Positions 1 through 64,000 of a stretch of 64,000 nucleotides of DNA are shown here, piece after piece. How positions within the stretch are numbered: position 1 is the stretch's first letter; the number at the start of each line of letters is the position of its first letter. Location of the stretch: positions 147,118 to 211,117 of IMG/VR virus record IMGVR_UViG_3300009104_001827; one strand, given 5' to 3'. The notes under the pieces were generated by a model. The model did no database searches. It was not told where the DNA came from and saw nothing but the letters and a program-made list of their open reading frames with translations. The translations under genes were made by a program, and so were the position numbers.

Positions 1-2
1 TC

Positions 3-569
3 AATAGCGTAACACAAGCTGACGCAACAGACATTAGTTCTATCGATACTCGTGTCTCTAAAGAAACATCCCTAAGGGACTCAAAGGTTAAAAGCATTGA
101 CACTCGTGTTTCCACGGAAGTCTCAACCAGAGGAAAAAAAATCGACAGCCTCGATATTAGAGTTTCTCTTGAAACCTCTACCAGAGGAAAAAATATCGAC
201 AGCCTCGACACTAGAGTTTCTCTTGAAACCTCTAATCGTGGAGTGGCAATCAACAGCATCGACACAAGGGTGTCTTCAGACATCAAAAGTCTCGACGAGC
301 GCTTGACGGACGAAGAAAATACGACGAAGATTTTAGCGAATCAAGACGTAACGAACGGCGCTTCAAGCCAAGCAGTAAGCCTTGTCGGCCTTGGATTTGT
401 AGAAAATTCGGAACCAGTGGTCGTTGGAATGCTTCGAAGCACCGACTCCGACGATCCTATCGTTGCTTGCATGCTCTCAGGAGCCGCATCGCACTCAACT
501 GCAACATTCTTGTTCTCAGACGAGATTCCTTCCAATAATTATAAGTTAGACGTTATCCTAACAAGATAA
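3..569 (+). CDS. 5'-truncated fibre/coiled-coil structural protein with 18-aa repeats and a C-terminal globular domain
   Basis: The frame of ORF 243..569 is open back to the window edge: NSVTQADATDISSIDTRVSKETSLRDSKVKSIDTRVSTEVSTRGKKIDSLDIRVSLETSTRG... The motif S[IL]D[TI]RVSxExSxR repeats every 18 aa. Confidence 0.7.
   Translation, partial: NSVTQADATDISSIDTRVSKETSLRDSKVKSIDTRVSTEVSTRGKKIDSLDIRVSLETSTRGKNIDSLDTRVSLETSNRGVAINSIDTRVSSDIKSLDERLTDEENTTKILANQDVTNGASSQAVSLVGLGFVENSEPVVVGMLRSTDSDDPIVACMLSGAASHSTATFLFSDEIPSNNYKLDVILTR
126..233 (+). repeat. 54-bp coding tandem repeat (two near-identical copies, more degenerate copies flanking)
   Basis: accagaggaaaaaa.atcgacagcctcga.a.tagagtttctcttgaaacctct begins at 126 and again at 180. 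Confidence 0.9.
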
Positions 570-581
570 CCTTAAGTTTCA

Positions 582-1859
582 ATGGCCAGTAAAATACTAG
601 CAGAGGAACTTCAGTCGGGCTCTTATAGCCTGAGTACTAACGAAAGTAACGGAGGGACAGATATAGGCGCTATCGAAGAATTCGACAGCACCTCAGCCTA
701 CTCCGCTAACGATAAAGTTAAATACCGCCCTAACGCCAGCACGGCATATTCCGTATACAAAATCAATTACGACATGCCCGCAGACAAGCTTCCCGCAAAT
801 GCGCCGGAGGCTGACGAATGGACCGGAGCTAACACCTATGACGCAGACTCGGCGTACTCCGCAGGAGACAAAGTCAACTACTTAGGAAGAGGCTATATGG
901 CTCACGCTGATCATGACGCAAGTAACCACAACATTTCGAACGCTGCCCACTGGGGGCTGGCGAGCGCAATGTTTACCAACATTACCTTGCGTATAGATGG
1001 GTTTAACGATGGAGATATTGCCGATACACGGACAGTTGAAAGTCTTAACGTTAGAATTGCGAATGAAGAATCAGCGGACGGCGTAGCCAAGGAGGTATTC
1101 TCCACAGAAGATGGCTTCGCAACAAATAAGACCAGCATCGACGTACGGGTTGCGCTCGAAAAGACCACTCGCGAAAGTGAGGTCAGCAGTACAGAGGACG
1201 ACATCGAAGCTGAGAAAACCGCTCGCGAAAGTGAGGTCAGCAGTACAGACGACGACGTCGAATCCGTCACGAGCAATCGTGGCAGCAAAGTGACCTCGGT
1301 CGATAACCGGTGGTCATCCGAAGTGTCAACATGGAATTCTTCCCTTTCTGAAGAAGAGGGTACAATGACGTACATCGAGGGCATTCCCTTGACTAAGCCT
1401 GACTCAAGCCCCAGCAATGGGACAACCTTAGGGTCTGGATCTGACGACTACTCAATCAACGCTGACGGGAACGTGGTTACTATCACCTATCCCTCCAGGA
1501 CCTTTGGGGTAGATCCAACCAGCCTTACCGCCTTCGATGATGAAGGAACTTACGTCAAAGGCGACCAGGTTTCCTACGACAGCAAGTCATGGCAGGCCCT
1601 AAGCGACCATGACGGATCACAAGGAACCACTCTCGATAACCCAGGCGACACCGCCGGGGAATGGGAAAACATCACCAATAAAACGGTTCCCGCCGCAGTT
1701 GCATCCTTAAGGATGACTGCCGCTGGGTTCGCCGCAGGTGCACCAATGCTTATGTGCATGGGGCAAGGAACCCCTACAGCGACACAGGCAAGCTTTGTTC
1801 TTTCGGCCGCGCCGGAAGAAGACAGCCACTACGTGATGGATGTAGCAGTTGCTATGTAA
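582..1859 (+). CDS. Fibre/adhesin-like structural protein with three CBM5/12-like modules and 18-aa coiled-coil repeats
   Basis: Modules AYSANDKVKY, AYSAGDKVNYLGRGYMA and TYVKGDQVSYDSKSWQAL; repeat EKTxRESEVSSTxDD; C-terminus resembles that of the upstream protein. Confidence 0.65.
   Translation: MASKILAEELQSGSYSLSTNESNGGTDIGAIEEFDSTSAYSANDKVKYRPNASTAYSVYKINYDMPADKLPANAPEADEWTGANTYDADSAYSAGDKVNYLGRGYMAHADHDASNHNISNAAHWGLASAMFTNITLRIDGFNDGDIADTRTVESLNVRIANEESADGVAKEVFSTEDGFATNKTSIDVRVALEKTTRESEVSSTEDDIEAEKTARESEVSSTDDDVESVTSNRGSKVTSVDNRWSSEVSTWNSSLSEEEGTMTYIEGIPLTKPDSSPSNGTTLGSGSDDYSINADGNVVTITYPSRTFGVDPTSLTAFDDEGTYVKGDQVSYDSKSWQALSDHDGSQGTTLDNPGDTAGEWENITNKTVPAAVASLRMTAAGFAAGAPMLMCMGQGTPTATQASFVLSAAPEEDSHYVMDVAVAM
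1164..1262 (+). repeat. 54-bp coding tandem repeat
   Basis: acc.ctcgcgaaagtgaggtcagcagtacaga.gacgac at 1164 and 1218. Confidence 0.85.
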
Positions 1860-1900
1860 TAGTCTCACTAATTAGAATATAATTAAATTCTAACATTTTT

Positions 1901-1925
1901 AGCCCCCCATTGGGGGGCTTTTTTT
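1901..1925 (+). terminator. Rho-independent terminator after the fibre genes
   Basis: Stem agcccccc/ggggggct followed by a T-run. Confidence 0.85.
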
Positions 1926-1930
1926 GTGTA
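1926..1930 (+). promoter_or_regulatory. GTGTA motif (candidate late promoter)
   Basis: GTGTA 9 nt before ATG 1940, directly after the terminator. Confidence 0.55.
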
Positions 1931-1939
1931 AACCCAACC

Positions 1940-2593
1940 ATGGGCATATTTGACATTTTCCGCAATTGGCAAAAAAATGAGCTCGGCCAGTTCTCCGAGA
2001 AGAAGGGACAAAAGAAAAAGAGCAAGAAATCCTCAAGCATAGACCCCGAAAAAGCAAAGATCATGCGAAAACTCAAACATAAATCGAAATACCTTGAGCT
2101 AGAATACGAGGAAGCGAAAGAGATTCTAGAGATCGCTAAAACCGAATTCTTTACAAGCATACAAGAGTATTGCCAAGCCAACCCCGAGGCAAAGAACCCT
2201 CTTTGTCCCGTCGAGCCCAACAAGAAAAAAGACAAAACAGACATGGATTTCCCCGACGAACTAAAAACAATCTATCGTGAAATAATTAAAGCGACACACC
2301 CAGACCACCACCAAGAGGGTGACGAAGAGGAGCTAACAGAAACATTGATTAGCGCAACACACGCAAAACAAGAAAACAAAATAGAAGACCTAATCAATAT
2401 ATCCTTCGACCTAGATATTGATATATCAAACATTAGCCTAGACCTTATAGAGGAAGTGGAAAAGGGTTTAAGAAAAAAAGAAATTAAAATAAAGAAAATG
2501 AGAAAAAATAATGCGGTAGTTTGGTATTATGCTCCGCCGGACCAACGGAAAATATTTATCGAACGCATTTGCCCCATTAAAAAAGAAGAATAA
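1940..2593 (+). CDS. J-domain (DnaJ-like) co-chaperone
   Basis: ELKTIYREIIKATHPDH is J-domain helix II plus HPD. ATG 1940 is preferred because TTG 1910 lies inside the terminator. Confidence 0.7.
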   Translation: MGIFDIFRNWQKNELGQFSEKKGQKKKSKKSSSIDPEKAKIMRKLKHKSKYLELEYEEAKEILEIAKTEFFTSIQEYCQANPEAKNPLCPVEPNKKKDKTDMDFPDELKTIYREIIKATHPDHHQEGDEEELTETLISATHAKQENKIEDLINISFDLDIDISNISLDLIEEVEKGLRKKEIKIKKMRKNNAVVWYYAPPDQRKIFIERICPIKKEE

Positions 2594-2599
2594 TTTGCC

Positions 2600-2628
2600 T
2601 TGACATTTATTCCATTTAATGCTAGAAT
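2600..2628 (+). promoter_or_regulatory. Sigma70-type promoter, leaderless nrdB
   Basis: TTGACA-17 nt-TAGAAT with TGn extension; GTG start 7 nt after the -10. Confidence 0.8.
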
Positions 2629-2634
2629 CAACGC

Positions 2635-3648
2635 GTGAATGACAAAACAGGAGAACTTTTAAGCGACAATATCGCTGGAGTGAACAGGATCTTGCCCCAT
2701 AAACACAAGTACGCCTGGGATCTCTTTATAACTAGCTGCGCCAACAACTGGATGCCTACAGAAATATCCATGCAGGGCGACATACAACAATGGAAAAATG
2801 ACGAAATCACAGAAGATGAAAAACTCCTCGTCAAGAGGTGCCTCGGATTTTTTGCTGGAAGCGAGTCTTTGGTTGGGAATAACCTGCTGCTTTCTGCTTT
2901 CAGATTTGTTACGGACGCTGAGTGTCGCCAGTATATTTTGCGCCAGGCTTTCGAGGAAAGCCTTCACAACCTTACTGTCGTTTATATATGCGACAGCCTG
3001 GACCTGGACATTGAAGAGGTTTTTACTGCCTACGAAACAATCCCAAGCATTAAAGCAAAGGACGATTTCCTCCTAGAAATTACAACCGACATCACAAGGC
3101 AGGAACTTAACTACAAAACAAAAGAAGGCAAACAGGAAATACTCAGAAACCTTCTTACTTATTATATAATTTGCGAAGGAACCTTCTTTTTTAGCGGATT
3201 TGCCATGATGCTCGCACTAGGCAGGCAAAATAAACTCCAGGGGATATCCGATCAAATAAAATATACTCTAAGGGACGAAAGTTCCCATATTGCGTTTGGT
3301 GTTTATTTAATAAACACAATCATAGAGCAGAATCCCGGAATCTGGACTAAGGCAATACAAGAGGAATTCGTAGACCACATGAAAAAGGCTGTGGACCTGG
3401 AGATTGCATATGCTCACGACGTATTGCCTACGGGCATTTTGGGTCTCAACGCAGAAATGTTCATTGACTACATGCATTACATAGGCAATCGGCGACTGGA
3501 AGCTATCGGCTTAGACTATCGGTTTCCCGGAGACAAGAACCCATTCCCCTGGCTAGGAGAGGTAGTAGACGTGCAGGCTATGGGCAATTTCTTCGAAAGA
3601 AGGGTCAGAGAATACCAGCAGGCAGGAACGCTTGAAGATGATTTTTAG
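2635..3648 (+). CDS. nrdB: Ribonucleotide reductase small subunit, class Ic (R2c, Mn/Fe) type
   Basis: Ferritin-like ligands (FFAGSE, EESLH, ICEGTFF, RDESSH) and C-terminal NFFERRVREY; colinear with Chlamydia-type NrdB as recalled. Confidence 0.95.
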   Translation: MNDKTGELLSDNIAGVNRILPHKHKYAWDLFITSCANNWMPTEISMQGDIQQWKNDEITEDEKLLVKRCLGFFAGSESLVGNNLLLSAFRFVTDAECRQYILRQAFEESLHNLTVVYICDSLDLDIEEVFTAYETIPSIKAKDDFLLEITTDITRQELNYKTKEGKQEILRNLLTYYIICEGTFFFSGFAMMLALGRQNKLQGISDQIKYTLRDESSHIAFGVYLINTIIEQNPGIWTKAIQEEFVDHMKKAVDLEIAYAHDVLPTGILGLNAEMFIDYMHYIGNRRLEAIGLDYRFPGDKNPFPWLGEVVDVQAMGNFFERRVREYQQAGTLEDDF

Positions 3649-3669
3649 TTAGACAAAAAAGGCATCAAG

Positions 3670-3674
3670 GTGTA
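3670..3674 (+). promoter_or_regulatory. GTGTA motif
   Basis: GTGTATATAACATACATC-ATG(3688). Confidence 0.55.
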
Positions 3675-3687
3675 TATAACATACATC

Positions 3688-4146
3688 ATGAGTCACATAG
3701 ATTACCCCAATAATAACAACCCCAACAATTCGCCCGCGCCCAATTACTCAAGCCAATCGGCGTTTGTTCCCGGGCTTGCTAAAGGTGACAGGGGTTACTA
3801 CGGTAACGATAATGGAGGGGCTTATTCAAACTCAAACAGCGCAATAGCTCTTTTTGCGGCCGTGCAAAACCTAACCGCTGGAGATCACTCCCCCCCAGGA
3901 AGCAAATTAAACGAATGGTTGGACGTCACGAATTCCGACACATGGGCCGACATTGGGATTGCGCCCCCAGCCAACTGGAGAGAGGTTACCCCTACGTATA
4001 GCCATACAACAAACTACCCCCCGGCGACATTAGTTCAGTACGTTGAGTCCAGAGGCAAAACTGGATGGTTCGATAGGGACGAAAACGGAAACCTAGTTAC
4101 TAGACTTCTTAAAAACAAGCCCGCAAACTCAAACTTAAAAATATGA
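3688..4146 (+). CDS. Hypothetical Asn/Pro-rich protein
   Basis: Open frame with ATGA overlap into the next gene; no motif recognised. Confidence 0.6.
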   Translation: MSHIDYPNNNNPNNSPAPNYSSQSAFVPGLAKGDRGYYGNDNGGAYSNSNSAIALFAAVQNLTAGDHSPPGSKLNEWLDVTNSDTWADIGIAPPANWREVTPTYSHTTNYPPATLVQYVESRGKTGWFDRDENGNLVTRLLKNKPANSNLKI

Positions 4147-6116
4147 TTTTTTCATTTGGATATTTAATTTCAGCGCTAGCAATTTCCGGAATTGCTGCAT
4201 ATTTCAGCGTTGTTGGGCTGGCAACCATTTTTCCCGGGGCAATCGGAGCTGTCATAATCATGGGGGGAGTACTTGAAATAGGAAAAATCATAACGGCCAT
4301 CTGGTTACATAGAAACTGGAAGACAGCACCACTTCTAATTAGAAGCTACCTTTGTTTTGCGGTATTTACGCTCATGGGAATTACTAGTATGGGAATCTTT
4401 GGTTTTCTCTCTAAGGCCCACATAGAGCACCAGGTTACAACCGAAAAGACCCAGGCCCTCGCAGCCCAAGTAGAAAATAAAATATCACGAGAGAAAGACT
4501 ACATAGCCAGGCAAAAAGAATATATTGAAAACCTTGAGTCCAGAACAAGCGAGAGCGCCTCTGACATTCGCATCGACATTGATCAAGAAAACGCCAGAAT
4601 TGCAGACATCACCGAGCAAATGAATAAGGATATAGCATTCGAACAGGGAAGGATTGATGCCGCGAACAAAAAGATTGCAGAGATGAAAGCTGAACTTGCA
4701 GAGCTAGAAGATAAGGCCGGAGGACTATTCAGCAATAAAAAGAAAAAAGTAGAAGAACTCAAGGCCCTCCAAAAGGAGCCACTAGAAAGTCTGGCCTCAG
4801 AGATAGCGACATACAATAAAAACATCACAGATTTTAGATCCGAAGCCCAAGCGGCTATAAAGAAAATCGAAGATAAAAAAGACGCCTTCAGACAAAAAAC
4901 CGAAGTAAAAGGCGAAAGCTTGGCGCCGGAAATAGAAGAGCACAGTAGAAATATAGCGGCAGCATATAATAAAATAGATGACCTTGAAAAGGAAAAGTTC
5001 AATTATCAAGATAACGCAAAAAATCTCGAGGCAGAGGTTGGTCCCGTTAAATACGTCGCAGAACTAATTGCTGACCTTACGGGAGTTGAATTCGATATAT
5101 CCCAGGCAGTCAGAATAGTCATTGTTATCTTAATTTTTGTCTTTGATCCGCTAGCTATCCTCCTGGTTATCGCTGCCAACATCAGTATAGCCAAGCATTT
5201 TCCGCAACATACTAAAGAACTTAAATCCCTTCAGTCTGAAGTCGACAAGCTAGATTCCCTAAAGCTGGAACTCAACGAAAAGAATGACGAAATCACAAAA
5301 GAAAAAGAACGTCTAGCGTCGGAAGAACACGCGCTTTCTAAAGAGGAAAAAAGAATAGAGAAAGACCTCTGCATGGCGGGAGAAGTTCTCTTGGCGCTTA
5401 AAACAGACATTGACAACCAAACGCAAAAAAAAGAAGACATAAACAAGGATATCCTTGCTGCAAAAAACTCCCTCAAGGAACTTAAGTCTAACGCCGATAA
5501 AGCCAAATCAGACCTTTCCCAGCAGGAGCAGGAAATAAAGGCCAAGTCCAAGGCTATGGCAAACAAAACTCAAAAATTAAAAGAAGACAAAGCCGCCGCC
5601 ATTAAGGCTGAGGCAAAAATTAACGCCATTACAGCGAGCACAGAATCCCAGCAGAAAGAATACCAGTCCAAGATAGACGGACTGCAAGAAACAATCGATG
5701 AGCTCATGGCAAGCAAACTCAACATAAAAGAAGAAAAGCTTCAACTAGAAAAAGAGCGCGACGCAATCAAGGCAGACATAAAGATTCAACGAGACCTAAT
5801 TTCCTCACTAGAGAAAACCTATAAAAAGGCATCCAAGACAGGAGGGATTAAAGACGCTTTCTCTAACTACGACCTCTATGAAGTCGTCACAAACATGGAA
5901 GACGGCAACAAATTACTATCGATCAAAGACTCAAGGGAGCGCGTACATCAGTTCATTATCCCCACCATGTATGCAAAGGTAACGCACGAATACTTCCATC
6001 GCGTGGTAGAGTCGCTAGAATCAATTTTGGACCCCGACGATCTACCACACGAATACGCAATAGAGATTGCAAAATACATTAGAGGCCCACGCCCGAAATA
6101 TAAATGCTTGACTTAA
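4143..6116 (+). CDS. Membrane protein with long coiled coils
   Basis: Three N-terminal hydrophobic helices, a coiled coil, an internal TM (IVIVILIFVFDPLAILLVIA), then a second long coiled coil. Confidence 0.8.
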   Translation: MIFSFGYLISALAISGIAAYFSVVGLATIFPGAIGAVIIMGGVLEIGKIITAIWLHRNWKTAPLLIRSYLCFAVFTLMGITSMGIFGFLSKAHIEHQVTTEKTQALAAQVENKISREKDYIARQKEYIENLESRTSESASDIRIDIDQENARIADITEQMNKDIAFEQGRIDAANKKIAEMKAELAELEDKAGGLFSNKKKKVEELKALQKEPLESLASEIATYNKNITDFRSEAQAAIKKIEDKKDAFRQKTEVKGESLAPEIEEHSRNIAAAYNKIDDLEKEKFNYQDNAKNLEAEVGPVKYVAELIADLTGVEFDISQAVRIVIVILIFVFDPLAILLVIAANISIAKHFPQHTKELKSLQSEVDKLDSLKLELNEKNDEITKEKERLASEEHALSKEEKRIEKDLCMAGEVLLALKTDIDNQTQKKEDINKDILAAKNSLKELKSNADKAKSDLSQQEQEIKAKSKAMANKTQKLKEDKAAAIKAEAKINAITASTESQQKEYQSKIDGLQETIDELMASKLNIKEEKLQLEKERDAIKADIKIQRDLISSLEKTYKKASKTGGIKDAFSNYDLYEVVTNMEDGNKLLSIKDSRERVHQFIIPTMYAKVTHEYFHRVVESLESILDPDDLPHEYAIEIAKYIRGPRPKYKCLT

Positions 6117-6136
6117 TTTAAAAAATAAGCTAAACT
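6108..6136 (+). promoter_or_regulatory. Sigma70-type promoter, leaderless
   Basis: TTGACT-17 nt-TAAACT; GTG 6143 is 7 nt downstream. Confidence 0.75.
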
Positions 6137-6142
6137 ATAACG

Positions 6143-6472
6143 GTGAATAAAAAGAAGGTTCTAGAGAGGCTATTACCAAAATCAAGCCTCACTTCTCGCG
6201 GAGACTACTTCAAGCAATACGCAATCTTTAACTCTCTATTTAAAAAATACAACAATGAGAGGTTTTGGTCTGTGGTAAATTTCGGAGATAAACTAACAAG
6301 TCTTTATTTTTTCAAAACCCCATTCGGAGGAGAACTTCTCTTAAAAAAATACCAAGAGTTCTGCTATAGGCCCAAGGGCAAGGATCAAAAGTATTCCCTT
6401 GGAAAAAAATCCGGCAAAGATGTTTCAATCCCAATAGTCAACAAAACAACCCGAAAGTTTCTTAATGAGTAA
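6143..6472 (+). CDS. Hypothetical basic protein upstream of recA
   Basis: ORF overlapping the recA start and preceded by a promoter. Confidence 0.65.
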   Translation: MNKKKVLERLLPKSSLTSRGDYFKQYAIFNSLFKKYNNERFWSVVNFGDKLTSLYFFKTPFGGELLLKKYQEFCYRPKGKDQKYSLGKKSGKDVSIPIVNKTTRKFLNE

Positions 6473-7562
6473 AGTAACCGCACTAAACCAGATACAATCG
6501 TTTCTGGACGATAAAAATAATAAAAAATACCACTTCAACAACTTTGAAGAATTGGACTACAAAATTCCATCTGGAAGCCTAAACCTAGATATAGCACTGG
6601 GAGGAGGGCTAACGTCTGGCGCACATAGGTTTACAGGAGTTAATGAGGGAGGAAAAACAAGCTGCGCACTCTCCTTCGCAAGGAACTTCCAGAACTTATT
6701 TGAAAAAGACGGAATGGTAATCGTGATTAAAAGCGAGGGCCGCCTAAGTAAAAGCCTACTAGATCGCAGCGGCATAGACACATCTCCCTCGAAATTTTTT
6801 GTATTAGACTGCAATATATTTGAAAAAGTATTTGAACTTATACGGGACCTAGTTTACAATAACGAAGAAAATAAGAGGTATATGTTTATAGTGGACAGCG
6901 TTGATGCCCTTTGTAGGATTAACGATATAGATAAATCTTTCGATGAGCCAGAACAGGTCGCCGGAGGAGCTCTTATTACTTCGGTCTTTCTAAAAAAAAT
7001 GGTACTCCCAATAAGTAAAATGGGGCATACCCTAATCCTTACTTCTCAAGTAAGAGTGGAGGTTTCAACCAATCCTTACGCATCAAGGGGAGGGCCAAAG
7101 GTTAAACAGGCGGGCGGAAACGCGATCAAACATTATGCTAATTTTATTCTTGAATTCGAAGAAAGATACAATTCAGATATAATGTTCACAAACCCCTCTG
7201 CATCAAAACTAGAAGACAAAGGGGACCCAATAGGTCATTATTGCAAGATTCGATTTCGCAAAAGCGTTAATGAAAAAACTGGGGCTCAAGTTAGGTATCC
7301 CATTAAATATGGAAGAACGGACGGAAACTCTGTCTGGAAGGAAAGGGAAATCGCAGACATGATGTTTGTTTTTCAAATGGCAATAAAGAAAGGCGCATGG
7401 ATATCCTTCTCAGAGGACCTCGTAAAAGAACTTGAGTTAAATGAAATTGAACACGAAGCCAAATTCCAAGGTGAACAAAAGTTCTTACAATACCTTGAAT
7501 CCAATGAAAAGCTTTGTGATTTCCTCTACGAAGAGTTCAAGAAATTTAGCAATGCGATTTAA
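6465..7562 (+). CDS. recA: RecA/UvsX-family recombinase
   Basis: IPSGSLNLDIALGGG, Walker A GVNEGGKTS, Walker B FIVDSV, GGNAIKHYA, KKGAW. Confidence 0.93.
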   Translation: MSKVTALNQIQSFLDDKNNKKYHFNNFEELDYKIPSGSLNLDIALGGGLTSGAHRFTGVNEGGKTSCALSFARNFQNLFEKDGMVIVIKSEGRLSKSLLDRSGIDTSPSKFFVLDCNIFEKVFELIRDLVYNNEENKRYMFIVDSVDALCRINDIDKSFDEPEQVAGGALITSVFLKKMVLPISKMGHTLILTSQVRVEVSTNPYASRGGPKVKQAGGNAIKHYANFILEFEERYNSDIMFTNPSASKLEDKGDPIGHYCKIRFRKSVNEKTGAQVRYPIKYGRTDGNSVWKEREIADMMFVFQMAIKKGAWISFSEDLVKELELNEIEHEAKFQGEQKFLQYLESNEKLCDFLYEEFKKFSNAI

Positions 7563-7959
7563 AACCATCCAAGGGTCTCTTAAAAGGCTATCCAAGCCTC
7601 ACAAATACATAATTGACTGGGAAAAAGAAAGCAGAAGCAAACTACAATTCCAAGTCAAACAATTACTGAAGAAACACTGGAAGTCTCATGTGGTTTTCGA
7701 AGAATTTCCAGTCGCAGGAACCAAAATGTCCCTCGACTTTTATAATGCAAACAAGAAAATAGCGATAGAGGTCCAGGGGAAACAACACACAAATTACACC
7801 CCTCACTTCCACGGCGGCAACCAAGCAAACTTCCTATCCCAAAAGAGAAGGGATTATCATAAAAAAATCTTTTGCGAAAAAAACGAAATTAAACTTATTG
7901 AGATACATGAAGGAGAAGATATTGGGGAAAAACTTATCAAAAGTGTATTATATAAATAA
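7552..7959 (+). CDS. DUF559/Vsr-like PD-(D/E)XK endonuclease
   Basis: SLDFYNANKKIAIEVQGKQH...QKRRDYHKKIFCEKNEIKLIEI; likely start ATG 7552. Confidence 0.8.
   Translation: MRFKTIQGSLKRLSKPHKYIIDWEKESRSKLQFQVKQLLKKHWKSHVVFEEFPVAGTKMSLDFYNANKKIAIEVQGKQHTNYTPHFHGGNQANFLSQKRRDYHKKIFCEKNEIKLIEIHEGEDIGEKLIKSVLYK
7943..7947 (+). promoter_or_regulatory. GTGTA motif
   Basis: GTGTATTATATAAATA-ATG(7959). Confidence 0.55.
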
Positions 7960-8225
7960 TGAGCAACGAGGATTTAAACCCTAACGCACTACCCGAATTC
8001 CAAATGCCAAGGAATTTATTAAATCAAATCTATGAATTCACAGGCTCCACGGAGCAAAACAAAGGATTCATTCTTGGCTTTGTGGACCAAACAGGATCTC
8101 CTCAGATAATCTCACATGCATCTTCGCCTATTATTGAAATGGGAATCAGGAAGGCTGTCGAAGAATATTTATCTGAGTTTGGCGGCATAGTTTTGCCGGG
8201 AGTGGACCCAGAAGAGCAAGAGTAA
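7959..8225 (+). CDS. Hypothetical acidic protein
   Basis: Compact ORF with TAATG overlap. Confidence 0.7.
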   Translation: MSNEDLNPNALPEFQMPRNLLNQIYEFTGSTEQNKGFILGFVDQTGSPQIISHASSPIIEMGIRKAVEEYLSEFGGIVLPGVDPEEQE

Positions 8226-8230
8226 AAATC

Positions 8231-8259
8231 TTGACACAGGGCCCACTTTGTGATACCAT
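8231..8259 (+). promoter_or_regulatory. Sigma70-type promoter of the dnaB operon
   Basis: TTGACA-17 nt-TACCAT with TGn; ATG at 8270. Confidence 0.8.
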
Positions 8260-8269
8260 ATAAAACAAT

Positions 8270-9790
8270 ATGATTTATTCCTATGAATGCGAGCAACAAT
8301 TACTTGCCGGCTTAATAAAACATCCAAAAATTTATTCAGAGATTGCCACCTTCATTTCCGAAGAGGACTTCTTCAGTCAATCCAGCCTAGTTAACAAAAC
8401 TATTTTTTGCGTCCTAAGACAGTCCCTTAGCGCAGGAGAGCAAATAGATGAAGTGATCCTCTCCGAAAGGGTTCAGTCGCTCGGAATATCATTTGAGGAC
8501 AACCTAAACCTCTCGGACTATATCAAGGCTCTTGCAATGAGAAAAGTTTCTGCGTCTTCCCTTATGGACACCGCTAGAGAGCTAAAGAAACTAACCGTCA
8601 AGCGAGGACTGTGCGACGCGGCAACGGATATTGTTGAAAAAATAACAGCCCTACCCAATACCACTCCTTACGACGAAATCGTACAGTCCGCAGATCAAAT
8701 TTATAACGATAAAATTAATCTATATCAAGAGGGGTCTGACGCCCCCGAAAATATTTTTGAAGAAATGGAGCAAACCATAGAGGCTAGAGGGAACGATCCC
8801 GTATCCGAATTTGGTTTCTTGGGTCCCCACGACTCCATAAACAATCTTTATGGATCACTCCTTAGGCCTGGAAACATCACTGTCCTTGTCGCTCGCTCAG
8901 GGGTGGGCAAAACCCAGTTTTGCATGGACTTCTGCACAAAAACCTCTGCAAAATACGACAACCTTACAGTGCTCCATCTAGACAATGGGGAAATGAGTAA
9001 AGAAGAAATCATGAATCGACAGTGTGCCTCCATGTCTGACGTTCCGCTAAACTTGCTTGAGACGGGACAATGGAGACAAGCCGGAGCTGAGACGGTCAAA
9101 AAAGTAAGAGACACATTCAAGAAAATCAAAAACATGAAATTCTTCTACTATAACGTCGGGGGAATGTCTGTGGACAGCATGATAAATACGGTTAGAAGGT
9201 TTTACTATTCTAGCGTCGGAAGAGGAAACAAGATGATATTAAGTTTTGATTATATTAAAACTACCTTTGAAAAATTTAACACCAAATCGGAATGGCAAGT
9301 TGTAGGAGAAATGGTAGATAAGTTTAAACGCCTAGTTCAAAAAGATATAGTATTCGAAGGAGAACCCATGATAGCCATGATGACTAGTGTTCAAAGCAAT
9401 CGGGCAGGCATTGTCGGAAACAGGAACTCAGACGCTTTAGTTGAAGATGAAAGCATAGTCTCCCTATCGGACCGCATCATACAATTCTCCTCCCACCTCC
9501 TCAGTCTCAGGCAAAAAACCACAGACGAACTTCAAACTGAGCCCGCAGGATTCGGCTCGCATAGGCTTACATGCCTCAAGCATAGACACTTAGGTCCAGA
9601 AGTGTATCGAGCGCTCAACCCCATTGAGCTCCCAGATGGATCAAAAAAGAAAAACTTCATCAATCTTGAAATATCAAACTTCAACATAACAGACAAGGGA
9701 GATCTTCAGGACATGTCAGATCATATGCTGTTAAATAACGTAGAACTCGAACCCGACAACAACTTCTTTCGTGCGCCAGAAATATCATGA
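8270..9790 (+). CDS. dnaB: Replicative DNA helicase
   Basis: DnaB N-domain (EQQLLAGLI...EEDFF), Walker A ARSGVGKT, DNGEMS, FDYIK. Confidence 0.92.
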   Translation: MIYSYECEQQLLAGLIKHPKIYSEIATFISEEDFFSQSSLVNKTIFCVLRQSLSAGEQIDEVILSERVQSLGISFEDNLNLSDYIKALAMRKVSASSLMDTARELKKLTVKRGLCDAATDIVEKITALPNTTPYDEIVQSADQIYNDKINLYQEGSDAPENIFEEMEQTIEARGNDPVSEFGFLGPHDSINNLYGSLLRPGNITVLVARSGVGKTQFCMDFCTKTSAKYDNLTVLHLDNGEMSKEEIMNRQCASMSDVPLNLLETGQWRQAGAETVKKVRDTFKKIKNMKFFYYNVGGMSVDSMINTVRRFYYSSVGRGNKMILSFDYIKTTFEKFNTKSEWQVVGEMVDKFKRLVQKDIVFEGEPMIAMMTSVQSNRAGIVGNRNSDALVEDESIVSLSDRIIQFSSHLLSLRQKTTDELQTEPAGFGSHRLTCLKHRHLGPEVYRALNPIELPDGSKKKNFINLEISNFNITDKGDLQDMSDHMLLNNVELEPDNNFFRAPEIS

Positions 9791-10833
9791 GCCCATCAAA
9801 AATACAAGAAACGCTTATATCCTTGGGGTACAAGCTCTCAGACAGAGGGGTGTACTGGCAGACCAACGCCGTATTCAGGAACGGAGACAACCAAACCGCG
9901 CTACAAATATACAAAAACACTGGAGTCTGGAAGGACTACGTTCAGGACACCGCCTTCTCCCCCTTCAAGAGGCTGATTGAGGCTACGCTCGGGACTAACG
10001 ATAAAAGCGTTGTAGATAAATATATCAACGATGAGGATGCCGGCCTACTCTATCTAAAAAAAACCACCGCAGCACCAAAGATAGAAATGGAAGAAATCTA
10101 CGGAGACGATATGCTAGAGAGGCTACTTCCTCATTATAAATTTTATAACAACAAAGGTATATCCACTGAAATTTTACAAGAACTTAAGGGCGGTCTCGCG
10201 ACCTCGGGCCAACTCAATCAAAGATTTGTTTTTCCTATTTTCAATGATTTAAACCAAATCCATGGATTCTCCGGCAGGGATATGTTAGCGAACCCAAGCA
10301 AGAGCAGACCAAAATGGAAACACATAGGAAAGAAGAAGAATTGGATTTACCCATTTTACGCAAGCGACAAAACAAAGGAAGCCATAAGCGCTAGCAGAAC
10401 AGTAATACTGGTCGAAAGCATAGGGGACGCATTAAACCTAAAAGAAAACTCCATTGACAATTGCCTAGTTGCCTTCGGTCTCAATCTCTCAGGAAAACTG
10501 ATATGCCACTTAGTATCGCTATCTTTAGATCAAATTGTGATTGCCTTTAACAACGACTCCGACAAGGCAGACAACAGAGGGCTAACTGCGGCGGTCAAGA
10601 GTTACCTTACCCTCCTACAAGTATTTGAAGCCGATAAAATCAAAATCTGCCTGCCGACGAAAAACGATTTTGGAGATATGAATAAAGACGACTTTGCCGA
10701 GTGGAAGGCAAAAGCCAAGAATGTCACGAACGTCGATCAAAAACCGAACATCATAAACCTTATATCTGAGCTTGCCCCTCAGGGCAAGATTCCCAAAAAG
10801 CTACTTGCACGAAAAAAACTTTTAGAAAAATGA
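9787..10833 (+). CDS. dnaG: DNA primase (Toprim)
   Basis: RFVFPIFN...GFSGR...PKWK, VILVESIGDAL, IVIAFNND; coupled to dnaB. Confidence 0.85.
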   Translation: MSPSKIQETLISLGYKLSDRGVYWQTNAVFRNGDNQTALQIYKNTGVWKDYVQDTAFSPFKRLIEATLGTNDKSVVDKYINDEDAGLLYLKKTTAAPKIEMEEIYGDDMLERLLPHYKFYNNKGISTEILQELKGGLATSGQLNQRFVFPIFNDLNQIHGFSGRDMLANPSKSRPKWKHIGKKKNWIYPFYASDKTKEAISASRTVILVESIGDALNLKENSIDNCLVAFGLNLSGKLICHLVSLSLDQIVIAFNNDSDKADNRGLTAAVKSYLTLLQVFEADKIKICLPTKNDFGDMNKDDFAEWKAKAKNVTNVDQKPNIINLISELAPQGKIPKKLLARKKLLEK

Positions 10834-11903
10834 GCGCCAAGAAGGTATATCTCTCAGCCAGCAGAATTAAGACCGCACAACAATGCTCTTGGACCTATTG
10901 GTGCAAATATATCCTTAAACTGCCAGACAAATCCAACGACGGCGCCAGCAAGGGGTGGATCTGTCATTTAATTTTTGAGGTGCTTGGAAGAAAAGATCGA
11001 AACGACATTTTAAATCTAATACTCTCCGATGGCTCAATATGGGGCGTTCCGGCTATCGAACGTCTAGTACTATACCACGCCAAAAGATTAAACGTTAACA
11101 CCGACGAACACCTCGGAGAGATCGACAGGATGATACTAAACGGCCTCAATTACGACTTTGGCGGGCAGCACAAGCCGGGACTAGAAAAAGAATTCTCCGA
11201 AAAAGACTTCCAACTTTCAGTGGACGAGGAAGGCATTAAGTATAACATAAGAGGCTTCATAGACAAGCTATTCCTCTACGAAGATAAGCGGGCTATAATT
11301 AGGGACTTTAAAACCAGTAAGCAAAAATTCAAAGGGAAAGAGCTTACGGACAACATGCAGGACCTAATGTATTGCCTCGCCGTAAAAAAGATGTTTCCAG
11401 AATACAAGAGCGTATCAGAATTTCTTTTTCTTAAATTCGATCTAGATCGAGATTTATTCGGGAGCCCCGGCACAGGAGTAATCAGGATGGACGATATTAG
11501 CGATGACGCCCTAGAGGGGTTTGAGTATGAATTAACAGAAATCCAAAAATACCTAGAAACGTTTGACTCAAGCAAGGCCACCAGCAATTTTGCGGGGGCA
11601 CAAGATTACCCCAAGGATGGAACCTTTGGCGGGCCGCTAGCGTGCGGGAAAGATGGATTTAAAAAGTGCAAAGGAGAGAACGTGCTAGATTCCTCCGGAA
11701 ACCCAATTAAAGCCTTCATATGTGCCTTCAGGAAGCCCTTTAAGTATTATTCTCTTGTAGACGAAGGGGGGAATATTAAAAAAAGTGTATTTATTGATGA
11801 CCTCGAAGGACTAAAGGAGTCCGCACTCGAAGGAGAAACTATCAAGGAAAAAGAATATGAAGGATGCCCATACTGGAAAAGAAAAGACAGGGGAGAACTA
11901 TGA
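10830..11903 (+). CDS. PD-(D/E)XK exonuclease, Cas4/RecB/AddB-like
   Basis: LSASRIKTAQQCSW, G..CH, IRGFIDKL, IRDFKTS, Q..MY, and C-terminal Cys residues. Confidence 0.85.
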   Translation: MSAKKVYLSASRIKTAQQCSWTYWCKYILKLPDKSNDGASKGWICHLIFEVLGRKDRNDILNLILSDGSIWGVPAIERLVLYHAKRLNVNTDEHLGEIDRMILNGLNYDFGGQHKPGLEKEFSEKDFQLSVDEEGIKYNIRGFIDKLFLYEDKRAIIRDFKTSKQKFKGKELTDNMQDLMYCLAVKKMFPEYKSVSEFLFLKFDLDRDLFGSPGTGVIRMDDISDDALEGFEYELTEIQKYLETFDSSKATSNFAGAQDYPKDGTFGGPLACGKDGFKKCKGENVLDSSGNPIKAFICAFRKPFKYYSLVDEGGNIKKSVFIDDLEGLKESALEGETIKEKEYEGCPYWKRKDRGEL

Positions 11904-12303
11904 ACAAGCCCCTTATGTTGGCACCGCGCTCCTATTCAAGAACCTTATTCTTTTAGCAAAAAGAATAGAGATATGTCCACATACAAAAGAACGAGTCAAA
12001 TACGGCGGGTATTGGTCGATTTTTTGCGGAGCAGTAGAAGAAAATGAAGCCCACTATATCGCTGCACACAGAGAGGTCTTCGAGGAGACTGGCCTAAATC
12101 TAGATAAAAAAATGTTTGTGCATCAAGAATTAGTTGAAGACCTACGCCTATATACTTATGAACTTGATGAAATGGTCCACCCTACATTGAATTACGAACA
12201 CACAGAGTGGGGGTATTTCAAAATAGATCAAATCAAAATAAGCCCCACCCCAATAGACGAAAAAATTGCGGAGAGGATACAGGGCTTCAGGCGGTCTGTG
12301 TAA
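11857..12303 (+). CDS. Nudix hydrolase
   Basis: Nudix box GAVEENEAHYIAAHREVFEETGL; LNYEHTEWGY. Confidence 0.88.
   Translation: MKDAHTGKEKTGENYEQAPYVGTALLFKNLILLAKRIEICPHTKERVKYGGYWSIFCGAVEENEAHYIAAHREVFEETGLNLDKKMFVHQELVEDLRLYTYELDEMVHPTLNYEHTEWGYFKIDQIKISPTPIDEKIAERIQGFRRSV
12298..12302 (+). promoter_or_regulatory. GTGTA motif
   Basis: GTGTAATTATAAATA-ATG(12313). Confidence 0.55.
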
Positions 12304-12312
12304 TTATAAATA

Positions 12313-13587
12313 ATGAAAAGGAGAACCTTTATAGAGGTTGGCGCAGCAACTGGAATTGGCAGTCTCACCTTGCCCCAATTGCTTGCGTCAAATAAAAGAG
12401 CACTTAATGATAATAAATCGATTATCGTTGTTTGGATGAATGGAGGGCCGTCACATCACGAAACCTTTGACCCTAAACCATACGCACCCCAACCATTCAA
12501 GGGGCACTTTGAGGCGATCCCTACAGTTGCAGACGGGATACAGCTCCCCGAGCATCTAGTTAAGTGCGCGGACTGCATGGACAAATGGGCCATAATTAAG
12601 GGGCTATACCACGACAACAACAACCATAGCTCTGCGCATGAAATTATGCACTCTGGCTACAAAGCCAAGGAGCCTAATCAGCAACAAAATTTTTACCCCA
12701 GCATAGGATCAACAATTGCGGAACATGCCAAGAGAGACGGCGAAGTTCCCCCATATGTTGTTATCCCCAACCACAGCAGAGGAACTCGTCCCGGATATTT
12801 GCCTCATGAATTCGGGCCTTATGAAACAAAGACTCGCCCTTCTTCTAGCGAAACATACAAAGACACGAATTTCACACTCAACGAATCACTAACCATTAAT
12901 AGAGTTGACAATAGAGGAGATTTATTAAAATCCTTCGATAACTTTAGGTCGGTTTTAGATAAATCTGGAATGACGAAGTCCATTGATGAATTCAACATAA
13001 AAGCTCAAGGACTACTTACTAGCGGGCAAGCAGCAAAGGCCTTCGATATTGAAAAAGAATCTACATTCACAAAAGATTTGTATGGCCCAGGATTCGGCCG
13101 TGATTTACTACTCGCAAGGCGCTTAGTTGAAAACGGCGTAAAAATGGTTACCGTAAAAACTCCCTTTGGCTGGGACACTCATCAAGCGAGCGACAAAAGC
13201 ATGGGAAACAAGAACCTGCCCCAGTTCGACGTGGCGTTTAGCGCGTTAATTAACGACCTTCATTCCAGAGGCATGATGGAAGACGTTATGGTTGTAGCTT
13301 GGGGTGAATTCGGTAGAACCCCAAAGATTAATGCCAATGGAGGCAGAGACCATTGGTCTCGCTCAATGGCTGCCGCCATCGCAGGAGGAAAGGTGAGCGG
13401 GGGCGTTGTCGCCGGAGAAAGCGACAAAACTGGCTCAGAGCCCATAACAGGAATAACCCCTCCAGACGTACTAGTTACGCTTTATGACCACATGGGAATA
13501 AACCCAAAACACAATTACTATGATCACAGCGGGAGACCTCACCCAATAATTAACTCAGGTAGAATACTTACAGAATTATTCGTATAA
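12313..13587 (+). CDS. DUF1501 family protein with twin-arginine (Tat) signal
   Basis: MKRRTFIE signal; MNGGPSHHETFDPKP, ARRLVENGV, GWDTH, WGEFGRTPKINANGGRDHW. Confidence 0.9.
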   Translation: MKRRTFIEVGAATGIGSLTLPQLLASNKRALNDNKSIIVVWMNGGPSHHETFDPKPYAPQPFKGHFEAIPTVADGIQLPEHLVKCADCMDKWAIIKGLYHDNNNHSSAHEIMHSGYKAKEPNQQQNFYPSIGSTIAEHAKRDGEVPPYVVIPNHSRGTRPGYLPHEFGPYETKTRPSSSETYKDTNFTLNESLTINRVDNRGDLLKSFDNFRSVLDKSGMTKSIDEFNIKAQGLLTSGQAAKAFDIEKESTFTKDLYGPGFGRDLLLARRLVENGVKMVTVKTPFGWDTHQASDKSMGNKNLPQFDVAFSALINDLHSRGMMEDVMVVAWGEFGRTPKINANGGRDHWSRSMAAAIAGGKVSGGVVAGESDKTGSEPITGITPPDVLVTLYDHMGINPKHNYYDHSGRPHPIINSGRILTELFV

Positions 13588-13596
13588 TATAAACAA

Positions 13597-15561
13597 ATGA
13601 AAAATAAAAAACTCAAACAACTATCCATTATTAATTTAATTATAGGATATATAACATTAATGCTATTTAGCTTATTAGTAATACTGAACCAACCGACAGA
13701 ATTGATGGCTGAAGATCAAGACCTTACAGTGGTCAAGGCTTCTGACGAAGATAAAACGGAAGCCCTAGAGCCGCCAGACGAAGTTAGCGCAAAAGAAAAA
13801 GAAATAATCTATATAGACGGGCACCCAACAACATATATTAGAGACAATAGTATAGGCGTAGATAGGCTATCAGGTGTAATTATTGATAACGTACCCAACA
13901 GACTGGTCGAAAGGGACGACCTAAGGGGTAATATCGCGATAGCAAGAGACACTAGAAATGAAAACCTATTAATAGATAGGCGCGATAATATAATTATTGA
14001 TGAAACAATTGATAGACACAATTATAGCAATAGGACTGGCGCTAGCGTCGGTGATAGGCTATATGGGGTTCGTAATAACTCTTTTGTTGATAATAAAAAC
14101 AATAGAAGAGATCGGTTGGTTGAAGACATTGATGCTGGAATTCTAGATAGGAGGCTAAATGAGGCAAACCCCTTCGAGGAAAACACTGAAGAAGTCGGCG
14201 AAGACTTTGGATTAGACGGAAACGATTTCGCTGGAGTTACGCTAGCAGAAGACGATGAAGGTGAGTTAGATTTTGATATTGACGATTTCAAAAATGCAGA
14301 AATGGGCTCAAAAGGCTACGGAGTCGATAAAGGAAACCTGTACGCCTACAACTACCCCAGCCAGGGCGTTGGAGCTGGTATTGGAAATGCCGGTGTTGGC
14401 GCCGCAGCAGGATTTGCGGGCATTGGCGCCGGAGTTGGACAGGCAGTACTCAACGGAGAAACCGTCCCTACCCTAGGAGGAGTAGGAACATCTCCCATCA
14501 TTCCCGGCAATCTGGAAGTTACCCCCGAAAACGACAGAGACGGAGATGGGCTTCCCGCCTCAGTTGAATCTCAAATTGGAACCAACCCAAACAATGCCGA
14601 TACAGATGGTGACGGCCTAAGCGATGGAGACGAAGTGTTTAGCTATTCTAACCCCCTAGATAAAACAAGCACCCCCCTCGATTCCGGCTCGGCTCCCCTC
14701 CCCCAATTTGGCGGGGTTGGCGGCTTAGTCAGTGGAGCAGGATCAGGTGTTGCGGCCGGCTTGGTAACCGGCATGGTTAAGAAGCAACTCGGAATTGGAA
14801 TTGCCCCCAAGGGGTGCGCCGAGTGCGGAGGTGAGTGCAAAGGGCACGGACACGGGCACGGACACGGAAAGCACGAATACGATTTGCCGCCCGATGGAGC
14901 GTTGCACATTATGATCCATGTCGACGGAAGTGGGAGTATTCTCGCAACCAGGCGCCAGCTGGACATCATGAAGGACACTCTTATGAAGGACGCGCTACTT
15001 CCCTACTATAATAATGACGAGTCTCTATACAATAAGAGGGTGACCATTATAGATAACTCGGGAGAACGAACGCTGAGATTCTATACGGAAGCAGCAAAGA
15101 AAGACAATGTTCTAGCGATTGCGTTCCAAGATGAAGCGGCCCCCGATTATCACCTACCCAATTTTAATAAGACCCCACAAAATGCGTATAGCGCAGACTT
15201 GGGCAAGCTTAGATCGAACCTGAACGGATACGGCGGATTATACAGAGGCATAATGTTCCAAGTGGACAGGGGACGCACTTTTGCAAAGTCGTTCAAGGAG
15301 CTTGTCGAGTGCGCGTGGAATGGAGAGGGGTACCTGGAAAAACCGGGGACGAACCTCAAGAAGTATCACAGAGACAACAACCTGCACAATATCAAGAATA
15401 AGAACGGAATCGTTTTCAGTGATGAGTATCACGCGAAGTCTGAGGGTGATCCACAATACTATTTGGACTTGATCTTCAAGGCTTCGAAACGAGTGGGTCT
15501 GGACCTTCAAGCAAAGGGCGCTGGACTTACGGACGGTAAATATAACCAAAAGATTGATTGA
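13597..15561 (+). CDS. Membrane-anchored protein with Ca-binding DGDG repeats, Gly-rich region, CxxC/His-rich linker and VWA-like C-terminal domain
   Basis: N-terminal TM; DRDGDGL and DTDGDGLSDGDE; CAECGGECKGHGHGHGHGKH; IMIHVDGSGS (MIDAS-like DxSxS). Confidence 0.65.
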   Translation: MKNKKLKQLSIINLIIGYITLMLFSLLVILNQPTELMAEDQDLTVVKASDEDKTEALEPPDEVSAKEKEIIYIDGHPTTYIRDNSIGVDRLSGVIIDNVPNRLVERDDLRGNIAIARDTRNENLLIDRRDNIIIDETIDRHNYSNRTGASVGDRLYGVRNNSFVDNKNNRRDRLVEDIDAGILDRRLNEANPFEENTEEVGEDFGLDGNDFAGVTLAEDDEGELDFDIDDFKNAEMGSKGYGVDKGNLYAYNYPSQGVGAGIGNAGVGAAAGFAGIGAGVGQAVLNGETVPTLGGVGTSPIIPGNLEVTPENDRDGDGLPASVESQIGTNPNNADTDGDGLSDGDEVFSYSNPLDKTSTPLDSGSAPLPQFGGVGGLVSGAGSGVAAGLVTGMVKKQLGIGIAPKGCAECGGECKGHGHGHGHGKHEYDLPPDGALHIMIHVDGSGSILATRRQLDIMKDTLMKDALLPYYNNDESLYNKRVTIIDNSGERTLRFYTEAAKKDNVLAIAFQDEAAPDYHLPNFNKTPQNAYSADLGKLRSNLNGYGGLYRGIMFQVDRGRTFAKSFKELVECAWNGEGYLEKPGTNLKKYHRDNNLHNIKNKNGIVFSDEYHAKSEGDPQYYLDLIFKASKRVGLDLQAKGAGLTDGKYNQKID

Positions 15562-15586
15562 CTTTTTGCCTCCCCGACAACACAAT
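15558..15586 (+). promoter_or_regulatory. Sigma70-type promoter, leaderless clpP
   Basis: TTGACT-17 nt-CACAAT; ATG at 15594. Confidence 0.65.
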
Positions 15587-15593
15587 ATATTGT

Positions 15594-16331
15594 ATGTCAA
15601 ACAAAAGTAAGGACCGAACACCAGAAGAGATAGAGGCTAATGTCGAAAAATTAAAAGCCGAAGCATCAAAAGCTCAGGCTGAAGCTCGGAAAGTTATAGC
15701 TGAAGCGGATACCGCAGAGACAAGAGCTCAAAAGGAAAGGTTTGAGTTCGAAAGGTATCAGGAAGAAAGAAAAAAAAGGCTTTCCGTTGATAGGGAAAAT
15801 CGCGTATATCGATTCAGTGGTGGGGTAGATAAATCCTCAGTTGAAAAATGCAGAGACGCCCTAACTGAATGGTCGAGATGCTCTCCAGGGTGTGATATAG
15901 AAATTGTATTTGCCTCCCCTGGCGGAGGAATAACTGCGGGGTTTGAATTATTTGACTACATCCAGCAATTAAGATTTGCGGGTCACAAAATCACAACAGG
16001 ATCTTTAGGTATGGCTGCATCTATGGCGGGCATATTGCTTCAAGCTGGCGAACATCGCTGGATTGGGCACCAATCTTGGATACTAATACATCGGGCAGCC
16101 TTTGGGGCCATTGGTAAAACTTTTGAAATTGAAGATGAGGTGGAATTAATTAAAAGAATTGAAGAAAGGATAATTGAAATTTTCACCTCTAGATCAAATC
16201 TTACAAAATTAAAAATTAAAAGAAATTGGAACAGAAAAGATTGGTGGATAAATGCAGACGAAGCGCTAGACATGGGTCTTGTTGACGAAGTTAGAGGCAA
16301 ACTGCCAGAGGGAAAAAACATCGGCGGCTAG
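15594..16331 (+). CDS. clpP: ATP-dependent Clp protease proteolytic subunit with N-terminal coiled-coil extension
   Basis: ASPGG, GMAASMAG (catalytic Ser), ILIHR, DWWINADEALDMGLVD. Confidence 0.88.
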   Translation: MSNKSKDRTPEEIEANVEKLKAEASKAQAEARKVIAEADTAETRAQKERFEFERYQEERKKRLSVDRENRVYRFSGGVDKSSVEKCRDALTEWSRCSPGCDIEIVFASPGGGITAGFELFDYIQQLRFAGHKITTGSLGMAASMAGILLQAGEHRWIGHQSWILIHRAAFGAIGKTFEIEDEVELIKRIEERIIEIFTSRSNLTKLKIKRNWNRKDWWINADEALDMGLVDEVRGKLPEGKNIGG

Positions 16332-16427
16332 CGGACGATTCCGTTCTAAAGTCCATTCCTAAAACACACGCCCCAGCAGACAGGGGCAACAAAAGCCAAG
16401 GTTTCCTCACCTAGACATACATTAACC

Positions 16428-16456
16428 TTGACAATTAAGCTTAAATCGGGTAGACT
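16428..16456 (+). promoter_or_regulatory. Sigma70-type promoter of the polymerase operon
   Basis: TTGACA-17 nt-TAGACT; ATG at 16476. Confidence 0.75.
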
Positions 16457-16475
16457 ATATACAATTCCGATTAAG

Positions 16476-17201
16476 ATGATTCCTCTATTTACTTCTCACT
16501 ACAGCATTGGCAAAAGCATATTAACGCTCGACCACCCAGACAAGCAAACCGAGGGCGGCTCAACCAGCGTATTTAGTATCGCTCAAAAGAACAACCTAAA
16601 AGAAATATTTTTGGTAGAAAACTCACTGACCGGATTTCCTCAGGCGCTCACGATATCAGCGGAGCTAGGAATACAGTTATGCTTCGGCCTTTTGCTCAAA
16701 ATCTGCGAGCAAGACCATAAGATTATCGTCTTCGCAAAAAACTCAAAAGGATGCAAAAGATTAAATCAAATATACAGCGAAGCGTTCGCGGGAGATAAAG
16801 AATGTATCTCAACCGAAAACTTAAAAAAATTCTGGAACAGTAAGGAGCTTATGCTCTGCATACCGTTTTACGACTCTTTTATATATAAAAATATAATGAC
16901 GTTTGACAGTTGCACGCCAGACCTGTCCGCGTTCAGTCCGCTATTTTTTCTCGAAGAAAACAACCTACCTTTTGACAATCTCGTTCGCCAGAAGGTCGAA
17001 GCATATGCCGAATCAAGAGGGCATGACACGCAGTTAGTTAAATCCATTTACTACGAAAACCAAGAAGACGCAGAAGCCTTGCAGGTCTATAAATGCATAT
17101 GCAGCAGAAGGTTCGGAAAGAGCTCTCTGTCAAAACCGAATCTAGACCACTTCGGAAGTGATGAATTTAGCTTCGAGAGCCTACTTAAGAAGAAAAAATG
17201 A
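16476..17201 (+). CDS. Stand-alone PHP domain of DNA polymerase III alpha
   Basis: PLFTSHYSIGKSIL, KIIVFAKNSKGCKRL, IYYENQEDAEA; usual PHP metal ligands look degenerate. Confidence 0.8.
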   Translation: MIPLFTSHYSIGKSILTLDHPDKQTEGGSTSVFSIAQKNNLKEIFLVENSLTGFPQALTISAELGIQLCFGLLLKICEQDHKIIVFAKNSKGCKRLNQIYSEAFAGDKECISTENLKKFWNSKELMLCIPFYDSFIYKNIMTFDSCTPDLSAFSPLFFLEENNLPFDNLVRQKVEAYAESRGHDTQLVKSIYYENQEDAEALQVYKCICSRRFGKSSLSKPNLDHFGSDEFSFESLLKKKK

Positions 17202-17710
17202 AATACAAGCTATACAATTCAGGGAAAACCTTCCTTGACAGATCCCCTATTTCAGGCAGGGGCGTTTTCGCCTCTGAACCCTTTCGCAGGGGAGAACTCA
17301 TAGAGCAATGCCATTTCATTATACCAGAACAAGATAAAGGCGGCAGAGATAAGGAACTCTTGAGATACATGTTTGCCATAACCAATGAAGAATCAATAAA
17401 ATCCTCCAAGGAAACATTCCTTAAGATTTTTCTAGGAAATCTAATCGACAACAAGAAGGACGCGGGCAGCGAGCGCTCACAAGCAATAAAGAACTGCGTT
17501 GAGCTTGGATATAAATCGCTAGACAAACTATTCGATTCGGCAGTTGTACTCGGAAACGGAATGATATTTAATCATTCAGACAAACCAAATATTGATTATT
17601 GTTTTAATGAAGACGACTTCTGCTTCGACTATAATGCATCTAAAGATATACAACAAAACGAAGAGCTCGTAATTAATTACGGCAACCCAGAAAGGGGAGA
17701 TATAAAATGA
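17198..17710 (+). CDS. SET-domain protein-lysine methyltransferase
   Basis: SPISGRGVFASEPFRRGELI, IFNHSDKPN, ASKDIQQNEELVINYG. Confidence 0.88.
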   Translation: MKYKLYNSGKTFLDRSPISGRGVFASEPFRRGELIEQCHFIIPEQDKGGRDKELLRYMFAITNEESIKSSKETFLKIFLGNLIDNKKDAGSERSQAIKNCVELGYKSLDKLFDSAVVLGNGMIFNHSDKPNIDYCFNEDDFCFDYNASKDIQQNEELVINYGNPERGDIK

Positions 17711-18348
17711 AAGAATCGCTATTAAGATTTAAAGACAAACAGAAATATCTTATTTTTGATTATGAAACCTGCAACCTCAACCTCATGTCAAAAGATAATA
17801 AACCTTGGCAGCTTGCATTTCTTTTAGTTCAGGGCAATAAAATATTAGACAAAGCCGACTACATACTCTCTTGGCCAGACATCAACGTCTCTAAAGACGC
17901 AGCCAGAATAACAGGCTTTTCCTACGCCAAGTATAATAAGAGAAAAAGCTGCCCGCTGAAGGCGTTAGATCACTTCGAAAAATATTTATACGATAAAAAA
18001 ATCCTAACCGTCGGACACAACATACTCGGATTCGACTTATATATCCACAATATCCACCGCAAGCTTTGCGGGAAAACCTCCGACTACTCATATATAGAAA
18101 ATACGCTAGACACCGTGTGCCTTGGGAGGGCTATTAAAGCGGGTATAAAGAGGCAGAAGGGGACAGACCTACTATCGTGGCAGTATAGGCTATTAAACCA
18201 CCGCCAAAAAGGCCTGAAGGTAACACTAAAGCAATGCTGCAAGGACTACGGAATAAACTACAATCCGGAAAAATTGCATGATGCGCTTTACGACATAGAG
18301 AAAAACAACGAAGTATTTCAAAAAATGCTATGGGAGGTGGAGGTATGA
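17707..18348 (+). CDS. dnaQ: DEDDh 3'-5' proofreading exonuclease (epsilon-like)
   Basis: ExoI IFDYET, ExoII GHNILGFD, ExoIII HDALYD. Confidence 0.85.
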   Translation: MKESLLRFKDKQKYLIFDYETCNLNLMSKDNKPWQLAFLLVQGNKILDKADYILSWPDINVSKDAARITGFSYAKYNKRKSCPLKALDHFEKYLYDKKILTVGHNILGFDLYIHNIHRKLCGKTSDYSYIENTLDTVCLGRAIKAGIKRQKGTDLLSWQYRLLNHRQKGLKVTLKQCCKDYGINYNPEKLHDALYDIEKNNEVFQKMLWEVEV

Positions 18349-20900
18349 TATCCAACTTCAAAAAATACAAAGACTGCATGCCCCCAGGTGTACTGCTTCC
18401 GAATATTAAGATCAATAAGAAATATTACGACGAGCTCGAAATCCCGAGCGATTCATCCAATTTCGACTTCCTTAGACACTTATGCCTAAAGGGAGTAAAA
18501 GAAAAAAATATTAACAAGAAAAACGATGACGAAAAGCAGACCTATTATTCTAGAGCAAAAATGGAACTCAAAATCCTTGACGAGCTTGGGTTTATCGACT
18601 ACATTTTACTTAACTGGGATATTCTTGAGTATTGTCATAATAACAATATTCCTACTGGGCCTGGCCGTGGCTCGGCGGCTGGCTCGCTTGTTCTATATCT
18701 GATAGGCGTAACAAAAATAGATCCGGTAGAACATAATCTCTTTTTTGAGAGATTTGTCTCTAAAAGCAGGGCAAAATCCACAGAACATAAGGGAGTAAAA
18801 TACCTTGACGGAGGACTACTGGCGGATATTGACAATGATATAGCCTACGAGCATAGGCAAGAAGTAATAAAATACATCGAGGGAAAACACCCAAATAGCA
18901 CTGCAAAGATATTAACTTTAAATACGCTTAGCAGCAAACTCTGCCTTAGGGAATGCGGGAAAATAGTAGGAGAATTAGACGAGCAGGAAATTTCACTAAT
19001 TACGGACGAGATTCCTAAGCAATTTGGCAAAGTAGACCCTCTTAGCGATTCCTATAATAAAAGCGAAAAAATTAAGGAATGGGCCGACGCCAATCCGCGC
19101 ATATTCGGTGTTGCGAAAAAACTTGAAAACCTGAACAAGAACACGGGAGTTCATCCCTCCGGCATCGCAATTGCCGCAGAAAATATCTCAAACATATGCC
19201 CAATACAAAAGACGAAAGACGGAAGCCTTATTACCGGGTACGATATGAATTGGGTTTCAGAATTAATGGTTAAATTCGACATACTCGGACTTCGAACATT
19301 AAGCGTTATCAATACGACCTGCAAGCGAGTGGGCATATCGGCTGAGGACATAGACATAAATGACGAAGGGGTCTATCTCCCGTTGCAAGACCTTCGCCAC
19401 CCTCATGGGCTTTTCCAAATTGAGGCAGATACAGACTATAAGGTTTGCAAGAAAATTCAGCCCAAAAATATAGAAGAGCTGAGCGCAGTACTGGCAATCG
19501 CTCGCCCAGGTGCATTGGACTTCTTAGATAATTATCACAATCACGTTTCCACGGGCAACTTCCAAAGCATACATCCCTTCTTCGACGACATCCTCTCGCA
19601 CACCGGCGGCATCCCACTGTATCAGGAGCAGTTAATGCAAATGGCCGTAAAGGTTGGATTCACGCTTGACGAATCGGAGCAAATAAGAAGAATAGTGGGT
19701 AAAAAGAAAATCAAAGAAATGCCGATATGGAAAGAAAAAATTAAAGATAAAATATCCGAAAACGGAGTTGATAAAGAAGCCGGAGACGTCCTATGGAGAG
19801 TGGCAGAAGATAGCGCAAACTATTCGTTCAACAAGAGTCACTCAATCGCATACTCCACTCTATCAGCCTGGACAACATATCTAAAATTCAAACACCCCCA
19901 ACAGTTCTTCTTGTCATTGCTTCAGATGACTAGATTTGAGCCCTGCCCTCAAGACGAGATTGGCAAAATCAGTCAAGAGCTATCTTCTTTTGGCATTAAA
20001 CTATTGCCTCCAAATTTGGCAAAGTCAAAAATGGACTTCTCGATAGAGGGTCCAGATATACGCTATGGATTAAATAGCATTAAGGGAATTAGCGAAAAGT
20101 CGCTTAAGTCTTTAATGGAATTCAGAAAAGAGAGCGGAACCTCAAAATATGACATGTTCATGTCTGCCAAGCAGGCCGGACTGAATATAGGTACGGTTTG
20201 CGCCCTCATCCAGGCCGGAGCTCTCTCCAATTACAACGGCAGCAGGCCGCTGCTAGTATTGGAGGCTCAAGTATTCAACTCCCTGACAGAGAGGGAGAAA
20301 AGAAACTTTGTCGAACTAGGCCCAAAGTTTGAGTATAGATTGCTAGATTCTATAGTCCACGCAAGAGACAACGATCTTGTCGGGGACGACGGGAGACCCC
20401 TCTTTAAGGAGTCTAGATTTCAGACCTTCAAGAAAAAGTACGAGCCCTATAAGCAAATTTACATAAAAAATAGCAAGTCTCAGAGTTTCGCAGACTGGTA
20501 TTTTGAGAATCAGCTATTAGGATATTCTTATAGCCAAAACCTAAGGTCTGTATTCTCAAGAAAACCTGAAACATTTGTAAATTATAGCGACTACGAATTA
20601 ATGGGCAAGAATTCCGCAGGAAGAATTATAGGGATGGTGCAGGATTCTTTTGTGAGGACCAGTAGAAGCGGAAATAAGTATATGAAAATTGAAATTGCAG
20701 ACGAGAGAGGAGTATTTCAATGCATGCTATGCAATAGTCGAAGAGGTAACAGGCTGGACGAATTCTTGGAAGACAACGACGTTCCAGATAAAAACAGTAT
20801 AGTAATTGCCTATGGCTCCAAAGGGGAAGACGCCTTCTTTCTGGAAGACATGAAAATTATGGATGAGCAAATTTACATGAAGCTCGCAGACCTCAAATAG
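18345..20900 (+). CDS. dnaE: DNA polymerase III alpha catalytic part (no PHP domain)
   Basis: GPGRGSAAGSLV, LFFERF, DIDND, KFDILGL, YQEQLM, YSFNKSHS, C-terminal OB fold; SD GGAGGT before ATG 18345. Confidence 0.95.
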   Translation: MISNFKKYKDCMPPGVLLPNIKINKKYYDELEIPSDSSNFDFLRHLCLKGVKEKNINKKNDDEKQTYYSRAKMELKILDELGFIDYILLNWDILEYCHNNNIPTGPGRGSAAGSLVLYLIGVTKIDPVEHNLFFERFVSKSRAKSTEHKGVKYLDGGLLADIDNDIAYEHRQEVIKYIEGKHPNSTAKILTLNTLSSKLCLRECGKIVGELDEQEISLITDEIPKQFGKVDPLSDSYNKSEKIKEWADANPRIFGVAKKLENLNKNTGVHPSGIAIAAENISNICPIQKTKDGSLITGYDMNWVSELMVKFDILGLRTLSVINTTCKRVGISAEDIDINDEGVYLPLQDLRHPHGLFQIEADTDYKVCKKIQPKNIEELSAVLAIARPGALDFLDNYHNHVSTGNFQSIHPFFDDILSHTGGIPLYQEQLMQMAVKVGFTLDESEQIRRIVGKKKIKEMPIWKEKIKDKISENGVDKEAGDVLWRVAEDSANYSFNKSHSIAYSTLSAWTTYLKFKHPQQFFLSLLQMTRFEPCPQDEIGKISQELSSFGIKLLPPNLAKSKMDFSIEGPDIRYGLNSIKGISEKSLKSLMEFRKESGTSKYDMFMSAKQAGLNIGTVCALIQAGALSNYNGSRPLLVLEAQVFNSLTEREKRNFVELGPKFEYRLLDSIVHARDNDLVGDDGRPLFKESRFQTFKKKYEPYKQIYIKNSKSQSFADWYFENQLLGYSYSQNLRSVFSRKPETFVNYSDYELMGKNSAGRIIGMVQDSFVRTSRSGNKYMKIEIADERGVFQCMLCNSRRGNRLDEFLEDNDVPDKNSIVIAYGSKGEDAFFLEDMKIMDEQIYMKLADLK

Positions 20901-20904
20901 TGTA
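20900..20904 (+). promoter_or_regulatory. GTGTA motif
   Basis: GTGTAAGTTATC-ATG(20912). Confidence 0.55.
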
Positions 20905-20911
20905 AGTTATC

Positions 20912-23440
20912 ATGATGGAGCACAAACCAAACTTTACCCCCAGAGCGCAGAGGGCAATAGAAATATCAAAAAAAACCGCCAAAGACATGGGCTCGAAGAC
21001 CGTTGCGCTCGAGCATCTTTTCCTGGGCATACTGCACCTCAAAGCAGGAGTAATCCACGAAGTGCTCTTGGGAGTGGGAATCAGCCCTGCTAATCTTATT
21101 ACTGCCATTTCCAATAGAATAAAGGAAGAGGCAGTCTTCCACGCCTCTGAAGACACTCCCGAATTTGATCCAAAATTCAAGCAGGTACTAGAAATAGCTG
21201 CACTAATTAGCAAAAATTTTGGGCATGATTATGTAGGGATAGAGCACATGCTTTTAGCAATGCTAAAATATGACGGTTCTCCGATTAATGAGTATTTCAA
21301 ACTCCTCGACATACCCGAAGATCTGATTATTGAACAAATTAAAAACTATTTTCAGCTTACAGTGCCGGAGGTCCCGATCATAGGAGGGTTCCACCCTTTC
21401 TTTATAAATCCCCAAGGAAACCCCCAGAACCAAGCAGGGGCAGAGCCCTCCCAGAGTAAGCCCCGGCGCCAAACGATGATCGATAAGTACGGGGTTAATT
21501 ATGTGGAAATGGCGGCAGATAATAAATTTGACGAAATAATAGGAAAAGAATCCGAAATCCTGGAGGTATGTGAAATTTTATGCAGGAGAATAAAAAACAA
21601 CCCAGTACTCCTGGGAGACCCTGGCGTTGGGAAGACTGCAATCGTAGAGGGCCTCGCGCAGTCTATAGTAAAAAGCTCCGCACCAGAACACCTGCTTGAT
21701 AAGCAGATATACGGGATAGATCTAGCCTCTATGATTGCGGGAACCAAATACAGGGGGCAATTTGAAGAAAGGCTCAAAGGAATGCTTGAAGAAGCGATAG
21801 AAGACGATAGGATAATTTTATTCATTGACGAGCTGCACACCTTAGTCGGCGCTGGCAGCGCAGAAGGAACAATGGATGCGGCAAACATATTAAAACCCCT
21901 CCTTTCAAAAGGAGCCATAAGATGCATTGGAGCGACAACAAACAAAGAATACAAAAAAAGCATACTTAAAGACGGTGCGCTTGATCGAAGATTTCAGCCC
22001 GTAACATGCAGGCAACCAAGCGAAAAGGAAACCCTAGAGATACTTAAGGGGGTAAAACATAAATATGAGGAATTCCATTACGTAGACTACGACCAAGAGT
22101 GCCTTAAGCTCATAGTAGATTTGGCAGCAAGATACATTCCGTCAAAGCAATTCCCTGACAAAGCGCTAGACATATTAGATCAAGTAGGCGCAAAAGTAAA
22201 AATAAAATCTTTTGTCCGGCCTAAGAAAAGCAAGGCAATGGAGCTAGAACTGGAAGACCTCATGAGAGAAGAAGATATCCTACGAGGTCAAGGAATAGAT
22301 TGCTCAGGAGTAAACAAAAAACAAGAAGACCTTCTAGAAAAATACTCAAAGTCCCTGCAGAACTGGGCAAACAAAAACTTTAAAAACAGAAAACGAATAA
22401 GGCCTCAGGATATTTACAGAACCGTCTCCCAACTCACCAACGTGCCCATGGCAGAACTCTCAAGGACTGACGCCCAGAGATTTCTCAACCTTGAAGATAA
22501 AATGAAATCAAAGATTATTGGGCAAGACCATGCGGTCGCGACAATCTGCAAAGCAATACTACGCTCAAAATCTGGACTCAGAAATGAGAGCAAACCAATC
22601 GGCAGCTTTCTGCTTCTAGGTCAGACCGGTTTGGGTAAAACCTATACCGCAAAAACGATAGCCTCATCCCTTTTTGGGAGTAGTTCTGAAATAATTGCGG
22701 TAGACATGAGCGAGTATTCTGAAAAAATTTCCAGCACAAGACTATCGGGCGCTGCACCAGGCTACGTTGGCTACGAAGAGGGTTCCGCGCTAATAGACAA
22801 AATCACAAAAAACCCATATAGCGTAGTATTATTTGATGAAATAGAAAAGGCACACCCAGACGTAATCCAGTCTCTACTACAGGTCCTCGAGGAGGGTAGA
22901 TTAACAGACGGACTAGGAAGGGTTGGCGATTTTACAAATAGCATAATTATCCTAACAGGCAACATAGGCTCGGAAATTGCCGGACAGGGCGGTAGTATGG
23001 GATTCGCAGCAGCAGAAGACCAGCATTCTATTATTGTTGACAAAATTACCGAAAAGGCGAGCCAAGCACTTAGGCCAGAGTTTGTAAACAGGATAACAGA
23101 AGTTATAGTTTTTAATTCATTTAGTAAAGAAGATTTTTCCAAGATATTAAACTTAGAGCTCAAACCATTAAGGAAGAAACTCAAGGAAAGAGACATATCC
23201 CTACGCATAGGAAAGAATCTAAGAAGTTCAATTATAGAGAAAACTCAAGATTCAAACTATGGCGCCAGGCCTGTAGCAAGAATAATTCAAAAAGAAATAG
23301 AGGACGAACTGGCTGAACTCCTAATTAACGGGAAGCTCAAAGACGGCGAAAAAATCTCTTTCACTGGGTCCGTCGGAGAAGTAAGTTATTCCATTACGGC
23401 AAAACCGGCTTCTGAGGATCAAACGCCTCCTCTTCCTTAA
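20912..23440 (+). CDS. clpC: ClpC-type AAA+ unfoldase
   Basis: Two Clp-N repeats (EHLFLG, EHMLLA), NBD1 GDPGVGKT/FIDE, NBD2 GQTGLGKT/LFDEIEKAH, and a ClpP-docking-type loop GSMGF. Confidence 0.9.
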   Translation: MMEHKPNFTPRAQRAIEISKKTAKDMGSKTVALEHLFLGILHLKAGVIHEVLLGVGISPANLITAISNRIKEEAVFHASEDTPEFDPKFKQVLEIAALISKNFGHDYVGIEHMLLAMLKYDGSPINEYFKLLDIPEDLIIEQIKNYFQLTVPEVPIIGGFHPFFINPQGNPQNQAGAEPSQSKPRRQTMIDKYGVNYVEMAADNKFDEIIGKESEILEVCEILCRRIKNNPVLLGDPGVGKTAIVEGLAQSIVKSSAPEHLLDKQIYGIDLASMIAGTKYRGQFEERLKGMLEEAIEDDRIILFIDELHTLVGAGSAEGTMDAANILKPLLSKGAIRCIGATTNKEYKKSILKDGALDRRFQPVTCRQPSEKETLEILKGVKHKYEEFHYVDYDQECLKLIVDLAARYIPSKQFPDKALDILDQVGAKVKIKSFVRPKKSKAMELELEDLMREEDILRGQGIDCSGVNKKQEDLLEKYSKSLQNWANKNFKNRKRIRPQDIYRTVSQLTNVPMAELSRTDAQRFLNLEDKMKSKIIGQDHAVATICKAILRSKSGLRNESKPIGSFLLLGQTGLGKTYTAKTIASSLFGSSSEIIAVDMSEYSEKISSTRLSGAAPGYVGYEEGSALIDKITKNPYSVVLFDEIEKAHPDVIQSLLQVLEEGRLTDGLGRVGDFTNSIIILTGNIGSEIAGQGGSMGFAAAEDQHSIIVDKITEKASQALRPEFVNRITEVIVFNSFSKEDFSKILNLELKPLRKKLKERDISLRIGKNLRSSIIEKTQDSNYGARPVARIIQKEIEDELAELLINGKLKDGEKISFTGSVGEVSYSITAKPASEDQTPPLP

Positions 23441-23939
23441 CCATAGGATCTTCAAATTTTTCCCCAGGATTCTCGGTGGCCTCTTCCGGGGCGTCGTTAA
23501 AGATTAACATGCACGCCATAAATCTATCGCTCTGCTCGGGGTATCTCTGCTTCATGTTTGGGTCCGTTATACATCTCCCCATAAATCCGTCGCCGGATTC
23601 TCCCTCAGATGGGGTGGGGTATCGCTTGTCTTCATTAGATAAAAAGTTATTCTTGTCCTTTTGCTCCTCTTCGTCTGTTGACGGCAACTCTGGAGCTGGC
23701 GCAGAGGGGTAGAGCTTTTCGTACTCTACGAACTTAAAGGCCTCTTCTATCTGGTCATAAGAAGTCATGATCCTTTGTTGCACCCAGTCTTCCAAAACAT
23801 CGCCATCCTGCAAGAGCTCAAATAGGCCCTGCGCGCATTTTGCAATTTGATACAACTGAGATTTGTACATCCGAATGGAGTTCGAGTCCTCCGCCTCAGA
23901 CTCCATTCTGGAGAATTTAATATCCTCTAGATCATTCAT
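23394..23939 (-). CDS. Hypothetical acidic protein
   Basis: ORF with two small helical domains, one FMGRCITDPNMKQRYPEQSDRFMAC; preceded by GTGTA. Confidence 0.7.
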   Translation of the reverse strand: MNDLEDIKFSRMESEAEDSNSIRMYKSQLYQIAKCAQGLFELLQDGDVLEDWVQQRIMTSYDQIEEAFKFVEYEKLYPSAPAPELPSTDEEEQKDKNNFLSNEDKRYPTPSEGESGDGFMGRCITDPNMKQRYPEQSDRFMACMLIFNDAPEEATENPGEKFEDPMVKEEEAFDPQKPVLP

Positions 23940-23949
23940 CCTATTTAAT

Positions 23950-23954
23950 TACAC
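23950..23954 (-). promoter_or_regulatory. GTGTA motif
   Basis: Minus strand GTGTAATTAAATAGG-ATG(23939). Confidence 0.55.
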
Positions 23955-23961
23955 CAAAAAA

Positions 23962-24423
23962 TTAAGCCGGAGCGTCATCGCCTGAAATTTGTCCAGGCCT
24001 CGCGGCATACATATTATAACTATGTACCAGTGCATCCAGTTTTTGCTGAGTGTGAGAAATTAAGCTTCTGTAGTTTTTTGCTATTTCGCTTTTATTTGTG
24101 CGGGTGATAACCGAATCCCCTTCTCTGATAGTATGGAAATCCAACTCCCCTTGAGATCCATCAACAAGCCTAAGCACATTCCTGCTCTGTCGCCTATAGT
24201 ATTGAAGCAAATACATTTCCCTAAGGATAGATTTTTCCTCCTGAAGAATAAGAGATAAATCCGTTAACTCGAAATTTGTATTTATGAGGGTGTTGAGCTC
24301 CCCCAAGTGAGCCTCAAGCCATGCAGTAATTAATGCTATTTCCGCTGCACGTTCTTCCGCAGACTCCGAGAAACATAATTCCGAGTCATAAATTTGCGTT
24401 GCCAGATCAGATAAAGCGGACAC
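23962..24423 (-). CDS. Putative head-tail adaptor/neck protein
   Basis: Helical 153-aa protein downstream of the capsid gene; TIREGDSVIT hairpin typical of adaptors (positional inference). Confidence 0.45.
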   Translation of the reverse strand: MSALSDLATQIYDSELCFSESAEERAAEIALITAWLEAHLGELNTLINTNFELTDLSLILQEEKSILREMYLLQYYRRQSRNVLRLVDGSQGELDFHTIREGDSVITRTNKSEIAKNYRSLISHTQQKLDALVHSYNMYAARPGQISGDDAPA

Positions 24424-24428
24424 TATGG

Positions 24429-24890
24429 CTATTCCTCCAGAATTTCGATAAGCTTTTTATGCTTGGGGTTATTTGGGTCAAGCTCAAACGGTGGCCCATT
24501 ATCAATTACAACATTTGTGCCAAGATTCTCAGACTTAAAAGCCTTTGTGAGTTTGTTTTTCAAGATTGTCCTATTCCCCGAAGGAAAAACCCCTGCGCGC
24601 ACAGCAACCTCCTGGAGTTCGGTCAGACTCATTCCCGCCATATTCTCCTCAAATATCCTGGCGTCATTCGTTCCGTACGGATTGCTCTTTCTTACCTCCA
24701 GAATCTCCTCTAGCTTTTTAACGTACTCTAAGTTCTGCTCGTACGTTTTTCCTGTGGTTTGATTTAAATCTTTTAATTCCGGCTTCCTGGCGGCCTTGGC
24801 GGCCTTAGCTCGCTTAGCTGGCTTAACCCCTCGGGCGGGCTTACCCTTACTAGAGGCAGCTCTCTTCTTGTTTGTTTTTTTAGTACTCAT
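24429..24890 (-). CDS. Hypothetical protein with Lys/Ala-rich N-terminus
   Basis: ORF; basic low-complexity N-terminus; MSLTELQEVAVRAGV helix pair. Confidence 0.7.
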   Translation of the reverse strand: MSTKKTNKKRAASSKGKPARGVKPAKRAKAAKAARKPELKDLNQTTGKTYEQNLEYVKKLEEILEVRKSNPYGTNDARIFEENMAGMSLTELQEVAVRAGVFPSGNRTILKNKLTKAFKSENLGTNVVIDNGPPFELDPNNPKHKKLIEILEE

Positions 24891-24915
24891 ACTTCCTTAT
24901 ACCTTTCTTAGGAGA

Positions 24916-24920
24916 TACAC
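24916..24920 (-). promoter_or_regulatory. GTGTA motif
   Basis: Minus strand, just after the capsid terminator and 25 nt before ATG 24890. Confidence 0.5.
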
Positions 24921-24940
24921 ATATATATGGTGTGCGTGAA

Positions 24941-24978
24941 AAACAAAAAAATCCACCCATAAGGTGGATTTTTTGTTT
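24941..24978 (-). terminator. Rho-independent terminator after the major capsid gene (bidirectional form)
   Basis: aaacaaaaaaatccacc-cataa-ggtggattttttgttt inverted repeat. Confidence 0.85.
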
Positions 24979-24999
24979 AAAAACTAAGGTTTTAAAGCC

Positions 25000-26181
25000 T
25001 TATACAATTATGCCTGTGAGAACCTTGTCGTCAAGGATCATGCGACCCTCTTCGATAGCGCCATAGTAACCAATCTTTTGTGATCGGGATACCCATTGGT
25101 CGTCAACGACGAGATCGAACTCAGAACCACTTTCCGCGTCGGTTGCGACAGCGCGAAGCATGGATTCCTTGGATAGATCGATACCGAGGCAGATTTCCTC
25201 TTTGTCTCCGTCGAACGTTTCGTCGGTGGCGTTTTTAACATCAGCATCGCCGACTCCGCCATCGCCGTGCTTGTCCCAGTCCTTATCGCCAGAAGCAGTG
25301 TCAAACACTGTGTTCCACTTTTGCTCCTTACCCATTTCGTTGATTTCCATGATGGAAACACCATAGAACTCAGGAATGCCAGCGGAATTAAAGATCTTAT
25401 CTCTAAAGCTGTCGGTTCCAGCAATGTCTCCGCCGCCCGCGATTTTACCGCCGCCGCCATCAGAATGAGTTACATTACTTCTTGTGTTAATTGGGTTATA
25501 AGCCAATCCACGCAGTTCCTCAACGATTTCGGGAGAAACGATGAGGTCAGTAACCCCACGACCCCTGCGGTCGGCAGGAGTGCCTTTCGTCCACGAAGTG
25601 TTAATTCTCTTAGCGAGAGTAAACAGTTTGTTAAGGTCTGCCAAAAGGAAGCGATCCTTCGAATGCGACCGGAAGACATGCTTCAGTCCATTCGTTTCGG
25701 CATTGGCCAAGGCAGTCATAATCATAACCGCAGAAGTCTTCTCTTGCTTGAGAAGGATTTCCTGGGCAATTCTTGTAAATGTCTTACTAACGACATCAAG
25801 CCTGGAACGTTGAGCGAATCTCTTGTCAAAAGAAACCGCACTATCCAAACGATAGGTCGTAAATTTCATTTCCTGTTGGACAGGAGCCACGTGATTGGTC
25901 GGAAGGCCGCCAGGGGAGTTTTGACTCCAGATCTGGATGTAGTCTTCGTCTGTAATATCGTGGTAAAGGTCCAACGGAATACTAGCGTTGTCTTCAGAAC
26001 CAAACTGAAGAGAGCTAAATAGGTTGCTCAGCGTAGGAGCCGTGTTAACGACTTCGGCCAAAAGAGGTCCGATGAAATCGCCGAGGGCCGCTTGGGCTTC
26101 ATAAGCTACATCGCGGTTCTTGGAAGCCATAGCTTTAATAAGCTCGACTTGCTCTGGAGTTCTTTCGATTTTTATTTCCAT
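25000..26181 (-). CDS. Major capsid protein (HK97-fold expected)
   Basis: 393 aa, strong SD (GAGGAG), followed by a terminator, last of the protease-decoration-capsid series; DLIVSPE and FYGVSIMEI motifs. Confidence 0.75.
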   Translation of the reverse strand: MEIKIERTPEQVELIKAMASKNRDVAYEAQAALGDFIGPLLAEVVNTAPTLSNLFSSLQFGSEDNASIPLDLYHDITDEDYIQIWSQNSPGGLPTNHVAPVQQEMKFTTYRLDSAVSFDKRFAQRSRLDVVSKTFTRIAQEILLKQEKTSAVMIMTALANAETNGLKHVFRSHSKDRFLLADLNKLFTLAKRINTSWTKGTPADRRGRGVTDLIVSPEIVEELRGLAYNPINTRSNVTHSDGGGGKIAGGGDIAGTDSFRDKIFNSAGIPEFYGVSIMEINEMGKEQKWNTVFDTASGDKDWDKHGDGGVGDADVKNATDETFDGDKEEICLGIDLSKESMLRAVATDAESGSEFDLVVDDQWVSRSQKIGYYGAIEEGRMILDDKVLTGIIV

Positions 26182-26199
26182 GTTGTTATTCTCCTCAAG

Positions 26200-26832
26200 T
26201 TAGAAAGAAATCTTGCAAAGCCACTTGGTTCCGTCCTCATTCTTGGCGATAATTCTGCCAACGTCACCCGCTGCGGCATCGTCGACCTTAAATAGGCCTT
26301 CCTTGCCAGCACCACCAACGGTAAGTCCCTTTCCAACTCCACCATCTCCATCTAGGGCGTCGTTCGTGAGAAGGACCATGCCTCTAGTTAGAATGGGAAC
26401 AGTTTGTCCAGGAAGTACGCATTGAAGTTCGTCTTTCTTTACGGGATAACGAAGAAGATTTTCTCCGTTTTCGTCGTAAGCCAATGTTTCCTTAAGTGTG
26501 ATACCTAAAGCGGGGTTGCCCGCTGCAGATGATGCCTTAACGACATTCATATCATTCACTGGATACGCGTTATAACCAACATAGGCGCTCGAAGGTTCGT
26601 TGCCTAAGTATGCTCTAAACGGAGCTCCAGTACTCGCTAGGCCAGAGGGGAGATCACCTGGTAACTGGGCGTTATCTTCCGCCGCAACCACAACTCCCGA
26701 GTCCCAGTCTTTATCGGCAGTACCTCCTGGCACCAACGCTTGAAAGTTGGCCAGTCCGTCTACCTTCAACGAAAAGAGGTTAATAACCTCGTGCTCGCTA
26801 TAATCTCTGAATGGTTCTAATCTTTTTGCCAT
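26200..26832 (-). CDS. Head decoration/cement protein
   Basis: Between scaffold and capsid; LGITL...PGQTVPILTRG beta-rich pattern; SD GAGG. Confidence 0.6.
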   Translation of the reverse strand: MAKRLEPFRDYSEHEVINLFSLKVDGLANFQALVPGGTADKDWDSGVVVAAEDNAQLPGDLPSGLASTGAPFRAYLGNEPSSAYVGYNAYPVNDMNVVKASSAAGNPALGITLKETLAYDENGENLLRYPVKKDELQCVLPGQTVPILTRGMVLLTNDALDGDGGVGKGLTVGGAGKEGLFKVDDAAAGDVGRIIAKNEDGTKWLCKISF

Positions 26833-26850
26833 TATTTTATTCCTCTAAAA

Positions 26851-28437
26851 TTAATATGTCACCTTCACACTGTCCCGAAAAGCTTTCGCGAATCTCTCGC
26901 GGAGGCTCTCTTCAGTTTCAATGGATTCTCCATTGTTATTAGGAAGGCTTGCGTCTTCAGAAGTCGCTTGGTCGAGGGACTGCTCCACATCTGCGGTAGC
27001 CTCAGCCTCTTCAACAGCTTCTTCTTTAACGCTTTCTTCGGTAGTAGCCTTAGATTCCAATCTCTTGGTAACTTCGGCCTCGATCTTGGCTTCCATTTCG
27101 TCGGCCAATTTTTGTAAATACTCTTTATTCTTTGTCTTGAATAATACCGCAAGCTTTTCTTGATATTCTGCGAAAGCTTCGTCGGCTAGATCCAGAGAAG
27201 AAACTTCCGATGCGACGATCTTCTTGTCTTCGCTGTCAAGCTCATACAATTCCTCAATCGCCTCCATACGGGAATCAAATCTCGCACGCGCTTCTCTTTC
27301 AGCATTCTCTTCCTCGAGACCTTCTAGCTTGGTTTCGGTTTCGGTAAGCTTCTCCTGAAGTTCCGAGAGTGTTTTTGCCAGCTCATCTTTCTGAGTCTGG
27401 GCTTCGGCTTGGTCAGCTTTTGCTTGTTCGATCTGGTCGACATACTCTTGGCTTTTCTCGCGAATGGCGTCATGAAAAACCTTAGTAATGTTGGCAATAG
27501 CTTCATCCGAAAAGTCCTTCGCAGCCGCCTTTTCAGAAAGGAGCTGTTCAATATCTTTTAATAGTTCTTGCTTTTCCATAGTATTAAGAAAAAATTCGTG
27601 GTCAGATTGTATTACATTAGTGGATTCTAAATGAGAACTTTTTTCTTTATCAGTATAATGCTCCCTAACGCGTTGATCGTCAACTTTTTCTTTATCCTCC
27701 GCCAAAGATTCTTTAGTTAGGACTCCAGTAACATCTGCTGCGGGGGTATTAGTGAACCCTATCCCCAAGGGGTATATCTCACCAACAATAAGCCTATTGA
27801 CCTTTTGCCCATCTTCAAGTTCGCCGCTACCACCAAATGATTTTAAATGAGGGGTCAAGGCTTCCACCTCAGCAGGATCAGTAATAACCTCCGAGTCCCC
27901 AATGTTACCGTTGCCGACGGCAACAGCAAATTCGTTAAAGCCTATCTCCCAACTTGCGGAAACACTATTATATGATTCGCTTTCAGGATCAGAAGAAGCG
28001 AGCAGTACATCCGCAAACTCCGGCGACGCAGTCTTATATACTACTGCCCCCAAAGATATGTTGAACGGATCGCTTGAGCTTGCATCCACTTCGCTTAAGA
28101 TTTCTCCCTCACCCTTGTACTCGGAAAACTCTGCAGACACGATATGGCCAACGATATTGTCCTTTTGGTGTTCTATGTTTGTGGGCTTATGAATAAAATA
28201 ATCCTTAATTGCCATCGCCGACATAGTGTCAATCCCATCCCCGTTTTGATTAAATTTATTAACCACCGCAGCATTAAATGCCACACCGACCAGATCGATA
28301 TTTCTGTCTAGATCTATACTATCCGGAATTAATTCCTTAAGGGGCTCAAGCGATGCAGTCGAAATATTCATGTCCTCAACAACAGAAGAGGCAGTAACAA
28401 CGCTTTTGAATTTTGCAGTATATTTAAATTTTTCCAT
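26851..28437 (-). CDS. Prohead protease-scaffold fusion
   Basis: N-terminal NQNGDGI, KPTNIEH, IVGHI, SASWEI, GIGFTNTPA; acidic coiled-coil C-terminal half. Confidence 0.75.
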   Translation of the reverse strand: MEKFKYTAKFKSVVTASSVVEDMNISTASLEPLKELIPDSIDLDRNIDLVGVAFNAAVVNKFNQNGDGIDTMSAMAIKDYFIHKPTNIEHQKDNIVGHIVSAEFSEYKGEGEILSEVDASSSDPFNISLGAVVYKTASPEFADVLLASSDPESESYNSVSASWEIGFNEFAVAVGNGNIGDSEVITDPAEVEALTPHLKSFGGSGELEDGQKVNRLIVGEIYPLGIGFTNTPAADVTGVLTKESLAEDKEKVDDQRVREHYTDKEKSSHLESTNVIQSDHEFFLNTMEKQELLKDIEQLLSEKAAAKDFSDEAIANITKVFHDAIREKSQEYVDQIEQAKADQAEAQTQKDELAKTLSELQEKLTETETKLEGLEEENAEREARARFDSRMEAIEELYELDSEDKKIVASEVSSLDLADEAFAEYQEKLAVLFKTKNKEYLQKLADEMEAKIEAEVTKRLESKATTEESVKEEAVEEAEATADVEQSLDQATSEDASLPNNNGESIETEESLRERFAKAFRDSVKVTY

Positions 28438-28455
28438 AACTCTTTAGAATAATCT

Positions 28456-28460
28456 TACAC
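28456..28460 (-). promoter_or_regulatory. GTGTA motif upstream of the head operon
   Basis: Minus strand GTGTAAGATTATTCTAAAGAGTT-ATG(28437). Confidence 0.55.
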
Positions 28461-28482
28461 TTATTATATTTCTTCGAGAAAA

Positions 28483-30354
28483 CTACCCGATAAACATCGG
28501 AGTAAAAGTAGATTGGACATTATCTGCCTCAAGCTCCGTCATATCATAATATATCTTAATCATCCAATTACCAAGTACTAACGCAGAATACGAGTCTTTC
28601 CTTGCTTTCTCGGGCCCGCTTTGCCTTCGCAGGTTGTCCGGAAGATCAAAGGTTTGCGTCCCTTGTGGAGAAGTCTTGATTTGGATTAGTGCGCATTCGG
28701 ATTTAGTAAGATCTACCATATCGGTTTGATGCTCCACAAAGTCTATCATTTTTGCGGAGTCAGATTGCCGGGATTCAGACTCTGCAGTTCTTAAGAATTT
28801 GATTTTCTTAATTGGAATCTTCTTCCTCCTTTGCTCATGATACGCGTCATCCGTGGCCCTTGCGCCGAACCATATACGCTTATGATCGAAATTCGCTTGA
28901 AGTAATTCGTTGGCTATGCGAATCCATGATGAACTAGGTTTTCTTAAATAACAAATTACATTAGCTTCCGGATCGTACTCTCTCTTCGCCGCGAGCAAAT
29001 CATCCCGGTAATCTTCTTGCTTATCAAAATTAGGGCTCATAAGTCCAATCTTTCTCTTTTTCTTCTTAAACACACTACTTTCATTTACGGCATTAATAAA
29101 CTGAAGCCCGCCATTATAATCCCCAACTATGCAAACTATGTTAAAATTACTTAATATATAATCAAAATAATCTATATGTTGCTTTAGATTTGTTCCGGAC
29201 AGCGCATATCCATGGACCATAGTGCCCAATCTTTTATTGTCGTCTAGTTTAAATACCGTCATAGCAAAGTCGTCAGAACTTTCCGACTCGGCCCAGCTGG
29301 GGTCAAACGCTAAAAGGTACTTTGCCCCAACCTCCCCTTTTACCTCAACTGAAGGGGAGCCTCCATCCGAAACAGTACATTCAGACATCCTTGAAGTTTT
29401 AAAGTATCCGCTGCTGTCGTCTGTAAATATGGCTCCGAACTCTCGCTCAAACTGACTATGGCTCATTGAGCTTTTTGCTTGATTAATGAGATTCTGATCA
29501 TATAGTTGCAACGGGGCGCAATCGTAACTGAATTGCATGATCGTTCTAGCCGCATTATCCCGCTCGACATCTTCAGATAGGATTAGATCCTCAAATTGAC
29601 TATACAGTTTATACATATACTCAAATTTATAAGAAGCGGAGGATAACATGATTAGCTTATTGTTGGGCCACTGATGCCGGTCTTCCTCCTTCATTTTCCC
29701 TTCCTCTATTAAGCTGGTCTCTAACTTATACAGGTCGTCTCTTTGCGTTGGGTTTTCTACAACAGAAAGAAAGGGAACTATAACTTCATTATAAATCCTC
29801 TCAGGCATAAGGGCAAACTCATCGATTATAATCCTATGAAACCTAAAGCCCCGAAGCTTTTCTCCGTCTCCCAAGGGAAGGGCTCGAATCCTAGAGTCTC
29901 CTATCTCCATAAGCCACTCATCATTACTCTTGGATTTCCTTGTGATACATTGCGCCAGCAAAGCTGCTTCGGGCTTAGAGGCAATATCTTCAATTTTCTT
30001 AAATATCATTTTCGCCTGCCGAAAAGACTTCGAAAGTATTCCAATTTCAACCCCTTGGTTCATTATGGCGTCTAGAAATGCAAATATTCCTGTAGTAAAA
30101 GATTTTGACATCCCCCGGGACCAAACCCCCATAAAGTAATCGGTTTCAAACATGGCCTTGATTGCGGCGTGTTGAAAAGGAAAAAGTTTTATTCCTGAAA
30201 GTAGATCTGTAGCAAAAGTTACGTTTTCCCTTAGAAATTTATACAAGAGTATCCTCGCCTCTCGCTCCTCAATGAAACCCTTTTTATCTAAAAGAATTTC
30301 ATTAATATGAGGCCCCTTACTCTTTTTAAGTTGCTTTCCCGTTTCCCAGCTCAT
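28483..30354 (-). CDS. terL: Terminase large subunit
   Basis: LFPFQ, Walker A SRGMSKS, LRGFRFHRIIIDEF, SSAS, FEREF, nuclease AFDPS and RKDSYSAL. Confidence 0.9.
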   Translation of the reverse strand: MSWETGKQLKKSKGPHINEILLDKKGFIEEREARILLYKFLRENVTFATDLLSGIKLFPFQHAAIKAMFETDYFMGVWSRGMSKSFTTGIFAFLDAIMNQGVEIGILSKSFRQAKMIFKKIEDIASKPEAALLAQCITRKSKSNDEWLMEIGDSRIRALPLGDGEKLRGFRFHRIIIDEFALMPERIYNEVIVPFLSVVENPTQRDDLYKLETSLIEEGKMKEEDRHQWPNNKLIMLSSASYKFEYMYKLYSQFEDLILSEDVERDNAARTIMQFSYDCAPLQLYDQNLINQAKSSMSHSQFEREFGAIFTDDSSGYFKTSRMSECTVSDGGSPSVEVKGEVGAKYLLAFDPSWAESESSDDFAMTVFKLDDNKRLGTMVHGYALSGTNLKQHIDYFDYILSNFNIVCIVGDYNGGLQFINAVNESSVFKKKKRKIGLMSPNFDKQEDYRDDLLAAKREYDPEANVICYLRKPSSSWIRIANELLQANFDHKRIWFGARATDDAYHEQRRKKIPIKKIKFLRTAESESRQSDSAKMIDFVEHQTDMVDLTKSECALIQIKTSPQGTQTFDLPDNLRRQSGPEKARKDSYSALVLGNWMIKIYYDMTELEADNVQSTFTPMFIG

Positions 30355-31261
30355 TTTTATCTATATAGTATTGTAAGTCTACGCCCCACAGCGCCTCTCC
30401 TAGTTTTAATATTTTTGGAATAATTAACTCCGAGGCCTCCCTGCTCCCGGAAAAAACGAATTGACATGTGTCAGCAAAATCATGAGCCAAAACCCTCATG
30501 TTATGATAAATAAATTTAAGATTAGTCGAATGCGGGCCCCACCTGTTCTTTTTGTAAATTTCATTAATGGAGCTTTCTGTTATAATAAACAAATAACAAT
30601 CCATATCCCTTGCTCGCTCGAGCTCTCTCCTGAATCGGTCTAAATTATTTACGCTCAATGTCCCAATGAAGTCCCCTGCGCTTTTTCGGTCGATATAGGT
30701 ATAGTCATAATCACTTCCTGCTGCGGTATAGTCTCCGAAGTCAAGTTTCATTACGTCTGAATTACGGAAGCTCAGTGGCTTTTGTTCTCTTGTGTCAATA
30801 AAAATCTTAATATCATCAAGATCGACATCCCCAAACTCACAGGGAAGCCTTTTAGAAAATAAGGGGTCCACTCCAGCCTTCTGACAGGCCTGAGTATAGC
30901 TCCCAAAGTGATCGACATAAGTATCCACATCAGGAAGTTCAGCCAACCTTAACTCTACATGAGAAGGACCCCGCACAAGCTTTTTGTCACTTATCCTCTC
31001 CCGAAGCAACTTCAGAATATATTCCCCCACCTCCTTTTTTTCGTGAGACTTGCACCACTTAATTAATTGAGCCCTGCTATCAAAATCCTTACGGAAGTAG
31101 TCTTTTTTATTTTTAAACGGCAATGGCTCCCCTGTTAATTTATTCAATTTAGGAAAATACTTAGTATAATATTCGGCCATATTGGTGCCGTGTTGCTTAA
31201 GGTGACAATGAAGTCCCTTTTCGGAGGTAAAACCCTTGTCGCATATTTTACAATTAATCAT
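30326..31261 (-). CDS. ERCC4/XPF-family nuclease with N-terminal C2H2 zinc finger
   Basis: CKICDKGF...LHCHLKQH; IFIDTREQKP, LDFGDY, IDRKSAGDF. Confidence 0.85.
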   Translation of the reverse strand: MINCKICDKGFTSEKGLHCHLKQHGTNMAEYYTKYFPKLNKLTGEPLPFKNKKDYFRKDFDSRAQLIKWCKSHEKKEVGEYILKLLRERISDKKLVRGPSHVELRLAELPDVDTYVDHFGSYTQACQKAGVDPLFSKRLPCEFGDVDLDDIKIFIDTREQKPLSFRNSDVMKLDFGDYTAAGSDYDYTYIDRKSAGDFIGTLSVNNLDRFRRELERARDMDCYLFIITESSINEIYKKNRWGPHSTNLKFIYHNMRVLAHDFADTCQFVFSGSREASELIIPKILKLGEALWGVDLQYYIDKNELGNGKAT

Positions 31262-31929
31262 AACTCTACATCATATACTTTAAGGTTTTCCGCAGGCATC
31301 CTCCTCCGTTTCCCAAAGTATCCCAACCTTTGCCCTAGCCAAAAGACAATCAACGCGACCCTTGGAACCTTGAATATTTTTCCATCAGAATTCGTCACAG
31401 TTGGGACCTGGGAGTGCAATACCCGAGCAAGTAAGGTCCTCTCCATATCGACCATTTTACAGTCTTTAATTGAAATATTTCTCACCATCGGCCTATTCAC
31501 ATCATCGTAATCCGTCCAATTTCCCAAGTCAACACATGCCCCATCCCACCATTTTGAATAATCATTTATAAATTTACAATTCAATATAGAGATGTCCCTC
31601 GCGCCACCCTTTATGGTAATATGTTGTTTTGTGTTAGTTGATATAAATTCACAATTAACAAATTGAATATTTCCGCCCCGGACAATATCAACGCAGTCCT
31701 CCGTTCCCCCAATGATTTTTGAATCAGCAATATAAACATCATAGCAAAAAGACAGCTTAAGCCCCTCGTCGCCCTTGCTTCCGTCTATCACACAATCTCG
31801 AATTTCATAAGCAAGAGGATCCCTCCCTGGTCTCCACGAAAGCCCTAAAGCGGAAGTGTCATTAAATTTATCAACCCCCTTGGAGTGGCAATAAAATTTT
31901 TGTCCGAATATTTCTTTAGTAAACATCAC
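31258..31929 (-). CDS. Right-handed beta-helix (pectin-lyase-like) protein
   Basis: Repeating strands IRDCVIDG, IADSKIIGGTEDCVDI, NIQFVNCEF, DISILNCKF, NISIKDCKM. Confidence 0.7.
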   Translation of the reverse strand: MMFTKEIFGQKFYCHSKGVDKFNDTSALGLSWRPGRDPLAYEIRDCVIDGSKGDEGLKLSFCYDVYIADSKIIGGTEDCVDIVRGGNIQFVNCEFISTNTKQHITIKGGARDISILNCKFINDYSKWWDGACVDLGNWTDYDDVNRPMVRNISIKDCKMVDMERTLLARVLHSQVPTVTNSDGKIFKVPRVALIVFWLGQRLGYFGKRRRMPAENLKVYDVEL

Positions 31930-32984
31930 AGGGAATCAGACTTTGATATTCCAAGAACTCTAGCTTTCCAATCTGGCATTTTTTCCAGCTCATCCATTTC
32001 GTTGCTAATGAGCTTTTGTTGCATTTGAGCCATCTTTAACATGATACCCCTTTCCTCTTCCTCCTGAAACAGCTGCACTAGGTTAAGTATGCTTGCGTTC
32101 TTTGAAACCTGGCTTGCTATTCTTTTGGATCTGTCGCCCTGAAGCTTGGAGATTAAGGATTCCATTCTTTTTTCGCATTGATTGTATTCTTCGCTTTTTG
32201 TTTTTAGGATTTCAGTCAACCTAATGGTCATGTCTTGCTGCTCCTCCGCTTCATCAAACATTCTATTGAGTTTGTCCATTGCGCTTTGAATTCTTTTTAA
32301 ATGGATATAATCCATACAAACATTAATATACAGATTTATTTCGTCCGTGGTAAGATCCGGCTTATCCCAGGTAGCCCTAACAAATTCTGCCTCAAACAAA
32401 TTGCGGTCCTCAAGGCCCGTGTAAGTTTCAATTACCTGAAGAAACCGTGGTGCAGACATAAACTTCCTTAAAGCCTCTATGCATCGTTTGTATTGCACCG
32501 TCATTTTATCCTCGGAAATTTCGACGCCGACGCAATCCTGAATTTTCTTCATTATTTTGCTATCTGCCTTCGGAGGGGAATATTTAATGTTCATTGCGGT
32601 TTCATTTTTAGGAACATCTAAACCTTCCTCGTGAATAAAATCATGAACCGCCCAGAACTCTTTGCTCATGTGTTTTATTTCTGCCCCGGCAAATACGAGC
32701 CTTGCTAACGCCACGCTACTCACATCTGCGGCGGAGTTGTTTCGAATAAATTCCTTTTGCTCCTCTGTGAGCTGGATATCATCTTTTTTGCTAATGTGCC
32801 GAGTAGAATAGTCAATCCCCGCTTCCTTCATGAATTTTCTAACAAGTCGCCCCTCCCTTGTTCTGCCGTCAAGGGAGTCGTCCATAAAAACGTCTCTAGT
32901 TAATTTGGACAAATCTCCAATTATTGGAGCATTCTCTTTAATAAATGCCTTTTGATCTTCCGTAAGCTCCGGCAGCGGTTTCAT
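31926..32984 (-). CDS. Hypothetical protein (repeated N-terminal helical motif, C-terminal coiled coil)
   Basis: LTEDQKAFIKEN and LTEEQKEFIRNN repeat; ORF coupled to neighbours. Confidence 0.75.
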   Translation of the reverse strand: MKPLPELTEDQKAFIKENAPIIGDLSKLTRDVFMDDSLDGRTREGRLVRKFMKEAGIDYSTRHISKKDDIQLTEEQKEFIRNNSAADVSSVALARLVFAGAEIKHMSKEFWAVHDFIHEEGLDVPKNETAMNIKYSPPKADSKIMKKIQDCVGVEISEDKMTVQYKRCIEALRKFMSAPRFLQVIETYTGLEDRNLFEAEFVRATWDKPDLTTDEINLYINVCMDYIHLKRIQSAMDKLNRMFDEAEEQQDMTIRLTEILKTKSEEYNQCEKRMESLISKLQGDRSKRIASQVSKNASILNLVQLFQEEEERGIMLKMAQMQQKLISNEMDELEKMPDWKARVLGISKSDSL

Positions 32985-33765
32985 ATATAATAATTTCTCC
33001 TTTATCTAAAATAGACGCAGCCTTGTCTTTGAAAATTTTCTTTAAATTTTTCAATTGCTTATAGCCTGCTTTTCGACCCCTTTCGCTCGTCTTATACCCC
33101 ATCACCTTAGCGACTTCCTCTTCATCCATATGTTGGACGTAAAGCATATCGTAAACCTTGTATTGCTTCTCGGGCAACGCCTCTTTCATTGCCTTCGCTA
33201 ATTTACCCGCAGCCTCCTCAATGTCGACTTGAGTATCCTGTATGGAGCCAACCTCATGAGTGTGATGTTCTATGGTGACAGCCATCTTAATGTCATAGGC
33301 TGCCTTCTTAGTTTTGCTCCACTTTAAATACAATGGGCACTCGCTATCCTGTAGCCCGCTTGAGGTGAAGCCGCACAAACTGCCCGGGGTTATTCCTGGA
33401 TCCTTCCCGGATCTGGACTGATTAAAAGGGCAATTAAGGCAAGGTCGGACAAAATTAGAATAGTTATTACGCAAAATATTTTTCATTTGATTAGTAATAA
33501 TCTTATTGATCCACGGCCCTAGTGGGCGGCTCTGATCCCATTGGTCCCATTTTTTAAAAATATGAGCGCGTATAATTTGCTCTACATCCTCAAAATCAAA
33601 CCAGGACAGGGAGTCCAAAAACCACTTGCCCCGTCGCTTTCTTATCTCCAGATTAATGTCTTCGAATTTATCCTCAAAAGAGAACTGGGGAGCTTCACCA
33701 TCAAGATCCTTGTCTTTTGGAGGTTTTTCTTCTTTTTCTTTGTCTTTTTTTCTTGGGCGCTTCAT
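32938..33765 (-). CDS. Phage-encoded sigma70-family (group 4-like) sigma factor with Cys4 insert
   Basis: Region 2-like DFEDVEQIIRAHIFKKWDQWDQSRPLGPWINKIITNQMKNILR; CLNC...C...C; region 4-like ALPEKQYKVYDMLYVQHMDEEEVAKVMG. Start uncertain (ATG 33765 or TTG 33780). Confidence 0.75.
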   Translation of the reverse strand: MKRPRKKDKEKEEKPPKDKDLDGEAPQFSFEDKFEDINLEIRKRRGKWFLDSLSWFDFEDVEQIIRAHIFKKWDQWDQSRPLGPWINKIITNQMKNILRNNYSNFVRPCLNCPFNQSRSGKDPGITPGSLCGFTSSGLQDSECPLYLKWSKTKKAAYDIKMAVTIEHHTHEVGSIQDTQVDIEEAAGKLAKAMKEALPEKQYKVYDMLYVQHMDEEEVAKVMGYKTSERGRKAGYKQLKNLKKIFKDKAASILDKGEIIIYETAAGAYGRSKGIY

Positions 33766-34090
33766 TGGACGAATCTTCAACCGTTGCTTCCTCTATAGGG
33801 GGCAACAGGTCCCCTAAGCTTATCTTTCTATTCCCCAAGCCTCCTGAGGATACTTTACATTTAAAATCCCCTATTGTTGGGACTTCGTATATATCTGTAC
33901 CATCCAGCTCGTCCGAGCTCTCTTGGCGAAGGCGGTCGCCTTGCTTATTCTTTGCTCGAGAAACCGTTGTCCTTGGTTTAGTTGAGTCGCCTTTGCTTGA
34001 CAACAATTCTCCGCACTCCCCACAAAATTTAGGGACATCCATTGAGTATAGGTTTTTATGTCCACATGACTGACAATAAGTAAACGGCAT
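33701..34090 (-). CDS. Zinc-ribbon protein
   Basis: YCQSCG...KFCGECG at the N-terminus. Confidence 0.8.
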   Translation of the reverse strand: MPFTYCQSCGHKNLYSMDVPKFCGECGELLSSKGDSTKPRTTVSRAKNKQGDRLRQESSDELDGTDIYEVPTIGDFKCKVSSGGLGNRKISLGDLLPPIEEATVEDSSNEAPKKKRQRKRRKTSKRQGS

Positions 34091-34125
34091 ATACTATATA
34101 TAAGGCTTTTTTGTTAAAAAATCTA

Positions 34126-34722
34126 CTATATTAAATACCCAGCGATTAGCTTTGCCTGGTTTTGCATAAACTCTTCCGTCGTCATGCCCTCCACATCCCC
34201 AGGAAATGCTTCGATTTTTGAGATATAATCCACGCCCAATATTCCGATAACCTTACCATTTAAAGTCGTAATCGGAACATTATAAATTGCCTGCACACCC
34301 TTAGAGTTCAACAAGGACCTGAAACCGCTGTCTCGAATTTCATTAATATCCAAGCAAGAAAAAGACCCAACCGAGACTAATTCCGTAATATATTCGCTAT
34401 AGTTAGAAACCCTATGATCTTGAGAATGAATACATTCAGAGCTTATCCCCGCCTCCACAGTTTCGTGCGTACAGCTAAATTTTTGCTGGCCTCTTCCGGA
34501 AAAAAAATGCCCTCCATTATGAAATTCTAGAACGTAAGCCCTACCGGAGAACATCATCTGCTTAGTATACTTCAGTGCCGTATTAACGTTAGATCCCGCC
34601 CTTACGTGCCCCTCTACCGTATTCTTGTGGCGCTCAGACCATTTCTTTTTCGCCCAAACCCCAACTAAGGTAGCAACAGAAGACACGATAGTGGCAATGG
34701 CTGTGAGCAATTCAGTTTCCAT
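34126..34722 (-). CDS. Single-TM GAF-domain protein (holin-like)
   Basis: N-terminal TM; RAYVLEFHNG; GVQAIYNVPITTLNGKVIGILGVDY is a GAF-like C-terminus. Confidence 0.6.
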   Translation of the reverse strand: METELLTAIATIVSSVATLVGVWAKKKWSERHKNTVEGHVRAGSNVNTALKYTKQMMFSGRAYVLEFHNGGHFFSGRGQQKFSCTHETVEAGISSECIHSQDHRVSNYSEYITELVSVGSFSCLDINEIRDSGFRSLLNSKGVQAIYNVPITTLNGKVIGILGVDYISKIEAFPGDVEGMTTEEFMQNQAKLIAGYLI

Positions 34723-34727
34723 AATAT

Positions 34728-35042
34728 TTATTTACACTTACAAACTCCATTAATGCGCTGCTTTCTGTATACAAACGCAGATCCGAAAGTACATATAATA
34801 ACCGCTAATACAATCCATCCTAACCCAGATGTAGGCTGATCGGTATTAATTGATACAGAATTTGAATAGTACTCCTCCCTGTTTATTGTCCCATTTTTAT
34901 CTGTATCAACAGCTTCGAATGACTCTACTACATTTGGCACCGGAGCGGACGGTGCGGCGTTTCGACTTTTAAATATCTTCGGGCCACTACAGCCAGTGCT
35001 CATAAATATTAACAATATTAATAATATAATTTTATTCATCAT
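34728..35042 (-). CDS. Lipoprotein with EF-hand loop and C-terminal TM helix
   Basis: Signal peptide with lipobox STGC; DTDKNGTINREE; GLGWIVLAVIICTFGSAFVY-RK. Confidence 0.7.
   Translation of the reverse strand: MMNKIILLILLIFMSTGCSGPKIFKSRNAAPSAPVPNVVESFEAVDTDKNGTINREEYYSNSVSINTDQPTSGLGWIVLAVIICTFGSAFVYRKQRINGVCKCK
34733..34737 (-). promoter_or_regulatory. GTGTA motif
   Basis: Minus strand GTGTAAATAAATATT-ATG(34722). Confidence 0.55.
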
Positions 35043-35473
35043 CTCCTCCTACTGGGTATTGCATAAAAACCTACGACCATAAAGCATAGGTCTAAAAACG
35101 AAGAAAGCATAAGCCCCCCCGTAAGCCTCACTACATGAAAGTCCTCTCCTCCAAAAAACCAAGAAAATATACCCCACCTAGTGTTTTCGCCCTTAGGGAC
35201 AATAACATCATAACTAATATTTGGATTGTGAGCATAAAACAACATTAAATAACATAAAGTAAATGTTATAGACATAAATAATATTCGTCTAGTTATTTTT
35301 ACGAACGGATCCTTTGCTTGGGCGGCTTGACTTTTAATAGCCGCTTCAATCATCTTCTCATCCCTTGCGGCCAGCATGAGCTGATCTTGTCGCTTCTGCT
35401 CAAGCCAGGCGTTCAAGATGTTTGCTCCTATCTTGATTCCGGCGCCCAGAATAGTATTTAGAATTGCGCCCAT
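35039..35473 (-). CDS. Membrane protein, 3TM-holin-like
   Basis: Start ATG 35473 (TAATG overlap); amphipathic N-terminus, short coil, DPFVKITRR, two TMs, GFY..SRRR end. Confidence 0.55.
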   Translation of the reverse strand: MGAILNTILGAGIKIGANILNAWLEQKRQDQLMLAARDEKMIEAAIKSQAAQAKDPFVKITRRILFMSITFTLCYLMLFYAHNPNISYDVIVPKGENTRWGIFSWFFGGEDFHVVRLTGGLMLSSFLDLCFMVVGFYAIPSRRR

Positions 35474-35655
35474 TATTTTTTGTTTTTCCCTAGGTCGGCA
35501 AGCCCCTGGCCCAAGATATAGGCTATCATGGGGGTCACAATAGTCGTGATATGATCCGCATCCCAGCCCCACCCGAAATGGTGATTAAGCATAGGAACAG
35601 CGGTGGCCACTACGGCTGCCCAAAATTTCTTGCTGTGGTAGAATTGTTTTTCCAT
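35473..35655 (-). CDS. Small two-TM holin-like membrane protein
   Basis: SKKFWAAVV...AYILGQGLAD; SD AGGAGA. Confidence 0.65.
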   Translation of the reverse strand: MEKQFYHSKKFWAAVVATAVPMLNHHFGWGWDADHITTIVTPMIAYILGQGLADLGKNKK

Positions 35656-35676
35656 TATTTTTTCTCCTTATTAAAG

Positions 35677-36621
35677 TTACATTATTTCTATAATGGCCCA
35701 AAGGGCCGTAATCGCCATTGCTGCAATAATTAAATATTTTTTATTAAACTTTTTCTTCTCAGGCTTTGGATCAGGTTCTGGATCAGGTTCTGGATCAGGT
35801 TCTTTCTCCTCGGACTTAACGTCTAGATAATAGGGTCCGACGGCATTAATGATCGCATCCCGATATAAAGAATCCTCCATGAAAAAGTACCCTTTGTTCC
35901 CGAACCATCGCCCCCAGCTATTTTGAAACTCCCAATATAGCTTCCCGTCAATCTCCTTCCAGCCAATCATCGACACTGCATGCCCACCGACAACTTCGGA
36001 GGACAAAAACTTATCAGAATTCACAACGCCCGTGCTGTCGGTTTGAAAAAAATGCCTTCTGACCTTAATCGACGTCCATAGAGGCTCTTTTAATAAAGCC
36101 GACTTAATCCGGTCTGTATCTCCCTTGGGAATTACATAGTATCCATTAATCTTATACTTAAGCGCGTTCTCCGGAGCCTCAGGAGACATGGGCGCCCCCT
36201 CCTTGCGGAGGTCTGGCCAATATTTCTCTTCGCAGCACCCTTCTTTGACCAGCCCCTTGCATGCGCCACGGATGGTCGTGCCGGAATAATCTTCTCCCGG
36301 CCAAGGGTCATATAATTGCCCTTTTTTATAAATCCACATAGCACTAGGCTCCTTGTCCTTGAATTCTTCCGTCGAACCGTAAACAACGCGGCCGCTGTGG
36401 CCAACGCAAGACCCAATTGACCCTTGGTTCTTGACGCGAGGCGTAAGGTCGCGCCTGGAAAACTCCTTTAGATCAACCTCTCTGGCTCGCCATATCCTTG
36501 AAGTGATCCAGTCTCTGGAATCAACGGGGGCATCAGGCACGTTTAATTTACATCTTCCGAAATATTTAGCTCTAGCTTTTTGCGCTATCCAACTTCCCGA
36601 TAATATATTTAAGTATTTCAC
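35677..36621 (-). CDS. Papain-family (C1A) cysteine peptidase with Pro-rich linker and C-terminal TM anchor
   Basis: NQGSIGSCVGHS, GGHAV, QNSWG..FG.KGY; EPDP repeat; hydrophobic tail. Confidence 0.88.
   Translation of the reverse strand: MKYLNILSGSWIAQKARAKYFGRCKLNVPDAPVDSRDWITSRIWRAREVDLKEFSRRDLTPRVKNQGSIGSCVGHSGRVVYGSTEEFKDKEPSAMWIYKKGQLYDPWPGEDYSGTTIRGACKGLVKEGCCEEKYWPDLRKEGAPMSPEAPENALKYKINGYYVIPKGDTDRIKSALLKEPLWTSIKVRRHFFQTDSTGVVNSDKFLSSEVVGGHAVSMIGWKEIDGKLYWEFQNSWGRWFGNKGYFFMEDSLYRDAIINAVGPYYLDVKSEEKEPDPEPDPEPDPKPEKKKFNKKYLIIAAMAITALWAIIEIM
35767..35802. repeat. 12-bp x3 coding repeat (EPDP linker)
   Basis: tggatcaggttc x3. Confidence 0.85.
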
Positions 36622-37285
36622 TTCTCAGTATGTCCTCTTTTCCAAATCTAAATGCATGTATACCTCTCTTTACACTTTCCCTGTCGTTAAACAGGTCAAA
36701 CATGGCCGGAAATCCACTCTTTCCATTGATGTCGCTCTGCATAAAGTCTCCACAAATAAACAATTTGCAATTCTCCCCAATTCTAGTGACAAGCGTCGTA
36801 AGCTCCTTATAGGTAAAGTTTTGAGCTTCATCTGCAATTACGATCTTATCCTTCCAGTTTGCTCCTCTAAGATAATTTATCGGCATTGCAGAAATTCTGC
36901 CACTTTCAAGCATTTCCCTTTTGGCAGTATTGTTTTTAGGAAGCATTTCATAAAGCTTGTCCTCCAGTGGCGCCATATAGGGATTGAATTTTTCATCTAT
37001 ATCCCCAGGCAAGGCCCCAAGCCCCTTTTCTGCGCTCTCAATGACTGTGCGGACATATAGTAAATCCATCTTATCTGACGCACTCAAAAGCCTCAACGCA
37101 GAATAAACTGCCATATAAGTTTTAGTGGAGCCCGCCGGTCCGGCGACAAACATTATCTTAGTATCATCGTTGAACGCGATAGACAAAAACCTTTTCTGCC
37201 TATCCGTCAACCTTAGTGAATGGATATGAACGCTTTGTGCCAATTGTGGGATAACAAAATTTTTTTTAGACTTATCGTGAGCCAT
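36572..37285 (-). CDS. phoH: PhoH family ATPase
   Basis: GPAGSTKT, LGALPGDIDEKFNPY, YLRGANW, DEAQN, TRIGENCK, GDFMQSD. Confidence 0.93.
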   Translation of the reverse strand: MAHDKSKKNFVIPQLAQSVHIHSLRLTDRQKRFLSIAFNDDTKIMFVAGPAGSTKTYMAVYSALRLLSASDKMDLLYVRTVIESAEKGLGALPGDIDEKFNPYMAPLEDKLYEMLPKNNTAKREMLESGRISAMPINYLRGANWKDKIVIADEAQNFTYKELTTLVTRIGENCKLFICGDFMQSDINGKSGFPAMFDLFNDRESVKRGIHAFRFGKEDILRSEILKYIIGKLDSAKS

Positions 37286-37301
37286 TAGCTATATATGTAT
37301 A

Positions 37302-37327
37302 TACACACTACAGAACGATAAAGTGTA
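37302..37327. promoter_or_regulatory. Back-to-back GTGTA motifs at a divergent junction
   Basis: TACAC 37302-37306 (16 nt before phoH ATG) and GTGTA 37323-37327 (10 nt before ATG 37338). Confidence 0.6.
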
Positions 37328-37337
37328 CTTATATATA

Positions 37338-37544
37338 ATGAAAGATACCAGAGATATACTGAGCTACCTCAGCAATAATCTTAATGGGTACGAATCTACC
37401 ACTTGGCTTAAAGCGGAAAATGATCTTCTCGACGGGCTCTCGCCCGCAGATATGATACTTGACGGCGAGGCGAGAAGGGTTGGTAGGATTTTGCCGAAAG
37501 AGATAAAGAGAATTAAAGCTAAGAAAAAACAGAAGAAGGCTTAG
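37338..37544 (+). CDS. Stand-alone MbcA/ParS/Xre antitoxin C-terminal (toxin-binding) domain
   Basis: TTWLKAENDLLDGLSPADMILDGEARRVGRIL matches the WL..PN..L.G..P..L...G...V..L signature. Confidence 0.7.
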   Translation: MKDTRDILSYLSNNLNGYESTTWLKAENDLLDGLSPADMILDGEARRVGRILPKEIKRIKAKKKQKKA

Positions 37545-38259
37545 GCATTAGTTCCTTAGGCCAATATTCGCTCAGATCTAGAGCGGATTTGAAGCCTGTG
37601 GGCGAATGAAGAGGAGCCTTCCTGATTCTGGCAATTATGCCCGGCTTCTGGGCGAATGGTATATTTTCATCTTTCCTAATTTCTGAAATAGATAGCTCCG
37701 CATATAAATCTATTAGACGGTCCCATTGCTTGTGCATGGATTCAGCCTTGCTTAAAAATTTTTCAATTAATAATTCCTTGGGAACATTTATAAAAATTTC
37801 ACTACAAATCAAATCGTCTATTAGATGATTTAGCGGCACCCCCTCAGGAATAGAGCTTTCACCGGAGAAAAATTCTATTGCGGTAACCTTATGCTTGTCA
37901 TCGAGATCTTTAATTATGCCCCTGCCAAATGGGTTGGCTTCAAGAATAAACCGATCGACCTGCCCCCGCACCCACTCCTTAGACGGTTGACATTCGCCGT
38001 ATATGAGCTGCCCAGGTCGAACGCCGTCGGGGTTCTCAAAGAGCACCCCCGTGATTTCCGCTTCGTTCTCTATTTTGACAACCCTTTTTCTGAAAAATTC
38101 ATAGCAGGCAAAAAAGCTAAATTCTTTATGTCTGGCCTGCCCCTGAGGAATTAATCTCGTGCAGTTTGAAAACAGTCCCCGGGTAATGAAGCCTGCTTTT
38201 GATAGAAAATGCACCTCTACTACGGTGTTGCTCAGAGCTCCATATAATATGTTATCCAT
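37519..38259 (-). CDS. Hypothetical protein, possible fibre assembly chaperone
   Basis: Directly downstream of the giant fibre gene; C-terminal IRKAP...L..YWPKELMPKP resembles tail-fibre-assembly tails. Confidence 0.5.
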   Translation of the reverse strand: MDNILYGALSNTVVEVHFLSKAGFITRGLFSNCTRLIPQGQARHKEFSFFACYEFFRKRVVKIENEAEITGVLFENPDGVRPGQLIYGECQPSKEWVRGQVDRFILEANPFGRGIIKDLDDKHKVTAIEFFSGESSIPEGVPLNHLIDDLICSEIFINVPKELLIEKFLSKAESMHKQWDRLIDLYAELSISEIRKDENIPFAQKPGIIARIRKAPLHSPTGFKSALDLSEYWPKELMPKPSSVFS

Positions 38260-38269
38260 AATTGTATTA

Positions 38270-41200
38270 TTAGTCAGTATCTACTTTATTACCAGTATCT
38301 TCCCAGGAATCTTTCCATTTTGCAGACCCCAGTATCGACAGGAAAAGTTCCCCGTTGGGAATTATGGTTCCACCAGGAAGGGCATTCCCTATCTTCTCTT
38401 CCCATGAATCACATATTCCGCGCATTCTAGCCAGGCATTGCGAGTGCGCAGCCCCACCGATGTAAATCACTTCGCAATCACCATCTACGCCTGCGGCCCC
38501 ATATTTATCGCAGTATTCAGTTGTGATTTCAATTAGGTCTGCGTCCGTAAATCCCGGATGGCCTTTATATGGGCCGCCGGGTTGAAAAGTGTTGCTATCA
38601 CTATAATTCGATGCGACCTGCGGATTTCTAGCGAAAGCTTCAGCCTCCTCTTGGGTGTCAAAATAATCGTTGGGAAATATTGACATTGTTCCCGCTAAAT
38701 TACTGCCCTCCCGGACGCCAGCGGCGCCTTGGTGTTTAGAATTATCATGTGATCCGTCGTAATCATCAAAACCAACAACAGGTAATTTAAAAGTTCCACC
38801 CCCACTCTTTACCCACCAAGGGGGGATATGCTCACCGTCCACGTGGGGAAGAGAGTGGTTAGTATACGGAAATACCGAGTCACCCACTGGCGTACCCCCC
38901 CAACGGCCGTCAGGATTATAAGCATTCCACGGGTTCGAGGCGCCGACAACATACGAAGTTCCGGCACCAAGATGGGTAGTGAATTCATCGGACGAATTTA
39001 ACCTAAGAAACGCCTGACATTCGTAAAGCTCCCCCTTCCACCAAGCCCGGTCCCCCGGGTAATATTGCGTTCGCGGAGTCATCGTGACGTATATGTCAGC
39101 ATTATCTCCCGCGCCCTCAGGTTTCCCTCCTTCACTTAGTTCCCAGCCTCCATAATCCCAAATTCTCTCGAGATTTATATTCTCCCATAGCCAATTTCTT
39201 CCAGCAACCCATTTTCTCGTCTTATGATCGTACCAGGAAAACCCTAGTTTCTCCCTTTCTTTTGCCCTGCGTATCACCCAGTTTATCGCCGCATCGCGCG
39301 AAGCAAACATTTTAGACCCCCTACAGGTTATTGATACATCCTCAGAGTCATAAATATCCGTAGAGCCTTTCAGTATGTTGTCGCTTCCTGCTTCTGCGTT
39401 TATGTACCATTTAGTAAGCTCCTGCTTGTTTCCGGAATCTAGGTAGCTCTCTGAATAAAACGCGCCCTTCGCTCCAGTCAATAGCCAGCCCAGGGAATCC
39501 CCATTTTCACCAATGTATTCCCACTTGTTATTTGCTCCGCCAGGAGCATCATCTCCTGTTCCGTAGCCAGATGCACTTCCCCCTTCCTCATTAAATCTCC
39601 ACACCTTCCAAACGCCGCCGTCTTGGGTTTTTACTAAATCCCCCCTATAGTAGCCGGGCGGGGAATATGGACGCACCTGACAGCCGCCCCATGCCCCCGG
39701 TTCTAAGTTGTTGCCGAAACCCCAACCCGACATTTGAAGGGAGGGGTGGAGCTTTCTAAGTAATCGTTCCCATGACTTTTTTCTTAAAAGGGGCTGGTCA
39801 TAAGCCTCACCCAACCACATCGGGCCATTCGAGGAATCCGGAAGGAACTGGTTGGTGACTTTCTTCGCTCCGGACCAGTCCACCTTACCAAAAGCGTCCC
39901 CCACCTCAGTTGGGGGTGTGTTTATCGACGAATTTGCGCCCGCATCCACGTCCGCTTGCGTGGCAATACGATAGTCTCCCCACATCATCGGATGGTCCTC
40001 AGCACCCCCCATCGTTGACTCCCCGGGTACGTTGCGATATATGGGGTCCAACACGGTAGGAGATAATCCATCACTGATCTTGTCGTCATATTCCTCCTGC
40101 CACCTAGATTTACTTTCGCTAGGCGGGGGAAAGGGCTCGTAGGAGCCCAAATGCCAAAAGGCATAAATTGCGCAGGTATCCCACGCAGCTCCCACACCAT
40201 GACTGCCGCAATTTTTAGCCAAGAACAGATCTCCATCAGACAATATTACGTCTCCCGCGCAGTGAGGAAGGCTGGCGTTAGTATAAGCGCTTCTATATAA
40301 GCTTTCTCCTAGTGGTCCAGATCCAGCAGGTTGGGCGGCAGTTCCAGGCTCGCTCGCGTAATACGGCCGATACATCGCAGGCAAACCATTAGTCATAGTT
40401 TCCCAGTCGGCTGCAGACACTCTTCCATATTCCCCCCACGTCGGCCTCCAGTCGAACATTCTCCAGGGATGAAAGAACATTATGGAATTGTAAACATTAA
40501 AAAGACCCCAATCGTGGCCAACTTGACCACCGTACCAAAGGGCATCTGCACTAAGAACATTCCATCCGCTTTTCTTGGCGATAAAAGAGGAATCTCCGCG
40601 ATGCTCCAATTCGCCAATACCCAAACCTAGTTCGCTGGTCCCCGATGCGAAGTTCAGCATGTATTGCCTAATCGAGTCACCGGCACCCGTGGGCCAATAC
40701 CCATTGGGCAAGTCAAAAGTCCACTCCTCCCACTCCTCCCCAAACTCATCGACCCAATCGTCAATAGTCTCGTGAAGCTCGCCATTGACCCACTCCCGAT
40801 CCCACCCAGGGAAAACCACGGTATATCTCTTGCCCAGTTCAATATCTTTCGCCCATATTATTTCCGGGGCATAAATCGTCGATGCCAGCGGATTATATTC
40901 GTCAATTTCCTCCGCATTTATAAACCTTTCGGCAAGTTCAAACCTCAATTCTCGATTATGTCTAGCCGTATATGGCCTATCCTTCCAATTCTCAATCATA
41001 TCTTTGGCGGAATAAAGCGCGAATTTCTCAGGATTCTGGTCAGCGCCTTGATTATGAGAAGTGCAACCTCCGTCGCCGGGAGTGCCGCCGTCGGAAACCT
41101 GATTGTCGGGCCCTCCGTGATGATTGCCGATGACCCAATGCGGCTTAGTCCCTGCCCCGTCCTCAATACTGCTCTTCCAAACCCCGGTGGTCCCAGGCAT

Positions 41201-44200
41201 TGTGTCGTCCCCCCTTATACCAAGGCCTCGATTGTAGTTGTCTGTCGCAGGATCACCCCAATCACCCCAATCTTTAGCCCAGTCGTGAGGCATCAGCCAT
41301 AGGTTTCCTTTATATATAACCCTATCACCATGACGATACCACGTAGAACTGTCCCAATCAAGTATTTCCTGAAATAAATCCGTCCACCATGATTGAATAA
41401 ACTTGGTCCCGGCTTTCGGAAAATCTCCATATTTTATTGTGCCGCTCGGAATGTCGTTGTATGCCCTCCATAAGCGACGGTTACGTTTGGGGCTACGATG
41501 ATCCTGAATGGATATTATATCTCCGGCGGATATATCATTTTCCCACAACCAGTTCATACATTCCCCTACGGGGATATTAGTTAAATCCGTGACCGCCAAT
41601 TCATTGTATTGAGAACTTCGTTTCGATTGAGAGCAGTAGGAGTCCATTTGATTTTCTCGCCCACGCCAGGAATGGGCCTCATCGGGCCCAATCGTAAAAT
41701 TATTCATTCCGTGCCTTTTGAGTTGGCCGTAAGCTTCCATGACATCTGTCATCGGGCCAAACCCAAAGTCTACCGCTCGCTGAGGGAATTTATAAAAACC
41801 AGCATATCGATTGAGCGAGCCCGCTCCCTGTTGAGCAAGGAAGGCTAACCAATGCTCGTAATTAGAGATTCCGGGGGCGGTATGTGGAGCCCCCTGCGAC
41901 TGGCGTCTGTGCGGTAGTTGATTACCGGAAGAAAAGACTTGTCCCGCAAGCGTAAAGGTAGGATATGAACCAAAATTGACGCCAATCCATACCTCTAATC
42001 TCTGTGTCCAATCCCACCCTTGGCGAAGCTGATTAAGAGCAAAAACCCAATCCCAAACGCTATAACCGTTGCCCGCATCCAAGCCTTCCAATTGTTCTGC
42101 CCCAGCGGGAAGATACCTCTGCCAGTAAGTTGGAGAGGGAACCTCACGGTTAATAAAAGTATAGCCTTGAGTATCAGTCAATTCTATAGTTTCTTTATTA
42201 TCTGAGGTTCGTTGATTCCATCCTGGAACATCGAATACGTCAAATTCCCCCAATCCGGAAAAGTTGTCGGGTTGTCGTTGATCAAGGCCCGCTGAATAAT
42301 TTCGATAATCCACCGCAAGGGACACCTTGCCAGCCTTGTCGCCCCTGTCTGCCCATGCCAGCGCGCAATGGCCGCCTATTTTTTCGGCGAAACCCGTGTA
42401 AATTTGGCTATGACCAATGGAGGTGGCGTAACCTCGCAGGAACCTTTTATACGGATCGCCGCCCCACTTTTGGCCCAGCTCCATTGTTTGGTGCATTATG
42501 CCTATCTGAGTTCGCCACCTGTGCTCCTTTTCGAGGCGGTCCACAGACCACATACTACTGTAACCAGTTTTCCCAGCCCCGGCCCCGTCTTTATCGGGAG
42601 CTATGTATGTGCCGTTAGGAATGGGCGCACCACCCTCAATACCTCCTTGACCCTCTTCCACCCTCCAATGCATTCTATATACTGTTCCACCAAAGTTGAA
42701 CCTATCGCCGGGCTTCAAAAATGTATAATTATCGTGAGAAATTGCATCGCCGACCAAACCGTGATTGTGATACTTGCCCAATTTGGTCATGGTGTTGGAG
42801 TTCGGATCCAACCAACCCCAAGACACATTCTCGCCGACGCCTTGGTTTTCTTGCCCGACAAGCAAACTGAATTGCGACTTCCAACTTTGATGAGCCTTAT
42901 CCCCGAAGGGCAAAGACCACGGGTCGCACATCCAGGCCCCAAACATGGCGGTTGAGGGGAAATTTATCCTTCTATACTCCAAATGACCCTGCAAGAGCAA
43001 AGAAAATACAGAGTCAGGTATTACCTCCGGACAACCTTGAGTAAGCGCTCCGGTCTGCAGTCCCAATATTTTTGTCAGACTCCCGCGTCCTGACGCCGCA
43101 GTAAGCCTTGGGTTCTTTGGTTCGTCCTTCACTCCAAACTGAGAGCTCTCAGCTTTAGTGGTATCAAAATCGCCAACAATCCAAGCATCATCATTAAATC
43201 TGTCATTGAAATTTCCGCCGAAAATAGAGTAGCCGAAAGTGTACGCCAAAGAATCTCCAAACGAGCTATGCAAGCCCCAAGTATCGGTCGCAGCCTCTGA
43301 GTATCTCTCAATTTTGGAGTATATTGGCCATTTTATGTCAGGATGATACTCTCCTTCATTCCCTGCGGTTGCCATATCGGGCACCTCGGAAATGCTACCC
43401 GCCGGCTTCCAGCTGTAAGTTTCGTCGCCAGTAAACCGGTTCATAAATTTAAACGCATCAAGCGCGCCTCGGGGGTGGTGAGTAGGGAGTGCTGGGGCCC
43501 ATTGGGAAACGCTCATCTCCCCCATCACTTGCCACCAATTATACATGCCATCAGGAGGATTTTGTGAATTATTCGCATGATTCACTACGCCGGGAAAGTA
43601 ATAATTGTTCCATCCGTGCTCAGAAGCATTAGAGAATAAATCGATCAAGTCCAGTTGACCTGCTGTGGGCCATGATTTAAAATTGAAGTCCCGTATAAAG
43701 CTCGGCGCGAACGGATCTAGTGAACCCCACCCGCAGCTCGCGTCTCCCCACGCTAAGCTCACTACATGGGAAAGCATGTTCGTCCAGGTGACAGTTATAC
43801 CGGTCGGCGCATTGGAGCCAGACACAAAACTGCCCAATAGATTATGGGTAAAATCTATATATTCGGTGTCGAGCAAATTCTTCTCATTCACTATATTGGT
43901 ATTACTGTCGCCATAGAATGGGTTGACAGATTCTCCGAAAATCGAACCTGCCGTCCCGAGATATTCGTTGTCTTGCCCTCCATAATATAAATACATAGTC
44001 CCTGACCCCCCATAATCGACTTGACTGGTGACGCCGACGCCCGCATGGTCAAGGTCTAGGTGCCACCCTGAAATTCTTTCGTCGGCCCAGGTTGACGCAT
44101 TAGTTCGAAGGGAGGTATAGCTCTTTCCTCCAATAATATCCCCGGAGGAATCCGGGGCATACATGACCTGGAAGCCCTTGGAAAATAACTCCCCGCTCTC

Positions 44201-47200
44201 GTTTACATAACTAATTGTTGCCCATCTATCAAGCTGCCATTCCCTGTAAAAATATTGAATTGGGTTAACATTAATCATTGACGCGGAGGACTCCCTCCAA
44301 TACAATTCCCCAAGAGAACTGCCAGGTTCAAAGGAAAAGAAATGGTCTTTAATACATTGGTAAATCGTGCCTTTATGAGTTACAAAATCAGGTTCGCGAC
44401 CAATAAACGCAGAACCCGCCTGATCGGCATTGGACCCTGCTACCATATCACTACCATAACCGTGATGAAATAGTGTATTTGGTTGCCCGTTTAGGAGCTG
44501 CGAATGCCCAGAGGGAAGGCTTGTTCGGTATGATTTGTTTGATACCCATGCGTCAGCCAATCGATTAATTTCCGGGAGAACCTTGTCCCGAATATCCTTC
44601 GACCCCTTACGACACAACTTGCCATCGATAAATTGTGGCCACTTTCGAATTCGCCGCTTGGGTTTACTCCAAAAGCCAAAAGAATCCATAAATACCTGCT
44701 TTGCAATAATAGGCTCACCCTCTCGACCACTTGCGTCATCAAGAATTACCGCAGGAGCCCCCTTGAACGAGTAATTCTCTAAATAAGGACGCAAACCAAC
44801 GCCCCCACATTTGTATGACCTTCCTTCCGATATAAATGTCGCACAATCACCTTGTAAAGATATGAATTCTACATTTGGAAAAATAAATTCGGGGCCATCC
44901 AAAAATTCAGATTCCAATCCGAGCGCATTCCCAAGTGAGCGCCCCTCATATTCATCCCTATCAGAGCCCGATATTTTATTCTCACCCGTTCCAAAAAGAT
45001 TTCCCGATTGAGAAAGAATGAGAGAATTATTACCAGAGGCGGCGACAGCGATAATCTCGTCTAGTTCCACGGCTTGATTGTTGTTATTACCATGAGAAAT
45101 TAAATGCGGTTTTATAAAGATTTCCCTAGTGCAGAAATGCGTGTCACCGAATGCTTTTTTATATAATTTGAAATTTGCAGTGCGGGGCATTTTAATTTCC
45201 GACGAAGGAAAAGTGTGAGTAGCACCGTCGTTTGGCATCATTCCTAATTTTCCCAAAGGGAACCATCCAGACAAACCCGTCGACCCAAGTGTGCCACCTG
45301 CGCCATTTTCCTGATTAACAAGGGCATGCATCGCCTCACCAATAGAGCCAAACGTGAGAACCTCCACGTCAGGCTTCTGCCATTTCCCTAATTTGTTGGT
45401 ATCCGCCCAATCCGACTTGAGCGTTTCAGGGGGCAGAGTCTCAAGTCCTCCGTTCTCCGTTATGCTCGGAATGGATATTTGGAGATGCTCCTGAAGTAAT
45501 GTACCTTCTACGCCTTCGCCGGGGCCGACGTAAACGACATGAGAAACGTGGTCTATCCAAACCCGACTTCCGGGCTGATAAGTTTTACCATAGGCCCATT
45601 TTTCAGGAGGTAGTGCCGGTTGCTCTATTGCGCTCCACGAAGGATCGTAAATTGGGTTAAGGCTAGAGGGGGCGGTGCCCTCTAACTTATAAAAACCTTT
45701 GCCGGACTCCCTGCCCAATCTATCGCCTAAATCGAAATCGCTTTCGATTCCCCCGGTTTTGTTTCTCCAATCTATTTGCTGCAGGGAATTGTCCCCAACG
45801 CCGAACACTTTGCCTGAGGCAGTCCTTATTAGAATGTGGTCGGAGCCAGCCTCAACTTGCAGCGCCTTATCAGAGCCATAATCCTCGTGGTCGTATAGCG
45901 TATGAGGCTCGGGAGTAAGAGTTGTACTGCTAATCTCATCCTCTATATCTGCCAGCGAATTTGTGCTCAGGTCATAGGTTTTAGTGATCGCCTTGGGTGC
46001 GGGCATCGACCATTTTTTGCCGTCCACTCGCTCAAGGGATTCGCTAAAGCCTATATCGCTAGTATTGTCGTCCTTCATGGAAACGAACACCAGAGTACCG
46101 AAAAGGTCATCTCCATCAGCGACCTGAGCGGTAACAATGTCGCCCTCATTATAGGAAGATTTCGATATTGTACTGCCTTGATATTCTGGGTCCTCACCCA
46201 TGCCGGCAGCCGCAGTATAATCGAAAAACCCAGAAAACCCGCGTGGCGAATACTTTATATGATTTTCCCAACTTCCGATGCCAGGCAAATTGGACCCGTA
46301 AATGGCGTCGTTATCAAGTATCCAACCCGCATGAAAGACAATATCCCCACTGTCATGAAATTCTTCGTTCACGGCCGCACCACCAATTTCGGCAGAAAGC
46401 AAATACCTGAATTTTCCCTCATCGCCCAGTAACCCCCATCCAGTTGGCTGACCCCAGTCATATTCCCACATGTAAAAAGTGTGATACCCTTGAGCAAGTA
46501 CGAGCGGTGGATCGAGGTCCTCATGATGACCTCCCCCATTATTCTCGGGCCACGTCCAAGCGCTCGCTGCCATCACTTTGTCCTGATCATAGCCCGTACC
46601 TGTTTCTCCAGCAACGCCATCGGCATAAGCTCGTACGTCAGGAGGGCCGTCATCGAGAATCGACCACACAACCCTATGGTCATTATACGAAATCATCCCG
46701 TATCTTGTTTGAACAATAGTGCTCCAATCTCCAGCGGTTCTTGCATCGGTCGTTTTTCCCGGAGAATACATAACTCCCCACCTTCCTTGGGTCAAAATCT
46801 CAGGCTTAATAGTTCTTAAAACAATCCCAGAAGAAGGTCTTACGTATATATGGAAGAAAATTCCTGAATCCTTCCTCCAGCCGGTCCCAGTGCCGGTAAA
46901 AGCTAGTTTCCCTACGATCTCTCCGTCAATCACGGGGAAGAGGGCATTCCCTACGCCATAATTTTCCGCATTAGACGATATTTCAGTAAAATCAATATCT
47001 ATCCCGCTCATAAAACACTCGAAGCGCTCGCCGTCCTCCTTCTTAGTTTTCTCTGCGTCAGTAATGTAAATCCATTGTCCGTATTTAGCGGTATAATACC
47101 AATTGCCGCCGGTTTTGCCCAATGACGTCAGCTTATTGTTTGCAGCCTGGGAGGCCCTGGCAAGGAAGGTGTGTCCTAATATCGGGTCTTCCACCCAATC

Positions 47201-50200
47201 CCTCATATAGGTTTGACTGACATACTTATTACGGAACCATTCGCTTTTCGCCAGGGTCCTTCGCTCAAGGGTCGACTTATGCCTGATGGCCCCGTATCGA
47301 GTGGCTCGATCTGCTTCCGTCAGGGGCCCTGCCCAATGCAGCTTTGCATATTCTTCGCCCGTCATCCAAGGGTAGAGTTCTTCTCTAGCATCAGCTACGT
47401 CAGTCCAAACATTCATATAATAATCCCAGTCGGTTTGGTCGCCATACCAAGTATAACCGGCGTAATCCTCCTTTTGTTCGTAGTCCTCTAAGGGGTATGG
47501 AAGTATCCCGGTCACCATATCTGTACTAAGTTTTCCGGCAGCACCACCAATTCCATTTCCAGCCCGGTGCTGGATCCGATATTCAGTTTTAACCTCCGCG
47601 TCCTCAGTCCATATCTCTGCGCCATATCCTAACAATAATGGAGCGTTTATGGTAAGGTTGGTCACCAGTAGTCCTGCAGGGTTATTAACGTTCCCCGCAT
47701 TTTTCACATACATCACCAATGCATTATTTCCTGCCGCTCCAGCTCCAGCCCTAAAGATATTACTAGCCCCGATGCCCTGGGGTCCGATGTCTATGGAGTT
47801 AAGCTCCCCAAACCACCCCCCATACCAGGCTGCGGTCACAGGCTTGCAGGAAACGCTATATATAAAAGCTGTCGAGTCACTCGAGGTAGTGTGGCATATA
47901 AATTCTACGCTGTGAGAGGTATGCGTGGCGACGAAAGTAAACTTTGTTTCCGTCCATCCAGACCCCAAATCTCCGACGTCAATGGCTTGGTGCCCACTTC
48001 CTGCATAATCGTTAACTAGATTTCCTCCTTGTACCGCTTCTAAGTTGTCAACAGTCGCGGTCGGCACGCCTCCCTCCCACGCCCAAATTATTGCTCCAAC
48101 ATCAGGCTCGGAGTAGGCGGTCCGGTATGAGACAAAAAACCGCACCTCATATTTCTGGCCCACCGTCAGGGGTTTTGGATAATTCGGCCCATACCTTTCT
48201 GCACTCAGTTCAGATCCTTGATGCCACTGAGTGAAGCCTGCTCCGCCAAGCTTGTCGGGATTCCATGTTCCAAGCTGAACGTATTCATTAACCGATGGGT
48301 TGAGGGATCCGGAGTCTTTATGGCCCCCGAATCCATATGTGTTAGGCGTATAATCATACCCCCAGGGCACGAGGTGCAATCTTGCCGCGCCACTGAGGCC
48401 TCCTGTTTCAACATGAGACTGTAACCCCCAATAATAATTCGCGCCCCCGTATTTACTTCGCATCACGCCTGGCTCAGTGTCGTAGCCCAACTGGCGCGAT
48501 CCCCACGCACTGCAATTGTCCTGTATAATTACAACCTTGGCGAAATTATAAACCCCCATACAGGCCAAATCAGAGAGGCTTGGCTTATTGGAGTTGTCCC
48601 AGGTGGTCGGATGATTTGGCCGGCTATAGTCGTAGCTTTTGTCAAGCAAATTACTGAGATATTCAAAACGGTTACCGTGGTTATCCAGATGCAATTCTAG
48701 CGTCTGAGCCACGTAGTGGGTCGTTTGGTTTAATTGTTCATACGCTGGATAATGCATCCCGTGGTCGCGAAGCTCCTCATCCAAGTTTGAGCCACTCGCC
48801 CCAAACCAAGATGTTGCAGTATTCCCAAACCCGTCCCTGTCGTTATTCTCCCCCCAAAAAGTCCCCCATTTTGTAACTCCGGGTAAAATTTGTTGTTCCC
48901 CAGATTTGCGAGCATGATCGTGCCAGTATGTGGTATACTTGGGGTTGCCGTTGTTGTCCACAAAATCCGGATGATCCTCTAGCCATAACCACACGTTGGC
49001 AGTCCAGTTGTCGGGAAATAATGGTCGCCACCCAAAAAGGTACTGGTGGCCATTGCCACCAGCATAACCAAGCATAGACTTATTAAAGTCCCAATTAGTC
49101 AGGTAAGATGTTGTCTCCCATTCCTCACCAGTAACCAAGTCGGGATTTATGCTGTGCCACCCGGCCTCACTGTGGATTTGAATATCCAGCATTGTATTAT
49201 CCACTGCGAAGTCGAATGACACTGTAACCTGTGATACATCAATTCCTTCATCAAGGTGAAAGGCTTGATAGAAAACGGGAGTGGCTTGCGGCCATAAAGT
49301 CGGCACCCCACCTTGTTCACTCCACCAAACCCCCACCCAGCTACTTCCTTCTGGCGCATCCAGCCAGTTCCCCGGAATAAGATTGTTTGGTATCCAGGCC
49401 GCTGGGTAGAGGGGGTCGTTCGCCGTTGCGGGTAACACGCCGTTGGGCTGCACAGACCAAGCGGTATCCTTTTTGCTGTCGGAAGAATATTGGCCCCCAA
49501 ACTGGACCCCAGTATTATAAATGTTAATCTCTTTGTGAGATTCTCGCTGAGTCAGTACGGACCATACCGCAACATCAGCGGGGGTTTTGTCCACCGTAGT
49601 AGTGACGGCTCCCTTGGCATATTGTTTATCAAATTCGTTGGAATTATAATAGGTTGCGGTGCTCGCCCTCCAATATCCATTATAGAACCAAATTAAATTA
49701 TCTACATTTGCAACGTGCCTATATACCGGGTAACCACCGGTTGGACTGGGGAGGTCGACCTTCCGGTACGATCCCGCAATCCCCACGCTGGGGTCACTGA
49801 TGGTTGTGCCGTCCTGACGGATTACATTTCCACCAAAGAACTCAATGGAACCCCAGTCTTCTTCAGCGATCCTTTTAACATCTGGATTTAAACCATTGCT
49901 GTCCGTAGCAACATAGGCTGGCCCCGTGTTTGGCCAATATTTATGGAGATAATTATTGTTTAAATTATCGAAATTTGTGCTGGCTGCATCCTGGGTAACC
50001 AGCGGGGTGATACTCTCGCTTACGCTATTCCACTCGCCAGGAATAACTCCAGGAAAGGTGTGGGCTCCAGCGCCTTGATCCCCAATTTTACTCCAAAGGG
50101 AGCCCGAGTAGGATACATATTGACCGTTAACATAATCTATATGTTCTATATATGGCTCCCAGGTTTCTCCGTAGGCAATATTGCCTTGTATTAGCGATCC

Positions 50201-53200
50201 ATATTTTACGGCTTCCCCACCCGCAAATGGGTCGGGATCGCGGTCCGTCATATGATGAATCAGGCCCCAGTTGTCATTTTGCCAAAGTTCATTTACCGTT
50301 AAATCTCCGAACGAATCAAAGGTATCGCTCCCACCATGGAACATAACATTATCCGCTCGCCTGACCTCGCCATGGGTTGCTTCGCTGTGGAAATCCAAGC
50401 CTTGCACCGGGATGTCCTTGCACCCTATAATTGACCCTAGGATTTTTACATCGCCGTCTTCTGTGACGTAGATCGTAGAATGCTCATTTGTTGACGCCCA
50501 AACAACATTATCATCTGTTAATTTTACCGGAAACGGGACCGCCGGAGCATTGCGGTTTGCAGCCAATTTAAGGCAGTTCGCCCTAAGATTATTGTCATCG
50601 TTATTATTGAGAGAGTGCTGACTCGGGCGATCCATGTATGAATAATTTGCTCGATCCTTAAGCCTATACATCGCAAGGGCGAGGCATTCAGTGCCAGATA
50701 CCGTCATGGTCTTGCTATCGTGGAAGTAATCTATAACGCAATGATTTTTGTGCGATCCCCCGTAAGGCAGGTCTAGATCTGGCCAGCCTATGTACTCCCA
50801 TTTGGGACTAATCCCCGGCTCGTCTTCCGGAAGGGCGTTTTCGATGGAGACCCATCGTTCGCCCAAATGCTCCCTTTCCTTAAACCAACTAATGGACTCA
50901 TTATCGGTCCACGGAGCTGCTTCGCGGGCTCCATTGTATTTCTTGTCGTGCCCCCACCAGCTCCGCTCATTCCAATCCGGGGTGCCCCATTCGCGCGTAG
51001 TGTTAAAGCGGTCCCCATCGTCCCATTGAGACGTTGGGTACAAATTCTGAAATTTACCATGTGGCCACGAGATGCCGTTCCAGGAAGTGAGCTTGTTGGA
51101 AATTTCCGCATTATCCCGATACGGAAAAAGCCAAGCTGGAACCATCCACCCTCTGTCATTTTGTACGGCCGCCCCCGCCATATGTCGCTCTTTGCTCCCC
51201 TCAAACCCTGCGACAACAAAATGTTCCCTCTTCTTCGTCGCAGAATTATCGGTATCTGTGCCGCCATAAAATTCCCAAGCGGGCTTTATCATCATGGTAG
51301 AAAGACTCTTAGCGTACTCCGATGTACCATCGAGAGAGAACGAGACATCATAAGCACCCTCCGCTCCGGATCGAGCCTGTCTTGCGAATGGAATATAGTC
51401 CTCAGAGTTGAGAATAAAATGAGTATTTACGACCTTGGGAACGCCCCGGTTGTCAGGCTTATCAAACCCGACGCATTCAATCCCCCCTTCTTTCCAGAAG
51501 TTTATATTGTCGTACCACGGAAGAATTCTTCCTGCGATTTTTAATTGCTCCTGAGAGGCCCACCAAGGTGTCACGCCAGCAGGATATAACTCTTCCTCCG
51601 GAATCCATGTTACATTATTATGCAAATAGGAATCTTGCTCGGCGCTAGTCTTATCGAACCAGTCTAACGGAAATGTGGCCCATGCCATCCTCTCCCATTG
51701 CGGGGCAGGGTTAGCCCGGTTATGATCTTTTGTTAGGTACGTCGCCCACCCCGCAAGGTGGGGGTCGTTTTTATTGCTTGCAATTGGGTCGCCTGCGGCG
51801 TGGTTAAAGTTGGCATATGATAAAAGGTCGAATCTGTCTTCGGCATCAATCAAATCATGAGACCAATCTCCCCAGTCTTCGGGATCGTCGCTAGAGCTAT
51901 TGAAGCTTTTATCTGTGATGCCTAGGGAGTTGTTTTCGTTCTTCCCGAATCCATATAGCTTCTTGTCTGTAGTAATAAATACGGTATTACCTCCCCCAGA
52001 CCTAACGAAATCTATGTCGGGTTCTGGGTCTAATAAGGTATCAGTCGTGCCGTTCGCGTATATTTTTACCCTTTGCAGCTCGTCGTCTTGTGCGTCCTTC
52101 AATGGGGCACACATATTATGCTTTCCAAACGTATCTAAGTTCCATTCTAAATTTGAACCGTAATATGTTTCAGGTTTGCCGTCAATTTTCTTATAATTAC
52201 TAATTCCGAGGTACCCCAACTCGGAGCTGTCCATTCCAGAGGCATACAGCTTATTATTTGAGATCATGAATCTATTTTGCCAGCCCAAACCAGCAGAAAC
52301 GGCATAGGTTTTGCTAACGGCATTATTTACGTCAAGATACGTATCTGCGTCCACATCCGGAGCCGCGCCACTTACGTTTGTAATCTTAACTGACATTGGG
52401 AGGATCGCCGTGTTCTGTAGTCCCGCAAATGAATTGCCCAATTTAAATTCTGAAACGAACCCTAAATTCCCCCTCAAGACCGTGGGCGAATTAAAGGCAT
52501 AATTAAATAAATCAACATCTTTCCTTTGTGTGCCCCCAGGGTTCTCATTAGAGAAAAGGGATAACGTCAATTCTTTTGTTGAACTCATATAGCTCTGGCC
52601 ATCAACGGCTTGCATCTCGAATGAGATATTAATATTCAAGCCGGAATTGGTAAATATATTTGACATGTTATCAAATGGCCTCAAAAGATATTCGCTTTCG
52701 CCATGAGTGGAGTCGAGTATATTTTCTGCGCTGGGACTAACTCCTCCCGCTGGTTCGCCTGAAGCATTATGAGCGTCTAAGCATGAATAAAATACCATTA
52801 CGTCATTTGATTGGCTCAGCTCGTTTTGCGTCGGCAAACTTCCGGAATCCTCATTGGAGTTCCACACCACACCTCTTTCCTTCGCGTAGACTATATCTCC
52901 CAATTCATAGGGTAAGTTATTTTTCCATTCATCCACTCGCTGCCACATGGATTCAAACAAAGACGGCTGAACGCCAGAAGACGCGCGCCGAGCGTAATAT
53001 AATATATTTAGTTCCTTTGTGAAATCTCCGGTGTCGAATGATTGATCGTGGGTCCAGGGAGCAATCTCTCCCTCTGGTCCGCTGATGTTTTTCCATTTTG
53101 GCATTACCTGCAATTTATCTCCAAGCTGCTCAAGCAGTCCTATATTAGATCCGTTGTTTTCTATTTTGAGTATTGAAGAATTTTTATGGGACACTTCATC

Positions 53201-56200
53201 GTATTGGTATTCAATTTTACTATTCATGCCGCCCAACAAAGAATCTGAATCGAGGAGCGACTCACTAATAATCCTTGATGCATACTCCACAGGTCGAACA
53301 AATACCCAAGATTCACTCACGCCAGGTACTTGGCCTGCGGGGATATCAGTATCGGCTTGCCACACATAGGTGCCATCGTGCACTGCCTCGTCAGCGGAGT
53401 AGGCCTGGTTGGAAAGCCACTGAGATGGTTCGCCGATCCTTATGTAGGGACTTTCCATAATCCCTGCGTATGTCAGTCCAAAATCAGAATAAGAATCGCC
53501 GGTGTTTATCGGCAACCTTAGGTATCTTCCTAAAACATTAGCATTGGACATAGAGGAAATAAACCCAGAGTAGGTCGTAAAGTTATTCCCGTCCGCCCCC
53601 TTTAGCTGGGGGATTAGTTTAATTGTTTGATTGGAATTGATGCTGATTTCCCCACCATCATATATTGCGCCATGATTTGGATGGCCAGTATCGGCGTTTC
53701 CTCCAGTATATATTTCAGTTGTTAACTCTATTGTTGGAGGGTATGACTCATCCTCTTTAACGAACTTAATTGGATTTACATCGCCCACTCCTCGACTATC
53801 GAGATTAAATCCTGCGTCGAGATTGAAGTCGATATCACTATCAATCGAGTCCACCCAACCCCTGAAGGCCCGTATGGCAGGATGCCTATCTTCATCTTGA
53901 TTATTCTCGTTAAGTGGGTGTGGAAGGTCTCCCGAAGAAAGGGTGTCGCCTTCTGCCCTCAGATCAACGTTCCAGTCCTCATAGTTAACACTTACATAGT
54001 CAAGCGATGCCAAAAACAAAGGGCTATCTGCATCCGGAACGCCGCCGACCCAAGTATCTATCATATGTGTTGTGGGATATTTTATTCTTGGAGTCCAGAA
54101 CTTCGCATTGTTGCCGGAGGCATCATAGGTTTTTAATCTTGGCCCAAAAATATCCAGCCTAGAGTTGAAGGCTTCAGACACGGCGTATTCGCTTGAACCT
54201 TCGGCCTTATGTATAAAATCAAAATCTCCTTCAGTTAAAAAGTATTGTGGCTCCACGCCAGCAGCGATCTCCTCTGAAGATGGATAGGTGCGATCAAGGT
54301 CAAATTCCCTACGCGCCACCGGCTGCCAATATTCACTAGGACGAATAACCAATGTATAGTTGCTCGTAAATCCACTCATAGTCCCGGAATTTATCGACAC
54401 GGGGAATTCGTAGATTTTTTTACCGACATACCCGGAAATGTCAGCCTTATATTGAAGGCCCTCTATAACGGTTGAGTTTTGCAAGTTCCCTTCCAAAACA
54501 AAATTATCATCCAATAGGGGAGTTGCATCCGAGACATAACAGAACTGTTTAATTTTAACCCGCCATTCATTGTCGTCCATTTTTACGGCGTCACCAATTC
54601 GATAGTAATTTTCATAGGTAAGATCATATGAATAATTATCCGAACCAAAGAGGTCCCTCTGTCGAATTTTGAATTTTCCATCCAATTCCTCCAACCCGTA
54701 ATATTGAGCGTAAGCCCTTCCTCGATTGTCATTATTTGCGGGATCGACATTAGGGTCAATGCGCTCTGCGGTAAATTCGTTCTCGGTAATTTCGAGCCAA
54801 GTCGTTTCGGCATATAAGTTCTTTCCTCTAAATCTGGAATATTGTAGATCTTCTACTAGGTTCGATAAAAAATACGCCGTCTCACTTGCGGACTCTTTTG
54901 GAAATATCCCAGGAACAATCCCCACACCGGCCGGATCTGCAGGAGAATCTGTATCCTTTATGCACTGAAAGCAATATGAGGCGACCGCTGCGTCTGCCTT
55001 AAGAAATAAAAACTCAGCACTATCCAAAAGGTTCGTATTCTCATCTGTGGGATAGCGCCCGGCCCACTCCTGGTAGGTCAGGCTTTCCCCCGAATTCGGG
55101 TCGACCATAGTAGGGGTTTTCTCCTTAAGTGTGACAAGATCTCCGACCTTGTAATTTTCGGCCTGCTCCATATCCCACGGAGCTATATCATACAATCTTT
55201 CAGACATTAATCCAAGTCCGCTTGCTCCATCAAGAGAATTAAACCACTGAAGTCCTAGCGTAATCCCCGATTTGTTATTCGGGGGAGAAGTAGATAGGCC
55301 CGTCTGTGACGACTTAAAGATTTTAACCCAACCATCGTAGAGGGTAATCTGAGTAACCATGGATAATGGTGAAATCGCGGTATTGCTGAGAATACTTAGC
55401 CTGGTCCACTTCTCTTTGTTTAAAATTGGATCGTTATCTGCCGATGCCCCCATCGAGACATTAGCCTTAAAGAATAAATTTAAATGTAATGGAAAAAAGT
55501 TTTCATTATCATTCTTTAGGGATTTGTAATATATTTTTGCTCCGTCGTCTTGATATACGTATACTGTGTTATGCTCGTTTCCCGGAGAAACCCATTCAGA
55601 ATATACTTTCTCTTGTCTCCAGGCATCACACGCGATTGCTGTGGTCACCTCCCACCAATCTTCCCGTGGGACCCTAGTCATATTGCCTCCGGAATATTCC
55701 TTGGTATCATTCCATTCAGGTATATTTGCCAAGGTCTGAACGTTGCCCTGGGGATTTCCCGTACGATCAACAGTTAAACTGAAAATAGATTCCTGCTGGA
55801 GGTCCGATCGCCCCAAATCTATAAAGTGTTTTGCCTCAAATAAATTTTGCGATGTATCCGCATCAATCGTAGTCGACAAAACCTGATTGCCATCGGCAGT
55901 AAGATCTTTAAACTTACTACCGTCAAAACCCTTAAAGCCAGTCTGAAGCAACCCTAATGCTGCACTAAACTCTGAATCCGACATCTCGTCAGTTCTTTTT
56001 AGAATAGGCAGAAAAGCGGCGTCAACGTGAGAATTGATAAATTTCTTGCCTTCATTCTCGATCTGATCTGCCCTGCCGAGCTTGTTGCCTAATATTAAAT
56101 AGTGACAGGGGTTGTCTCCACTAACCGAGGCGCTACCGGTTATAGTCTTAATTGAGAGCAATTTGGTCAAAGCCTGATCCTGGGTGCTGGACTCAAGTTC

Positions 56201-58039
56201 GTAGTCATAATCTACATTCGTTTTTGGTTGTCCATGATCTAAGCTCATCGAGCCCAGCGCCCCATGCCCGCCGACATACATATTGCCATTACTGAAAATT
56301 TGGGGCGTTACGAATTCGATTCTCTGCCGAGAAAGCACATCCTCGACCATCATGATATACTTGCCTAACTGTGTACTGCCCTTATTGGAGCCGGGGTGAA
56401 CACCCCCTCTTCTCCTCGCGTGAACATAGCCCCTCCTCATATAAAAAAATGGCGTAAGATCTCGATATTGAAAATGTAGAAGATCTCCCTCGGAGGCCAG
56501 GTCAGTATTAATATTGTTGGGGTTCAATATTCCCTGAAGATAACGATTTATGTCGGATCTGGATATTTGGGATGTAGAATATGTGCTAATCCCTGACGTG
56601 GAGCTGTAGGAGCTTAACTTTGTGGTCCTTCCAAAGGTGACCGCCAATCTAGGCTGCCCCCCATGATCCTTTCGGAGGGTTTTTGTATAAATAAATATAT
56701 CATATCCGCCATCTTGGTACGGGCCGCTTTCACTGCTGGCGCCAGAATACCATGACCGGCACTTATCCCTGCTATATCTTTTTAAGGGTTTTGCGAATTT
56801 CACCAATAAGTGACCGAAGATATTGGAAGACCCAGTAAAGTCTGCCATTCTTATGCGGCCCGCTTCTCGCTGTACGGGTTGGCCTGCTAGGTTTGTTTGG
56901 CCTTGGTACGAGCTATTATGGGCAAACTTTTTGATTTCAAATTTTTTCTCAGAGAAATATTTGTATATTGATGCAAGCGATGAATTTGGGCGATTAATTT
57001 GAGAGTCATACTTAACCCAATACTCATTAATCTCACCGCTTTCCGAACCGTACCATGGGGTTCTTTCGGAATTCCATGATCCGTTCGCATTAGAAGCGCT
57101 CGAGGGGTAAGTTTTAGCGGCCCCAACCTCTTTTTTGCACATGGCTAAGGAGGGAAATCCAATTAAATTAAACGTTTCCGTCCAGTTGGTTAAATCATCG
57201 ATGTTTGCCAGTCCAGATGGGGGATTATAGCTAACTATATCGCCAGGAAAATAAGTTAGGCCGGAATTCCACTGGCTAGACCCAGATATGTTGTCCTCGG
57301 CACTCATTTTTGCATCTAAAAAATCGAAGGAAGCCCCCATAACAGCATTAAGCGAAGTTGACGAAAATCCAAACCTCCTGTCGGGGAGCGCACTTATATC
57401 ATTGTCCCCAAACCCGTATTCAGGATAATCCACAATATATCTATCTATTATCTGCCCATCTTGCCCAGTTGCCGGTGAGGCCGTTCTTGCGGATCCGCCC
57501 CCAAAAGAAATTTCCGAAACGGGCCTTAATTGAATCGGGTTCTTAGATGAACCAGATTTGGGAATTAGACAAGAATAACACACTAGATATTTCATGTCAA
57601 TAAACTCTGATAAATTTAAACAAATTTCATTGTCGTGCATTATTCCTCCCGTCGCCCATTCACTCTTGGCATCAACCTCCCTCAAGCTCCCGGCCTCGCT
57701 AATTGAGTAGTCTTGTGCGAGTTCAGCGAAACTCTTAAAATAGGTATTAAAGTTTGCGTCAGATACTCCTGCTCCGGCACTCTTCAGGACGCAGACATAT
57801 AAATTAAATTGACTTGGTTTTGATCTAGATTTTCTATCCAAGAAATCGTCTGCGCCAGAGACCTTGTGAACAACCTGCCCCAAATCATAGTTTTTGTACG
57901 GCCTGAACCTTGCGTACCACACGGGGAGCGCCCCAGGAAGCCCAACCCTTGAAGCGCCGAAAAGTGTTCTTGTTGTCGATATGGTCGTGGGATCGGCAGA
58001 AAGAAAGTTTAAATTAAAATCTATGTTTACGCCACCCAT
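38270..58039 (-). CDS. Giant (6589 aa) fibre/adhesin with many CBM5/12-like modules, RCC1-like blades and galactose-binding-like domains
   Basis: Uninterrupted 19.8-kb ORF; about 15 W-x4/5-Y-x2-GD-x-V modules; RCC1-like repeats such as VEAGSDHILIRTASGKVFGVGDNS; Trp-rich. Confidence 0.85.
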   Translation of the reverse strand: MGGVNIDFNLNFLSADPTTISTTRTLFGASRVGLPGALPVWYARFRPYKNYDLGQVVHKVSGADDFLDRKSRSKPSQFNLYVCVLKSAGAGVSDANFNTYFKSFAELAQDYSISEAGSLREVDAKSEWATGGIMHDNEICLNLSEFIDMKYLVCYSCLIPKSGSSKNPIQLRPVSEISFGGGSARTASPATGQDGQIIDRYIVDYPEYGFGDNDISALPDRRFGFSSTSLNAVMGASFDFLDAKMSAEDNISGSSQWNSGLTYFPGDIVSYNPPSGLANIDDLTNWTETFNLIGFPSLAMCKKEVGAAKTYPSSASNANGSWNSERTPWYGSESGEINEYWVKYDSQINRPNSSLASIYKYFSEKKFEIKKFAHNSSYQGQTNLAGQPVQREAGRIRMADFTGSSNIFGHLLVKFAKPLKRYSRDKCRSWYSGASSESGPYQDGGYDIFIYTKTLRKDHGGQPRLAVTFGRTTKLSSYSSTSGISTYSTSQISRSDINRYLQGILNPNNINTDLASEGDLLHFQYRDLTPFFYMRRGYVHARRRGGVHPGSNKGSTQLGKYIMMVEDVLSRQRIEFVTPQIFSNGNMYVGGHGALGSMSLDHGQPKTNVDYDYELESSTQDQALTKLLSIKTITGSASVSGDNPCHYLILGNKLGRADQIENEGKKFINSHVDAAFLPILKRTDEMSDSEFSAALGLLQTGFKGFDGSKFKDLTADGNQVLSTTIDADTSQNLFEAKHFIDLGRSDLQQESIFSLTVDRTGNPQGNVQTLANIPEWNDTKEYSGGNMTRVPREDWWEVTTAIACDAWRQEKVYSEWVSPGNEHNTVYVYQDDGAKIYYKSLKNDNENFFPLHLNLFFKANVSMGASADNDPILNKEKWTRLSILSNTAISPLSMVTQITLYDGWVKIFKSSQTGLSTSPPNNKSGITLGLQWFNSLDGASGLGLMSERLYDIAPWDMEQAENYKVGDLVTLKEKTPTMVDPNSGESLTYQEWAGRYPTDENTNLLDSAEFLFLKADAAVASYCFQCIKDTDSPADPAGVGIVPGIFPKESASETAYFLSNLVEDLQYSRFRGKNLYAETTWLEITENEFTAERIDPNVDPANNDNRGRAYAQYYGLEELDGKFKIRQRDLFGSDNYSYDLTYENYYRIGDAVKMDDNEWRVKIKQFCYVSDATPLLDDNFVLEGNLQNSTVIEGLQYKADISGYVGKKIYEFPVSINSGTMSGFTSNYTLVIRPSEYWQPVARREFDLDRTYPSSEEIAAGVEPQYFLTEGDFDFIHKAEGSSEYAVSEAFNSRLDIFGPRLKTYDASGNNAKFWTPRIKYPTTHMIDTWVGGVPDADSPLFLASLDYVSVNYEDWNVDLRAEGDTLSSGDLPHPLNENNQDEDRHPAIRAFRGWVDSIDSDIDFNLDAGFNLDSRGVGDVNPIKFVKEDESYPPTIELTTEIYTGGNADTGHPNHGAIYDGGEISINSNQTIKLIPQLKGADGNNFTTYSGFISSMSNANVLGRYLRLPINTGDSYSDFGLTYAGIMESPYIRIGEPSQWLSNQAYSADEAVHDGTYVWQADTDIPAGQVPGVSESWVFVRPVEYASRIISESLLDSDSLLGGMNSKIEYQYDEVSHKNSSILKIENNGSNIGLLEQLGDKLQVMPKWKNISGPEGEIAPWTHDQSFDTGDFTKELNILYYARRASSGVQPSLFESMWQRVDEWKNNLPYELGDIVYAKERGVVWNSNEDSGSLPTQNELSQSNDVMVFYSCLDAHNASGEPAGGVSPSAENILDSTHGESEYLLRPFDNMSNIFTNSGLNINISFEMQAVDGQSYMSSTKELTLSLFSNENPGGTQRKDVDLFNYAFNSPTVLRGNLGFVSEFKLGNSFAGLQNTAILPMSVKITNVSGAAPDVDADTYLDVNNAVSKTYAVSAGLGWQNRFMISNNKLYASGMDSSELGYLGISNYKKIDGKPETYYGSNLEWNLDTFGKHNMCAPLKDAQDDELQRVKIYANGTTDTLLDPEPDIDFVRSGGGNTVFITTDKKLYGFGKNENNSLGITDKSFNSSSDDPEDWGDWSHDLIDAEDRFDLLSYANFNHAAGDPIASNKNDPHLAGWATYLTKDHNRANPAPQWERMAWATFPLDWFDKTSAEQDSYLHNNVTWIPEEELYPAGVTPWWASQEQLKIAGRILPWYDNINFWKEGGIECVGFDKPDNRGVPKVVNTHFILNSEDYIPFARQARSGAEGAYDVSFSLDGTSEYAKSLSTMMIKPAWEFYGGTDTDNSATKKREHFVVAGFEGSKERHMAGAAVQNDRGWMVPAWLFPYRDNAEISNKLTSWNGISWPHGKFQNLYPTSQWDDGDRFNTTREWGTPDWNERSWWGHDKKYNGAREAAPWTDNESISWFKEREHLGERWVSIENALPEDEPGISPKWEYIGWPDLDLPYGGSHKNHCVIDYFHDSKTMTVSGTECLALAMYRLKDRANYSYMDRPSQHSLNNNDDNNLRANCLKLAANRNAPAVPFPVKLTDDNVVWASTNEHSTIYVTEDGDVKILGSIIGCKDIPVQGLDFHSEATHGEVRRADNVMFHGGSDTFDSFGDLTVNELWQNDNWGLIHHMTDRDPDPFAGGEAVKYGSLIQGNIAYGETWEPYIEHIDYVNGQYVSYSGSLWSKIGDQGAGAHTFPGVIPGEWNSVSESITPLVTQDAASTNFDNLNNNYLHKYWPNTGPAYVATDSNGLNPDVKRIAEEDWGSIEFFGGNVIRQDGTTISDPSVGIAGSYRKVDLPSPTGGYPVYRHVANVDNLIWFYNGYWRASTATYYNSNEFDKQYAKGAVTTTVDKTPADVAVWSVLTQRESHKEINIYNTGVQFGGQYSSDSKKDTAWSVQPNGVLPATANDPLYPAAWIPNNLIPGNWLDAPEGSSWVGVWWSEQGGVPTLWPQATPVFYQAFHLDEGIDVSQVTVSFDFAVDNTMLDIQIHSEAGWHSINPDLVTGEEWETTSYLTNWDFNKSMLGYAGGNGHQYLFGWRPLFPDNWTANVWLWLEDHPDFVDNNGNPKYTTYWHDHARKSGEQQILPGVTKWGTFWGENNDRDGFGNTATSWFGASGSNLDEELRDHGMHYPAYEQLNQTTHYVAQTLELHLDNHGNRFEYLSNLLDKSYDYSRPNHPTTWDNSNKPSLSDLACMGVYNFAKVVIIQDNCSAWGSRQLGYDTEPGVMRSKYGGANYYWGLQSHVETGGLSGAARLHLVPWGYDYTPNTYGFGGHKDSGSLNPSVNEYVQLGTWNPDKLGGAGFTQWHQGSELSAERYGPNYPKPLTVGQKYEVRFFVSYRTAYSEPDVGAIIWAWEGGVPTATVDNLEAVQGGNLVNDYAGSGHQAIDVGDLGSGWTETKFTFVATHTSHSVEFICHTTSSDSTAFIYSVSCKPVTAAWYGGWFGELNSIDIGPQGIGASNIFRAGAGAAGNNALVMYVKNAGNVNNPAGLLVTNLTINAPLLLGYGAEIWTEDAEVKTEYRIQHRAGNGIGGAAGKLSTDMVTGILPYPLEDYEQKEDYAGYTWYGDQTDWDYYMNVWTDVADAREELYPWMTGEEYAKLHWAGPLTEADRATRYGAIRHKSTLERRTLAKSEWFRNKYVSQTYMRDWVEDPILGHTFLARASQAANNKLTSLGKTGGNWYYTAKYGQWIYITDAEKTKKEDGERFECFMSGIDIDFTEISSNAENYGVGNALFPVIDGEIVGKLAFTGTGTGWRKDSGIFFHIYVRPSSGIVLRTIKPEILTQGRWGVMYSPGKTTDARTAGDWSTIVQTRYGMISYNDHRVVWSILDDGPPDVRAYADGVAGETGTGYDQDKVMAASAWTWPENNGGGHHEDLDPPLVLAQGYHTFYMWEYDWGQPTGWGLLGDEGKFRYLLSAEIGGAAVNEEFHDSGDIVFHAGWILDNDAIYGSNLPGIGSWENHIKYSPRGFSGFFDYTAAAGMGEDPEYQGSTISKSSYNEGDIVTAQVADGDDLFGTLVFVSMKDDNTSDIGFSESLERVDGKKWSMPAPKAITKTYDLSTNSLADIEDEISSTTLTPEPHTLYDHEDYGSDKALQVEAGSDHILIRTASGKVFGVGDNSLQQIDWRNKTGGIESDFDLGDRLGRESGKGFYKLEGTAPSSLNPIYDPSWSAIEQPALPPEKWAYGKTYQPGSRVWIDHVSHVVYVGPGEGVEGTLLQEHLQISIPSITENGGLETLPPETLKSDWADTNKLGKWQKPDVEVLTFGSIGEAMHALVNQENGAGGTLGSTGLSGWFPLGKLGMMPNDGATHTFPSSEIKMPRTANFKLYKKAFGDTHFCTREIFIKPHLISHGNNNNQAVELDEIIAVAASGNNSLILSQSGNLFGTGENKISGSDRDEYEGRSLGNALGLESEFLDGPEFIFPNVEFISLQGDCATFISEGRSYKCGGVGLRPYLENYSFKGAPAVILDDASGREGEPIIAKQVFMDSFGFWSKPKRRIRKWPQFIDGKLCRKGSKDIRDKVLPEINRLADAWVSNKSYRTSLPSGHSQLLNGQPNTLFHHGYGSDMVAGSNADQAGSAFIGREPDFVTHKGTIYQCIKDHFFSFEPGSSLGELYWRESSASMINVNPIQYFYREWQLDRWATISYVNESGELFSKGFQVMYAPDSSGDIIGGKSYTSLRTNASTWADERISGWHLDLDHAGVGVTSQVDYGGSGTMYLYYGGQDNEYLGTAGSIFGESVNPFYGDSNTNIVNEKNLLDTEYIDFTHNLLGSFVSGSNAPTGITVTWTNMLSHVVSLAWGDASCGWGSLDPFAPSFIRDFNFKSWPTAGQLDLIDLFSNASEHGWNNYYFPGVVNHANNSQNPPDGMYNWWQVMGEMSVSQWAPALPTHHPRGALDAFKFMNRFTGDETYSWKPAGSISEVPDMATAGNEGEYHPDIKWPIYSKIERYSEAATDTWGLHSSFGDSLAYTFGYSIFGGNFNDRFNDDAWIVGDFDTTKAESSQFGVKDEPKNPRLTAASGRGSLTKILGLQTGALTQGCPEVIPDSVFSLLLQGHLEYRRINFPSTAMFGAWMCDPWSLPFGDKAHQSWKSQFSLLVGQENQGVGENVSWGWLDPNSNTMTKLGKYHNHGLVGDAISHDNYTFLKPGDRFNFGGTVYRMHWRVEEGQGGIEGGAPIPNGTYIAPDKDGAGAGKTGYSSMWSVDRLEKEHRWRTQIGIMHQTMELGQKWGGDPYKRFLRGYATSIGHSQIYTGFAEKIGGHCALAWADRGDKAGKVSLAVDYRNYSAGLDQRQPDNFSGLGEFDVFDVPGWNQRTSDNKETIELTDTQGYTFINREVPSPTYWQRYLPAGAEQLEGLDAGNGYSVWDWVFALNQLRQGWDWTQRLEVWIGVNFGSYPTFTLAGQVFSSGNQLPHRRQSQGAPHTAPGISNYEHWLAFLAQQGAGSLNRYAGFYKFPQRAVDFGFGPMTDVMEAYGQLKRHGMNNFTIGPDEAHSWRGRENQMDSYCSQSKRSSQYNELAVTDLTNIPVGECMNWLWENDISAGDIISIQDHRSPKRNRRLWRAYNDIPSGTIKYGDFPKAGTKFIQSWWTDLFQEILDWDSSTWYRHGDRVIYKGNLWLMPHDWAKDWGDWGDPATDNYNRGLGIRGDDTMPGTTGVWKSSIEDGAGTKPHWVIGNHHGGPDNQVSDGGTPGDGGCTSHNQGADQNPEKFALYSAKDMIENWKDRPYTARHNRELRFELAERFINAEEIDEYNPLASTIYAPEIIWAKDIELGKRYTVVFPGWDREWVNGELHETIDDWVDEFGEEWEEWTFDLPNGYWPTGAGDSIRQYMLNFASGTSELGLGIGELEHRGDSSFIAKKSGWNVLSADALWYGGQVGHDWGLFNVYNSIMFFHPWRMFDWRPTWGEYGRVSAADWETMTNGLPAMYRPYYASEPGTAAQPAGSGPLGESLYRSAYTNASLPHCAGDVILSDGDLFLAKNCGSHGVGAAWDTCAIYAFWHLGSYEPFPPPSESKSRWQEEYDDKISDGLSPTVLDPIYRNVPGESTMGGAEDHPMMWGDYRIATQADVDAGANSSINTPPTEVGDAFGKVDWSGAKKVTNQFLPDSSNGPMWLGEAYDQPLLRKKSWERLLRKLHPSLQMSGWGFGNNLEPGAWGGCQVRPYSPPGYYRGDLVKTQDGGVWKVWRFNEEGGSASGYGTGDDAPGGANNKWEYIGENGDSLGWLLTGAKGAFYSESYLDSGNKQELTKWYINAEAGSDNILKGSTDIYDSEDVSITCRGSKMFASRDAAINWVIRRAKEREKLGFSWYDHKTRKWVAGRNWLWENINLERIWDYGGWELSEGGKPEGAGDNADIYVTMTPRTQYYPGDRAWWKGELYECQAFLRLNSSDEFTTHLGAGTSYVVGASNPWNAYNPDGRWGGTPVGDSVFPYTNHSLPHVDGEHIPPWWVKSGGGTFKLPVVGFDDYDGSHDNSKHQGAAGVREGSNLAGTMSIFPNDYFDTQEEAEAFARNPQVASNYSDSNTFQPGGPYKGHPGFTDADLIEITTEYCDKYGAAGVDGDCEVIYIGGAAHSQCLARMRGICDSWEEKIGNALPGGTIIPNGELFLSILGSAKWKDSWEDTGNKVDTD

Positions 58040-58554
58040 TACTTGCTAAAAATTACCTTTGAATATTTATCGTCTATGGGTTCTATTTTTCCACCCATAA
58101 ACTTTAGCCATCTAATACCGAGGCTATTATCCGCCTCAACAATATTAACCAAATGATCAAATTCTTCCCCAAACAGCCAATCAAAATGCTCTCTGGATAT
58201 TCTCATAAATTCATATACTGCAAACATAGCTTTAAGGTTGCCAAATGACTTAAAAAAGTCGCTCTTAGATTTAATCATGTCCAGAGAATTCCTAGAGCCG
58301 AGCACCCAGACCTGACCTATGCGTTCTTGAGGGGAATGGGCGACCCCGGTGGAGCCGATATATGTTTCGTCTTTTAAGCAAAAGCTAATTGTTCGAATTG
58401 ATCTGTTGAAGGTTTCATAAACATGCTTTTCGTGGTTTGGCCACCCGAGATAATCCGAATGTCGCGAGTCCACGTTCCTTGGATTCAATGATAGCTCGAT
58501 AATATCTGAGTCGATGACATCCCTGACATAACCGTGTTTTCCTAATATTTTCAT
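58039..58554 (-). CDS. GNAT-fold acetyltransferase, DUF2833/T7 gp13-like
   Basis: GQVWVLGS, LVNIVEADNSLGIRWLKFMG; TAATG-coupled to the giant gene. Confidence 0.7.
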   Translation of the reverse strand: MKILGKHGYVRDVIDSDIIELSLNPRNVDSRHSDYLGWPNHEKHVYETFNRSIRTISFCLKDETYIGSTGVAHSPQERIGQVWVLGSRNSLDMIKSKSDFFKSFGNLKAMFAVYEFMRISREHFDWLFGEEFDHLVNIVEADNSLGIRWLKFMGGKIEPIDDKYSKVIFSK

Positions 58555-58573
58555 GCCTTTTTCCTATAGTTTA

Positions 58574-58611
58574 TACACTAAATAGTTATAGGTCCCAACA
58601 ATATAAGTGTA
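58574..58611. promoter_or_regulatory. Back-to-back GTGTA motifs at a divergent junction
   Basis: TACAC 58574-58578 (19 nt before ATG 58554) and GTGTA 58607-58611 (44 nt before ATG 58656). Confidence 0.55.
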
Positions 58612-58655
58612 AAGAAGTTAAGCGCGCATGGAGCGTCATATCATATAAAATAAAA

Positions 58656-59255
58656 ATGAGAATTTCGCACAAAAACAAATGGATCTTCCTGTCGTCATCC
58701 AGAACCGGCTCCACTTCTACTCGTAAAGCATTAGATAAATTTAGTGACATAAAGTCGGTGCATTATTCTAAATGCGAAGAAGAGCAAAATCCATTCTATA
58801 ACCATATAAGCTTAAGGGAGGTTCAATCTATATTCAAGCATGATAATATAGACTTCAAATCATACACAACATTTACTGCGGTACGCAATCCATGGGACAG
58901 GGCGTTATCTTTGTATTTTCACTCTCAACAAATTATGCATAATCCTGCCCCCACCGCATTTAGCGATTGGATAAAAAAAGTACAAGCCAGAGGCCCTTTA
59001 TATGGTCAAATTTACAACCAGTGCTTAGATGATAAAAATCAATATGCGATAGATTCTATAATCAGGTTTGAGCATATGCAAAAAGACTTCAATGTTGTTT
59101 GCGACAAAATAGGGATCTCAAGACAACAACTTCCACACGTAAATGCAACCAAACACAAACACTACACCGAATACTATAACTATGAAACCCATGAAATCGT
59201 TGCCGAAAAATACGCAAAAGATATTGAACATTTCGGATATGAATTTGGAGATTAA
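58656..59255 (+). CDS. Sulfotransferase family 2 protein
   Basis: ISHKNKWIFLSSSRTGSTS (5'-PSB), VRNPWDRALSLY (3'-PB), IIRFE. Confidence 0.85.
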   Translation: MRISHKNKWIFLSSSRTGSTSTRKALDKFSDIKSVHYSKCEEEQNPFYNHISLREVQSIFKHDNIDFKSYTTFTAVRNPWDRALSLYFHSQQIMHNPAPTAFSDWIKKVQARGPLYGQIYNQCLDDKNQYAIDSIIRFEHMQKDFNVVCDKIGISRQQLPHVNATKHKHYTEYYNYETHEIVAEKYAKDIEHFGYEFGD

Positions 59256-59257
59256 AA

Positions 59258-59842
59258 ATGATAAGTCACAAACATAAATTTATTTTTGTTCATATCAATA
59301 AAACTGGAGGTACGAGTATTGAAGTGTTATTAAAGAAGTATTCAAACAAATTTGAAAAACATCAATCAATTATTGACTTAAATAAAGAAGCATCTTCTAA
59401 CGATTATTTTAAATTCACTTTCGTAAGAAACAGTTGGGATAGATTCTTATCCTTGTACAAATACCGAATAAAAACAAACCAAACAAAGCTTGGTAGTAAT
59501 CCCATACCCTTTAAAGAATGGGCAAAACATATCTATGATAAGAACCCGAAATATTACAATACTCCTAACAAATTTAAACTTCTTATGTTATCAGATCAAC
59601 TTGACTGGATCACAGATGCAAATGGTAGTGTGAACATGGATTTCATCGGAAGATTTGAAAACCTCCAAGAAGACTTTAATATCGTGTGTGACAATATTGA
59701 AATTCCACATTCACAACTTCCACATATAAACAAAACTGAACACAAACATTATACCGAATATTACGATGAAGAAACAAAGCAAATCGTTGCCGAAACATAC
59801 GCAAAAGACATTGAGTATTTCGGATATAAATTTGGAGATTAA
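59258..59842 (+). CDS. Sulfotransferase family 2 protein
   Basis: FVHINKTGGTSI, VRNSWDRFLSLY, FIGRFENL. Confidence 0.88.
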   Translation: MISHKHKFIFVHINKTGGTSIEVLLKKYSNKFEKHQSIIDLNKEASSNDYFKFTFVRNSWDRFLSLYKYRIKTNQTKLGSNPIPFKEWAKHIYDKNPKYYNTPNKFKLLMLSDQLDWITDANGSVNMDFIGRFENLQEDFNIVCDNIEIPHSQLPHINKTEHKHYTEYYDEETKQIVAETYAKDIEYFGYKFGD

Positions 59843-60478
59843 ATGATTACTTTTATTCACATAGGAAAATGCGGCGGCACTACAATCAAAAGAACACTGA
59901 TAGATAATGCTGTTAAATTTAGGCATATTCACCTTAAACGTCCTGAGCATGAGCCTGACTCAAAATATCTTATTGCATTGAGAAATCCAGTAGAGCGTTT
60001 TATTTCAGCGTTCTATTGGCGCAGATTTTTATTACTCAGCGGTCAAGAAGCTGGAGGAAAAGAGCTAGAATTTTATAAAGAGTATAAAGATTTGAACAAC
60101 GTATGCGAGCATCTTTTTGACGAGAACAGCAACTTAAATCCATTGATTGACTCGAAAATTCACCAACATTATACATGCGGACACCCCTCTCATGTAGGCA
60201 TGGGCATCGATTATTATATTGGAGGCATAACAAGAGAACTGACTCCGAAAAATGTTTTTGGCGCGATATGCACTGAAACACTCTCTCAAGATATGAAAAG
60301 ACTGTTTGACGTTGAAGTTACCAGGCATGCTAGAAAAAATTCTGCGAACAAGTTAGAAACAACACAGCAATCAAGATTTCTCTTAAAGAAATATTTAGCA
60401 AAAGACTATCAATGTATTGATAAATTATATTTATCGAATATCTTATCCGAAGAGCAATACGAAATATTAAAAACATGA
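59843..60478 (+). CDS. Sulfotransferase family protein
   Basis: FIHIGKCGGTTI, LRNPVERFISAF. Confidence 0.82.
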   Translation: MITFIHIGKCGGTTIKRTLIDNAVKFRHIHLKRPEHEPDSKYLIALRNPVERFISAFYWRRFLLLSGQEAGGKELEFYKEYKDLNNVCEHLFDENSNLNPLIDSKIHQHYTCGHPSHVGMGIDYYIGGITRELTPKNVFGAICTETLSQDMKRLFDVEVTRHARKNSANKLETTQQSRFLLKKYLAKDYQCIDKLYLSNILSEEQYEILKT

Positions 60479-60484
60479 AAAAAA

Positions 60485-61816
60485 ATGATTAGCCATAAAC
60501 ATAAATATATATTTGTCCATATCCCTAAATGCGGAGGAAGCAGCACGGAACTATCCCTGCTTGAGGCGGAGGGCGTGGATTGTAGCGATGCCAACGAAAT
60601 AAACCAATTACCCGAAGATATACTGAGTACATATTTCATGAACAATGATCTTGCCATGGAACCCCAACACTATACGCTTGAAGAATATCCGGAGTATTTT
60701 CAAAAAGAATATTTTTGTTTTACAATAATAAGGAATCCGTGGGAGATTTGGGTTAGCGAGTACCATCACGAATTGAGGGTCAGGAAAAGACTGGGCAGAC
60801 CTAAAGTCACTTTTGAGGAGTTTATACGGAAGAATAAAGGCTTCAAGTATCACCTTCGAAGCCAAATGGATTTCATTAATCAAAACATGGACTATGTAGG
60901 TAGAATGGAGAGTATAGATTCTGACTTTATGGAAATATGCGACAAATTAGGTATTGACGCTCAGCTGAAACACAGAAACAAAGGAAAATACGAAAATCAT
61001 TACAGCGAATACTACAACGAAGGGATTCTATCTCTTATAAATTCACACAATTCCCTCCTAGGATCAACTGGAAAACTTGATGCGCAACTTATGGGGTACG
61101 AGAGTAATCCCGGCAATCCAAAGAGTGAAAACGAAGAAAATCCCCACGAAGCAACAATGGACAATGTCTTCTTTATTAATCTCGACAGTAGAAAAGACCG
61201 AAAAGAGCTCGTAGAGAATGAACTCAACGAGCTAAATTGGTCTTATGAGAGATTCCCCGGAACCAAAACTTCTGACGGAAGAATAGGGGCGACGATAAGC
61301 CACATAGGAGCGCTAGAGTTGGCTGCGGCGAGAGATCTGGATTACGCCGTAATTTTAGAGGATGATATCCACTTTAGGGATAAAGCTTTATTTTTGCGCC
61401 AGCTCAAAAAATGCCTAAAGGAGATCAATGACTTTGATGTATTACTTCTTGGGGGGCAGATTGGGCCAAAAGACGAGAGAATTACCGAATACGCGTTTAA
61501 ATTAAAACACTGCGTAACCGCAACGGGCTATATAGTTAACAAGCATTACTACAAGCGATTCCTTGAGCACTCGAAGAAAGGGCTTAATTTATTAATTGAA
61601 AACCCATCAGGGATCCGAAGTCAAAATCAATATGCATTTGATATTTATTGGTGGGAATTGCAGGAAAGGGATAAATGGTACATGGTCGCTCCCGCCTGCG
61701 TAGAACAAAGGGATGGATTTAGCGACATCAGAGAACAATATACTGACCACAGAAAATTATTCACAACCGCCTGGAAGGAGAAATCTCACCTAATTAATAC
61801 AAAGGGATATTGCTAA
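60485..61816 (+). CDS. Sulfotransferase-GT25 glycosyltransferase fusion
   Basis: N-half HIPKCGGSS and IRNPW; C-half FFINLDSRKDRK, GATISH, VILEDD, TGYIVN, QRDGFSDI. Confidence 0.85.
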   Translation: MISHKHKYIFVHIPKCGGSSTELSLLEAEGVDCSDANEINQLPEDILSTYFMNNDLAMEPQHYTLEEYPEYFQKEYFCFTIIRNPWEIWVSEYHHELRVRKRLGRPKVTFEEFIRKNKGFKYHLRSQMDFINQNMDYVGRMESIDSDFMEICDKLGIDAQLKHRNKGKYENHYSEYYNEGILSLINSHNSLLGSTGKLDAQLMGYESNPGNPKSENEENPHEATMDNVFFINLDSRKDRKELVENELNELNWSYERFPGTKTSDGRIGATISHIGALELAAARDLDYAVILEDDIHFRDKALFLRQLKKCLKEINDFDVLLLGGQIGPKDERITEYAFKLKHCVTATGYIVNKHYYKRFLEHSKKGLNLLIENPSGIRSQNQYAFDIYWWELQERDKWYMVAPACVEQRDGFSDIREQYTDHRKLFTTAWKEKSHLINTKGYC

Positions 61817-61818
61817 TT

Positions 61819-62532
61819 ATGAGTAAAATCTGCATACCCAAAGTAGCCTGGTTATACTGGGACAAGGGCTGGAGCAATGCCCCAACCATAGTTCGAGCGT
61901 GCAGAAATAGGCTAACCAGAATCAACCCCGACTGGACCTTTCATTTTTTGTCCGACGAAAATTTAGATGAATTTATTAATTTAGATGGACTTGGGAATAT
62001 TCCTGTGCAGGCGAAGTCTGACGCGATAAGAATCCTTCTTCTTGAGAAGTTTGGGGGAATATGGCTAGATGCAACATTGTACGTTAATCTACCCCTTGAT
62101 GAGTGGCTGTGGGATAATTTAGGGCAGGAGTTTTTTGCTTTTAGCAATCCTCGTAAAAACTTCGGCAGGATTGTCTCGAGCTGGTTTCTTGCGGGAAGAA
62201 ATGACAACTATATTATAAATAAATGGAAGATCGAAACCTTAAAATATTGGGAAAATAGAGAAGAGGCCGATCAATATTTTTGGTTTCATAATCTATTTAA
62301 AGAAATGTACGATAAAGATGAAAAATTCAGCCTCCTTTGGGATAGGACTAACAAGATTGATTGCGATGTTGGCACAAGACAAGGGCCTCATTTTTTTGCC
62401 CCATATACAGACGAAATACTTAAATCAATAGCGTCGCAGGAAGTCCCCGCTTCTCCAGTATTTAAATTGACCTGGAGAGTAGACCTATTGAAATCTCCTG
62501 TCATTCAAGAATTATTCAAAGATGATATGTAG
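61819..62532 (+). CDS. GT32/capsular polysaccharide synthesis-type glycosyltransferase
   Basis: IPKVAWLYWDKG, SDAIRILLLEKFGGIWLDA, YFWFH, VFKLTW. Start may be 61810 or 61819. Confidence 0.85.
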   Translation: MSKICIPKVAWLYWDKGWSNAPTIVRACRNRLTRINPDWTFHFLSDENLDEFINLDGLGNIPVQAKSDAIRILLLEKFGGIWLDATLYVNLPLDEWLWDNLGQEFFAFSNPRKNFGRIVSSWFLAGRNDNYIINKWKIETLKYWENREEADQYFWFHNLFKEMYDKDEKFSLLWDRTNKIDCDVGTRQGPHFFAPYTDEILKSIASQEVPASPVFKLTWRVDLLKSPVIQELFKDDM

Positions 62533-62616
62533 AATAAACGCAATGCGGGTAGGTTAAAAATATTATATATAATATGCACATCTATTCAAAGAAAGCAACC
62601 TACCAATCTTCGATTA

Positions 62617-62621
62617 GTGTA
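62617..62621 (+). promoter_or_regulatory. GTGTA motif
   Basis: GTGTAATATAAATTTATAGAA-ATG(62638). Confidence 0.55.
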
Positions 62622-62637
62622 ATATAAATTTATAGAA

Positions 62638-63360
62638 ATGAAGGTCCTACAATATTCATATCCCCGCAGCGGCTCTACCGTAGTCTGGAATATTCTAGAG
62701 GATCTCCTCTCCCCCGAGAACACAGAAAATAAAGATAGATTCTTTTATCCAGCGAACGTGATTAAGACACATGACCTAAGGTACTTTAGACAATTCTATG
62801 CATTCAAAGGAAAAATTAAATTCTACAATATTGATTATAAATGTGGCCTCCTGGTATCTACGATTCGACACCCAATAACAAATTGTCTTTCACTGTTAAG
62901 GGTAGGAATGGTAGGGGCGTCCCCAGATAAACCTTCTGTATCAAAAGCACAAGGAAAAGAAGAAGTTACAAATGAAACAATTACATTAAAATTACAAAAC
63001 TATATTAACCATTACGAATGGATGTTAAAACAATTAAAAGAAAAATCAAGCAAAAGAAATACAATCCTCTTTGATTATGACCAACAAATAAAACCAATTA
63101 AGCCTATACTGAATACATTAGAGGGGAAGCTAGGAATACTCATTTTAAATAAAGAAGATAAAATTAAATACTTCCTACCGCCGACCTTAATGGATCATGG
63201 ACTCGATAAATTTGACCAACAAGACAATTCCACCTTAATGCACGGAGAGCATGTAAAATCAAATAAATACCCAATTGAGCACGAAATTTTAGCTTTAGAA
63301 AATCCTTTAATTGAAAAAGCGACAGAACTCTATCTTGAGCTTCGCGAACAATATACTTAA
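62638..63360 (+). CDS. Sulfotransferase-like P-loop protein
   Basis: SYPRSGSTVVWNIL, VIKTHD, TIRHPITNCLS. Confidence 0.72.
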   Translation: MKVLQYSYPRSGSTVVWNILEDLLSPENTENKDRFFYPANVIKTHDLRYFRQFYAFKGKIKFYNIDYKCGLLVSTIRHPITNCLSLLRVGMVGASPDKPSVSKAQGKEEVTNETITLKLQNYINHYEWMLKQLKEKSSKRNTILFDYDQQIKPIKPILNTLEGKLGILILNKEDKIKYFLPPTLMDHGLDKFDQQDNSTLMHGEHVKSNKYPIEHEILALENPLIEKATELYLELREQYT

Positions 63361-63364
63361 CACT

Positions 63365-64000
63365 ATGGAATATACACTTATATTAAATTATTACAATAAG
63401 TCAAAAGAATTATTGATCAAACAACTTAATGCTGTATCAAAACAAACCATTAAGCCCAAATTAATATGGGGCTGCTTCATGGGGTGTGAAGATGACGAAT
63501 TATTGCACACATATCAAGAAATAACAAAAGACTGGGATAATGCCTGCTTTATAGATTCCGATTATAATTTTAAATATATAGGAAGATATCAACTAGCCCT
63601 TACAGCTCCTACGGAAATAATCGTTATGCTTGATGACGACAGAATCCCTAATCCACAATATTGCGAATGCATGATCAAGATTGTTCGCAATGAGGAATGT
63701 CTTGTACAGCAGTACGGATGGCAATTGGATAAAAGGCCAGGTGGAGAAATACAACTTAAAAAACAAAAAATCCCCCGCCCAGTAGATTTTGTAGGTAAAT
63801 ATTCAAGCCCATACGAAGAATGCAATTCAAGATACAGGAAAGAAACGCCTATACTTGCTCAAGCGGATTACCTTTGTGGAGGAATGGTTTTTAGGAAATC
63901 TTCATTAAAGTACCTTTTTCAAGAAGATATATATACCACAGCAACAGGAGAAGACATTATGTTTTGTCTAAGATGTAAAAAAAATAACATCCCTGTTTAT
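63365..64000 (+). CDS. GT-A (GT2-like) glycosyltransferase, 3'-truncated
   Basis: Not in the ORF track; reads MEYTLILNYYNK...LNAVSKQTIKPK...NFKYIGRY...IVMLDDDRIP...ADYLCGG...TGEDIMF to the window end. Confidence 0.8.
   Translation, partial: MEYTLILNYYNKSKELLIKQLNAVSKQTIKPKLIWGCFMGCEDDELLHTYQEITKDWDNACFIDSDYNFKYIGRYQLALTAPTEIIVMLDDDRIPNPQYCECMIKIVRNEECLVQQYGWQLDKRPGGEIQLKKQKIPRPVDFVGKYSSPYEECNSRYRKETPILAQADYLCGGMVFRKSSLKYLFQEDIYTTATGEDIMFCLRCKKNNIPVY

What the first reader, a model, noticed from the sequence alone, without database searches (positions are those of the whole stretch)
44180..52310. A seven-blade RCC1-like propeller scattered over ~2700 residues of the giant protein
Seen: seven RCC1/BLIP-II-like blade motifs at about aa 1915 (AVSAGLGWQNRFMISNNKLYASG), 2015 (VRSGGGNTVFITTDKKLYGFGKN), 2515 (WASTNEHSTIYVTEDGDVKILG), 4060 (VEAGSDHILIRTASGKVFGVGDN), 4330 (VAASGNNSLILSQSGNLFGTGEN), 4390 (ISLQGDCATFISEGRSYKCG) and 4610 (ATISYVNESGELFSKG). 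Normal blade spacing is ~50 aa; here gaps reach ~500 and ~1500 aa. Inference: one propeller acts as a hub whose loops have accepted very large inserted domains, so the protein grew by loop insertion rather than end-to-end addition.
Basis: partly seen in the sequence, partly recalled or inferred. Interest (0 to 1): 0.75.

Follow-up and report, generated by a model that had tools for sequence, protein, structure and literature searches.

The report
Split RCC1-like blades in phage giant
A 6,589-residue protein of a 211-kb marine phage carries real, conserved RCC1-type propeller blades that are pulled far apart by large variable inserts. Whether they close into one ring or into two could not be settled with the tools available.

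Summary

**How well the blades are supported**
- Six of the seven score above an empirical null against an independent RCC1 blade profile. Three are strong and three are weak.
- The seventh (aa 4607) is supported only by conservation.
- Two further candidates exist, at aa 4443 and aa 4538.
- All are conserved in position in seven collinear relatives of about 6,000 aa. Blades keep 45-52% identity; the segments between them keep 13-21%.

**What is supported**
- Large, length-variable inserts sit inside blades, between the third strand and the returning fourth strand. They measure about 450 aa, about 210 aa and 80-130 aa.
- So "blades split by big loop inserts" holds.

**What is not settled**
- The central claim is one ring closed across the roughly 1,430 aa that separate two blade clusters.
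- AlphaFold2 failed on both clusters (pLDDT about 30).
- An ESMFold2 co-fold of the excised cores gave only weak support: score 0.42, best control 0.02, pLDDT below 50. It could also be a memory effect for RCC1 blades.
- No shorter relative with contiguous blades exists in the libraries searched.
- More than half of the protein lies outside the blade span, so growth by loop insertion alone is not supported.

My estimates are two separate degenerate propellers about 45% and one split ring about 38%.

The parts
38270..58039 (-). Giant ORF, 6,589 aa. The N-terminus is conserved in distant homologues, so the long start is the real one.
52202..52318 (-).
   Evidence: hhalign score 25.2 against a null of at most 14.9; 51% identity to distant homologues
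51905..52024 (-).
   Evidence: Blade HMM E 3e-9; hhalign 47.3; Pfam RCC1_2 21.9 bits
50558..51892 (-). Insert 1 (aa 2050-2494). It lies between the third strand of blade b and its returning fourth strand.
   Evidence: 15% identity and b-c spacing of 448-536 aa across the family; no Pfam match
50405..50548 (-).
   Evidence: hhalign 25.1; 45% identity; ESMFold2 puts aa 2498-2522 against blade b
50240..50374 (-). Possible further blade c' (aa 2556-2600).
   Evidence: Pattern reading of alignment A4 only; 28% identity; not detected by any profile
45953..50239 (-). About 1,430 aa between the two blade clusters (aa 2601-4029). Fold unknown. It includes a hypervariable cassette (aa 3700-3935) and a conserved CBM5/12-like module (aa 3950-4029).
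   Evidence: 13% identity, c-d spacing of 1251-1618 aa; no Pfam match; cassette
45755..45922 (-). This is the best RCC1 match.
   Evidence: Pfam RCC1_2 best stretch; blade HMM E 7e-11; hhalign 72.5
45140..45742 (-). Insert 2 (aa 4100-4300), inside blade d. It contains a CBM5/12-like hairpin.
   Evidence: 18% identity, d-e spacing of 240-271 aa; motif scan
44945..45127 (-).
   Evidence: Blade HMM E 1.7e-8; hhalign 45.3
44735..44899 (-).
   Evidence: hhalign 17.0, just above the null; 52% identity and e-f spacing of 61-62 aa in all members
44660..44722 (-).
   Evidence: f-g spacing of 44-49 aa in all eight members and 44% identity; ESMFold2 contact at D4452, equivalent to the inner-strand turns of the other blades
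44429..44659 (-). Insert 3 (aa 4461-4537), longer in the other family members.
   Evidence: 21% identity, g-h spacing of 162-216 aa
44258..44428 (-). Ambiguous element g' (aa 4538-4594). It is either a blade or a CBM5/12-like hairpin.
   Evidence: hhalign blade score 20.6; Pfam CBM_5_12 E 0.21; chitinase A1 binding domain 1ed7 E 0.3
44120..44257 (-).
   Evidence: Conserved pattern in all eight members but only 28% identity; no general-profile hit
58039..58554 (-). Upstream gene, 171 aa, matching 'internal virion protein'. Its stop overlaps the giant's start (TAATG).
   Evidence: phrog_308 E 2.4e-10; sequence

Best explanation
The motifs are genuine RCC1-type propeller blades in a giant, probably virion-borne, host-binding protein of a marine siphovirus-like jumbo phage.

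**Architecture.** The blades form two clusters.
- Cluster A (aa 1908-2600) has three clear blades, plus perhaps one more.
- Cluster B (aa 4040-4640) has five to six blades, of which e, f and g sit at canonical spacing.
- Within each cluster the conserved blade strands act as a rigid scaffold.
- The loop between the third and fourth strand of a blade carries large, fast-evolving inserts. Some of these look like small CBM5/12-type sugar-binding hairpins.
- This is shown at the sequence level.

**Inferred, and only slightly favoured.** Each cluster closes, or packs, as its own degenerate propeller-like domain. The roughly 1,430 aa between them would then be a chain of ordinary intervening domains rather than one giant loop insert.

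**Function (inferred).** The propeller cores display variable modules that bind host surface glycans. Two swap-prone cassettes elsewhere in the protein would tune host range.
For: **Blades are real and conserved.**

**Inserts are variable in length and sequence.**
- Blades keep 45-52% identity; inserts keep 13-21%.
- A returning fourth strand sits directly before the next blade.
- ESMFold2 placed aa 2498-2522 on blade b.

**Cluster B can be read as nearly complete on its own.**
- Candidates are d, e, f, g, g' and h, plus a loose candidate at aa 4665-4700.
- Spacings e-f of 61-62 aa and f-g of 44-49 aa are canonical.

**Counting and precedent.**
- Eight to nine candidates in total do not fit one canonical seven-blade ring.
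- Proteins with more than one RCC1-like domain are ordinary: P0020 and P0022 show 10-11 repeats.

**Phage and adhesin context.**
- Terminase, DNA polymerase and a virion-protein match lie nearby.
- The gene is translationally coupled to the 'internal virion protein' match.
- The N-terminus is the most conserved part, as in fibres.
- Two hypervariable cassettes separate relatives that are 84-92% identical elsewhere.
- CBM5/12-like motifs occur throughout.
- Language-model features of the N-terminal 700 aa give a weak tail-fibre lead, score 0.75.
Against: - Cluster A has only three well-conserved blades. Its 445-aa insert looks helical and non-blade, so a closed ring from A alone needs three or four blades that no general or family-specific profile can see.
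- The segments that would have to hold the missing blades are far less conserved than the visible blades.
- The ESMFold2 co-fold scored 0.42 for the A core against the rest, with a best control of 0.02. Confidence collapsed when the B core was swapped out although the neighbouring A piece stayed. Confident contacts reached the inner-strand turns of four B blades.
- Neither cluster folded alone in AlphaFold2, so no local domain has been demonstrated.
- Virion location and glycan binding are untested.
Confidence: 0.45

Rival explanations
1. One RCC1-type ring of seven or eight blades is built from both clusters. The chain leaves the ring after blade c (or c'), makes about 1,430 aa of inserted domains, and returns with a fourth strand just before blade d. 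The propeller is a hub, and every large insert sits in the same kind of loop.
For: - ESMFold2 co-fold of four excised cores scored 0.42 (runs 0.40, 0.42, 0.53) against controls of 0.00, 0.00 and 0.02.
- The score depended on the B core being present.
- Contacts of the A core reach A4064/S4066, S4335, D4452 and T4608/S4610. These are equivalent turn positions of four B blades, as expected around a shared central pore.
- The whole protein holds only seven to nine blade-like elements in all eight family members, and neither cluster has seven clear ones.
- All the smaller inserts are in the same loop type, so a larger one there fits the pattern.
- The two clusters are always found together.
Against: - The tool's own verdict is 'weak support'. 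It states that such a pass is more often wrong than right unless the guess was likely beforehand. pLDDT was 43-49.
- RCC1 blades given as loose chains may be ringed from memory whatever their native partners. No control with foreign RCC1 blades could be run.
- The candidate count exceeds seven.
- A possible blade c' follows c locally, and a conserved 80-aa module precedes d.
- A discontinuous domain with a 1,430-aa multi-domain insert has, to my knowledge, no precedent of that size.
Confidence: 0.38
2. The blade clusters are incomplete arcs that are completed between subunits of an oligomeric fibre, as in small lectins whose propellers are built from several chains.
For: - Neither cluster has seven clear blades.
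- Phage fibres are usually oligomers (general knowledge).
Against: - No evidence of the oligomeric state.
- Three or five blades per chain do not multiply to seven.
- Not tested here.
Confidence: 0.07
3. Only the three strong motifs are RCC1 blades. The weaker ones are generic beta-hairpins of the CBM5/12 kind that pepper this protein, and no closed propeller exists.
For: - Motif c resembles a hairpin at aa 815-845 outside either cluster.
- g' is ambiguous between blade and CBM5/12.
- Motif h is not seen by any general profile.
Against: - Motifs a, c and f score above every null profile.
- Each is preceded by the expected outer strand and sits at blade-like register.
- Isolated RCC1 blades are not known to be stable.
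Confidence: 0.1

Closest known systems
RCC1-like domains (RCC1, RPGR, HERC2, UVR8; Pfam PF00415, PF13540, PF25390)
   Same: Same blade motif. A profile of cluster B hits RCC1 chain 3mvd_K at E 4.7e-6, and RPGR, HERC2 and UVR8 more weakly. An HMM made from the giant's motifs recovers all seven blades of ordinary members.
   Different: Ordinary members have seven contiguous blades in about 350-400 aa. Here the blades are spread over 2,700 aa, the whole-domain model scores 30 bits against a cut-off of 150, and the number of blades is unclear.
Phage RCC1-like proteins, such as the eleven in jumbo coliphage phAPEC6 (PMC7247149), and viral RCC1 plus CBM5/12 proteins of 730-856 aa in the ESM Atlas
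   Same: RCC1 repeats in proteins of large phages. Language-model features of aa 3950-4750 are nearest to viral clusters that combine RCC1 with CBM_5_12 (score 0.84, a lead only).
   Different: Those are proteins of normal size. Their sequences could not be retrieved for comparison, and no sequence-level homologue shorter than about 5,900 aa was found.
Propellers with a domain inserted in a blade loop: the integrin alpha I domain, and the long insert in the alsin RCC1-like domain (general knowledge; Pfam PF25384)
   Same: A conserved ring that tolerates a folded or long insert between strands and displays it on one face.
   Different: Known inserts are about 200-300 aa. Here they are 210-450 aa within clusters, and 1,430 aa if the single-ring reading is right.
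BLIP-II
   Same: It is a seven-blade propeller of the RCC1 superfamily (general knowledge).
   Different: No BLIP-II chain matched at E up to 1 in either Protein Data Bank search.

Membership tests
RCC1 repeat (PF13540 RCC1_2) | Repeat model score above the curated cut-off | tested here: met
   45.6 bits against a cut-off of 22, two stretches, in aa 3950-4750. In aa 1800-2650 the score is 21.9 against 22, just under.
RCC1-like domain (PF25390 WD40_RLD) | Whole seven-blade domain matched contiguously above the cut-off | tested here: not met
   30.2 and 26.9 bits against a cut-off of 150. Only single-blade stretches align.
RCC1-like domain | Closed seven-blade propeller fold | tested here: inconclusive
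   AlphaFold2 gave pLDDT 31 and 30.5. The ESMFold2 co-fold gave weak support at pLDDT 43-49.
RCC1-like domain | Seven blades, counted by profile | tested here: inconclusive
   Seven profile hits lie above the null, one of them ambiguous. Two further pattern-only candidates bring the total to eight or nine.
CBM_5_12 (PF02839) | Model score above the curated cut-off | tested here: not met
   23.8 bits against 26.2 near aa 5562, and E 0.21 near aa 4551. Relatives P0004 and P0039-P0041 carry a precomputed PF02839 hit.
BLIP-II | Sequence match to solved BLIP-II chains | tested here: not met
   No match at E up to 1.
Phage tail fibre or adhesin | Match to a fibre family, or presence in virions | tested here: inconclusive
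   No PHROG match for the giant. Only a 0.75 feature score to fibre-type clusters. The identifiable tail module lies elsewhere in the genome. Virion presence is not testable here.

The most novel reading that the evidence does not exclude
A single RCC1-type ring of seven or eight blades is closed across 2,700 residues. Every blade loop insert, including one of about 1,430 residues that holds several domains and a hypervariable cassette, is displayed from the same face. The propeller would then serve as the organising hub of a 6,589-residue phage adhesin.
Probability: 0.38. Interest if true: 0.72.

Novelty: new variant of a known kind. Interest (0 to 1): 0.5.

Why it matters
- Giant phage proteins of 5,000-6,500 aa are almost wholly unannotated. 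Here a recognisable fold gives a first handle on one such family: eight members, all from marine contigs of up to 208 kb.
- The result shows that RCC1-type blades can tolerate inserts of several hundred residues while staying under strong selection. That is useful for domain annotation, because whole-domain models miss such cases entirely.
- If the single-ring reading holds, this would to my knowledge be the most extreme discontinuous domain described. It would also be a natural example of a propeller used as a display hub.
- If the two-ring reading holds, it is an unusually decorated but conventional architecture.

Tried and rejected
**Structure prediction**
- AlphaFold2 on aa 3950-4750 and aa 1750-2650, each with a 7-row alignment, gave pLDDT 31 and 30.5. 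The models are unusable, so no fold search was run on them.

**Search for shorter relatives with contiguous blades**
- Only proteins of about 5,900-6,500 aa were found, all with the same split layout.
- Viral and metagenome contig scans added no new diversity.
- The phage record collection gave no match.

**Sequence-level tests**
- Internal repeats by BLASTP: none beyond single weak blade pairs.
- Assigning each blade to one of the seven positions of ordinary RCC1 domains, to test collinear descent: leave-one-out accuracy on ordinary domains was 18%, which is chance. The test has no power.
- A family-specific blade HMM, to find hidden blades: no further consistent site.
- Cluster A against cluster B by profile-profile comparison: only one-blade similarity, so they are not duplicates of a whole domain.

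**Other**
- Pfam and PHROG on the inserts and the middle region, in this protein and five relatives: nothing except a borderline DUF4214 in two relatives.
- A diversity-generating retroelement as the cause of the hypervariable cassettes: no reverse transcriptase in the complete genome.
Full report
**What is there**

The window is the last 64 kb of a 211,117-bp phage genome, a single contig rated complete. It carries a terminase, DNA polymerase, DnaB-type helicase, PhoH and a Lon-like protease.

The finding lies in one uninterrupted minus-strand ORF, window 38270-58039, of 6,589 aa. Its start overlaps the stop of an upstream 171-aa gene that matches an 'internal virion protein' family.

**Are they RCC1 blades, and more than chance?**

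- Pfam RCC1_2 passes its cut-off in aa 3950-4750 (45.6 bits against 22). It is just under at aa 2012.
- An HMM made only from the giant's motifs finds seven blades at 50-60 aa spacing in 17 of the 33 ordinary RCC1 proteins recovered by the library search, and three to eleven in the others.
- An independent blade HMM built from those proteins hits aa 2012, 4062 and 4332 at E 3e-9 to 7e-11.
- A profile-profile scan of the eight-member family alignment against that blade profile gives only seven hits in 6,589 columns. They are aa 4058, 2008 and 4328 (scores 72.5, 47.3, 45.3), aa 1910 and 2511 (25.2, 25.1), aa 4538 (20.6) and aa 4389 (17.0).
- Reversed or column-shuffled profiles reach 12.1-14.9 at best.
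- No other ORF in the genome has such a motif.

The one at aa 4607 is not seen by a general profile.

**Relatives**

Only eight family members exist in the libraries searched: this protein, P0002 (84-92% identical), P0003, P0004, P0038, P0039, P0040 and P0041. All are 5,875-6,511 aa and collinear along the whole length. Contig scans added nothing new.

Every motif is conserved in place and in character in all of them.

| Segment | Identity to the six distant members |
|---|---|
| Blades a, b, c, d, f, g | 44-52% |
| Inserts | 13-21% |
| Whole protein | 22% |

| Blade pair | Spacing across the family, aa |
|---|---|
| a-b | 89-97 |
| b-c | 448-536 |
| c-d | 1251-1618 |
| d-e | 240-271 |
| e-f | 61-62 |
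| f-g | 44-49 |
| g-h | 162-216 |

Its canonical and invariant spacing after blade f argues that it is a blade.

**Where the inserts sit**

Reading the family alignments, each large insert follows the third strand and its 'G.N..G.LG'-type loop. Each is followed by a short 'P..V/I/L' strand directly before the next blade's first strand. This holds for:
- the insert after blade b, whose returning strand lies at aa 2500-2507;
- the insert after blade d, whose returning strand lies at aa 4309-4314;
- the insert within g.

ESMFold2 placed aa 2498-2522 against blade b. So 'blades split by large loop inserts' is supported within each cluster. The inserts have no Pfam or PHROG match. Small CBM5/12-like hairpins recur about ten times along the protein.

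**One ring or two?**

- AlphaFold2 on either cluster with 7-row alignments failed, with pLDDT 31 and 30.5.
- ESMFold2 scored the first A core at 0.42 (runs 0.40, 0.42, 0.53). Controls gave 0.00 and 0.00 with unrelated partners, and 0.02 when the large B core was replaced.
- The tool's verdict was 'weak support', with pLDDT 43-49.
- Confident contacts of the A core include equivalent inner-strand turn residues of four B blades: A4064/S4066, S4335, D4452 and T4608/S4610. That is what a shared central pore would give.

Against over-reading this result:
- The tool itself says that such a pass is more often wrong than right unless the guess was likely beforehand.
- RCC1 blades offered as loose chains may be ringed from memory.
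- The needed control, foreign RCC1 blades in place of cluster B, could not be run.

Counting blades does not decide either.
- Cluster A has three clear blades and one doubtful one.
- Cluster B has five clear or likely blades, plus an element that is ambiguous between a blade and a CBM5/12 hairpin, plus a loose candidate at aa 4665-4700.
- The total is eight or nine. That does not fit a canonical seven-blade ring, but cluster A alone is far from complete.
- A family-specific HMM finds no hidden blades.
- The two clusters share only single-blade similarity.
- A test of collinear descent from a seven-blade ancestor had no power.

I put about 45% on two separately packed degenerate propellers and about 38% on one split ring. 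The remainder goes to inter-subunit completion or to no closed propeller.

**The growth claim**

About 3,850 of the 6,589 residues lie outside the blade span. No shorter relative with contiguous blades exists in the libraries searched. Growth 'by loop insertion rather than end-to-end addition' is therefore at best part of the story.

**What the protein probably does (inferred)**

- The N-terminus is the most conserved part: 67% over the first 50 aa and about 60% over aa 400-600.
- Two cassettes, aa 3700-3935 and aa 5730-6130, drop to 19-36% identity between relatives that are 84-100% identical elsewhere.
- No reverse transcriptase is present.
- The composition is rich in Gly, Ser, Asp, Asn, Trp and Tyr.
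- Sugar-binding-type hairpins recur along the protein.

This is the pattern of a virion-anchored host-binding fibre or adhesin. Its conserved cores would display variable binding modules. However, the recognisable tail module lies elsewhere in the genome: a 3,032-aa tape measure, a J-like protein and a 3,810-aa fibre. The giant has no fibre-family match beyond a weak language-model lead. Virion location and ligand are untested.

**Comparison with known systems**

The blades belong to the RCC1 repeat family by the repeat model but fail the whole-domain model. The closest solved relatives are RCC1, RPGR, HERC2 and UVR8, at the level of a single blade. RCC1-like proteins are known in jumbo phages (PMC7247149). 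Propellers with inserted domains are known from integrins and alsin (general knowledge), but with inserts of a few hundred residues. I rate this a new variant of a known kind.

Noticed in passing
window 46235-46942 (aa 3700-3935) and 39650-40852 (aa 5730-6130): Two hypervariable cassettes with many indels. Identity to P0002 falls to 19-36% there, against 84-100% elsewhere. They look like swapped host-range modules. No reverse transcriptase is present in the genome, so they are not made by a diversity-generating retroelement.
   Followed up: partly
giant ORF, near aa 263, 963, 1145, 1711, 2630, 3963, 4154, 4555, 5567 and 6130: About ten short 'Y..GD.V'-type hairpin modules resembling CBM5/12 sugar-binding domains are scattered along the protein. 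Only the one near aa 5562 comes close to the Pfam cut-off (23.8 against 26.2 bits).
   Followed up: partly
window 57434-58039 (aa 1-202): The database copy of this protein (P0001, 6,387 aa) starts 202 aa downstream of the ORF's first ATG. Distant homologues align from residue 2-3, and the first 50 aa are the best conserved part, so the longer start is right. It overlaps the upstream gene's stop (TAATG).
   Followed up: yes
P0002: The closest relative is filed in NCBI as a hypothetical protein of a Verrucomicrobiales genome bin, on a 207,716-bp contig. That contig is probably a phage genome binned with, or infecting, that host. This is a possible host lead.
   Followed up: no
genome outside the window: L018 477-9575, L019 117-5066 and 5069-16501: The same phage encodes a 3,032-aa tape measure protein, which implies a very long tail. 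It also encodes a 1,649-aa J-like central fibre and a 3,810-aa tail fibre with CBM_5_12 and an endosialidase-chaperone end.
   Followed up: partly
window 38000-52000 compared with the flanks: The 3' 14 kb of the giant gene has 47-50% G+C. The genome average is 43% and the region just beyond the gene's 5' end (58-64 kb) has 35-39%.
   Followed up: no
window 58656-61816 (+): Three neighbouring genes match sulfotransferase and glycosyltransferase families. They are transcribed divergently from the giant gene's operon.
   Followed up: no

What the first reader, a model, noticed from the sequence alone, without database searches (positions are those of the whole stretch)
47650..49420. Nested domains: a beta-sandwich split by a ~450-aa insert that holds another carbohydrate-binding-like domain
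Seen: the first half of a galactose-binding-like sandwich (AAWIP...FYQAFHL...VTVSFDFAVDNTMLDIQI, ~49400-49180) has its expected second half (F.AG...NALVMYVKNAGNVNNPAGLLV, ~47760-47660) about 450 aa later. The gap contains a DUF642/CBM-like unit (LTVGQKYEVRFFVS...WTETKFTFVATHTSHSVEF...AFIYSVS, ~48170-47850). The whole assembly lies inside the gap between RCC1 blades 3 and 4. Inference: three levels of nested insertion.
Basis: inference. Interest (0 to 1): 0.6.

Follow-up and report, generated by a model that had tools for sequence, protein, structure and literature searches.

The report
Possibly split beta-sandwich in giant phage protein
Inside a 6,589-residue orphan protein of a 211-kb marine phage, a carbohydrate-binding-like domain sits between two beta-strand segments that may pair into one sandwich around it, but the pairing has only weak computational support and this kind of domain insertion is already known in phage adhesion proteins.

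Summary

The region (aa 2850-3480) is an orphan. An exhaustive HMMER search of 1.84 billion representatives found only one relative, 86% identical. Pfam, PHROGs and PDB sequence scans found nothing.

The CBM-like unit is supported at fold level only. AF2 gives the core (aa ~3290-3404) pLDDT 60-87. Its best structural matches are CBM4/CBM22/MAM-type jelly rolls at Z no higher than 5.1. Language-model look-alikes are DUF642/CBM_4_9 clusters. The Pfam models for these families do not match.

The central claim, that the two halves form one sandwich, got "weak support". ESMFold2 co-folding of aa 2855-2985 with aa 3402-3472 scored ipSAE 0.56 against 0.00 for the best control, with low pLDDT. AF2 on the whole region failed (pLDDT 30).

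The "galactose-binding-like" label has no profile support: joined halves score no better than shuffles against GH2_N, F5/8-C and PA14 HMMs. Only three RCC1 repeats pass Pfam, so "blades 3 and 4" is unverified.

Comparison with the variant phage shows divergence hot spots inside the insert.

Nesting is plausible (about 0.45) and a tandem arrangement is not excluded.

The parts
38270..58039 (-). Giant ORF of 6,589 aa (P0001) that holds everything below. It is an orphan protein of a 211-kb phage.
   Evidence: ORF list and translation. The only relatives are P0002 (identical) and P0003 (82-86% identical). The variant keeps the frame open, with dN/dS 0.2-0.3 in conserved parts.
49085..49477 (-). 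'N-half', aa 2855-2985: a beta-rich, tryptophan-rich (7.6% W) segment holding TAWSVQ, AAWIP, SWVGVWW, VFYQAFHL, VTVSFDFAVDN and MLDIQIH. Proposed first strands of a split sandwich.
   Evidence: Motif positions. No family match. In ESMFold2 its pLDDT is 55-62 with the C-half present and 45-48 with unrelated partners. 95% identical in the variant phage, dN/dS 0.23.
48323..49084 (-). 'Insert A', aa 2986-3239: a W/Y/G/N-rich module of unknown fold. It contains a divergence hot spot at aa 3070-3150 (window 48590-48832).
   Evidence: No Pfam or PDB match. AF2 pLDDT below 35. Up to 23 nucleotide differences per 20 codons against a background of 0-3; dN/dS 0.57.
47828..48322 (-). CBM-like unit, aa 3240-3404. 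The confident nine-strand beta core is aa ~3290-3404 (window 47828-48172). It contains a divergence hot spot at aa 3310-3390 (window 47870-48112).
   Evidence: AF2 core pLDDT 60-87. VIA-align best Z 5.1-4.2 to MAM, EclA, SGBP-B, CBM4 and CBM22 domains. Atlas features give DUF642/CBM_4_9 at 0.92. Atlas shape rows include DUF642 and CBM-cenC clusters. Pfam models do not match. dN/dS 0.61.
47624..47827 (-). 'C-half', aa 3405-3472: a glycine/asparagine-rich three-to-four-strand segment (ELNSIDIG, NALVMYVKN, AGLLVTNLTI). Proposed closing strands of the split sandwich.
   Evidence: Motif positions. Co-folds with the N-half at ipSAE 0.56 against 0.00 in controls, which the tool rates as weak. AF2 does not attach it confidently to the CBM-like core (pLDDT below 40).
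51932..52006 (-). RCC1 repeat, aa 2012-2036. Nearest Pfam-significant blade upstream of the region.
   Evidence: PF13540 RCC1_2, E 4.3e-5, 23.6 bits against a cut-off of 22.
45776..45859 (-). RCC1 repeat, aa 4061-4088. Nearest Pfam-significant blade downstream of the region.
   Evidence: PF13540 RCC1_2, E 4.4e-7, 30.0 bits.
44978..45055 (-). RCC1 repeat, aa 4329-4354.
   Evidence: PF13540 RCC1_2, E 1.8e-5, 24.9 bits.

Best explanation
Residues ~2855-3472 of a 6,589-aa orphan phage protein form a discontinuous (nested) module. A beta-sandwich is built from strands of aa ~2855-2975 and aa ~3405-3472. One of its loops carries a ~430-residue insertion made of an unknown ~250-aa module and a complete CBM4/DUF642-type beta-jelly-roll (aa ~3250-3401).

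The most likely function is glycan adhesion. The sandwich acts as a rigid stalk that presents the inserted jelly roll and the unknown module to host-surface polysaccharide. Specificity would be tuned at the two patches that differ most between phage variants (aa 3070-3150 and 3310-3390).

Shown: the gene is real and under constraint, the region is an orphan, aa 3290-3404 has a jelly-roll-like core, and the hot spots lie inside the insert.

Inferred: that the two halves pair, that the unit binds carbohydrate, and that the protein is exposed on the virion.
For: - ESMFold2 co-folding of the two halves gave ipSAE 0.55/0.56/0.68 against 0.00 for all three controls. Both fragments gained confidence together: chain 1 pLDDT 55-62 against 45-48, partner 47-50 against 38.
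- The CBM-like unit ends with its own closing strand at aa ~3401 and is of normal CBM size, so the 68-aa C-half is left without a domain of its own.
- Fold-level CBM likeness comes from three weak, concordant sources.
- Divergence between the two phage variants is concentrated inside the proposed insert. dN is 0.12-0.14 there against 0.02 in the N-half and upstream, with hot spots at aa 3070-3150 and 3310-3390. Both halves stay near background.
- CBM insertion into loops of a beta-sandwich is an established design in phage adhesion devices: 'evolved Dit' proteins carry CBMs in galectin-domain loops (PMC7291167).
- The upstream gene, which shares one base with the giant ORF, matches an internal virion protein family (phrog_308, E 2.4e-10).
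Against: - The pairing score is in the band the tool itself calls weak: at or below 0.60, 5 of 78 true complexes and all 4 passing mismatches fall there. The partner's pLDDT is below 50. The controls were intact unrelated proteins, not other sticky beta fragments.
- AF2 on the whole region gave pLDDT 30.5 and no pairing information.
- No profile evidence ties the joined halves to any sandwich family. No uninterrupted paralogue exists elsewhere in the protein (hhalign P > 0.1).
- No homologue lacking the insert exists to show it is an insertion.
- The N-half is followed by further plausible strands (aa 2974-3022) that could close it locally.
- The elevated divergence does not fill the insert edge to edge (aa 2990-3069 and 3150-3300 are quiet), so it does not mark the insertion boundaries.
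- Carbohydrate binding and virion location are untested.
Confidence: 0.45

Rival explanations
1. Beads on a string. The region is a linear run of independent domains: a complete ~170-aa sandwich (aa 2855-~3030), an unknown module, a CBM-like jelly roll (aa ~3250-3401), and a small ~95-aa beta domain (aa 3405-~3500). There is no discontinuous domain, and the motif likeness of the 'halves' to one family is coincidental.
For: - After the N-half come more strand-like stretches (EEWETTSYLTNWDF, YLFGWRPLF, ANVWLWLED at aa 2973-3022). After the C-half come LLLGYG, EIWTED and KTEYRIQH, enough to close each locally.
- No profile supports a single family for the joined halves.
- The pairing test is only weak and lacked fragment-type controls.
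- Tandem beta-sandwich arrays are the commonest design of phage fibres and adhesins (established knowledge).
Against: - The co-fold score is 0.56 above every control, and both fragments gained pLDDT together.
- AF2 saw no strands in aa 2966-3029 (low confidence).
- The C-half is unusually glycine/asparagine-rich and short for a free-standing domain.
Confidence: 0.38
2. The C-half belongs to the CBM-like unit as extra C-terminal strands or a lid. The N-half is an unrelated separate domain, so there is one enlarged jelly roll and no nesting.
For: - The two are adjacent in sequence.
- Some VIA-align rows made without trimming extend to model residues ~199-201, which lie in the C-half.
Against: - AF2 leaves aa 3405-3472 at pLDDT 22-38, not packed with confidence on the pLDDT 60-87 core.
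- The core already ends in a typical closing strand (AFIYSVSCKPV).
- The C-half co-folded with the N-half above controls.
Confidence: 0.1
3. No defined sandwich at all. The flanking segments are linkers or novel folds, and only the aa 3290-3404 core is a recognisable domain.
For: - Orphan sequence with no family hits.
- Low AF2 confidence everywhere outside the core.
- The Atlas recognition value for the N-half (2125) is below the 2300 mark.
Against: - Both flanks are 93-95% conserved with dN/dS 0.2-0.5, and have alternating hydrophobic strand patterns.
- ESMFold2 gives the N-half pLDDT 55-62 in the presence of the C-half.
Confidence: 0.07

Closest known systems
'Evolved Dit' distal tail proteins of siphophages of Gram-positive bacteria (Lactobacillus J-1, lactococcal 936/P335, streptococcal phages)
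   Same: One or two carbohydrate-binding modules are inserted in loops of a peripheral beta-sandwich (galectin) domain of a phage adhesion protein. The inserted BppA-type CBM resembles CBM4 (PDB 1GUI) (PMC7291167). 1GUI is also among the weak structural matches of the unit here (Z 4.3).
   Different: - No Dit, galectin or BppA sequence signal was found here.
- The host protein is a 6,589-aa RCC1-repeat giant of a 211-kb phage, not a ~300-600-aa baseplate hub.
- The insert is larger (~430 aa) and includes an additional unknown module.
- The pairing of the host sandwich is not demonstrated.
CBM family 4/9 (Pfam PF02018), CBM22 and DUF642 (PF04862) beta-jelly-roll modules
   Same: Size (~150 aa) and the strand pattern with a closing strand. 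Weak structural likeness: Z 4.1-4.7 to 4bj0, 1gui, 1ulo, 3p6b, 4xun and 2w5f. Language-model and shape look-alikes agree.
   Different: The Pfam models do not match at E <= 10. Z is below 8, which the tool warns may mean only a common arrangement. Ligand-binding residues were not identified.
RCC1-like seven-bladed beta-propellers, including the RCC1-like proteins of jumbo phages (phAPEC6 encodes eleven; PMC7247149)
   Same: Three repeats pass the Pfam RCC1_2 gathering score. RCC1-like proteins are known in jumbo phages.
   Different: The significant repeats are about 2,000 and about 240 residues apart, instead of ~50-60. Only three of seven blades are statistically supported. A single split propeller is an untested inference.
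Galactose-binding-domain-like sandwiches (GH2 N-terminal sugar-binding domain PF02837, discoidin F5/8-C PF00754) and PA14 (PF07691)
   Same: Motif-level pattern only: a W-rich start, then '...F.L......v.f.fa.DN..l.i.i', and later 'G.N.L.h.V.N....P.GL'.
   Different: Profile tests are negative for each half and for the joined halves.

Membership tests
Discontinuous (nested) domain: one sandwich made from aa 2855-~2975 and aa ~3405-3472 | The two sequence-distant segments pack into one beta-sandwich | tested here: inconclusive
   ESMFold2 co-fold ipSAE 0.56 (median of 0.55, 0.56, 0.68). Best of three controls 0.00. Partner pLDDT 47-50. Runs agree in at least 58% of contacts. Verdict 'weak support'. 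AF2 on the whole region was unusable, pLDDT 30.5.
Discontinuous (nested) domain | Relatives exist in which the host domain is uninterrupted | tested here: not met
   There are no relatives other than an 86%-identical variant that has the same layout. There is no uninterrupted paralogue inside the protein.
Galactose-binding-domain-like sandwich (GH2_N PF02837, F5_F8_type_C PF00754) / PA14 PF07691 | Significant profile match of the halves or of the joined halves | tested here: not met
   Pfam scan of each half at E <= 10 found none. PF02837 against the whole phage at E <= 10 found none. Local HMMs against joined constructs scored -1.8 to 0 bits, while shuffles reached 1.1-4.2 bits.
CBM_4_9 (PF02018) / DUF642 (PF04862) | Match to the family profile above the gathering score | tested here: not met
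   No hit at E <= 10 on aa 3235-3405 or on the whole phage genome.
CBM_4_9 / DUF642 | Beta-jelly-roll fold of ~130-160 aa superposable on solved CBM4/22 modules | tested here: inconclusive
   AF2 core aa 3290-3404 at pLDDT 60-87. VIA-align Z 4.1-5.1, rmsd 2.2-4.4 A over 83-107 residues. This is below the Z 8 level the tool asks for. Foldseek found no match at E <= 1e-3. Atlas TM is about 0.4.
CBM_4_9 / DUF642 | Carbohydrate binding | not testable with these tools
   Needs glycan arrays or binding assays with the expressed unit.
RCC1 beta-propeller | RCC1 repeats above the Pfam gathering score | tested here: met
   PF13540 hits of 23.6, 30.0 and 24.9 bits (cut-off 22) at aa 2012-2036, 4061-4088 and 4329-4354.
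RCC1 beta-propeller | Seven blades closing into one propeller, with the studied region between blades 3 and 4 | tested here: inconclusive
Evolved Dit (CBM inserted in a galectin domain) | Dit belt and galectin domains detectable | tested here: not met
   No Pfam or PHROG hit of that kind anywhere in the protein. The likeness is architectural only.

The most novel reading that the evidence does not exclude
A three-level 'Russian doll' architecture. A single seven-bladed RCC1 propeller has blades spread over ~2,500 residues. One inter-blade loop carries a ~1,500-aa assembly. Within that assembly a beta-sandwich is itself split by a ~430-aa insertion that displays a CBM-like jelly roll and a second, fold-unknown variable module. 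All of this sits in an orphan ~730-kDa phage protein that serves as a modular, recombination-tuned glycan adhesin.
Probability: 0.2. Interest if true: 0.55.

Novelty: new variant of a known kind. Interest (0 to 1): 0.35.

Why it matters
If the nesting is real, it extends the 'CBM inserted in a beta-sandwich loop' design beyond small baseplate proteins of Gram-positive siphophages. It would then also occur in a giant, sequence-orphan RCC1-repeat protein of a marine jumbo phage. It would also give a concrete map of which ~80-residue patches vary between co-occurring phage variants, and these are candidate host-specificity determinants. It also illustrates a limit: alignment-dependent predictors fail for orphan giant phage proteins, so topology claims need single-sequence folding or experiment. 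If the arrangement is simply tandem, the finding is ordinary.

Tried and rejected
- AF2 on aa 2850-3480 with the only possible alignment (2 sequences) gave pLDDT 30.5 and was unusable.
- Exhaustive HMMER, word searches on the region within giant proteins, on the piece alone, and on aa 1900-4470, and scans of IMG/VR, GTDB genomes and JGI metagenomes found only identical copies and one ~85% variant. No deeper alignment could be built and no insert-less homologue was found.
- Pfam, PHROGs and PDB sequence scans of the sub-pieces found nothing meaningful.
- 'HHpred on the joined halves' could not be sent to any remote library, because a joined string has no reference. That step was left out. Instead the joined construct was built from files inside the sandbox. 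It was scored against HMMs I built from GH2_N, PA14 and F5/8-C domains fetched from Verrucomicrobiota and cyanobacterial genomes. There was no signal above shuffles.
- I hunted for a remembered 'PEP-CTERM-type sandwich' motif in 6 genomes. It was not found, so that memory lead is untested and dropped.
- Too few CBM_4_9 examples were retrieved (3) and no DUF642 examples, so no local HMM was possible.
- hhalign of the halves, the joined halves and the CBM unit against the rest of the protein found no paralogue.
- A diversity-generating retroelement as the cause of the hot spots was rejected. There are no direct repeats in the gene and no second copy of the hot-spot DNA anywhere in the 211-kb genome.
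- Block exchange of the whole insert was rejected, because divergence is patchy and not edge to edge.
- Foldseek against the PDB found no match at E <= 1e-3.
Full report
**Context**

The window is bases 147118-211117 of a 211,117-bp IMG/VR virus record that CheckV rates complete. Its genes include:
- a T4-type large terminase (28483-30354, minus strand)
- a DNA polymerase III alpha subunit (18330-20900)
- a ClpB-like AAA+ protein (20912-23440)
- a papain-family protease (35677-36621)
- PhoH (36572-37285)
- sulfotransferase and glycosyltransferase genes (58656-61816)

The finding lies in a single 6,589-aa ORF, 38270-58039 on the minus strand. The conversion is aa = (58039 - coordinate)/3 + 1. 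The ORF immediately upstream, sharing one base with it (58039-58554), matches an internal virion protein family, phrog_308, at E 2.4e-10.

**The observation**

- N-half motifs at aa 2880-2955 (window 49402-49175)
- CBM-like motifs at aa 3291-3397 (48169-47849)
- C-half motifs at aa 3429-3459 (47755-47663)

The gene is real. A variant phage (protein P0003) keeps the frame open. Its DNA was recovered as L155 from a 119-kb marine metagenome contig. dN/dS is 0.2-0.3 in the conserved flanks.

**Relatives**

The region is an orphan.
- An exhaustive phmmer search of aa 2850-3480 against 1.84 billion cluster representatives returned one protein, P0003, at 86% identity.
- Word searches within giant proteins, among 347-1104-aa proteins, and over aa 1900-4470 found only P0002 (identical) and P0003.
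- IMG/VR holds two identical copies, and GTDB genomes hold none.
- Pfam, PHROGs and PDB sequence scans of the whole protein and of six sub-pieces gave no meaningful hit in aa 2600-3760.

As a result, no alignment deeper than two sequences could be made, and no homologue without the insert exists for comparison.

**The CBM-like unit**

AF2 on aa 3240-3472 gave a mean pLDDT of 49.7. However, a nine-strand core at aa ~3290-3404 reached pLDDT 60-87.

VIA-align against 48,161 PDB representatives gave its best matches to:
- the MAM domain of meprin (Z 5.1)
- the EclA sugar-binding domain (Z 5.0)
- Bacteroides SGBP-B (Z 5.0)
- many CBM4, CBM22, CBM61 and CBM16 modules
- phage tail CBM-type domains (Z 4.1-4.8)

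All of these are below the Z 8 the tool regards as more than a common arrangement. Foldseek found no match at E <= 1e-3.

Language-model features put DUF642 and CBM_4_9 clusters first, at 0.92 with 154 shared features. The Atlas shape search listed DUF642/PEP-CTERM, CBM-cenC and GH10+CBM_4_9 clusters at TM about 0.4.

The Pfam CBM_4_9 and DUF642 models find nothing in the entire phage at E <= 10.

I conclude that this is probably a CBM4/DUF642-type jelly roll by fold, at roughly 0.75. It is not a demonstrable member of either family.

**The split sandwich**

AF2 on the full aa 2850-3480 gave pLDDT 30.5 and says nothing.

The one direct test available was ESMFold2 co-folding of aa 2855-2985 with aa 3402-3472.
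- ipSAE was 0.55, 0.56 and 0.68 (median 0.56).
- The best of three controls scored 0.00.
- Partner pLDDT was 47-50.
- The runs agreed in at least 58% of contacts.
- The verdict was 'weak support'.

By the tool's calibration the mark was reached by 51 of 78 solved complexes and 2 of 108 mismatched pairs. At or below 0.60, however, there were only 5 of the 78 true complexes, together with all 4 mismatches that passed.

I note that each fragment's own confidence rose when the other was present: chain 1 went from 45-48 to 55-62, and the partner from 38 to 47-50.

I also note that the controls were intact unrelated proteins. They do not control for the general stickiness of incomplete beta fragments.

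**Profile tests of the family label**

A joined sequence has no reference, so it was not sent to any remote library. That step is left out of the remote searches.

Inside the sandbox I built joined constructs from the stored files. I scored them with hmmsearch --max against HMMs made from 16 GH2_N, 6 PA14 and 9 F5/8-C domains. These domains were fetched from Verrucomicrobiota and cyanobacterial genomes.

Joined, contiguous and single-half constructs all scored between about -2 and +0.6 bits. Shuffles reached 1.1-4.2 bits. hhalign found no uninterrupted paralogue elsewhere in the protein.

The 'galactose-binding-like' label therefore has no support beyond motif reading.

**A serious rival**

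The N-half is followed by further strand-like stretches (aa 2973-3022). The C-half is also followed by strand-like stretches (aa 3468-3492). Each segment could therefore close locally, giving a plain tandem array.

Against this rival stand only the weak co-fold result and the short, glycine/asparagine-rich nature of the C-half (17.6% G, 14.7% N).

**Evolutionary pattern**

P0001 and P0003 are 95-100% identical over most of their length. The divergent blocks are at aa 2901-3200, 3301-3400, 3701-3960, 5301-5400 and 5701-6200.

At codon level, the background is 0-3 nucleotide differences per 20 codons. There are two hot spots:
- aa 3070-3150, with up to 23 differences
- aa 3310-3390, with 8-13 differences

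| Segment | dN | dS | dN/dS |
|---|---|---|---|
| N-half (aa 2855-2985) | 0.023 | 0.10 | 0.23 |
| Insert A (aa 2986-3239) | 0.126 | 0.22 | 0.57 |
| CBM-like core (aa 3290-3404) | 0.137 | 0.22 | 0.61 |
| C-half (aa 3405-3472) | 0.053 | 0.11 | 0.48 |

Both dN and dS rise in the hot spots. This points to patchy exchange with diverged alleles rather than to pure positive selection.

There is no diversity-generating retroelement signature. The gene contains no direct repeats, and there is no second copy of the hot-spot DNA in the genome.

The pattern fits inserted modules that carry variable, probably ligand-contacting surfaces on conserved flanks. The quiet stretches inside the insert mean it does not delimit the insertion.

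**RCC1 context**

Three repeats pass the Pfam RCC1_2 gathering score: aa 2012-2036, 4061-4088 and 4329-4354.

They are also not found by an HMM built from the three good blades.

The studied region does lie between significant RCC1 repeats about 2,000 residues apart. This is odd for a propeller and compatible with a split one. 'Between blades 3 and 4', and hence 'three levels', remains an inference.

RCC1-like proteins are known in jumbo phages (PMC7247149).

**Comparison with the known**

The nearest precedent is the 'evolved Dit' design. There, one or two CBMs, often of the CBM4-like BppA type, are inserted in loops of a galectin sandwich of a phage adhesion protein (PMC7291167).

The present case would share the architecture but no detectable sequence relationship. 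It would be larger and would sit in a very different host protein.

**Verdict**

- The CBM-like reading is reasonable at fold level.
- The nesting is plausible but only weakly supported (about 0.45, against about 0.38 for a tandem array).
- The family label and the blade numbering are unsupported.
- Interest is moderate to low unless a structure confirms the multi-level nesting.

Noticed in passing
window 38270-58039 (-): The 6,589-aa ORF (about 730 kDa) is rich in G, S, D and N and has 3.4% tryptophan. It is essentially an orphan. Among 5.8 billion proteins, the only relatives are an identical copy and one 82-86% variant. That variant is labelled 'Verrucomicrobiales bacterium' MAG and sits on a 207-kb contig, which is probably a binned phage genome.
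   Followed up: partly
window 46160-46972 (aa ~3690-3960) and 39440-40939 (aa ~5701-6200): Two long blocks of the giant protein are only 12-64% identical, or replaced outright, between the two phage variants. The surrounding sequence is 95-100% identical. This is the mosaic module swapping typical of host-recognition proteins.
   Followed up: partly
window ~41285-41356 (aa ~5562-5585) and scattered elsewhere in the ORF: There is a sub-threshold CBM_5_12 match (E 4.6e-5, 23.8 bits against a cut-off of 26.2). Many 'Y..GD.V...G..Y/W' mini-motifs occur along the protein, for example at aa 1146, 3963, 5568, 6130 and 6326. They suggest repeated small chitin-binding-type modules.
   Followed up: no
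window 58656-62532 (+): A cluster of sulfotransferase-family genes lies next to the giant gene: two Sulfotransfer_2 proteins, one of them fused to a GT25 glycosyltransferase domain. These are possible glycan-modifying auxiliary genes.
   Followed up: no
window 18330-23440 (+): The phage encodes a DNA polymerase III alpha subunit and a full-length ClpB-like double-AAA+ protein. The ClpB is only ~40% identical to any bacterial ClpB. Several of the best hits are Verrucomicrobiota (Chthoniobacterales, Opitutales, Lacunisphaera, Akkermansia), but other phyla score equally, so it gives no host call.
   Followed up: partly
window 35677-37285 (-): A papain-family cysteine protease (Peptidase_C1, E 2.8e-18) and a PhoH-like ATPase lie just downstream of the giant gene on the same strand.
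   Followed up: no
window 56443-58039 (aa 1-532 of the ORF): The first 532 residues of the window's ORF are absent from the annotated P0003 (which starts at the Met of MRRGYVH...). P0002 is 202 residues shorter than P0001. The true start codon of the giant gene is therefore uncertain.
   Followed up: no
window 1-64000: ARAGORN finds no tRNA or tmRNA genes in the 64-kb window.
   Followed up: yes

What the first reader, a model, noticed from the sequence alone, without database searches (positions are those of the whole stretch)
58656..64000. Sulfated-glycan synthesis cluster divergent from the glycan-binding giant fibre operon
Seen: five sulfotransferase domains and three glycosyltransferase domains (GT25 fused to a sulfotransferase, GT32-like, GT2-like), none with a signal peptide, sharing a back-to-back GTGTA junction with the fibre operon. 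Inference: late cytoplasmic synthesis of a sulfated glycan that decorates virion proteins (Ser/Thr-rich fibres) or alters the host surface for superinfection exclusion. The fusion suggests coupled elongation and sulfation.
Basis: partly seen in the sequence, partly recalled or inferred. Interest (0 to 1): 0.6.

Follow-up and report, generated by a model that had tools for sequence, protein, structure and literature searches.

The report
Phage island for making sulfated glycans
A 212-kb marine jumbo phage carries eight adjacent genes encoding six sulfotransferase and three glycosyltransferase domains, which most likely build a sulfated sugar chain inside the infected cell; what phage sulfotransferases do is still unknown.

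Summary
The window is the last 64 kb of a 211,117-bp marine virus record. Other assemblies bridge the record's end to its start across a 694-bp gap, giving a circle of 211,811 bp.

The complete island has eight same-strand genes: ST1, ST2, ST3, an ST-GT25 fusion, GT32/Caps_synth, a sixth gene (ORF6), GT2 and ST6. Pfam gives ORF6 no family. Relatives, a confident model and fold matches show it is a sulfotransferase. The island therefore has 6 sulfotransferase (ST) and 3 glycosyltransferase (GT) domains. None has a membrane or signal segment.

GTGTA is a real upstream motif. It is depleted genome-wide and about 6-fold enriched before genes. It stands before ST1, before ORF6 and before the divergent giant-ORF operon.

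The phage has no genes for PAPS (the sulfate donor), sugar nucleotides, flippase or polymerase, and no base-hydroxymethylating enzyme. Two related jumbo phages hold a different GT/ST/methyltransferase island in the same slot, with an APS-kinase-like gene beside it. Other viral contigs fuse ST-GT25-GT2-GT32 in one chain. ST arrays are common in uncultured viral contigs.

Sulfated-glycan synthesis is well supported. The acceptor is unresolved; I lean to a phage protein over the host envelope. "Ser/Thr-rich fibre" is not supported.

The parts
58574..58578 (-). GTGTA promoter-like motif (context TTTAGTGTATAAA on the minus strand), 24 nt before the start of the 171-aa gene and giant-ORF operon
   Evidence: Sequence read. 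Motif statistics and positions.
58607..58611 (+). GTGTA promoter-like motif (context ATAAGTGTAAAG), 49 nt before the ST1 start codon
58656..59255 (+). ST1, 199 aa, Sulfotransfer_2-type sulfotransferase; Arg replaces Lys in the 5'-PSB loop
   Evidence: Pfam PF03567 7.5e-9. phrog_3347 7.9e-21. Motifs in alignment A1.
59258..59842 (+). ST2, 194 aa, Sulfotransfer_2-type sulfotransferase; 49% identical to ST1
   Evidence: PF03567 1.7e-20. phrog_3347 1.6e-26..
59843..60478 (+). ST3, 211 aa, divergent Sulfotransfer_2-type sulfotransferase
   Evidence: PF03567 2.4e-5, 25.1 bits against a cut-off of 22, N-terminal part only. An iterated search from ST3 recovers the whole ST family in the viral loci. 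Both PAPS motifs are present.
60485..61816 (+). ST4-GT25 fusion, 443 aa: Sulfotransfer_2 domain (about aa 1-190) and GT25 glycosyltransferase domain (about aa 225-443)
   Evidence: PF03567 2.6e-11 and PF01755 1.3e-15. phrog_3347 and phrog_2835. The same domain order occurs in L074 and L088.
61819..62532 (+). GT32-like glycosyltransferase (Caps_synth / Gly_transf_sug), 237 aa from the ATG that gene callers use; the open frame runs from TTG 61810
   Evidence: PF05704 2e-39 and PF04488 1.3e-5. Gene calls.
62617..62621 (+). Second GTGTA promoter-like motif inside the island (context GATTAGTGTAATATAAA), 21 nt before ORF6
62638..63360 (+). ORF6, 240 aa, sulfotransferase of the Sulfotransfer_1/3 type; N-terminal YPRSGST loop, then KTH, then R-H-P...S
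   Evidence: No Pfam hit. ESM Atlas score 0.97 to sulfotransferase clusters. Relatives hit PF13469 and PF00685. Model with pLDDT 88.9. Foldseek PDB hits are all sulfotransferases.
63365..64000 (+). 5' part (212 of 284 codons) of a GT2-family glycosyltransferase, cut by the end of the record. The rest of this gene and ST6 (203 aa) lie in L005 13517-14364. That stretch is the 694-bp gap plus the first ~154 bases of the record.
   Evidence: Full-length PF00535 24.3 bits against a cut-off of 23.3. 56 relatives, many carrying PF00535. ST6: phrog_3347 3.3e-22 and PF03567 in the gene calls.
58039..58554 (-). Context: 171-aa gene, first gene of the divergent operon; weak similarity to an 'internal virion protein' family
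   Evidence: phrog_308 2.4e-10. No Pfam hit. 58-60% identical homologues in L187 and L188 at the same position.
38270..58039 (-). Context: 6589-aa giant ORF, the candidate acceptor protein. Its function is unknown and it is not shown to be a fibre.
   Evidence: About 35% identical homologues in L187 and L188.

Best explanation
The island is a glycan-building and glycan-sulfating toolkit that depends on PAPS and works in the cytoplasm of the infected cell. Three glycosyltransferases (GT25, GT32-like, GT2) add sugars. Six diverged sulfotransferases (five Sulfotransfer_2-type, one Sulfotransfer_1/3-type) put sulfate on different positions. The phage makes neither PAPS nor sugar nucleotides, so both donors come from the host. 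The island is read from GTGTA-type promoter-like sites of the same class as the one before the divergent 171-aa and giant-ORF operon. It is therefore probably switched on together with that operon. My preferred acceptor is a phage-made protein, most likely the neighbouring 6589-aa protein or another virion protein. Particles, or that protein, would then leave the cell carrying a strongly anionic sulfated glycan. Shown: the domain identities, the intact cofactor motifs, the soluble nature of the enzymes, the gene order, the recurrence of the motif, purifying selection, and the conserved slot. Inferred: enzymatic activity, timing, and above all the acceptor.
For: Domains and motifs.

Evidence that the ST and GT activities work together:
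- The ST-GT25 fusion is present here.
- One viral contig fuses ST-GT25-GT2-GT32 in a single 1120-aa chain, and another has ST-GT25-Sulfotransfer_4.
- Metagenomic relatives carry GT32+ST, ST1+ST2 and GT10+GT25 fusions.

Glycan context elsewhere:
- Of 76 other IMG/VR loci with this ST family, 59 have two or more STs and 26 have three or more within 8 kb either side.
- These loci co-occur with UDP-galactopyranose mutase (19 loci), GT2 (17 loci), GDP-mannose 4,6-dehydratase (13 loci) and GT90.
- Huge phage LR756508 has the order GT25-ST-ST-ST-GT25.
- Ralstonia phage RSL1 has one ST next to an APS kinase and several GTs.

PAPS link: relatives L187 and L188 carry an APS-kinase-like gene beside their island.

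Evidence for a protein acceptor:
- In three phages whose shared proteins are only 35-60% identical, the slot between HSP20 and the 171-aa/giant-ORF operon always holds a GT+ST island, although its content has turned over.
- In L187 and L188 a DUF2827 gene abuts the operon. This phage has two tandem DUF2827 genes behind a GTGTA site.
- DUF2827 proteins are described as cytoplasmic putative glycosyltransferases found next to giant trimeric autotransporter adhesins (bioRxiv 10.64898/2026.01.22.700529).
- The phage has no priming transferase, flippase or polymerase. Only one polytopic membrane ORF exists in the whole genome.

Selection and expression:
- pN/pS is 0.11 against a Tara Oceans variant (27 synonymous, 12 non-synonymous changes), and all frames are intact.
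- Five near-identical contigs of a marine metatranscriptome lie on the island.
Against: - No enzyme activity, glycan or virion composition has been measured.
- The giant ORF is not Ser/Thr-rich and has not been shown to be a virion or surface protein. The 171-aa neighbour resembles an 'internal virion protein' family, which would argue against surface display.
- The conserved slot could simply be a hot spot for gene insertion at a divergent promoter.
- GT25 and Caps_synth are named for lipooligosaccharide and capsule synthesis. This fits a host-envelope acceptor at least as well.
- In other phages ST islands sit next to non-structural genes: ribonucleotide reductase in L074 and thymidylate-synthase-family and sigma-factor genes in RSL1.
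- The RNA-library contigs cannot prove transcription.
- Most GTGTA-preceded genes have no annotation, so 'late' timing is not established.
Confidence: 0.45

Rival explanations
1. Host-envelope remodelling. The soluble GTs and STs act at the cytoplasmic face of the inner membrane on the host's own lipid-linked intermediates (lipooligosaccharide core, O-unit or capsule repeat). The host's flippase and exporter carry the altered, sulfated glycan to the surface. There it blocks superinfection or stops progeny from sticking to debris.
For: - The GT25 and Caps_synth/GT32 families are defined on LOS and capsule enzymes.
- Bacterial relatives of these STs sit with other STs and GTs, for example four STs plus GT61 and GT2 in Aphanothece.
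- Marine bacteria make sulfated capsules from clusters of STs and GTs (PMC11641403).
- The phage lacks export genes, which it would not need if it used the host's.
- From my own knowledge, not tested here: cyanomyovirus P-SSM2 carries LPS-type gene clusters.
Against: - No membrane-associated component is present, unlike known seroconversion modules.
- The island keeps its place beside the giant-ORF operon in three diverged phages.
- DUF2827 genes, linked in bacteria to glycosylation of giant adhesins, accompany the operon.
- The host is unknown, so no acceptor glycan can be named.
Confidence: 0.3
2. Non-glycan acceptors. Some or all of the sulfotransferases sulfate something other than a sugar, such as protein tyrosines (as TPST and RaxST do), a lipid or a small metabolite. 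The GTs would serve a separate purpose.
For: - ORF6 has the PRSGST-type loop of the Sulfotransfer_1/3 group. That group includes small-molecule and tyrosine sulfotransferases, and its fold hits include cytosolic SULTs.
- Substrate cannot be read from these families.
Against: - Five of the six STs are Sulfotransfer_2-type, and one is covalently fused to a GT.
- Fusions of ST with GT25, GT2 and GT32 recur.
- Sugar-nucleotide enzymes co-occur with ST arrays.
Confidence: 0.1
3. DNA hypermodification. The GTs glycosylate hydroxymethylated bases of the phage DNA and the STs sulfate the attached sugars, protecting the genome from host nucleases.
For: - In Ralstonia phage RSL1 the ST lies with GTs annotated as HMC glucosyltransferases, an APS kinase and a thymidylate-synthase-family gene.
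- A relative of the GT2 sits between DNA polymerase III alpha and dCTP deaminase in another marine phage.
- Phage GTs are known to decorate DNA with diverse glycans (bioRxiv 10.1101/2023.12.21.572611, listed).
Against: - This phage has no thymidylate-synthase/hydroxymethylase homologue and no TET/JBP dioxygenase at E<=0.1. No route to a hydroxymethyl base was found.
- As far as I know, sulfated DNA has never been reported.
Confidence: 0.05
4. Passenger cassette. The island is a recently acquired, mobile set of genes with no role in infection, or with decayed activity.
For: - Island content differs completely between this phage and L187/L188.
- One ST6 allele is 4% diverged in some samples.
- GC content is lower here (35-39%) than in the neighbouring giant ORF (44-50%).
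Against: - All eight frames are intact in every assembly seen.
- pN/pS is 0.11.
- Cofactor motifs are kept in all six STs.
- Phage-type promoter-like motifs stand before two of the genes.
- The closest ST relatives are viral (up to 54% identity) rather than bacterial (44% at most).
Confidence: 0.05

Closest known systems
Bacterial sulfated capsular polysaccharide clusters (e.g. Vibrio sp. KMM 8419, Cobetia marina KMM 1449; PMC11641403, PMC11766843)
   Same: They combine several PAPS-dependent sulfotransferases with glycosyltransferases. Sulfation is thought to occur in the cytoplasm during assembly.
   Different: Those clusters also encode PAPS synthesis (cysNDC), sugar-nucleotide synthesis and an ABC or Wzx exporter. 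The authors call the pairing of PAPS genes with STs the hallmark of such clusters. This phage has none of these genes.
Ralstonia jumbo phage RSL1, ORF232-238 island
   Same: A jumbo phage with a Sulfotransfer_2-type gene (24% identical to ST2) embedded among glycosyltransferases.
   Different: RSL1 has one ST, its own APS kinase, two nucleotidyltransferases and an adjacent thymidylate-synthase-family gene. It has no ST array and no ST-GT fusion. Its function is also uncharacterised.
Huge phage LR756508 (484 kb, uncultured)
   Same: It has the order GT25 - ST - ST - ST - GT25 on one strand. This is the same two families in tandem.
   Different: The domains are separate genes rather than a fusion. 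GT32, GT2 and Sulfotransfer_1/3 members were not detected nearby. The record is unannotated and unstudied.
Mycobacteriophage virion glycosylation (Freeman et al. 2023, cited in PMC12619734) and glycosylation by chloroviruses and mimiviruses (my own knowledge)
   Same: Virus-encoded soluble glycosyltransferases decorate virion proteins in the cytoplasm, using host sugar nucleotides.
   Different: No sulfation is known in those systems. The acceptor here is unproven. The GT families differ.
DUF2827 putative glycosyltransferases next to trimeric autotransporter adhesins (bioRxiv 10.64898/2026.01.22.700529)
   Same: Cytoplasmic DUF2827 genes, often in two or three tandem copies, lie beside genes for very long surface proteins. 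Here there are tandem DUF2827 copies in the phage, and one copy abuts the giant-ORF operon in L187 and L188.
   Different: That association is in bacteria and is itself only a proposal. In this phage the DUF2827 genes lie about 60 kb from the island.
Single sulfotransferase 'auxiliary metabolic genes' reported in marine and glacier viromes (PMC10580990, PMC8290583)
   Same: Phage-borne PAPS-type sulfotransferases whose role is stated to be unclear.
   Different: Those are lone genes, mostly Sulfotransfer_3. Here six STs from two families are interleaved with and fused to GTs.

Membership tests
PAPS-dependent sulfotransferase, Sulfotransfer_2 (PF03567): ST1, ST2, ST3, ST4 N-domain, ST6 | Match to the family profile above the curated cut-off | tested here: met
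   36.5, 74.6, 25.1 and 44.6 bits against a cut-off of 22. ST6: PF03567 in the precomputed gene calls and phrog_3347 3.3e-22. The ST3 match covers only the N-terminal part.
PAPS-dependent sulfotransferase, Sulfotransfer_2 (PF03567): ST1, ST2, ST3, ST4 N-domain, ST6 | 5'-phosphosulfate-binding loop (K/R-x-G-x-T/S-T/S) near the N-terminus and 3'-phosphate-binding motif (R-x-x-x-x-x-x-x-S) | tested here: met
   Alignment A1. The loop is KTGGTS, RTGSTS, KCGGTT, KCGGSS or KNAGTS. The second motif, RNPWDRxxS or a variant, is present in all five.
PAPS-dependent sulfotransferase, Sulfotransfer_2 (PF03567): ST1, ST2, ST3, ST4 N-domain, ST6 | Sulfate transfer from PAPS to an acceptor | not testable with these tools
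   Needs an enzyme assay.
Sulfotransferase, Sulfotransfer_1/3 type (PF00685/PF13469): ORF6 | Match to a family profile | tested here: not met
   There is no Pfam hit for ORF6 even at E<=10. A profile comparison with the Sulfotransfer_2 paralogues is not significant.
Sulfotransferase, Sulfotransfer_1/3 type (PF00685/PF13469): ORF6 | Homologues that belong to the family; sulfotransferase fold; conserved PSB loop, His and 3'-PB residues | tested here: met
   6 of 13 relatives hit PF13469 and 4 of 13 hit PF00685. The model has pLDDT 88.9. The 41 PDB matches at E<=0.001 include only sulfotransferases among those listed. R10, G12, T14, K43, H45, R77, P79 and S85 are invariant.
Glycosyltransferase family 25 (PF01755): C-half of the fusion | Profile match over the cut-off; acidic EDD motif | tested here: met
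   58.2 bits against a cut-off of 24. 'ILEDDI' is present in the translation.
GT32-like (Caps_synth PF05704 / Gly_transf_sug PF04488) | Profile match over the cut-off; the conserved sugar-binding region | tested here: met
   136.1 bits against 24.5 and 26.2 bits against 23. The motif reads SDAIR...GGIWLDAT.
Glycosyltransferase family 2 (PF00535) | Profile match over the cut-off; DxD motif | tested here: met
   The match is marginal: 24.3 bits against 23.3 on the full-length protein and 23.0 on the truncated frame. The DDD motif is present. Many of the 56 relatives carry PF00535.
Complete bacterial sulfated-polysaccharide gene cluster | PAPS synthesis genes (ATP sulfurylase, APS kinase) in or near the cluster | tested here: not met
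   None in the whole phage genome. An APS-kinase-like gene is present only in relatives L187 and L188.
Complete bacterial sulfated-polysaccharide gene cluster | Priming transferase, flippase, polymerase or ABC exporter | tested here: not met
   Only one ORF in the genome has more than three hydrophobic segments, and it resembles none of these. This is a hydropathy screen, not a family search.
Phage DNA glycosylation system | An enzyme that makes a hydroxymethylated base (thymidylate-synthase-type hydroxymethylase or TET/JBP dioxygenase) | tested here: not met
   PF00303 and PF12851 give no match at E<=0.1.
Virion protein glycosylation system (mycobacteriophage type) | Glycan attached to capsid, tail or fibre proteins | not testable with these tools
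   Only positional evidence is available. The island abuts the giant-ORF operon in three phages.

The most novel reading that the evidence does not exclude
The phage coats a giant virion protein with a densely sulfated glycan that imitates the sulfated polysaccharides of marine algae and particles. Bacteria that feed on such polymers would then bind the particle through their own polysaccharide-capture receptors. Under this reading the Tat-exported DUF1501 (sulfatase-like superfamily) protein encoded elsewhere in the window would belong to the same sulfated-glycan biology. This would be the first sulfated viral glycan in prokaryotes and a new adsorption strategy.
Probability: 0.07. Interest if true: 0.9.

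Novelty: new variant of a known kind. Interest (0 to 1): 0.6.

Why it matters
Lone sulfotransferases have been listed among viral auxiliary genes, but a 2023 paper states that their function in phages remains unclear (PMC10580990). The paper library holds no article that uses the phrases 'phage-encoded', 'viral' or 'virus-encoded sulfotransferase'.

This locus, together with the many multi-ST arrays found in uncultured viral contigs, points to a widespread and unstudied capacity of marine phages to make sulfated glycans. That would matter in three ways:
- If the product sits on virions, it would be a new kind of particle surface chemistry. It would change charge, stickiness to marine gels and receptor use.
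- If the product sits on the host, it would be a new form of surface conversion by lytic phages.
- The compact soluble enzymes and natural ST-GT fusions are also candidates for making defined sulfated oligosaccharides in vitro.

Tried and rejected
- DNA similarity to 50,697 phage records: no match.
- Sequence search of ORF6, GT2 and ST2 against solved structures: nothing meaningful.
- First fold of ORF6 with three sequences: pLDDT 47, unusable. It was superseded by the 13-sequence model.
- Profile comparisons of ORF6 with the Sulfotransfer_2 paralogues and with the L187 sulfotransferase: not significant. Pairwise BLASTP aligned only the 3'-PB motif region (E 0.003).
Sugar-nucleotide genes are also absent.
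- DNA-modification reading: no thymidylate-synthase-type or TET-type enzyme, so ranked low.
- Annotating the other GTGTA-preceded genes to fix the timing: eight of ten had no PHROG hit, so 'late' stays an inference.
- Sigma-70 promoter and intrinsic-terminator scans of the island: no more sites than in shuffled sequence.
Bacterial ST relatives are scattered over many phyla at 44% identity or less. The host is left open.
- Metatranscriptome contigs lie on the island. The tool warns that DNA may be present in such a library, and I could not lay a control stretch, so expression is not claimed.
- A complex prediction between the enzymes and the giant protein was not run, because no defined pair of touching domains could be proposed.

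Full report
**Where the window lies.** The window is bases 147,118-211,117 of a 211,117-bp IMG/VR virus record that CheckV rates complete. The record ends inside a gene. A 98.8-kb contig of the same virus (L005) matches the last 13,516 bases of the record at 100%. It then carries 694 bases the record lacks, and then matches bases 1-7,119 of the record. A 211,917-bp JGI contig of the same virus has a 106-nt overlap between its two ends. The genome therefore assembles as a circle of 211,811 bp, and the cluster is internal, not terminal. The phage occurs in marine metagenomes from several studies, including Tara Oceans assemblies. The rest of the window encodes replication genes, a ClpB-like ATPase, a large terminase, PhoH and a sigma-factor-like protein. 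Tail-fibre genes lie elsewhere in the genome.

**The observation.** Eight genes lie on the plus strand with gaps of 0-105 nt.
- ST1 (58656-59255), ST2 (59258-59842) and ST3 (59843-60478).
- An ST-GT25 fusion (60485-61816).
- A GT32-like Caps_synth protein (61819-62532).
- ORF6 (62638-63360).
- A GT2 protein (63365 onwards, 284 aa, cut by the end of the record).
- ST6 (203 aa, across the junction).

Pfam and PHROGs support all of these except ORF6. ORF6 starts with a YPRSGST loop but has no family hit. A search of 1.8 billion representative proteins gave 13 relatives. Six of them match Sulfotransfer_3 and four match Sulfotransfer_1. With these as the alignment, the model reached pLDDT 88.9. Every listed PDB match is a sulfotransferase, including heparan sulfate 2-O-sulfotransferase, SULT1C2 and plant SOT16/18. 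The residues expected for PAPS binding and catalysis are invariant in the family.

A sixth sulfotransferase lies just beyond the window. None of the eight proteins has a hydrophobic stretch compatible with a signal peptide or membrane helix.

**The GTGTA junction.** The 101-bp spacer between ST1 and the divergent 171-aa gene has GTGTA once in each orientation, 49 and 24 nt before the respective start codons.

This is not chance. The pentamer occurs only 105 times on both strands of the genome, against about 412 expected. It is found in 15 of 91 oriented upstream regions against 2.5 expected. The usual context is TTAGTGTAA, 14-50 nt before the start codon. A third copy lies 21 nt before ORF6, inside the island.

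Other genes with the motif include:
- a 528-aa gene next to the terminase;
- a 587-aa gene beside the tail-fibre genes;
- the first of two tandem DUF2827 genes.

A second, distinct class of sites (CTTGACA, 17 nt, TAnnAT) looks like host sigma-70 promoters. It precedes about 25 mostly small genes in the 4-56 kb region, plus the ribonucleotide reductase and helicase genes. The island therefore shares a phage-specific promoter-like class with the giant-ORF operon. Whether that class is 'late' could not be settled, because most of its genes have no recognisable family.

**What the phage lacks.**
- There is no APS kinase, ATP sulfurylase or PAPS reductase family member.
- There is no epimerase/dehydratase or sugar nucleotidyltransferase.
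- There is no thymidylate-synthase-type hydroxymethylase or TET/JBP dioxygenase.
- Only one ORF in the genome has several membrane segments, and it resembles no flippase, polymerase or priming transferase.

The enzymes must therefore use host PAPS and host sugar nucleotides. They have no export route of their own, and no route to a glycosylatable DNA base was found.

**Comparative evidence that this is glycan chemistry.**
- The ST family is rare in cultured phages. Five of 50,697 records have it: Ralstonia phage RSL1 (two records), Stenotrophomonas phage DLP6 and two huge uncultured phages.
- In RSL1 the ST sits with an APS kinase, three GTs and two nucleotidyltransferases.
- In the 484-kb phage LR756508 the order is GT25-ST-ST-ST-GT25.
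- The family is common in uncultured viral contigs. 372 stretches were confirmed.
- Of the 76 best non-self loci, 59 have at least two STs, 26 at least three and two have eight within 8 kb either side. In 39 loci two STs are directly adjacent.
- The gene families that most often accompany them are UDP-galactopyranose mutase, GT2, GDP-mannose 4,6-dehydratase, a PfkB sugar kinase and GT90. In one T4-like lineage the neck and sheath-stabiliser genes also accompany them.
- The ST-GT25 fusion recurs. One contig (L074, from a phage that shares many genes with this one) encodes ST-GT25-GT2-GT32 as a single 1120-aa chain. Another (L088) encodes ST-GT25-Sulfotransfer_4.
- Metagenomic relatives include GT32+ST, ST1+ST2 and GT10+GT25 fusions.

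Such fusions are strong evidence that these activities act on one product.

**A conserved slot.** Two other jumbo-phage contigs (L187, 204.9 kb; L188, 126.9 kb) have the 171-aa gene at 58-60% identity, followed by a homologue of the giant ORF at about 35%. In both, the space between the HSP20 gene and the 171-aa gene holds an island of different composition:
- three methyltransferases, one of them TylF-like;
- GT34 and GT2;
- a Sulfotransfer_1/3 protein;
- a GT32-like protein;
- a DUF2827 protein.

An APS-kinase-like gene lies just beyond HSP20. The slot therefore always carries glycan-tailoring genes, including sulfation, while the genes themselves have been exchanged.

DUF2827 proteins are described as cytoplasmic, probably glycosyltransferases. 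In bacteria they are found, often in tandem, next to genes for very long trimeric autotransporter adhesins. This phage has two tandem copies just upstream of the window and a third copy elsewhere.

**Selection and expression.** Against a Tara Oceans variant (99.2% identical DNA) the island shows 27 synonymous and 12 non-synonymous differences, giving pN/pS of 0.11. All frames are intact. Some samples carry an ST6 allele that is 4% diverged while the rest of the island is identical. A marine metatranscriptome holds five contigs that are at least 99% identical and scattered over the island. This is compatible with transcription but does not prove it.

**Interpretation.**
- I regard cytoplasmic, PAPS-dependent synthesis or tailoring of a sulfated glycan as well supported, at about 0.8.
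- The acceptor is open. I lean to a phage protein, most plausibly the adjacent giant protein or another virion component (0.45 for the full statement). The reasons are the conserved slot, the shared promoter-like class, the DUF2827 parallel and the absence of any lipid-carrier or export function.
- The main rival is remodelling of host envelope precursors using host export machinery (0.3). The GT25 and Caps_synth families and the bacterial contexts of ST relatives fit it well.
- Non-glycan acceptors (0.1), DNA hypermodification (0.05) and an idle passenger cassette (0.05) are less likely.
The giant protein is not Ser/Thr-rich (14% S+T) and is not demonstrably a fibre or glycan binder.

**Novelty.** Phage glycosyltransferase islands and lone viral sulfotransferases are known. 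Arrays of sulfotransferases interleaved with and fused to glycosyltransferases have not been described in the papers I could search. No sulfated phage glycan is known to me. I file this as a new variant of a known kind, with interest 0.6.

Noticed in passing
window 12313-13587 (+): A 424-aa DUF1501 protein (Pfam 1.5e-86), a family I recall (not checked here) as belonging to the alkaline-phosphatase/sulfatase-like superfamily. It has a classical twin-arginine signal (MKRRTFIEVGAATGIG...). A phage-encoded, Tat-exported enzyme of this family is unusual. It may relate to sulfated-glycan biology or hint at the host.
   Followed up: partly
window 13597-15561 (+): A 654-aa protein with bacterial thrombospondin type-3 (calcium-binding) repeats, directly after the DUF1501 gene.
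   Followed up: no
whole genome; e.g. window 2599-2634 and 8230-8269: Two promoter-like classes. One is CTTGACA-N17-TAnnAT, about 36-40 nt before some 25 genes, mostly small genes at 4-56 kb of the record. The other is TTAGTGTAA, 14-50 nt before 15 genes. GTGTA is about four-fold depleted genome-wide.
   Followed up: partly
G000 144787-146996 (just upstream of the window) and 45369-46442: Three DUF2827 paralogues, two of them in tandem behind a GTGTA site. In relatives L187 and L188 a DUF2827 gene abuts the 171-aa/giant-ORF operon. The family is proposed elsewhere to glycosylate giant adhesins.
   Followed up: partly
window 38270-58039 (-): A 6589-aa ORF with only sub-threshold RCC1-repeat and CBM5/12 matches and no compositional bias. 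Homologues at about 35% identity occur in two other jumbo-phage contigs. The genome also has ORFs of 3810, 3032, 1649, 1606 and 1439 aa.
   Followed up: partly
L012/L013 5580-6191 (ST6); window 63354-63358: Microdiversity hot spots. One ST6 allele carries 25 differences (12 synonymous, 13 non-synonymous) while the other seven genes are identical. In-frame 9-nt insertions occur at the ORF6/GT2 boundary in other samples. These may explain why assemblies break here.
   Followed up: partly
L005 16386-16589 and 20425-20628; 20059-20205 and 21060-21206 (record bases about 2176-2379, 6215-6418, 5849-5995 and 6850-6996): Two pairs of 87-88% identical direct repeats lie just past the island. One pair lies in two paralogous small acidic proteins (about 100-110 aa).
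   Followed up: no
G000 122446-124338 (-): A 630-aa ORF with a sub-threshold GT1 (Glycos_transf_1) match (24.7 bits against a cut-off of 26.4), close to the 3' end of the 3810-aa ORF (two short ORFs lie between). It may be a further glycosyltransferase near a giant gene.
   Followed up: no
window 4143-6116 (+): The only polytopic membrane protein of the genome (about five hydrophobic segments, weak DUF4407 match), between the ribonucleotide reductase and UvsX-like genes.
   Followed up: no
L014-L016 (other marine phage contigs): The closest well-sampled relatives of the GT2 (54% identity) sit alone between DNA polymerase III alpha and a dCTP deaminase/dUTPase gene. The same GT family is therefore used in quite different genomic contexts.
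   Followed up: no
L179 (Aphanothece hegewaldii) 9292-16247: A cyanobacterial cluster of two Sulfotransfer_2 and two Sulfotransfer_1/3 genes with a TPR-GT61 protein and a GT2. This is a cellular counterpart of the mixed ST/GT arrangement.
   Followed up: no
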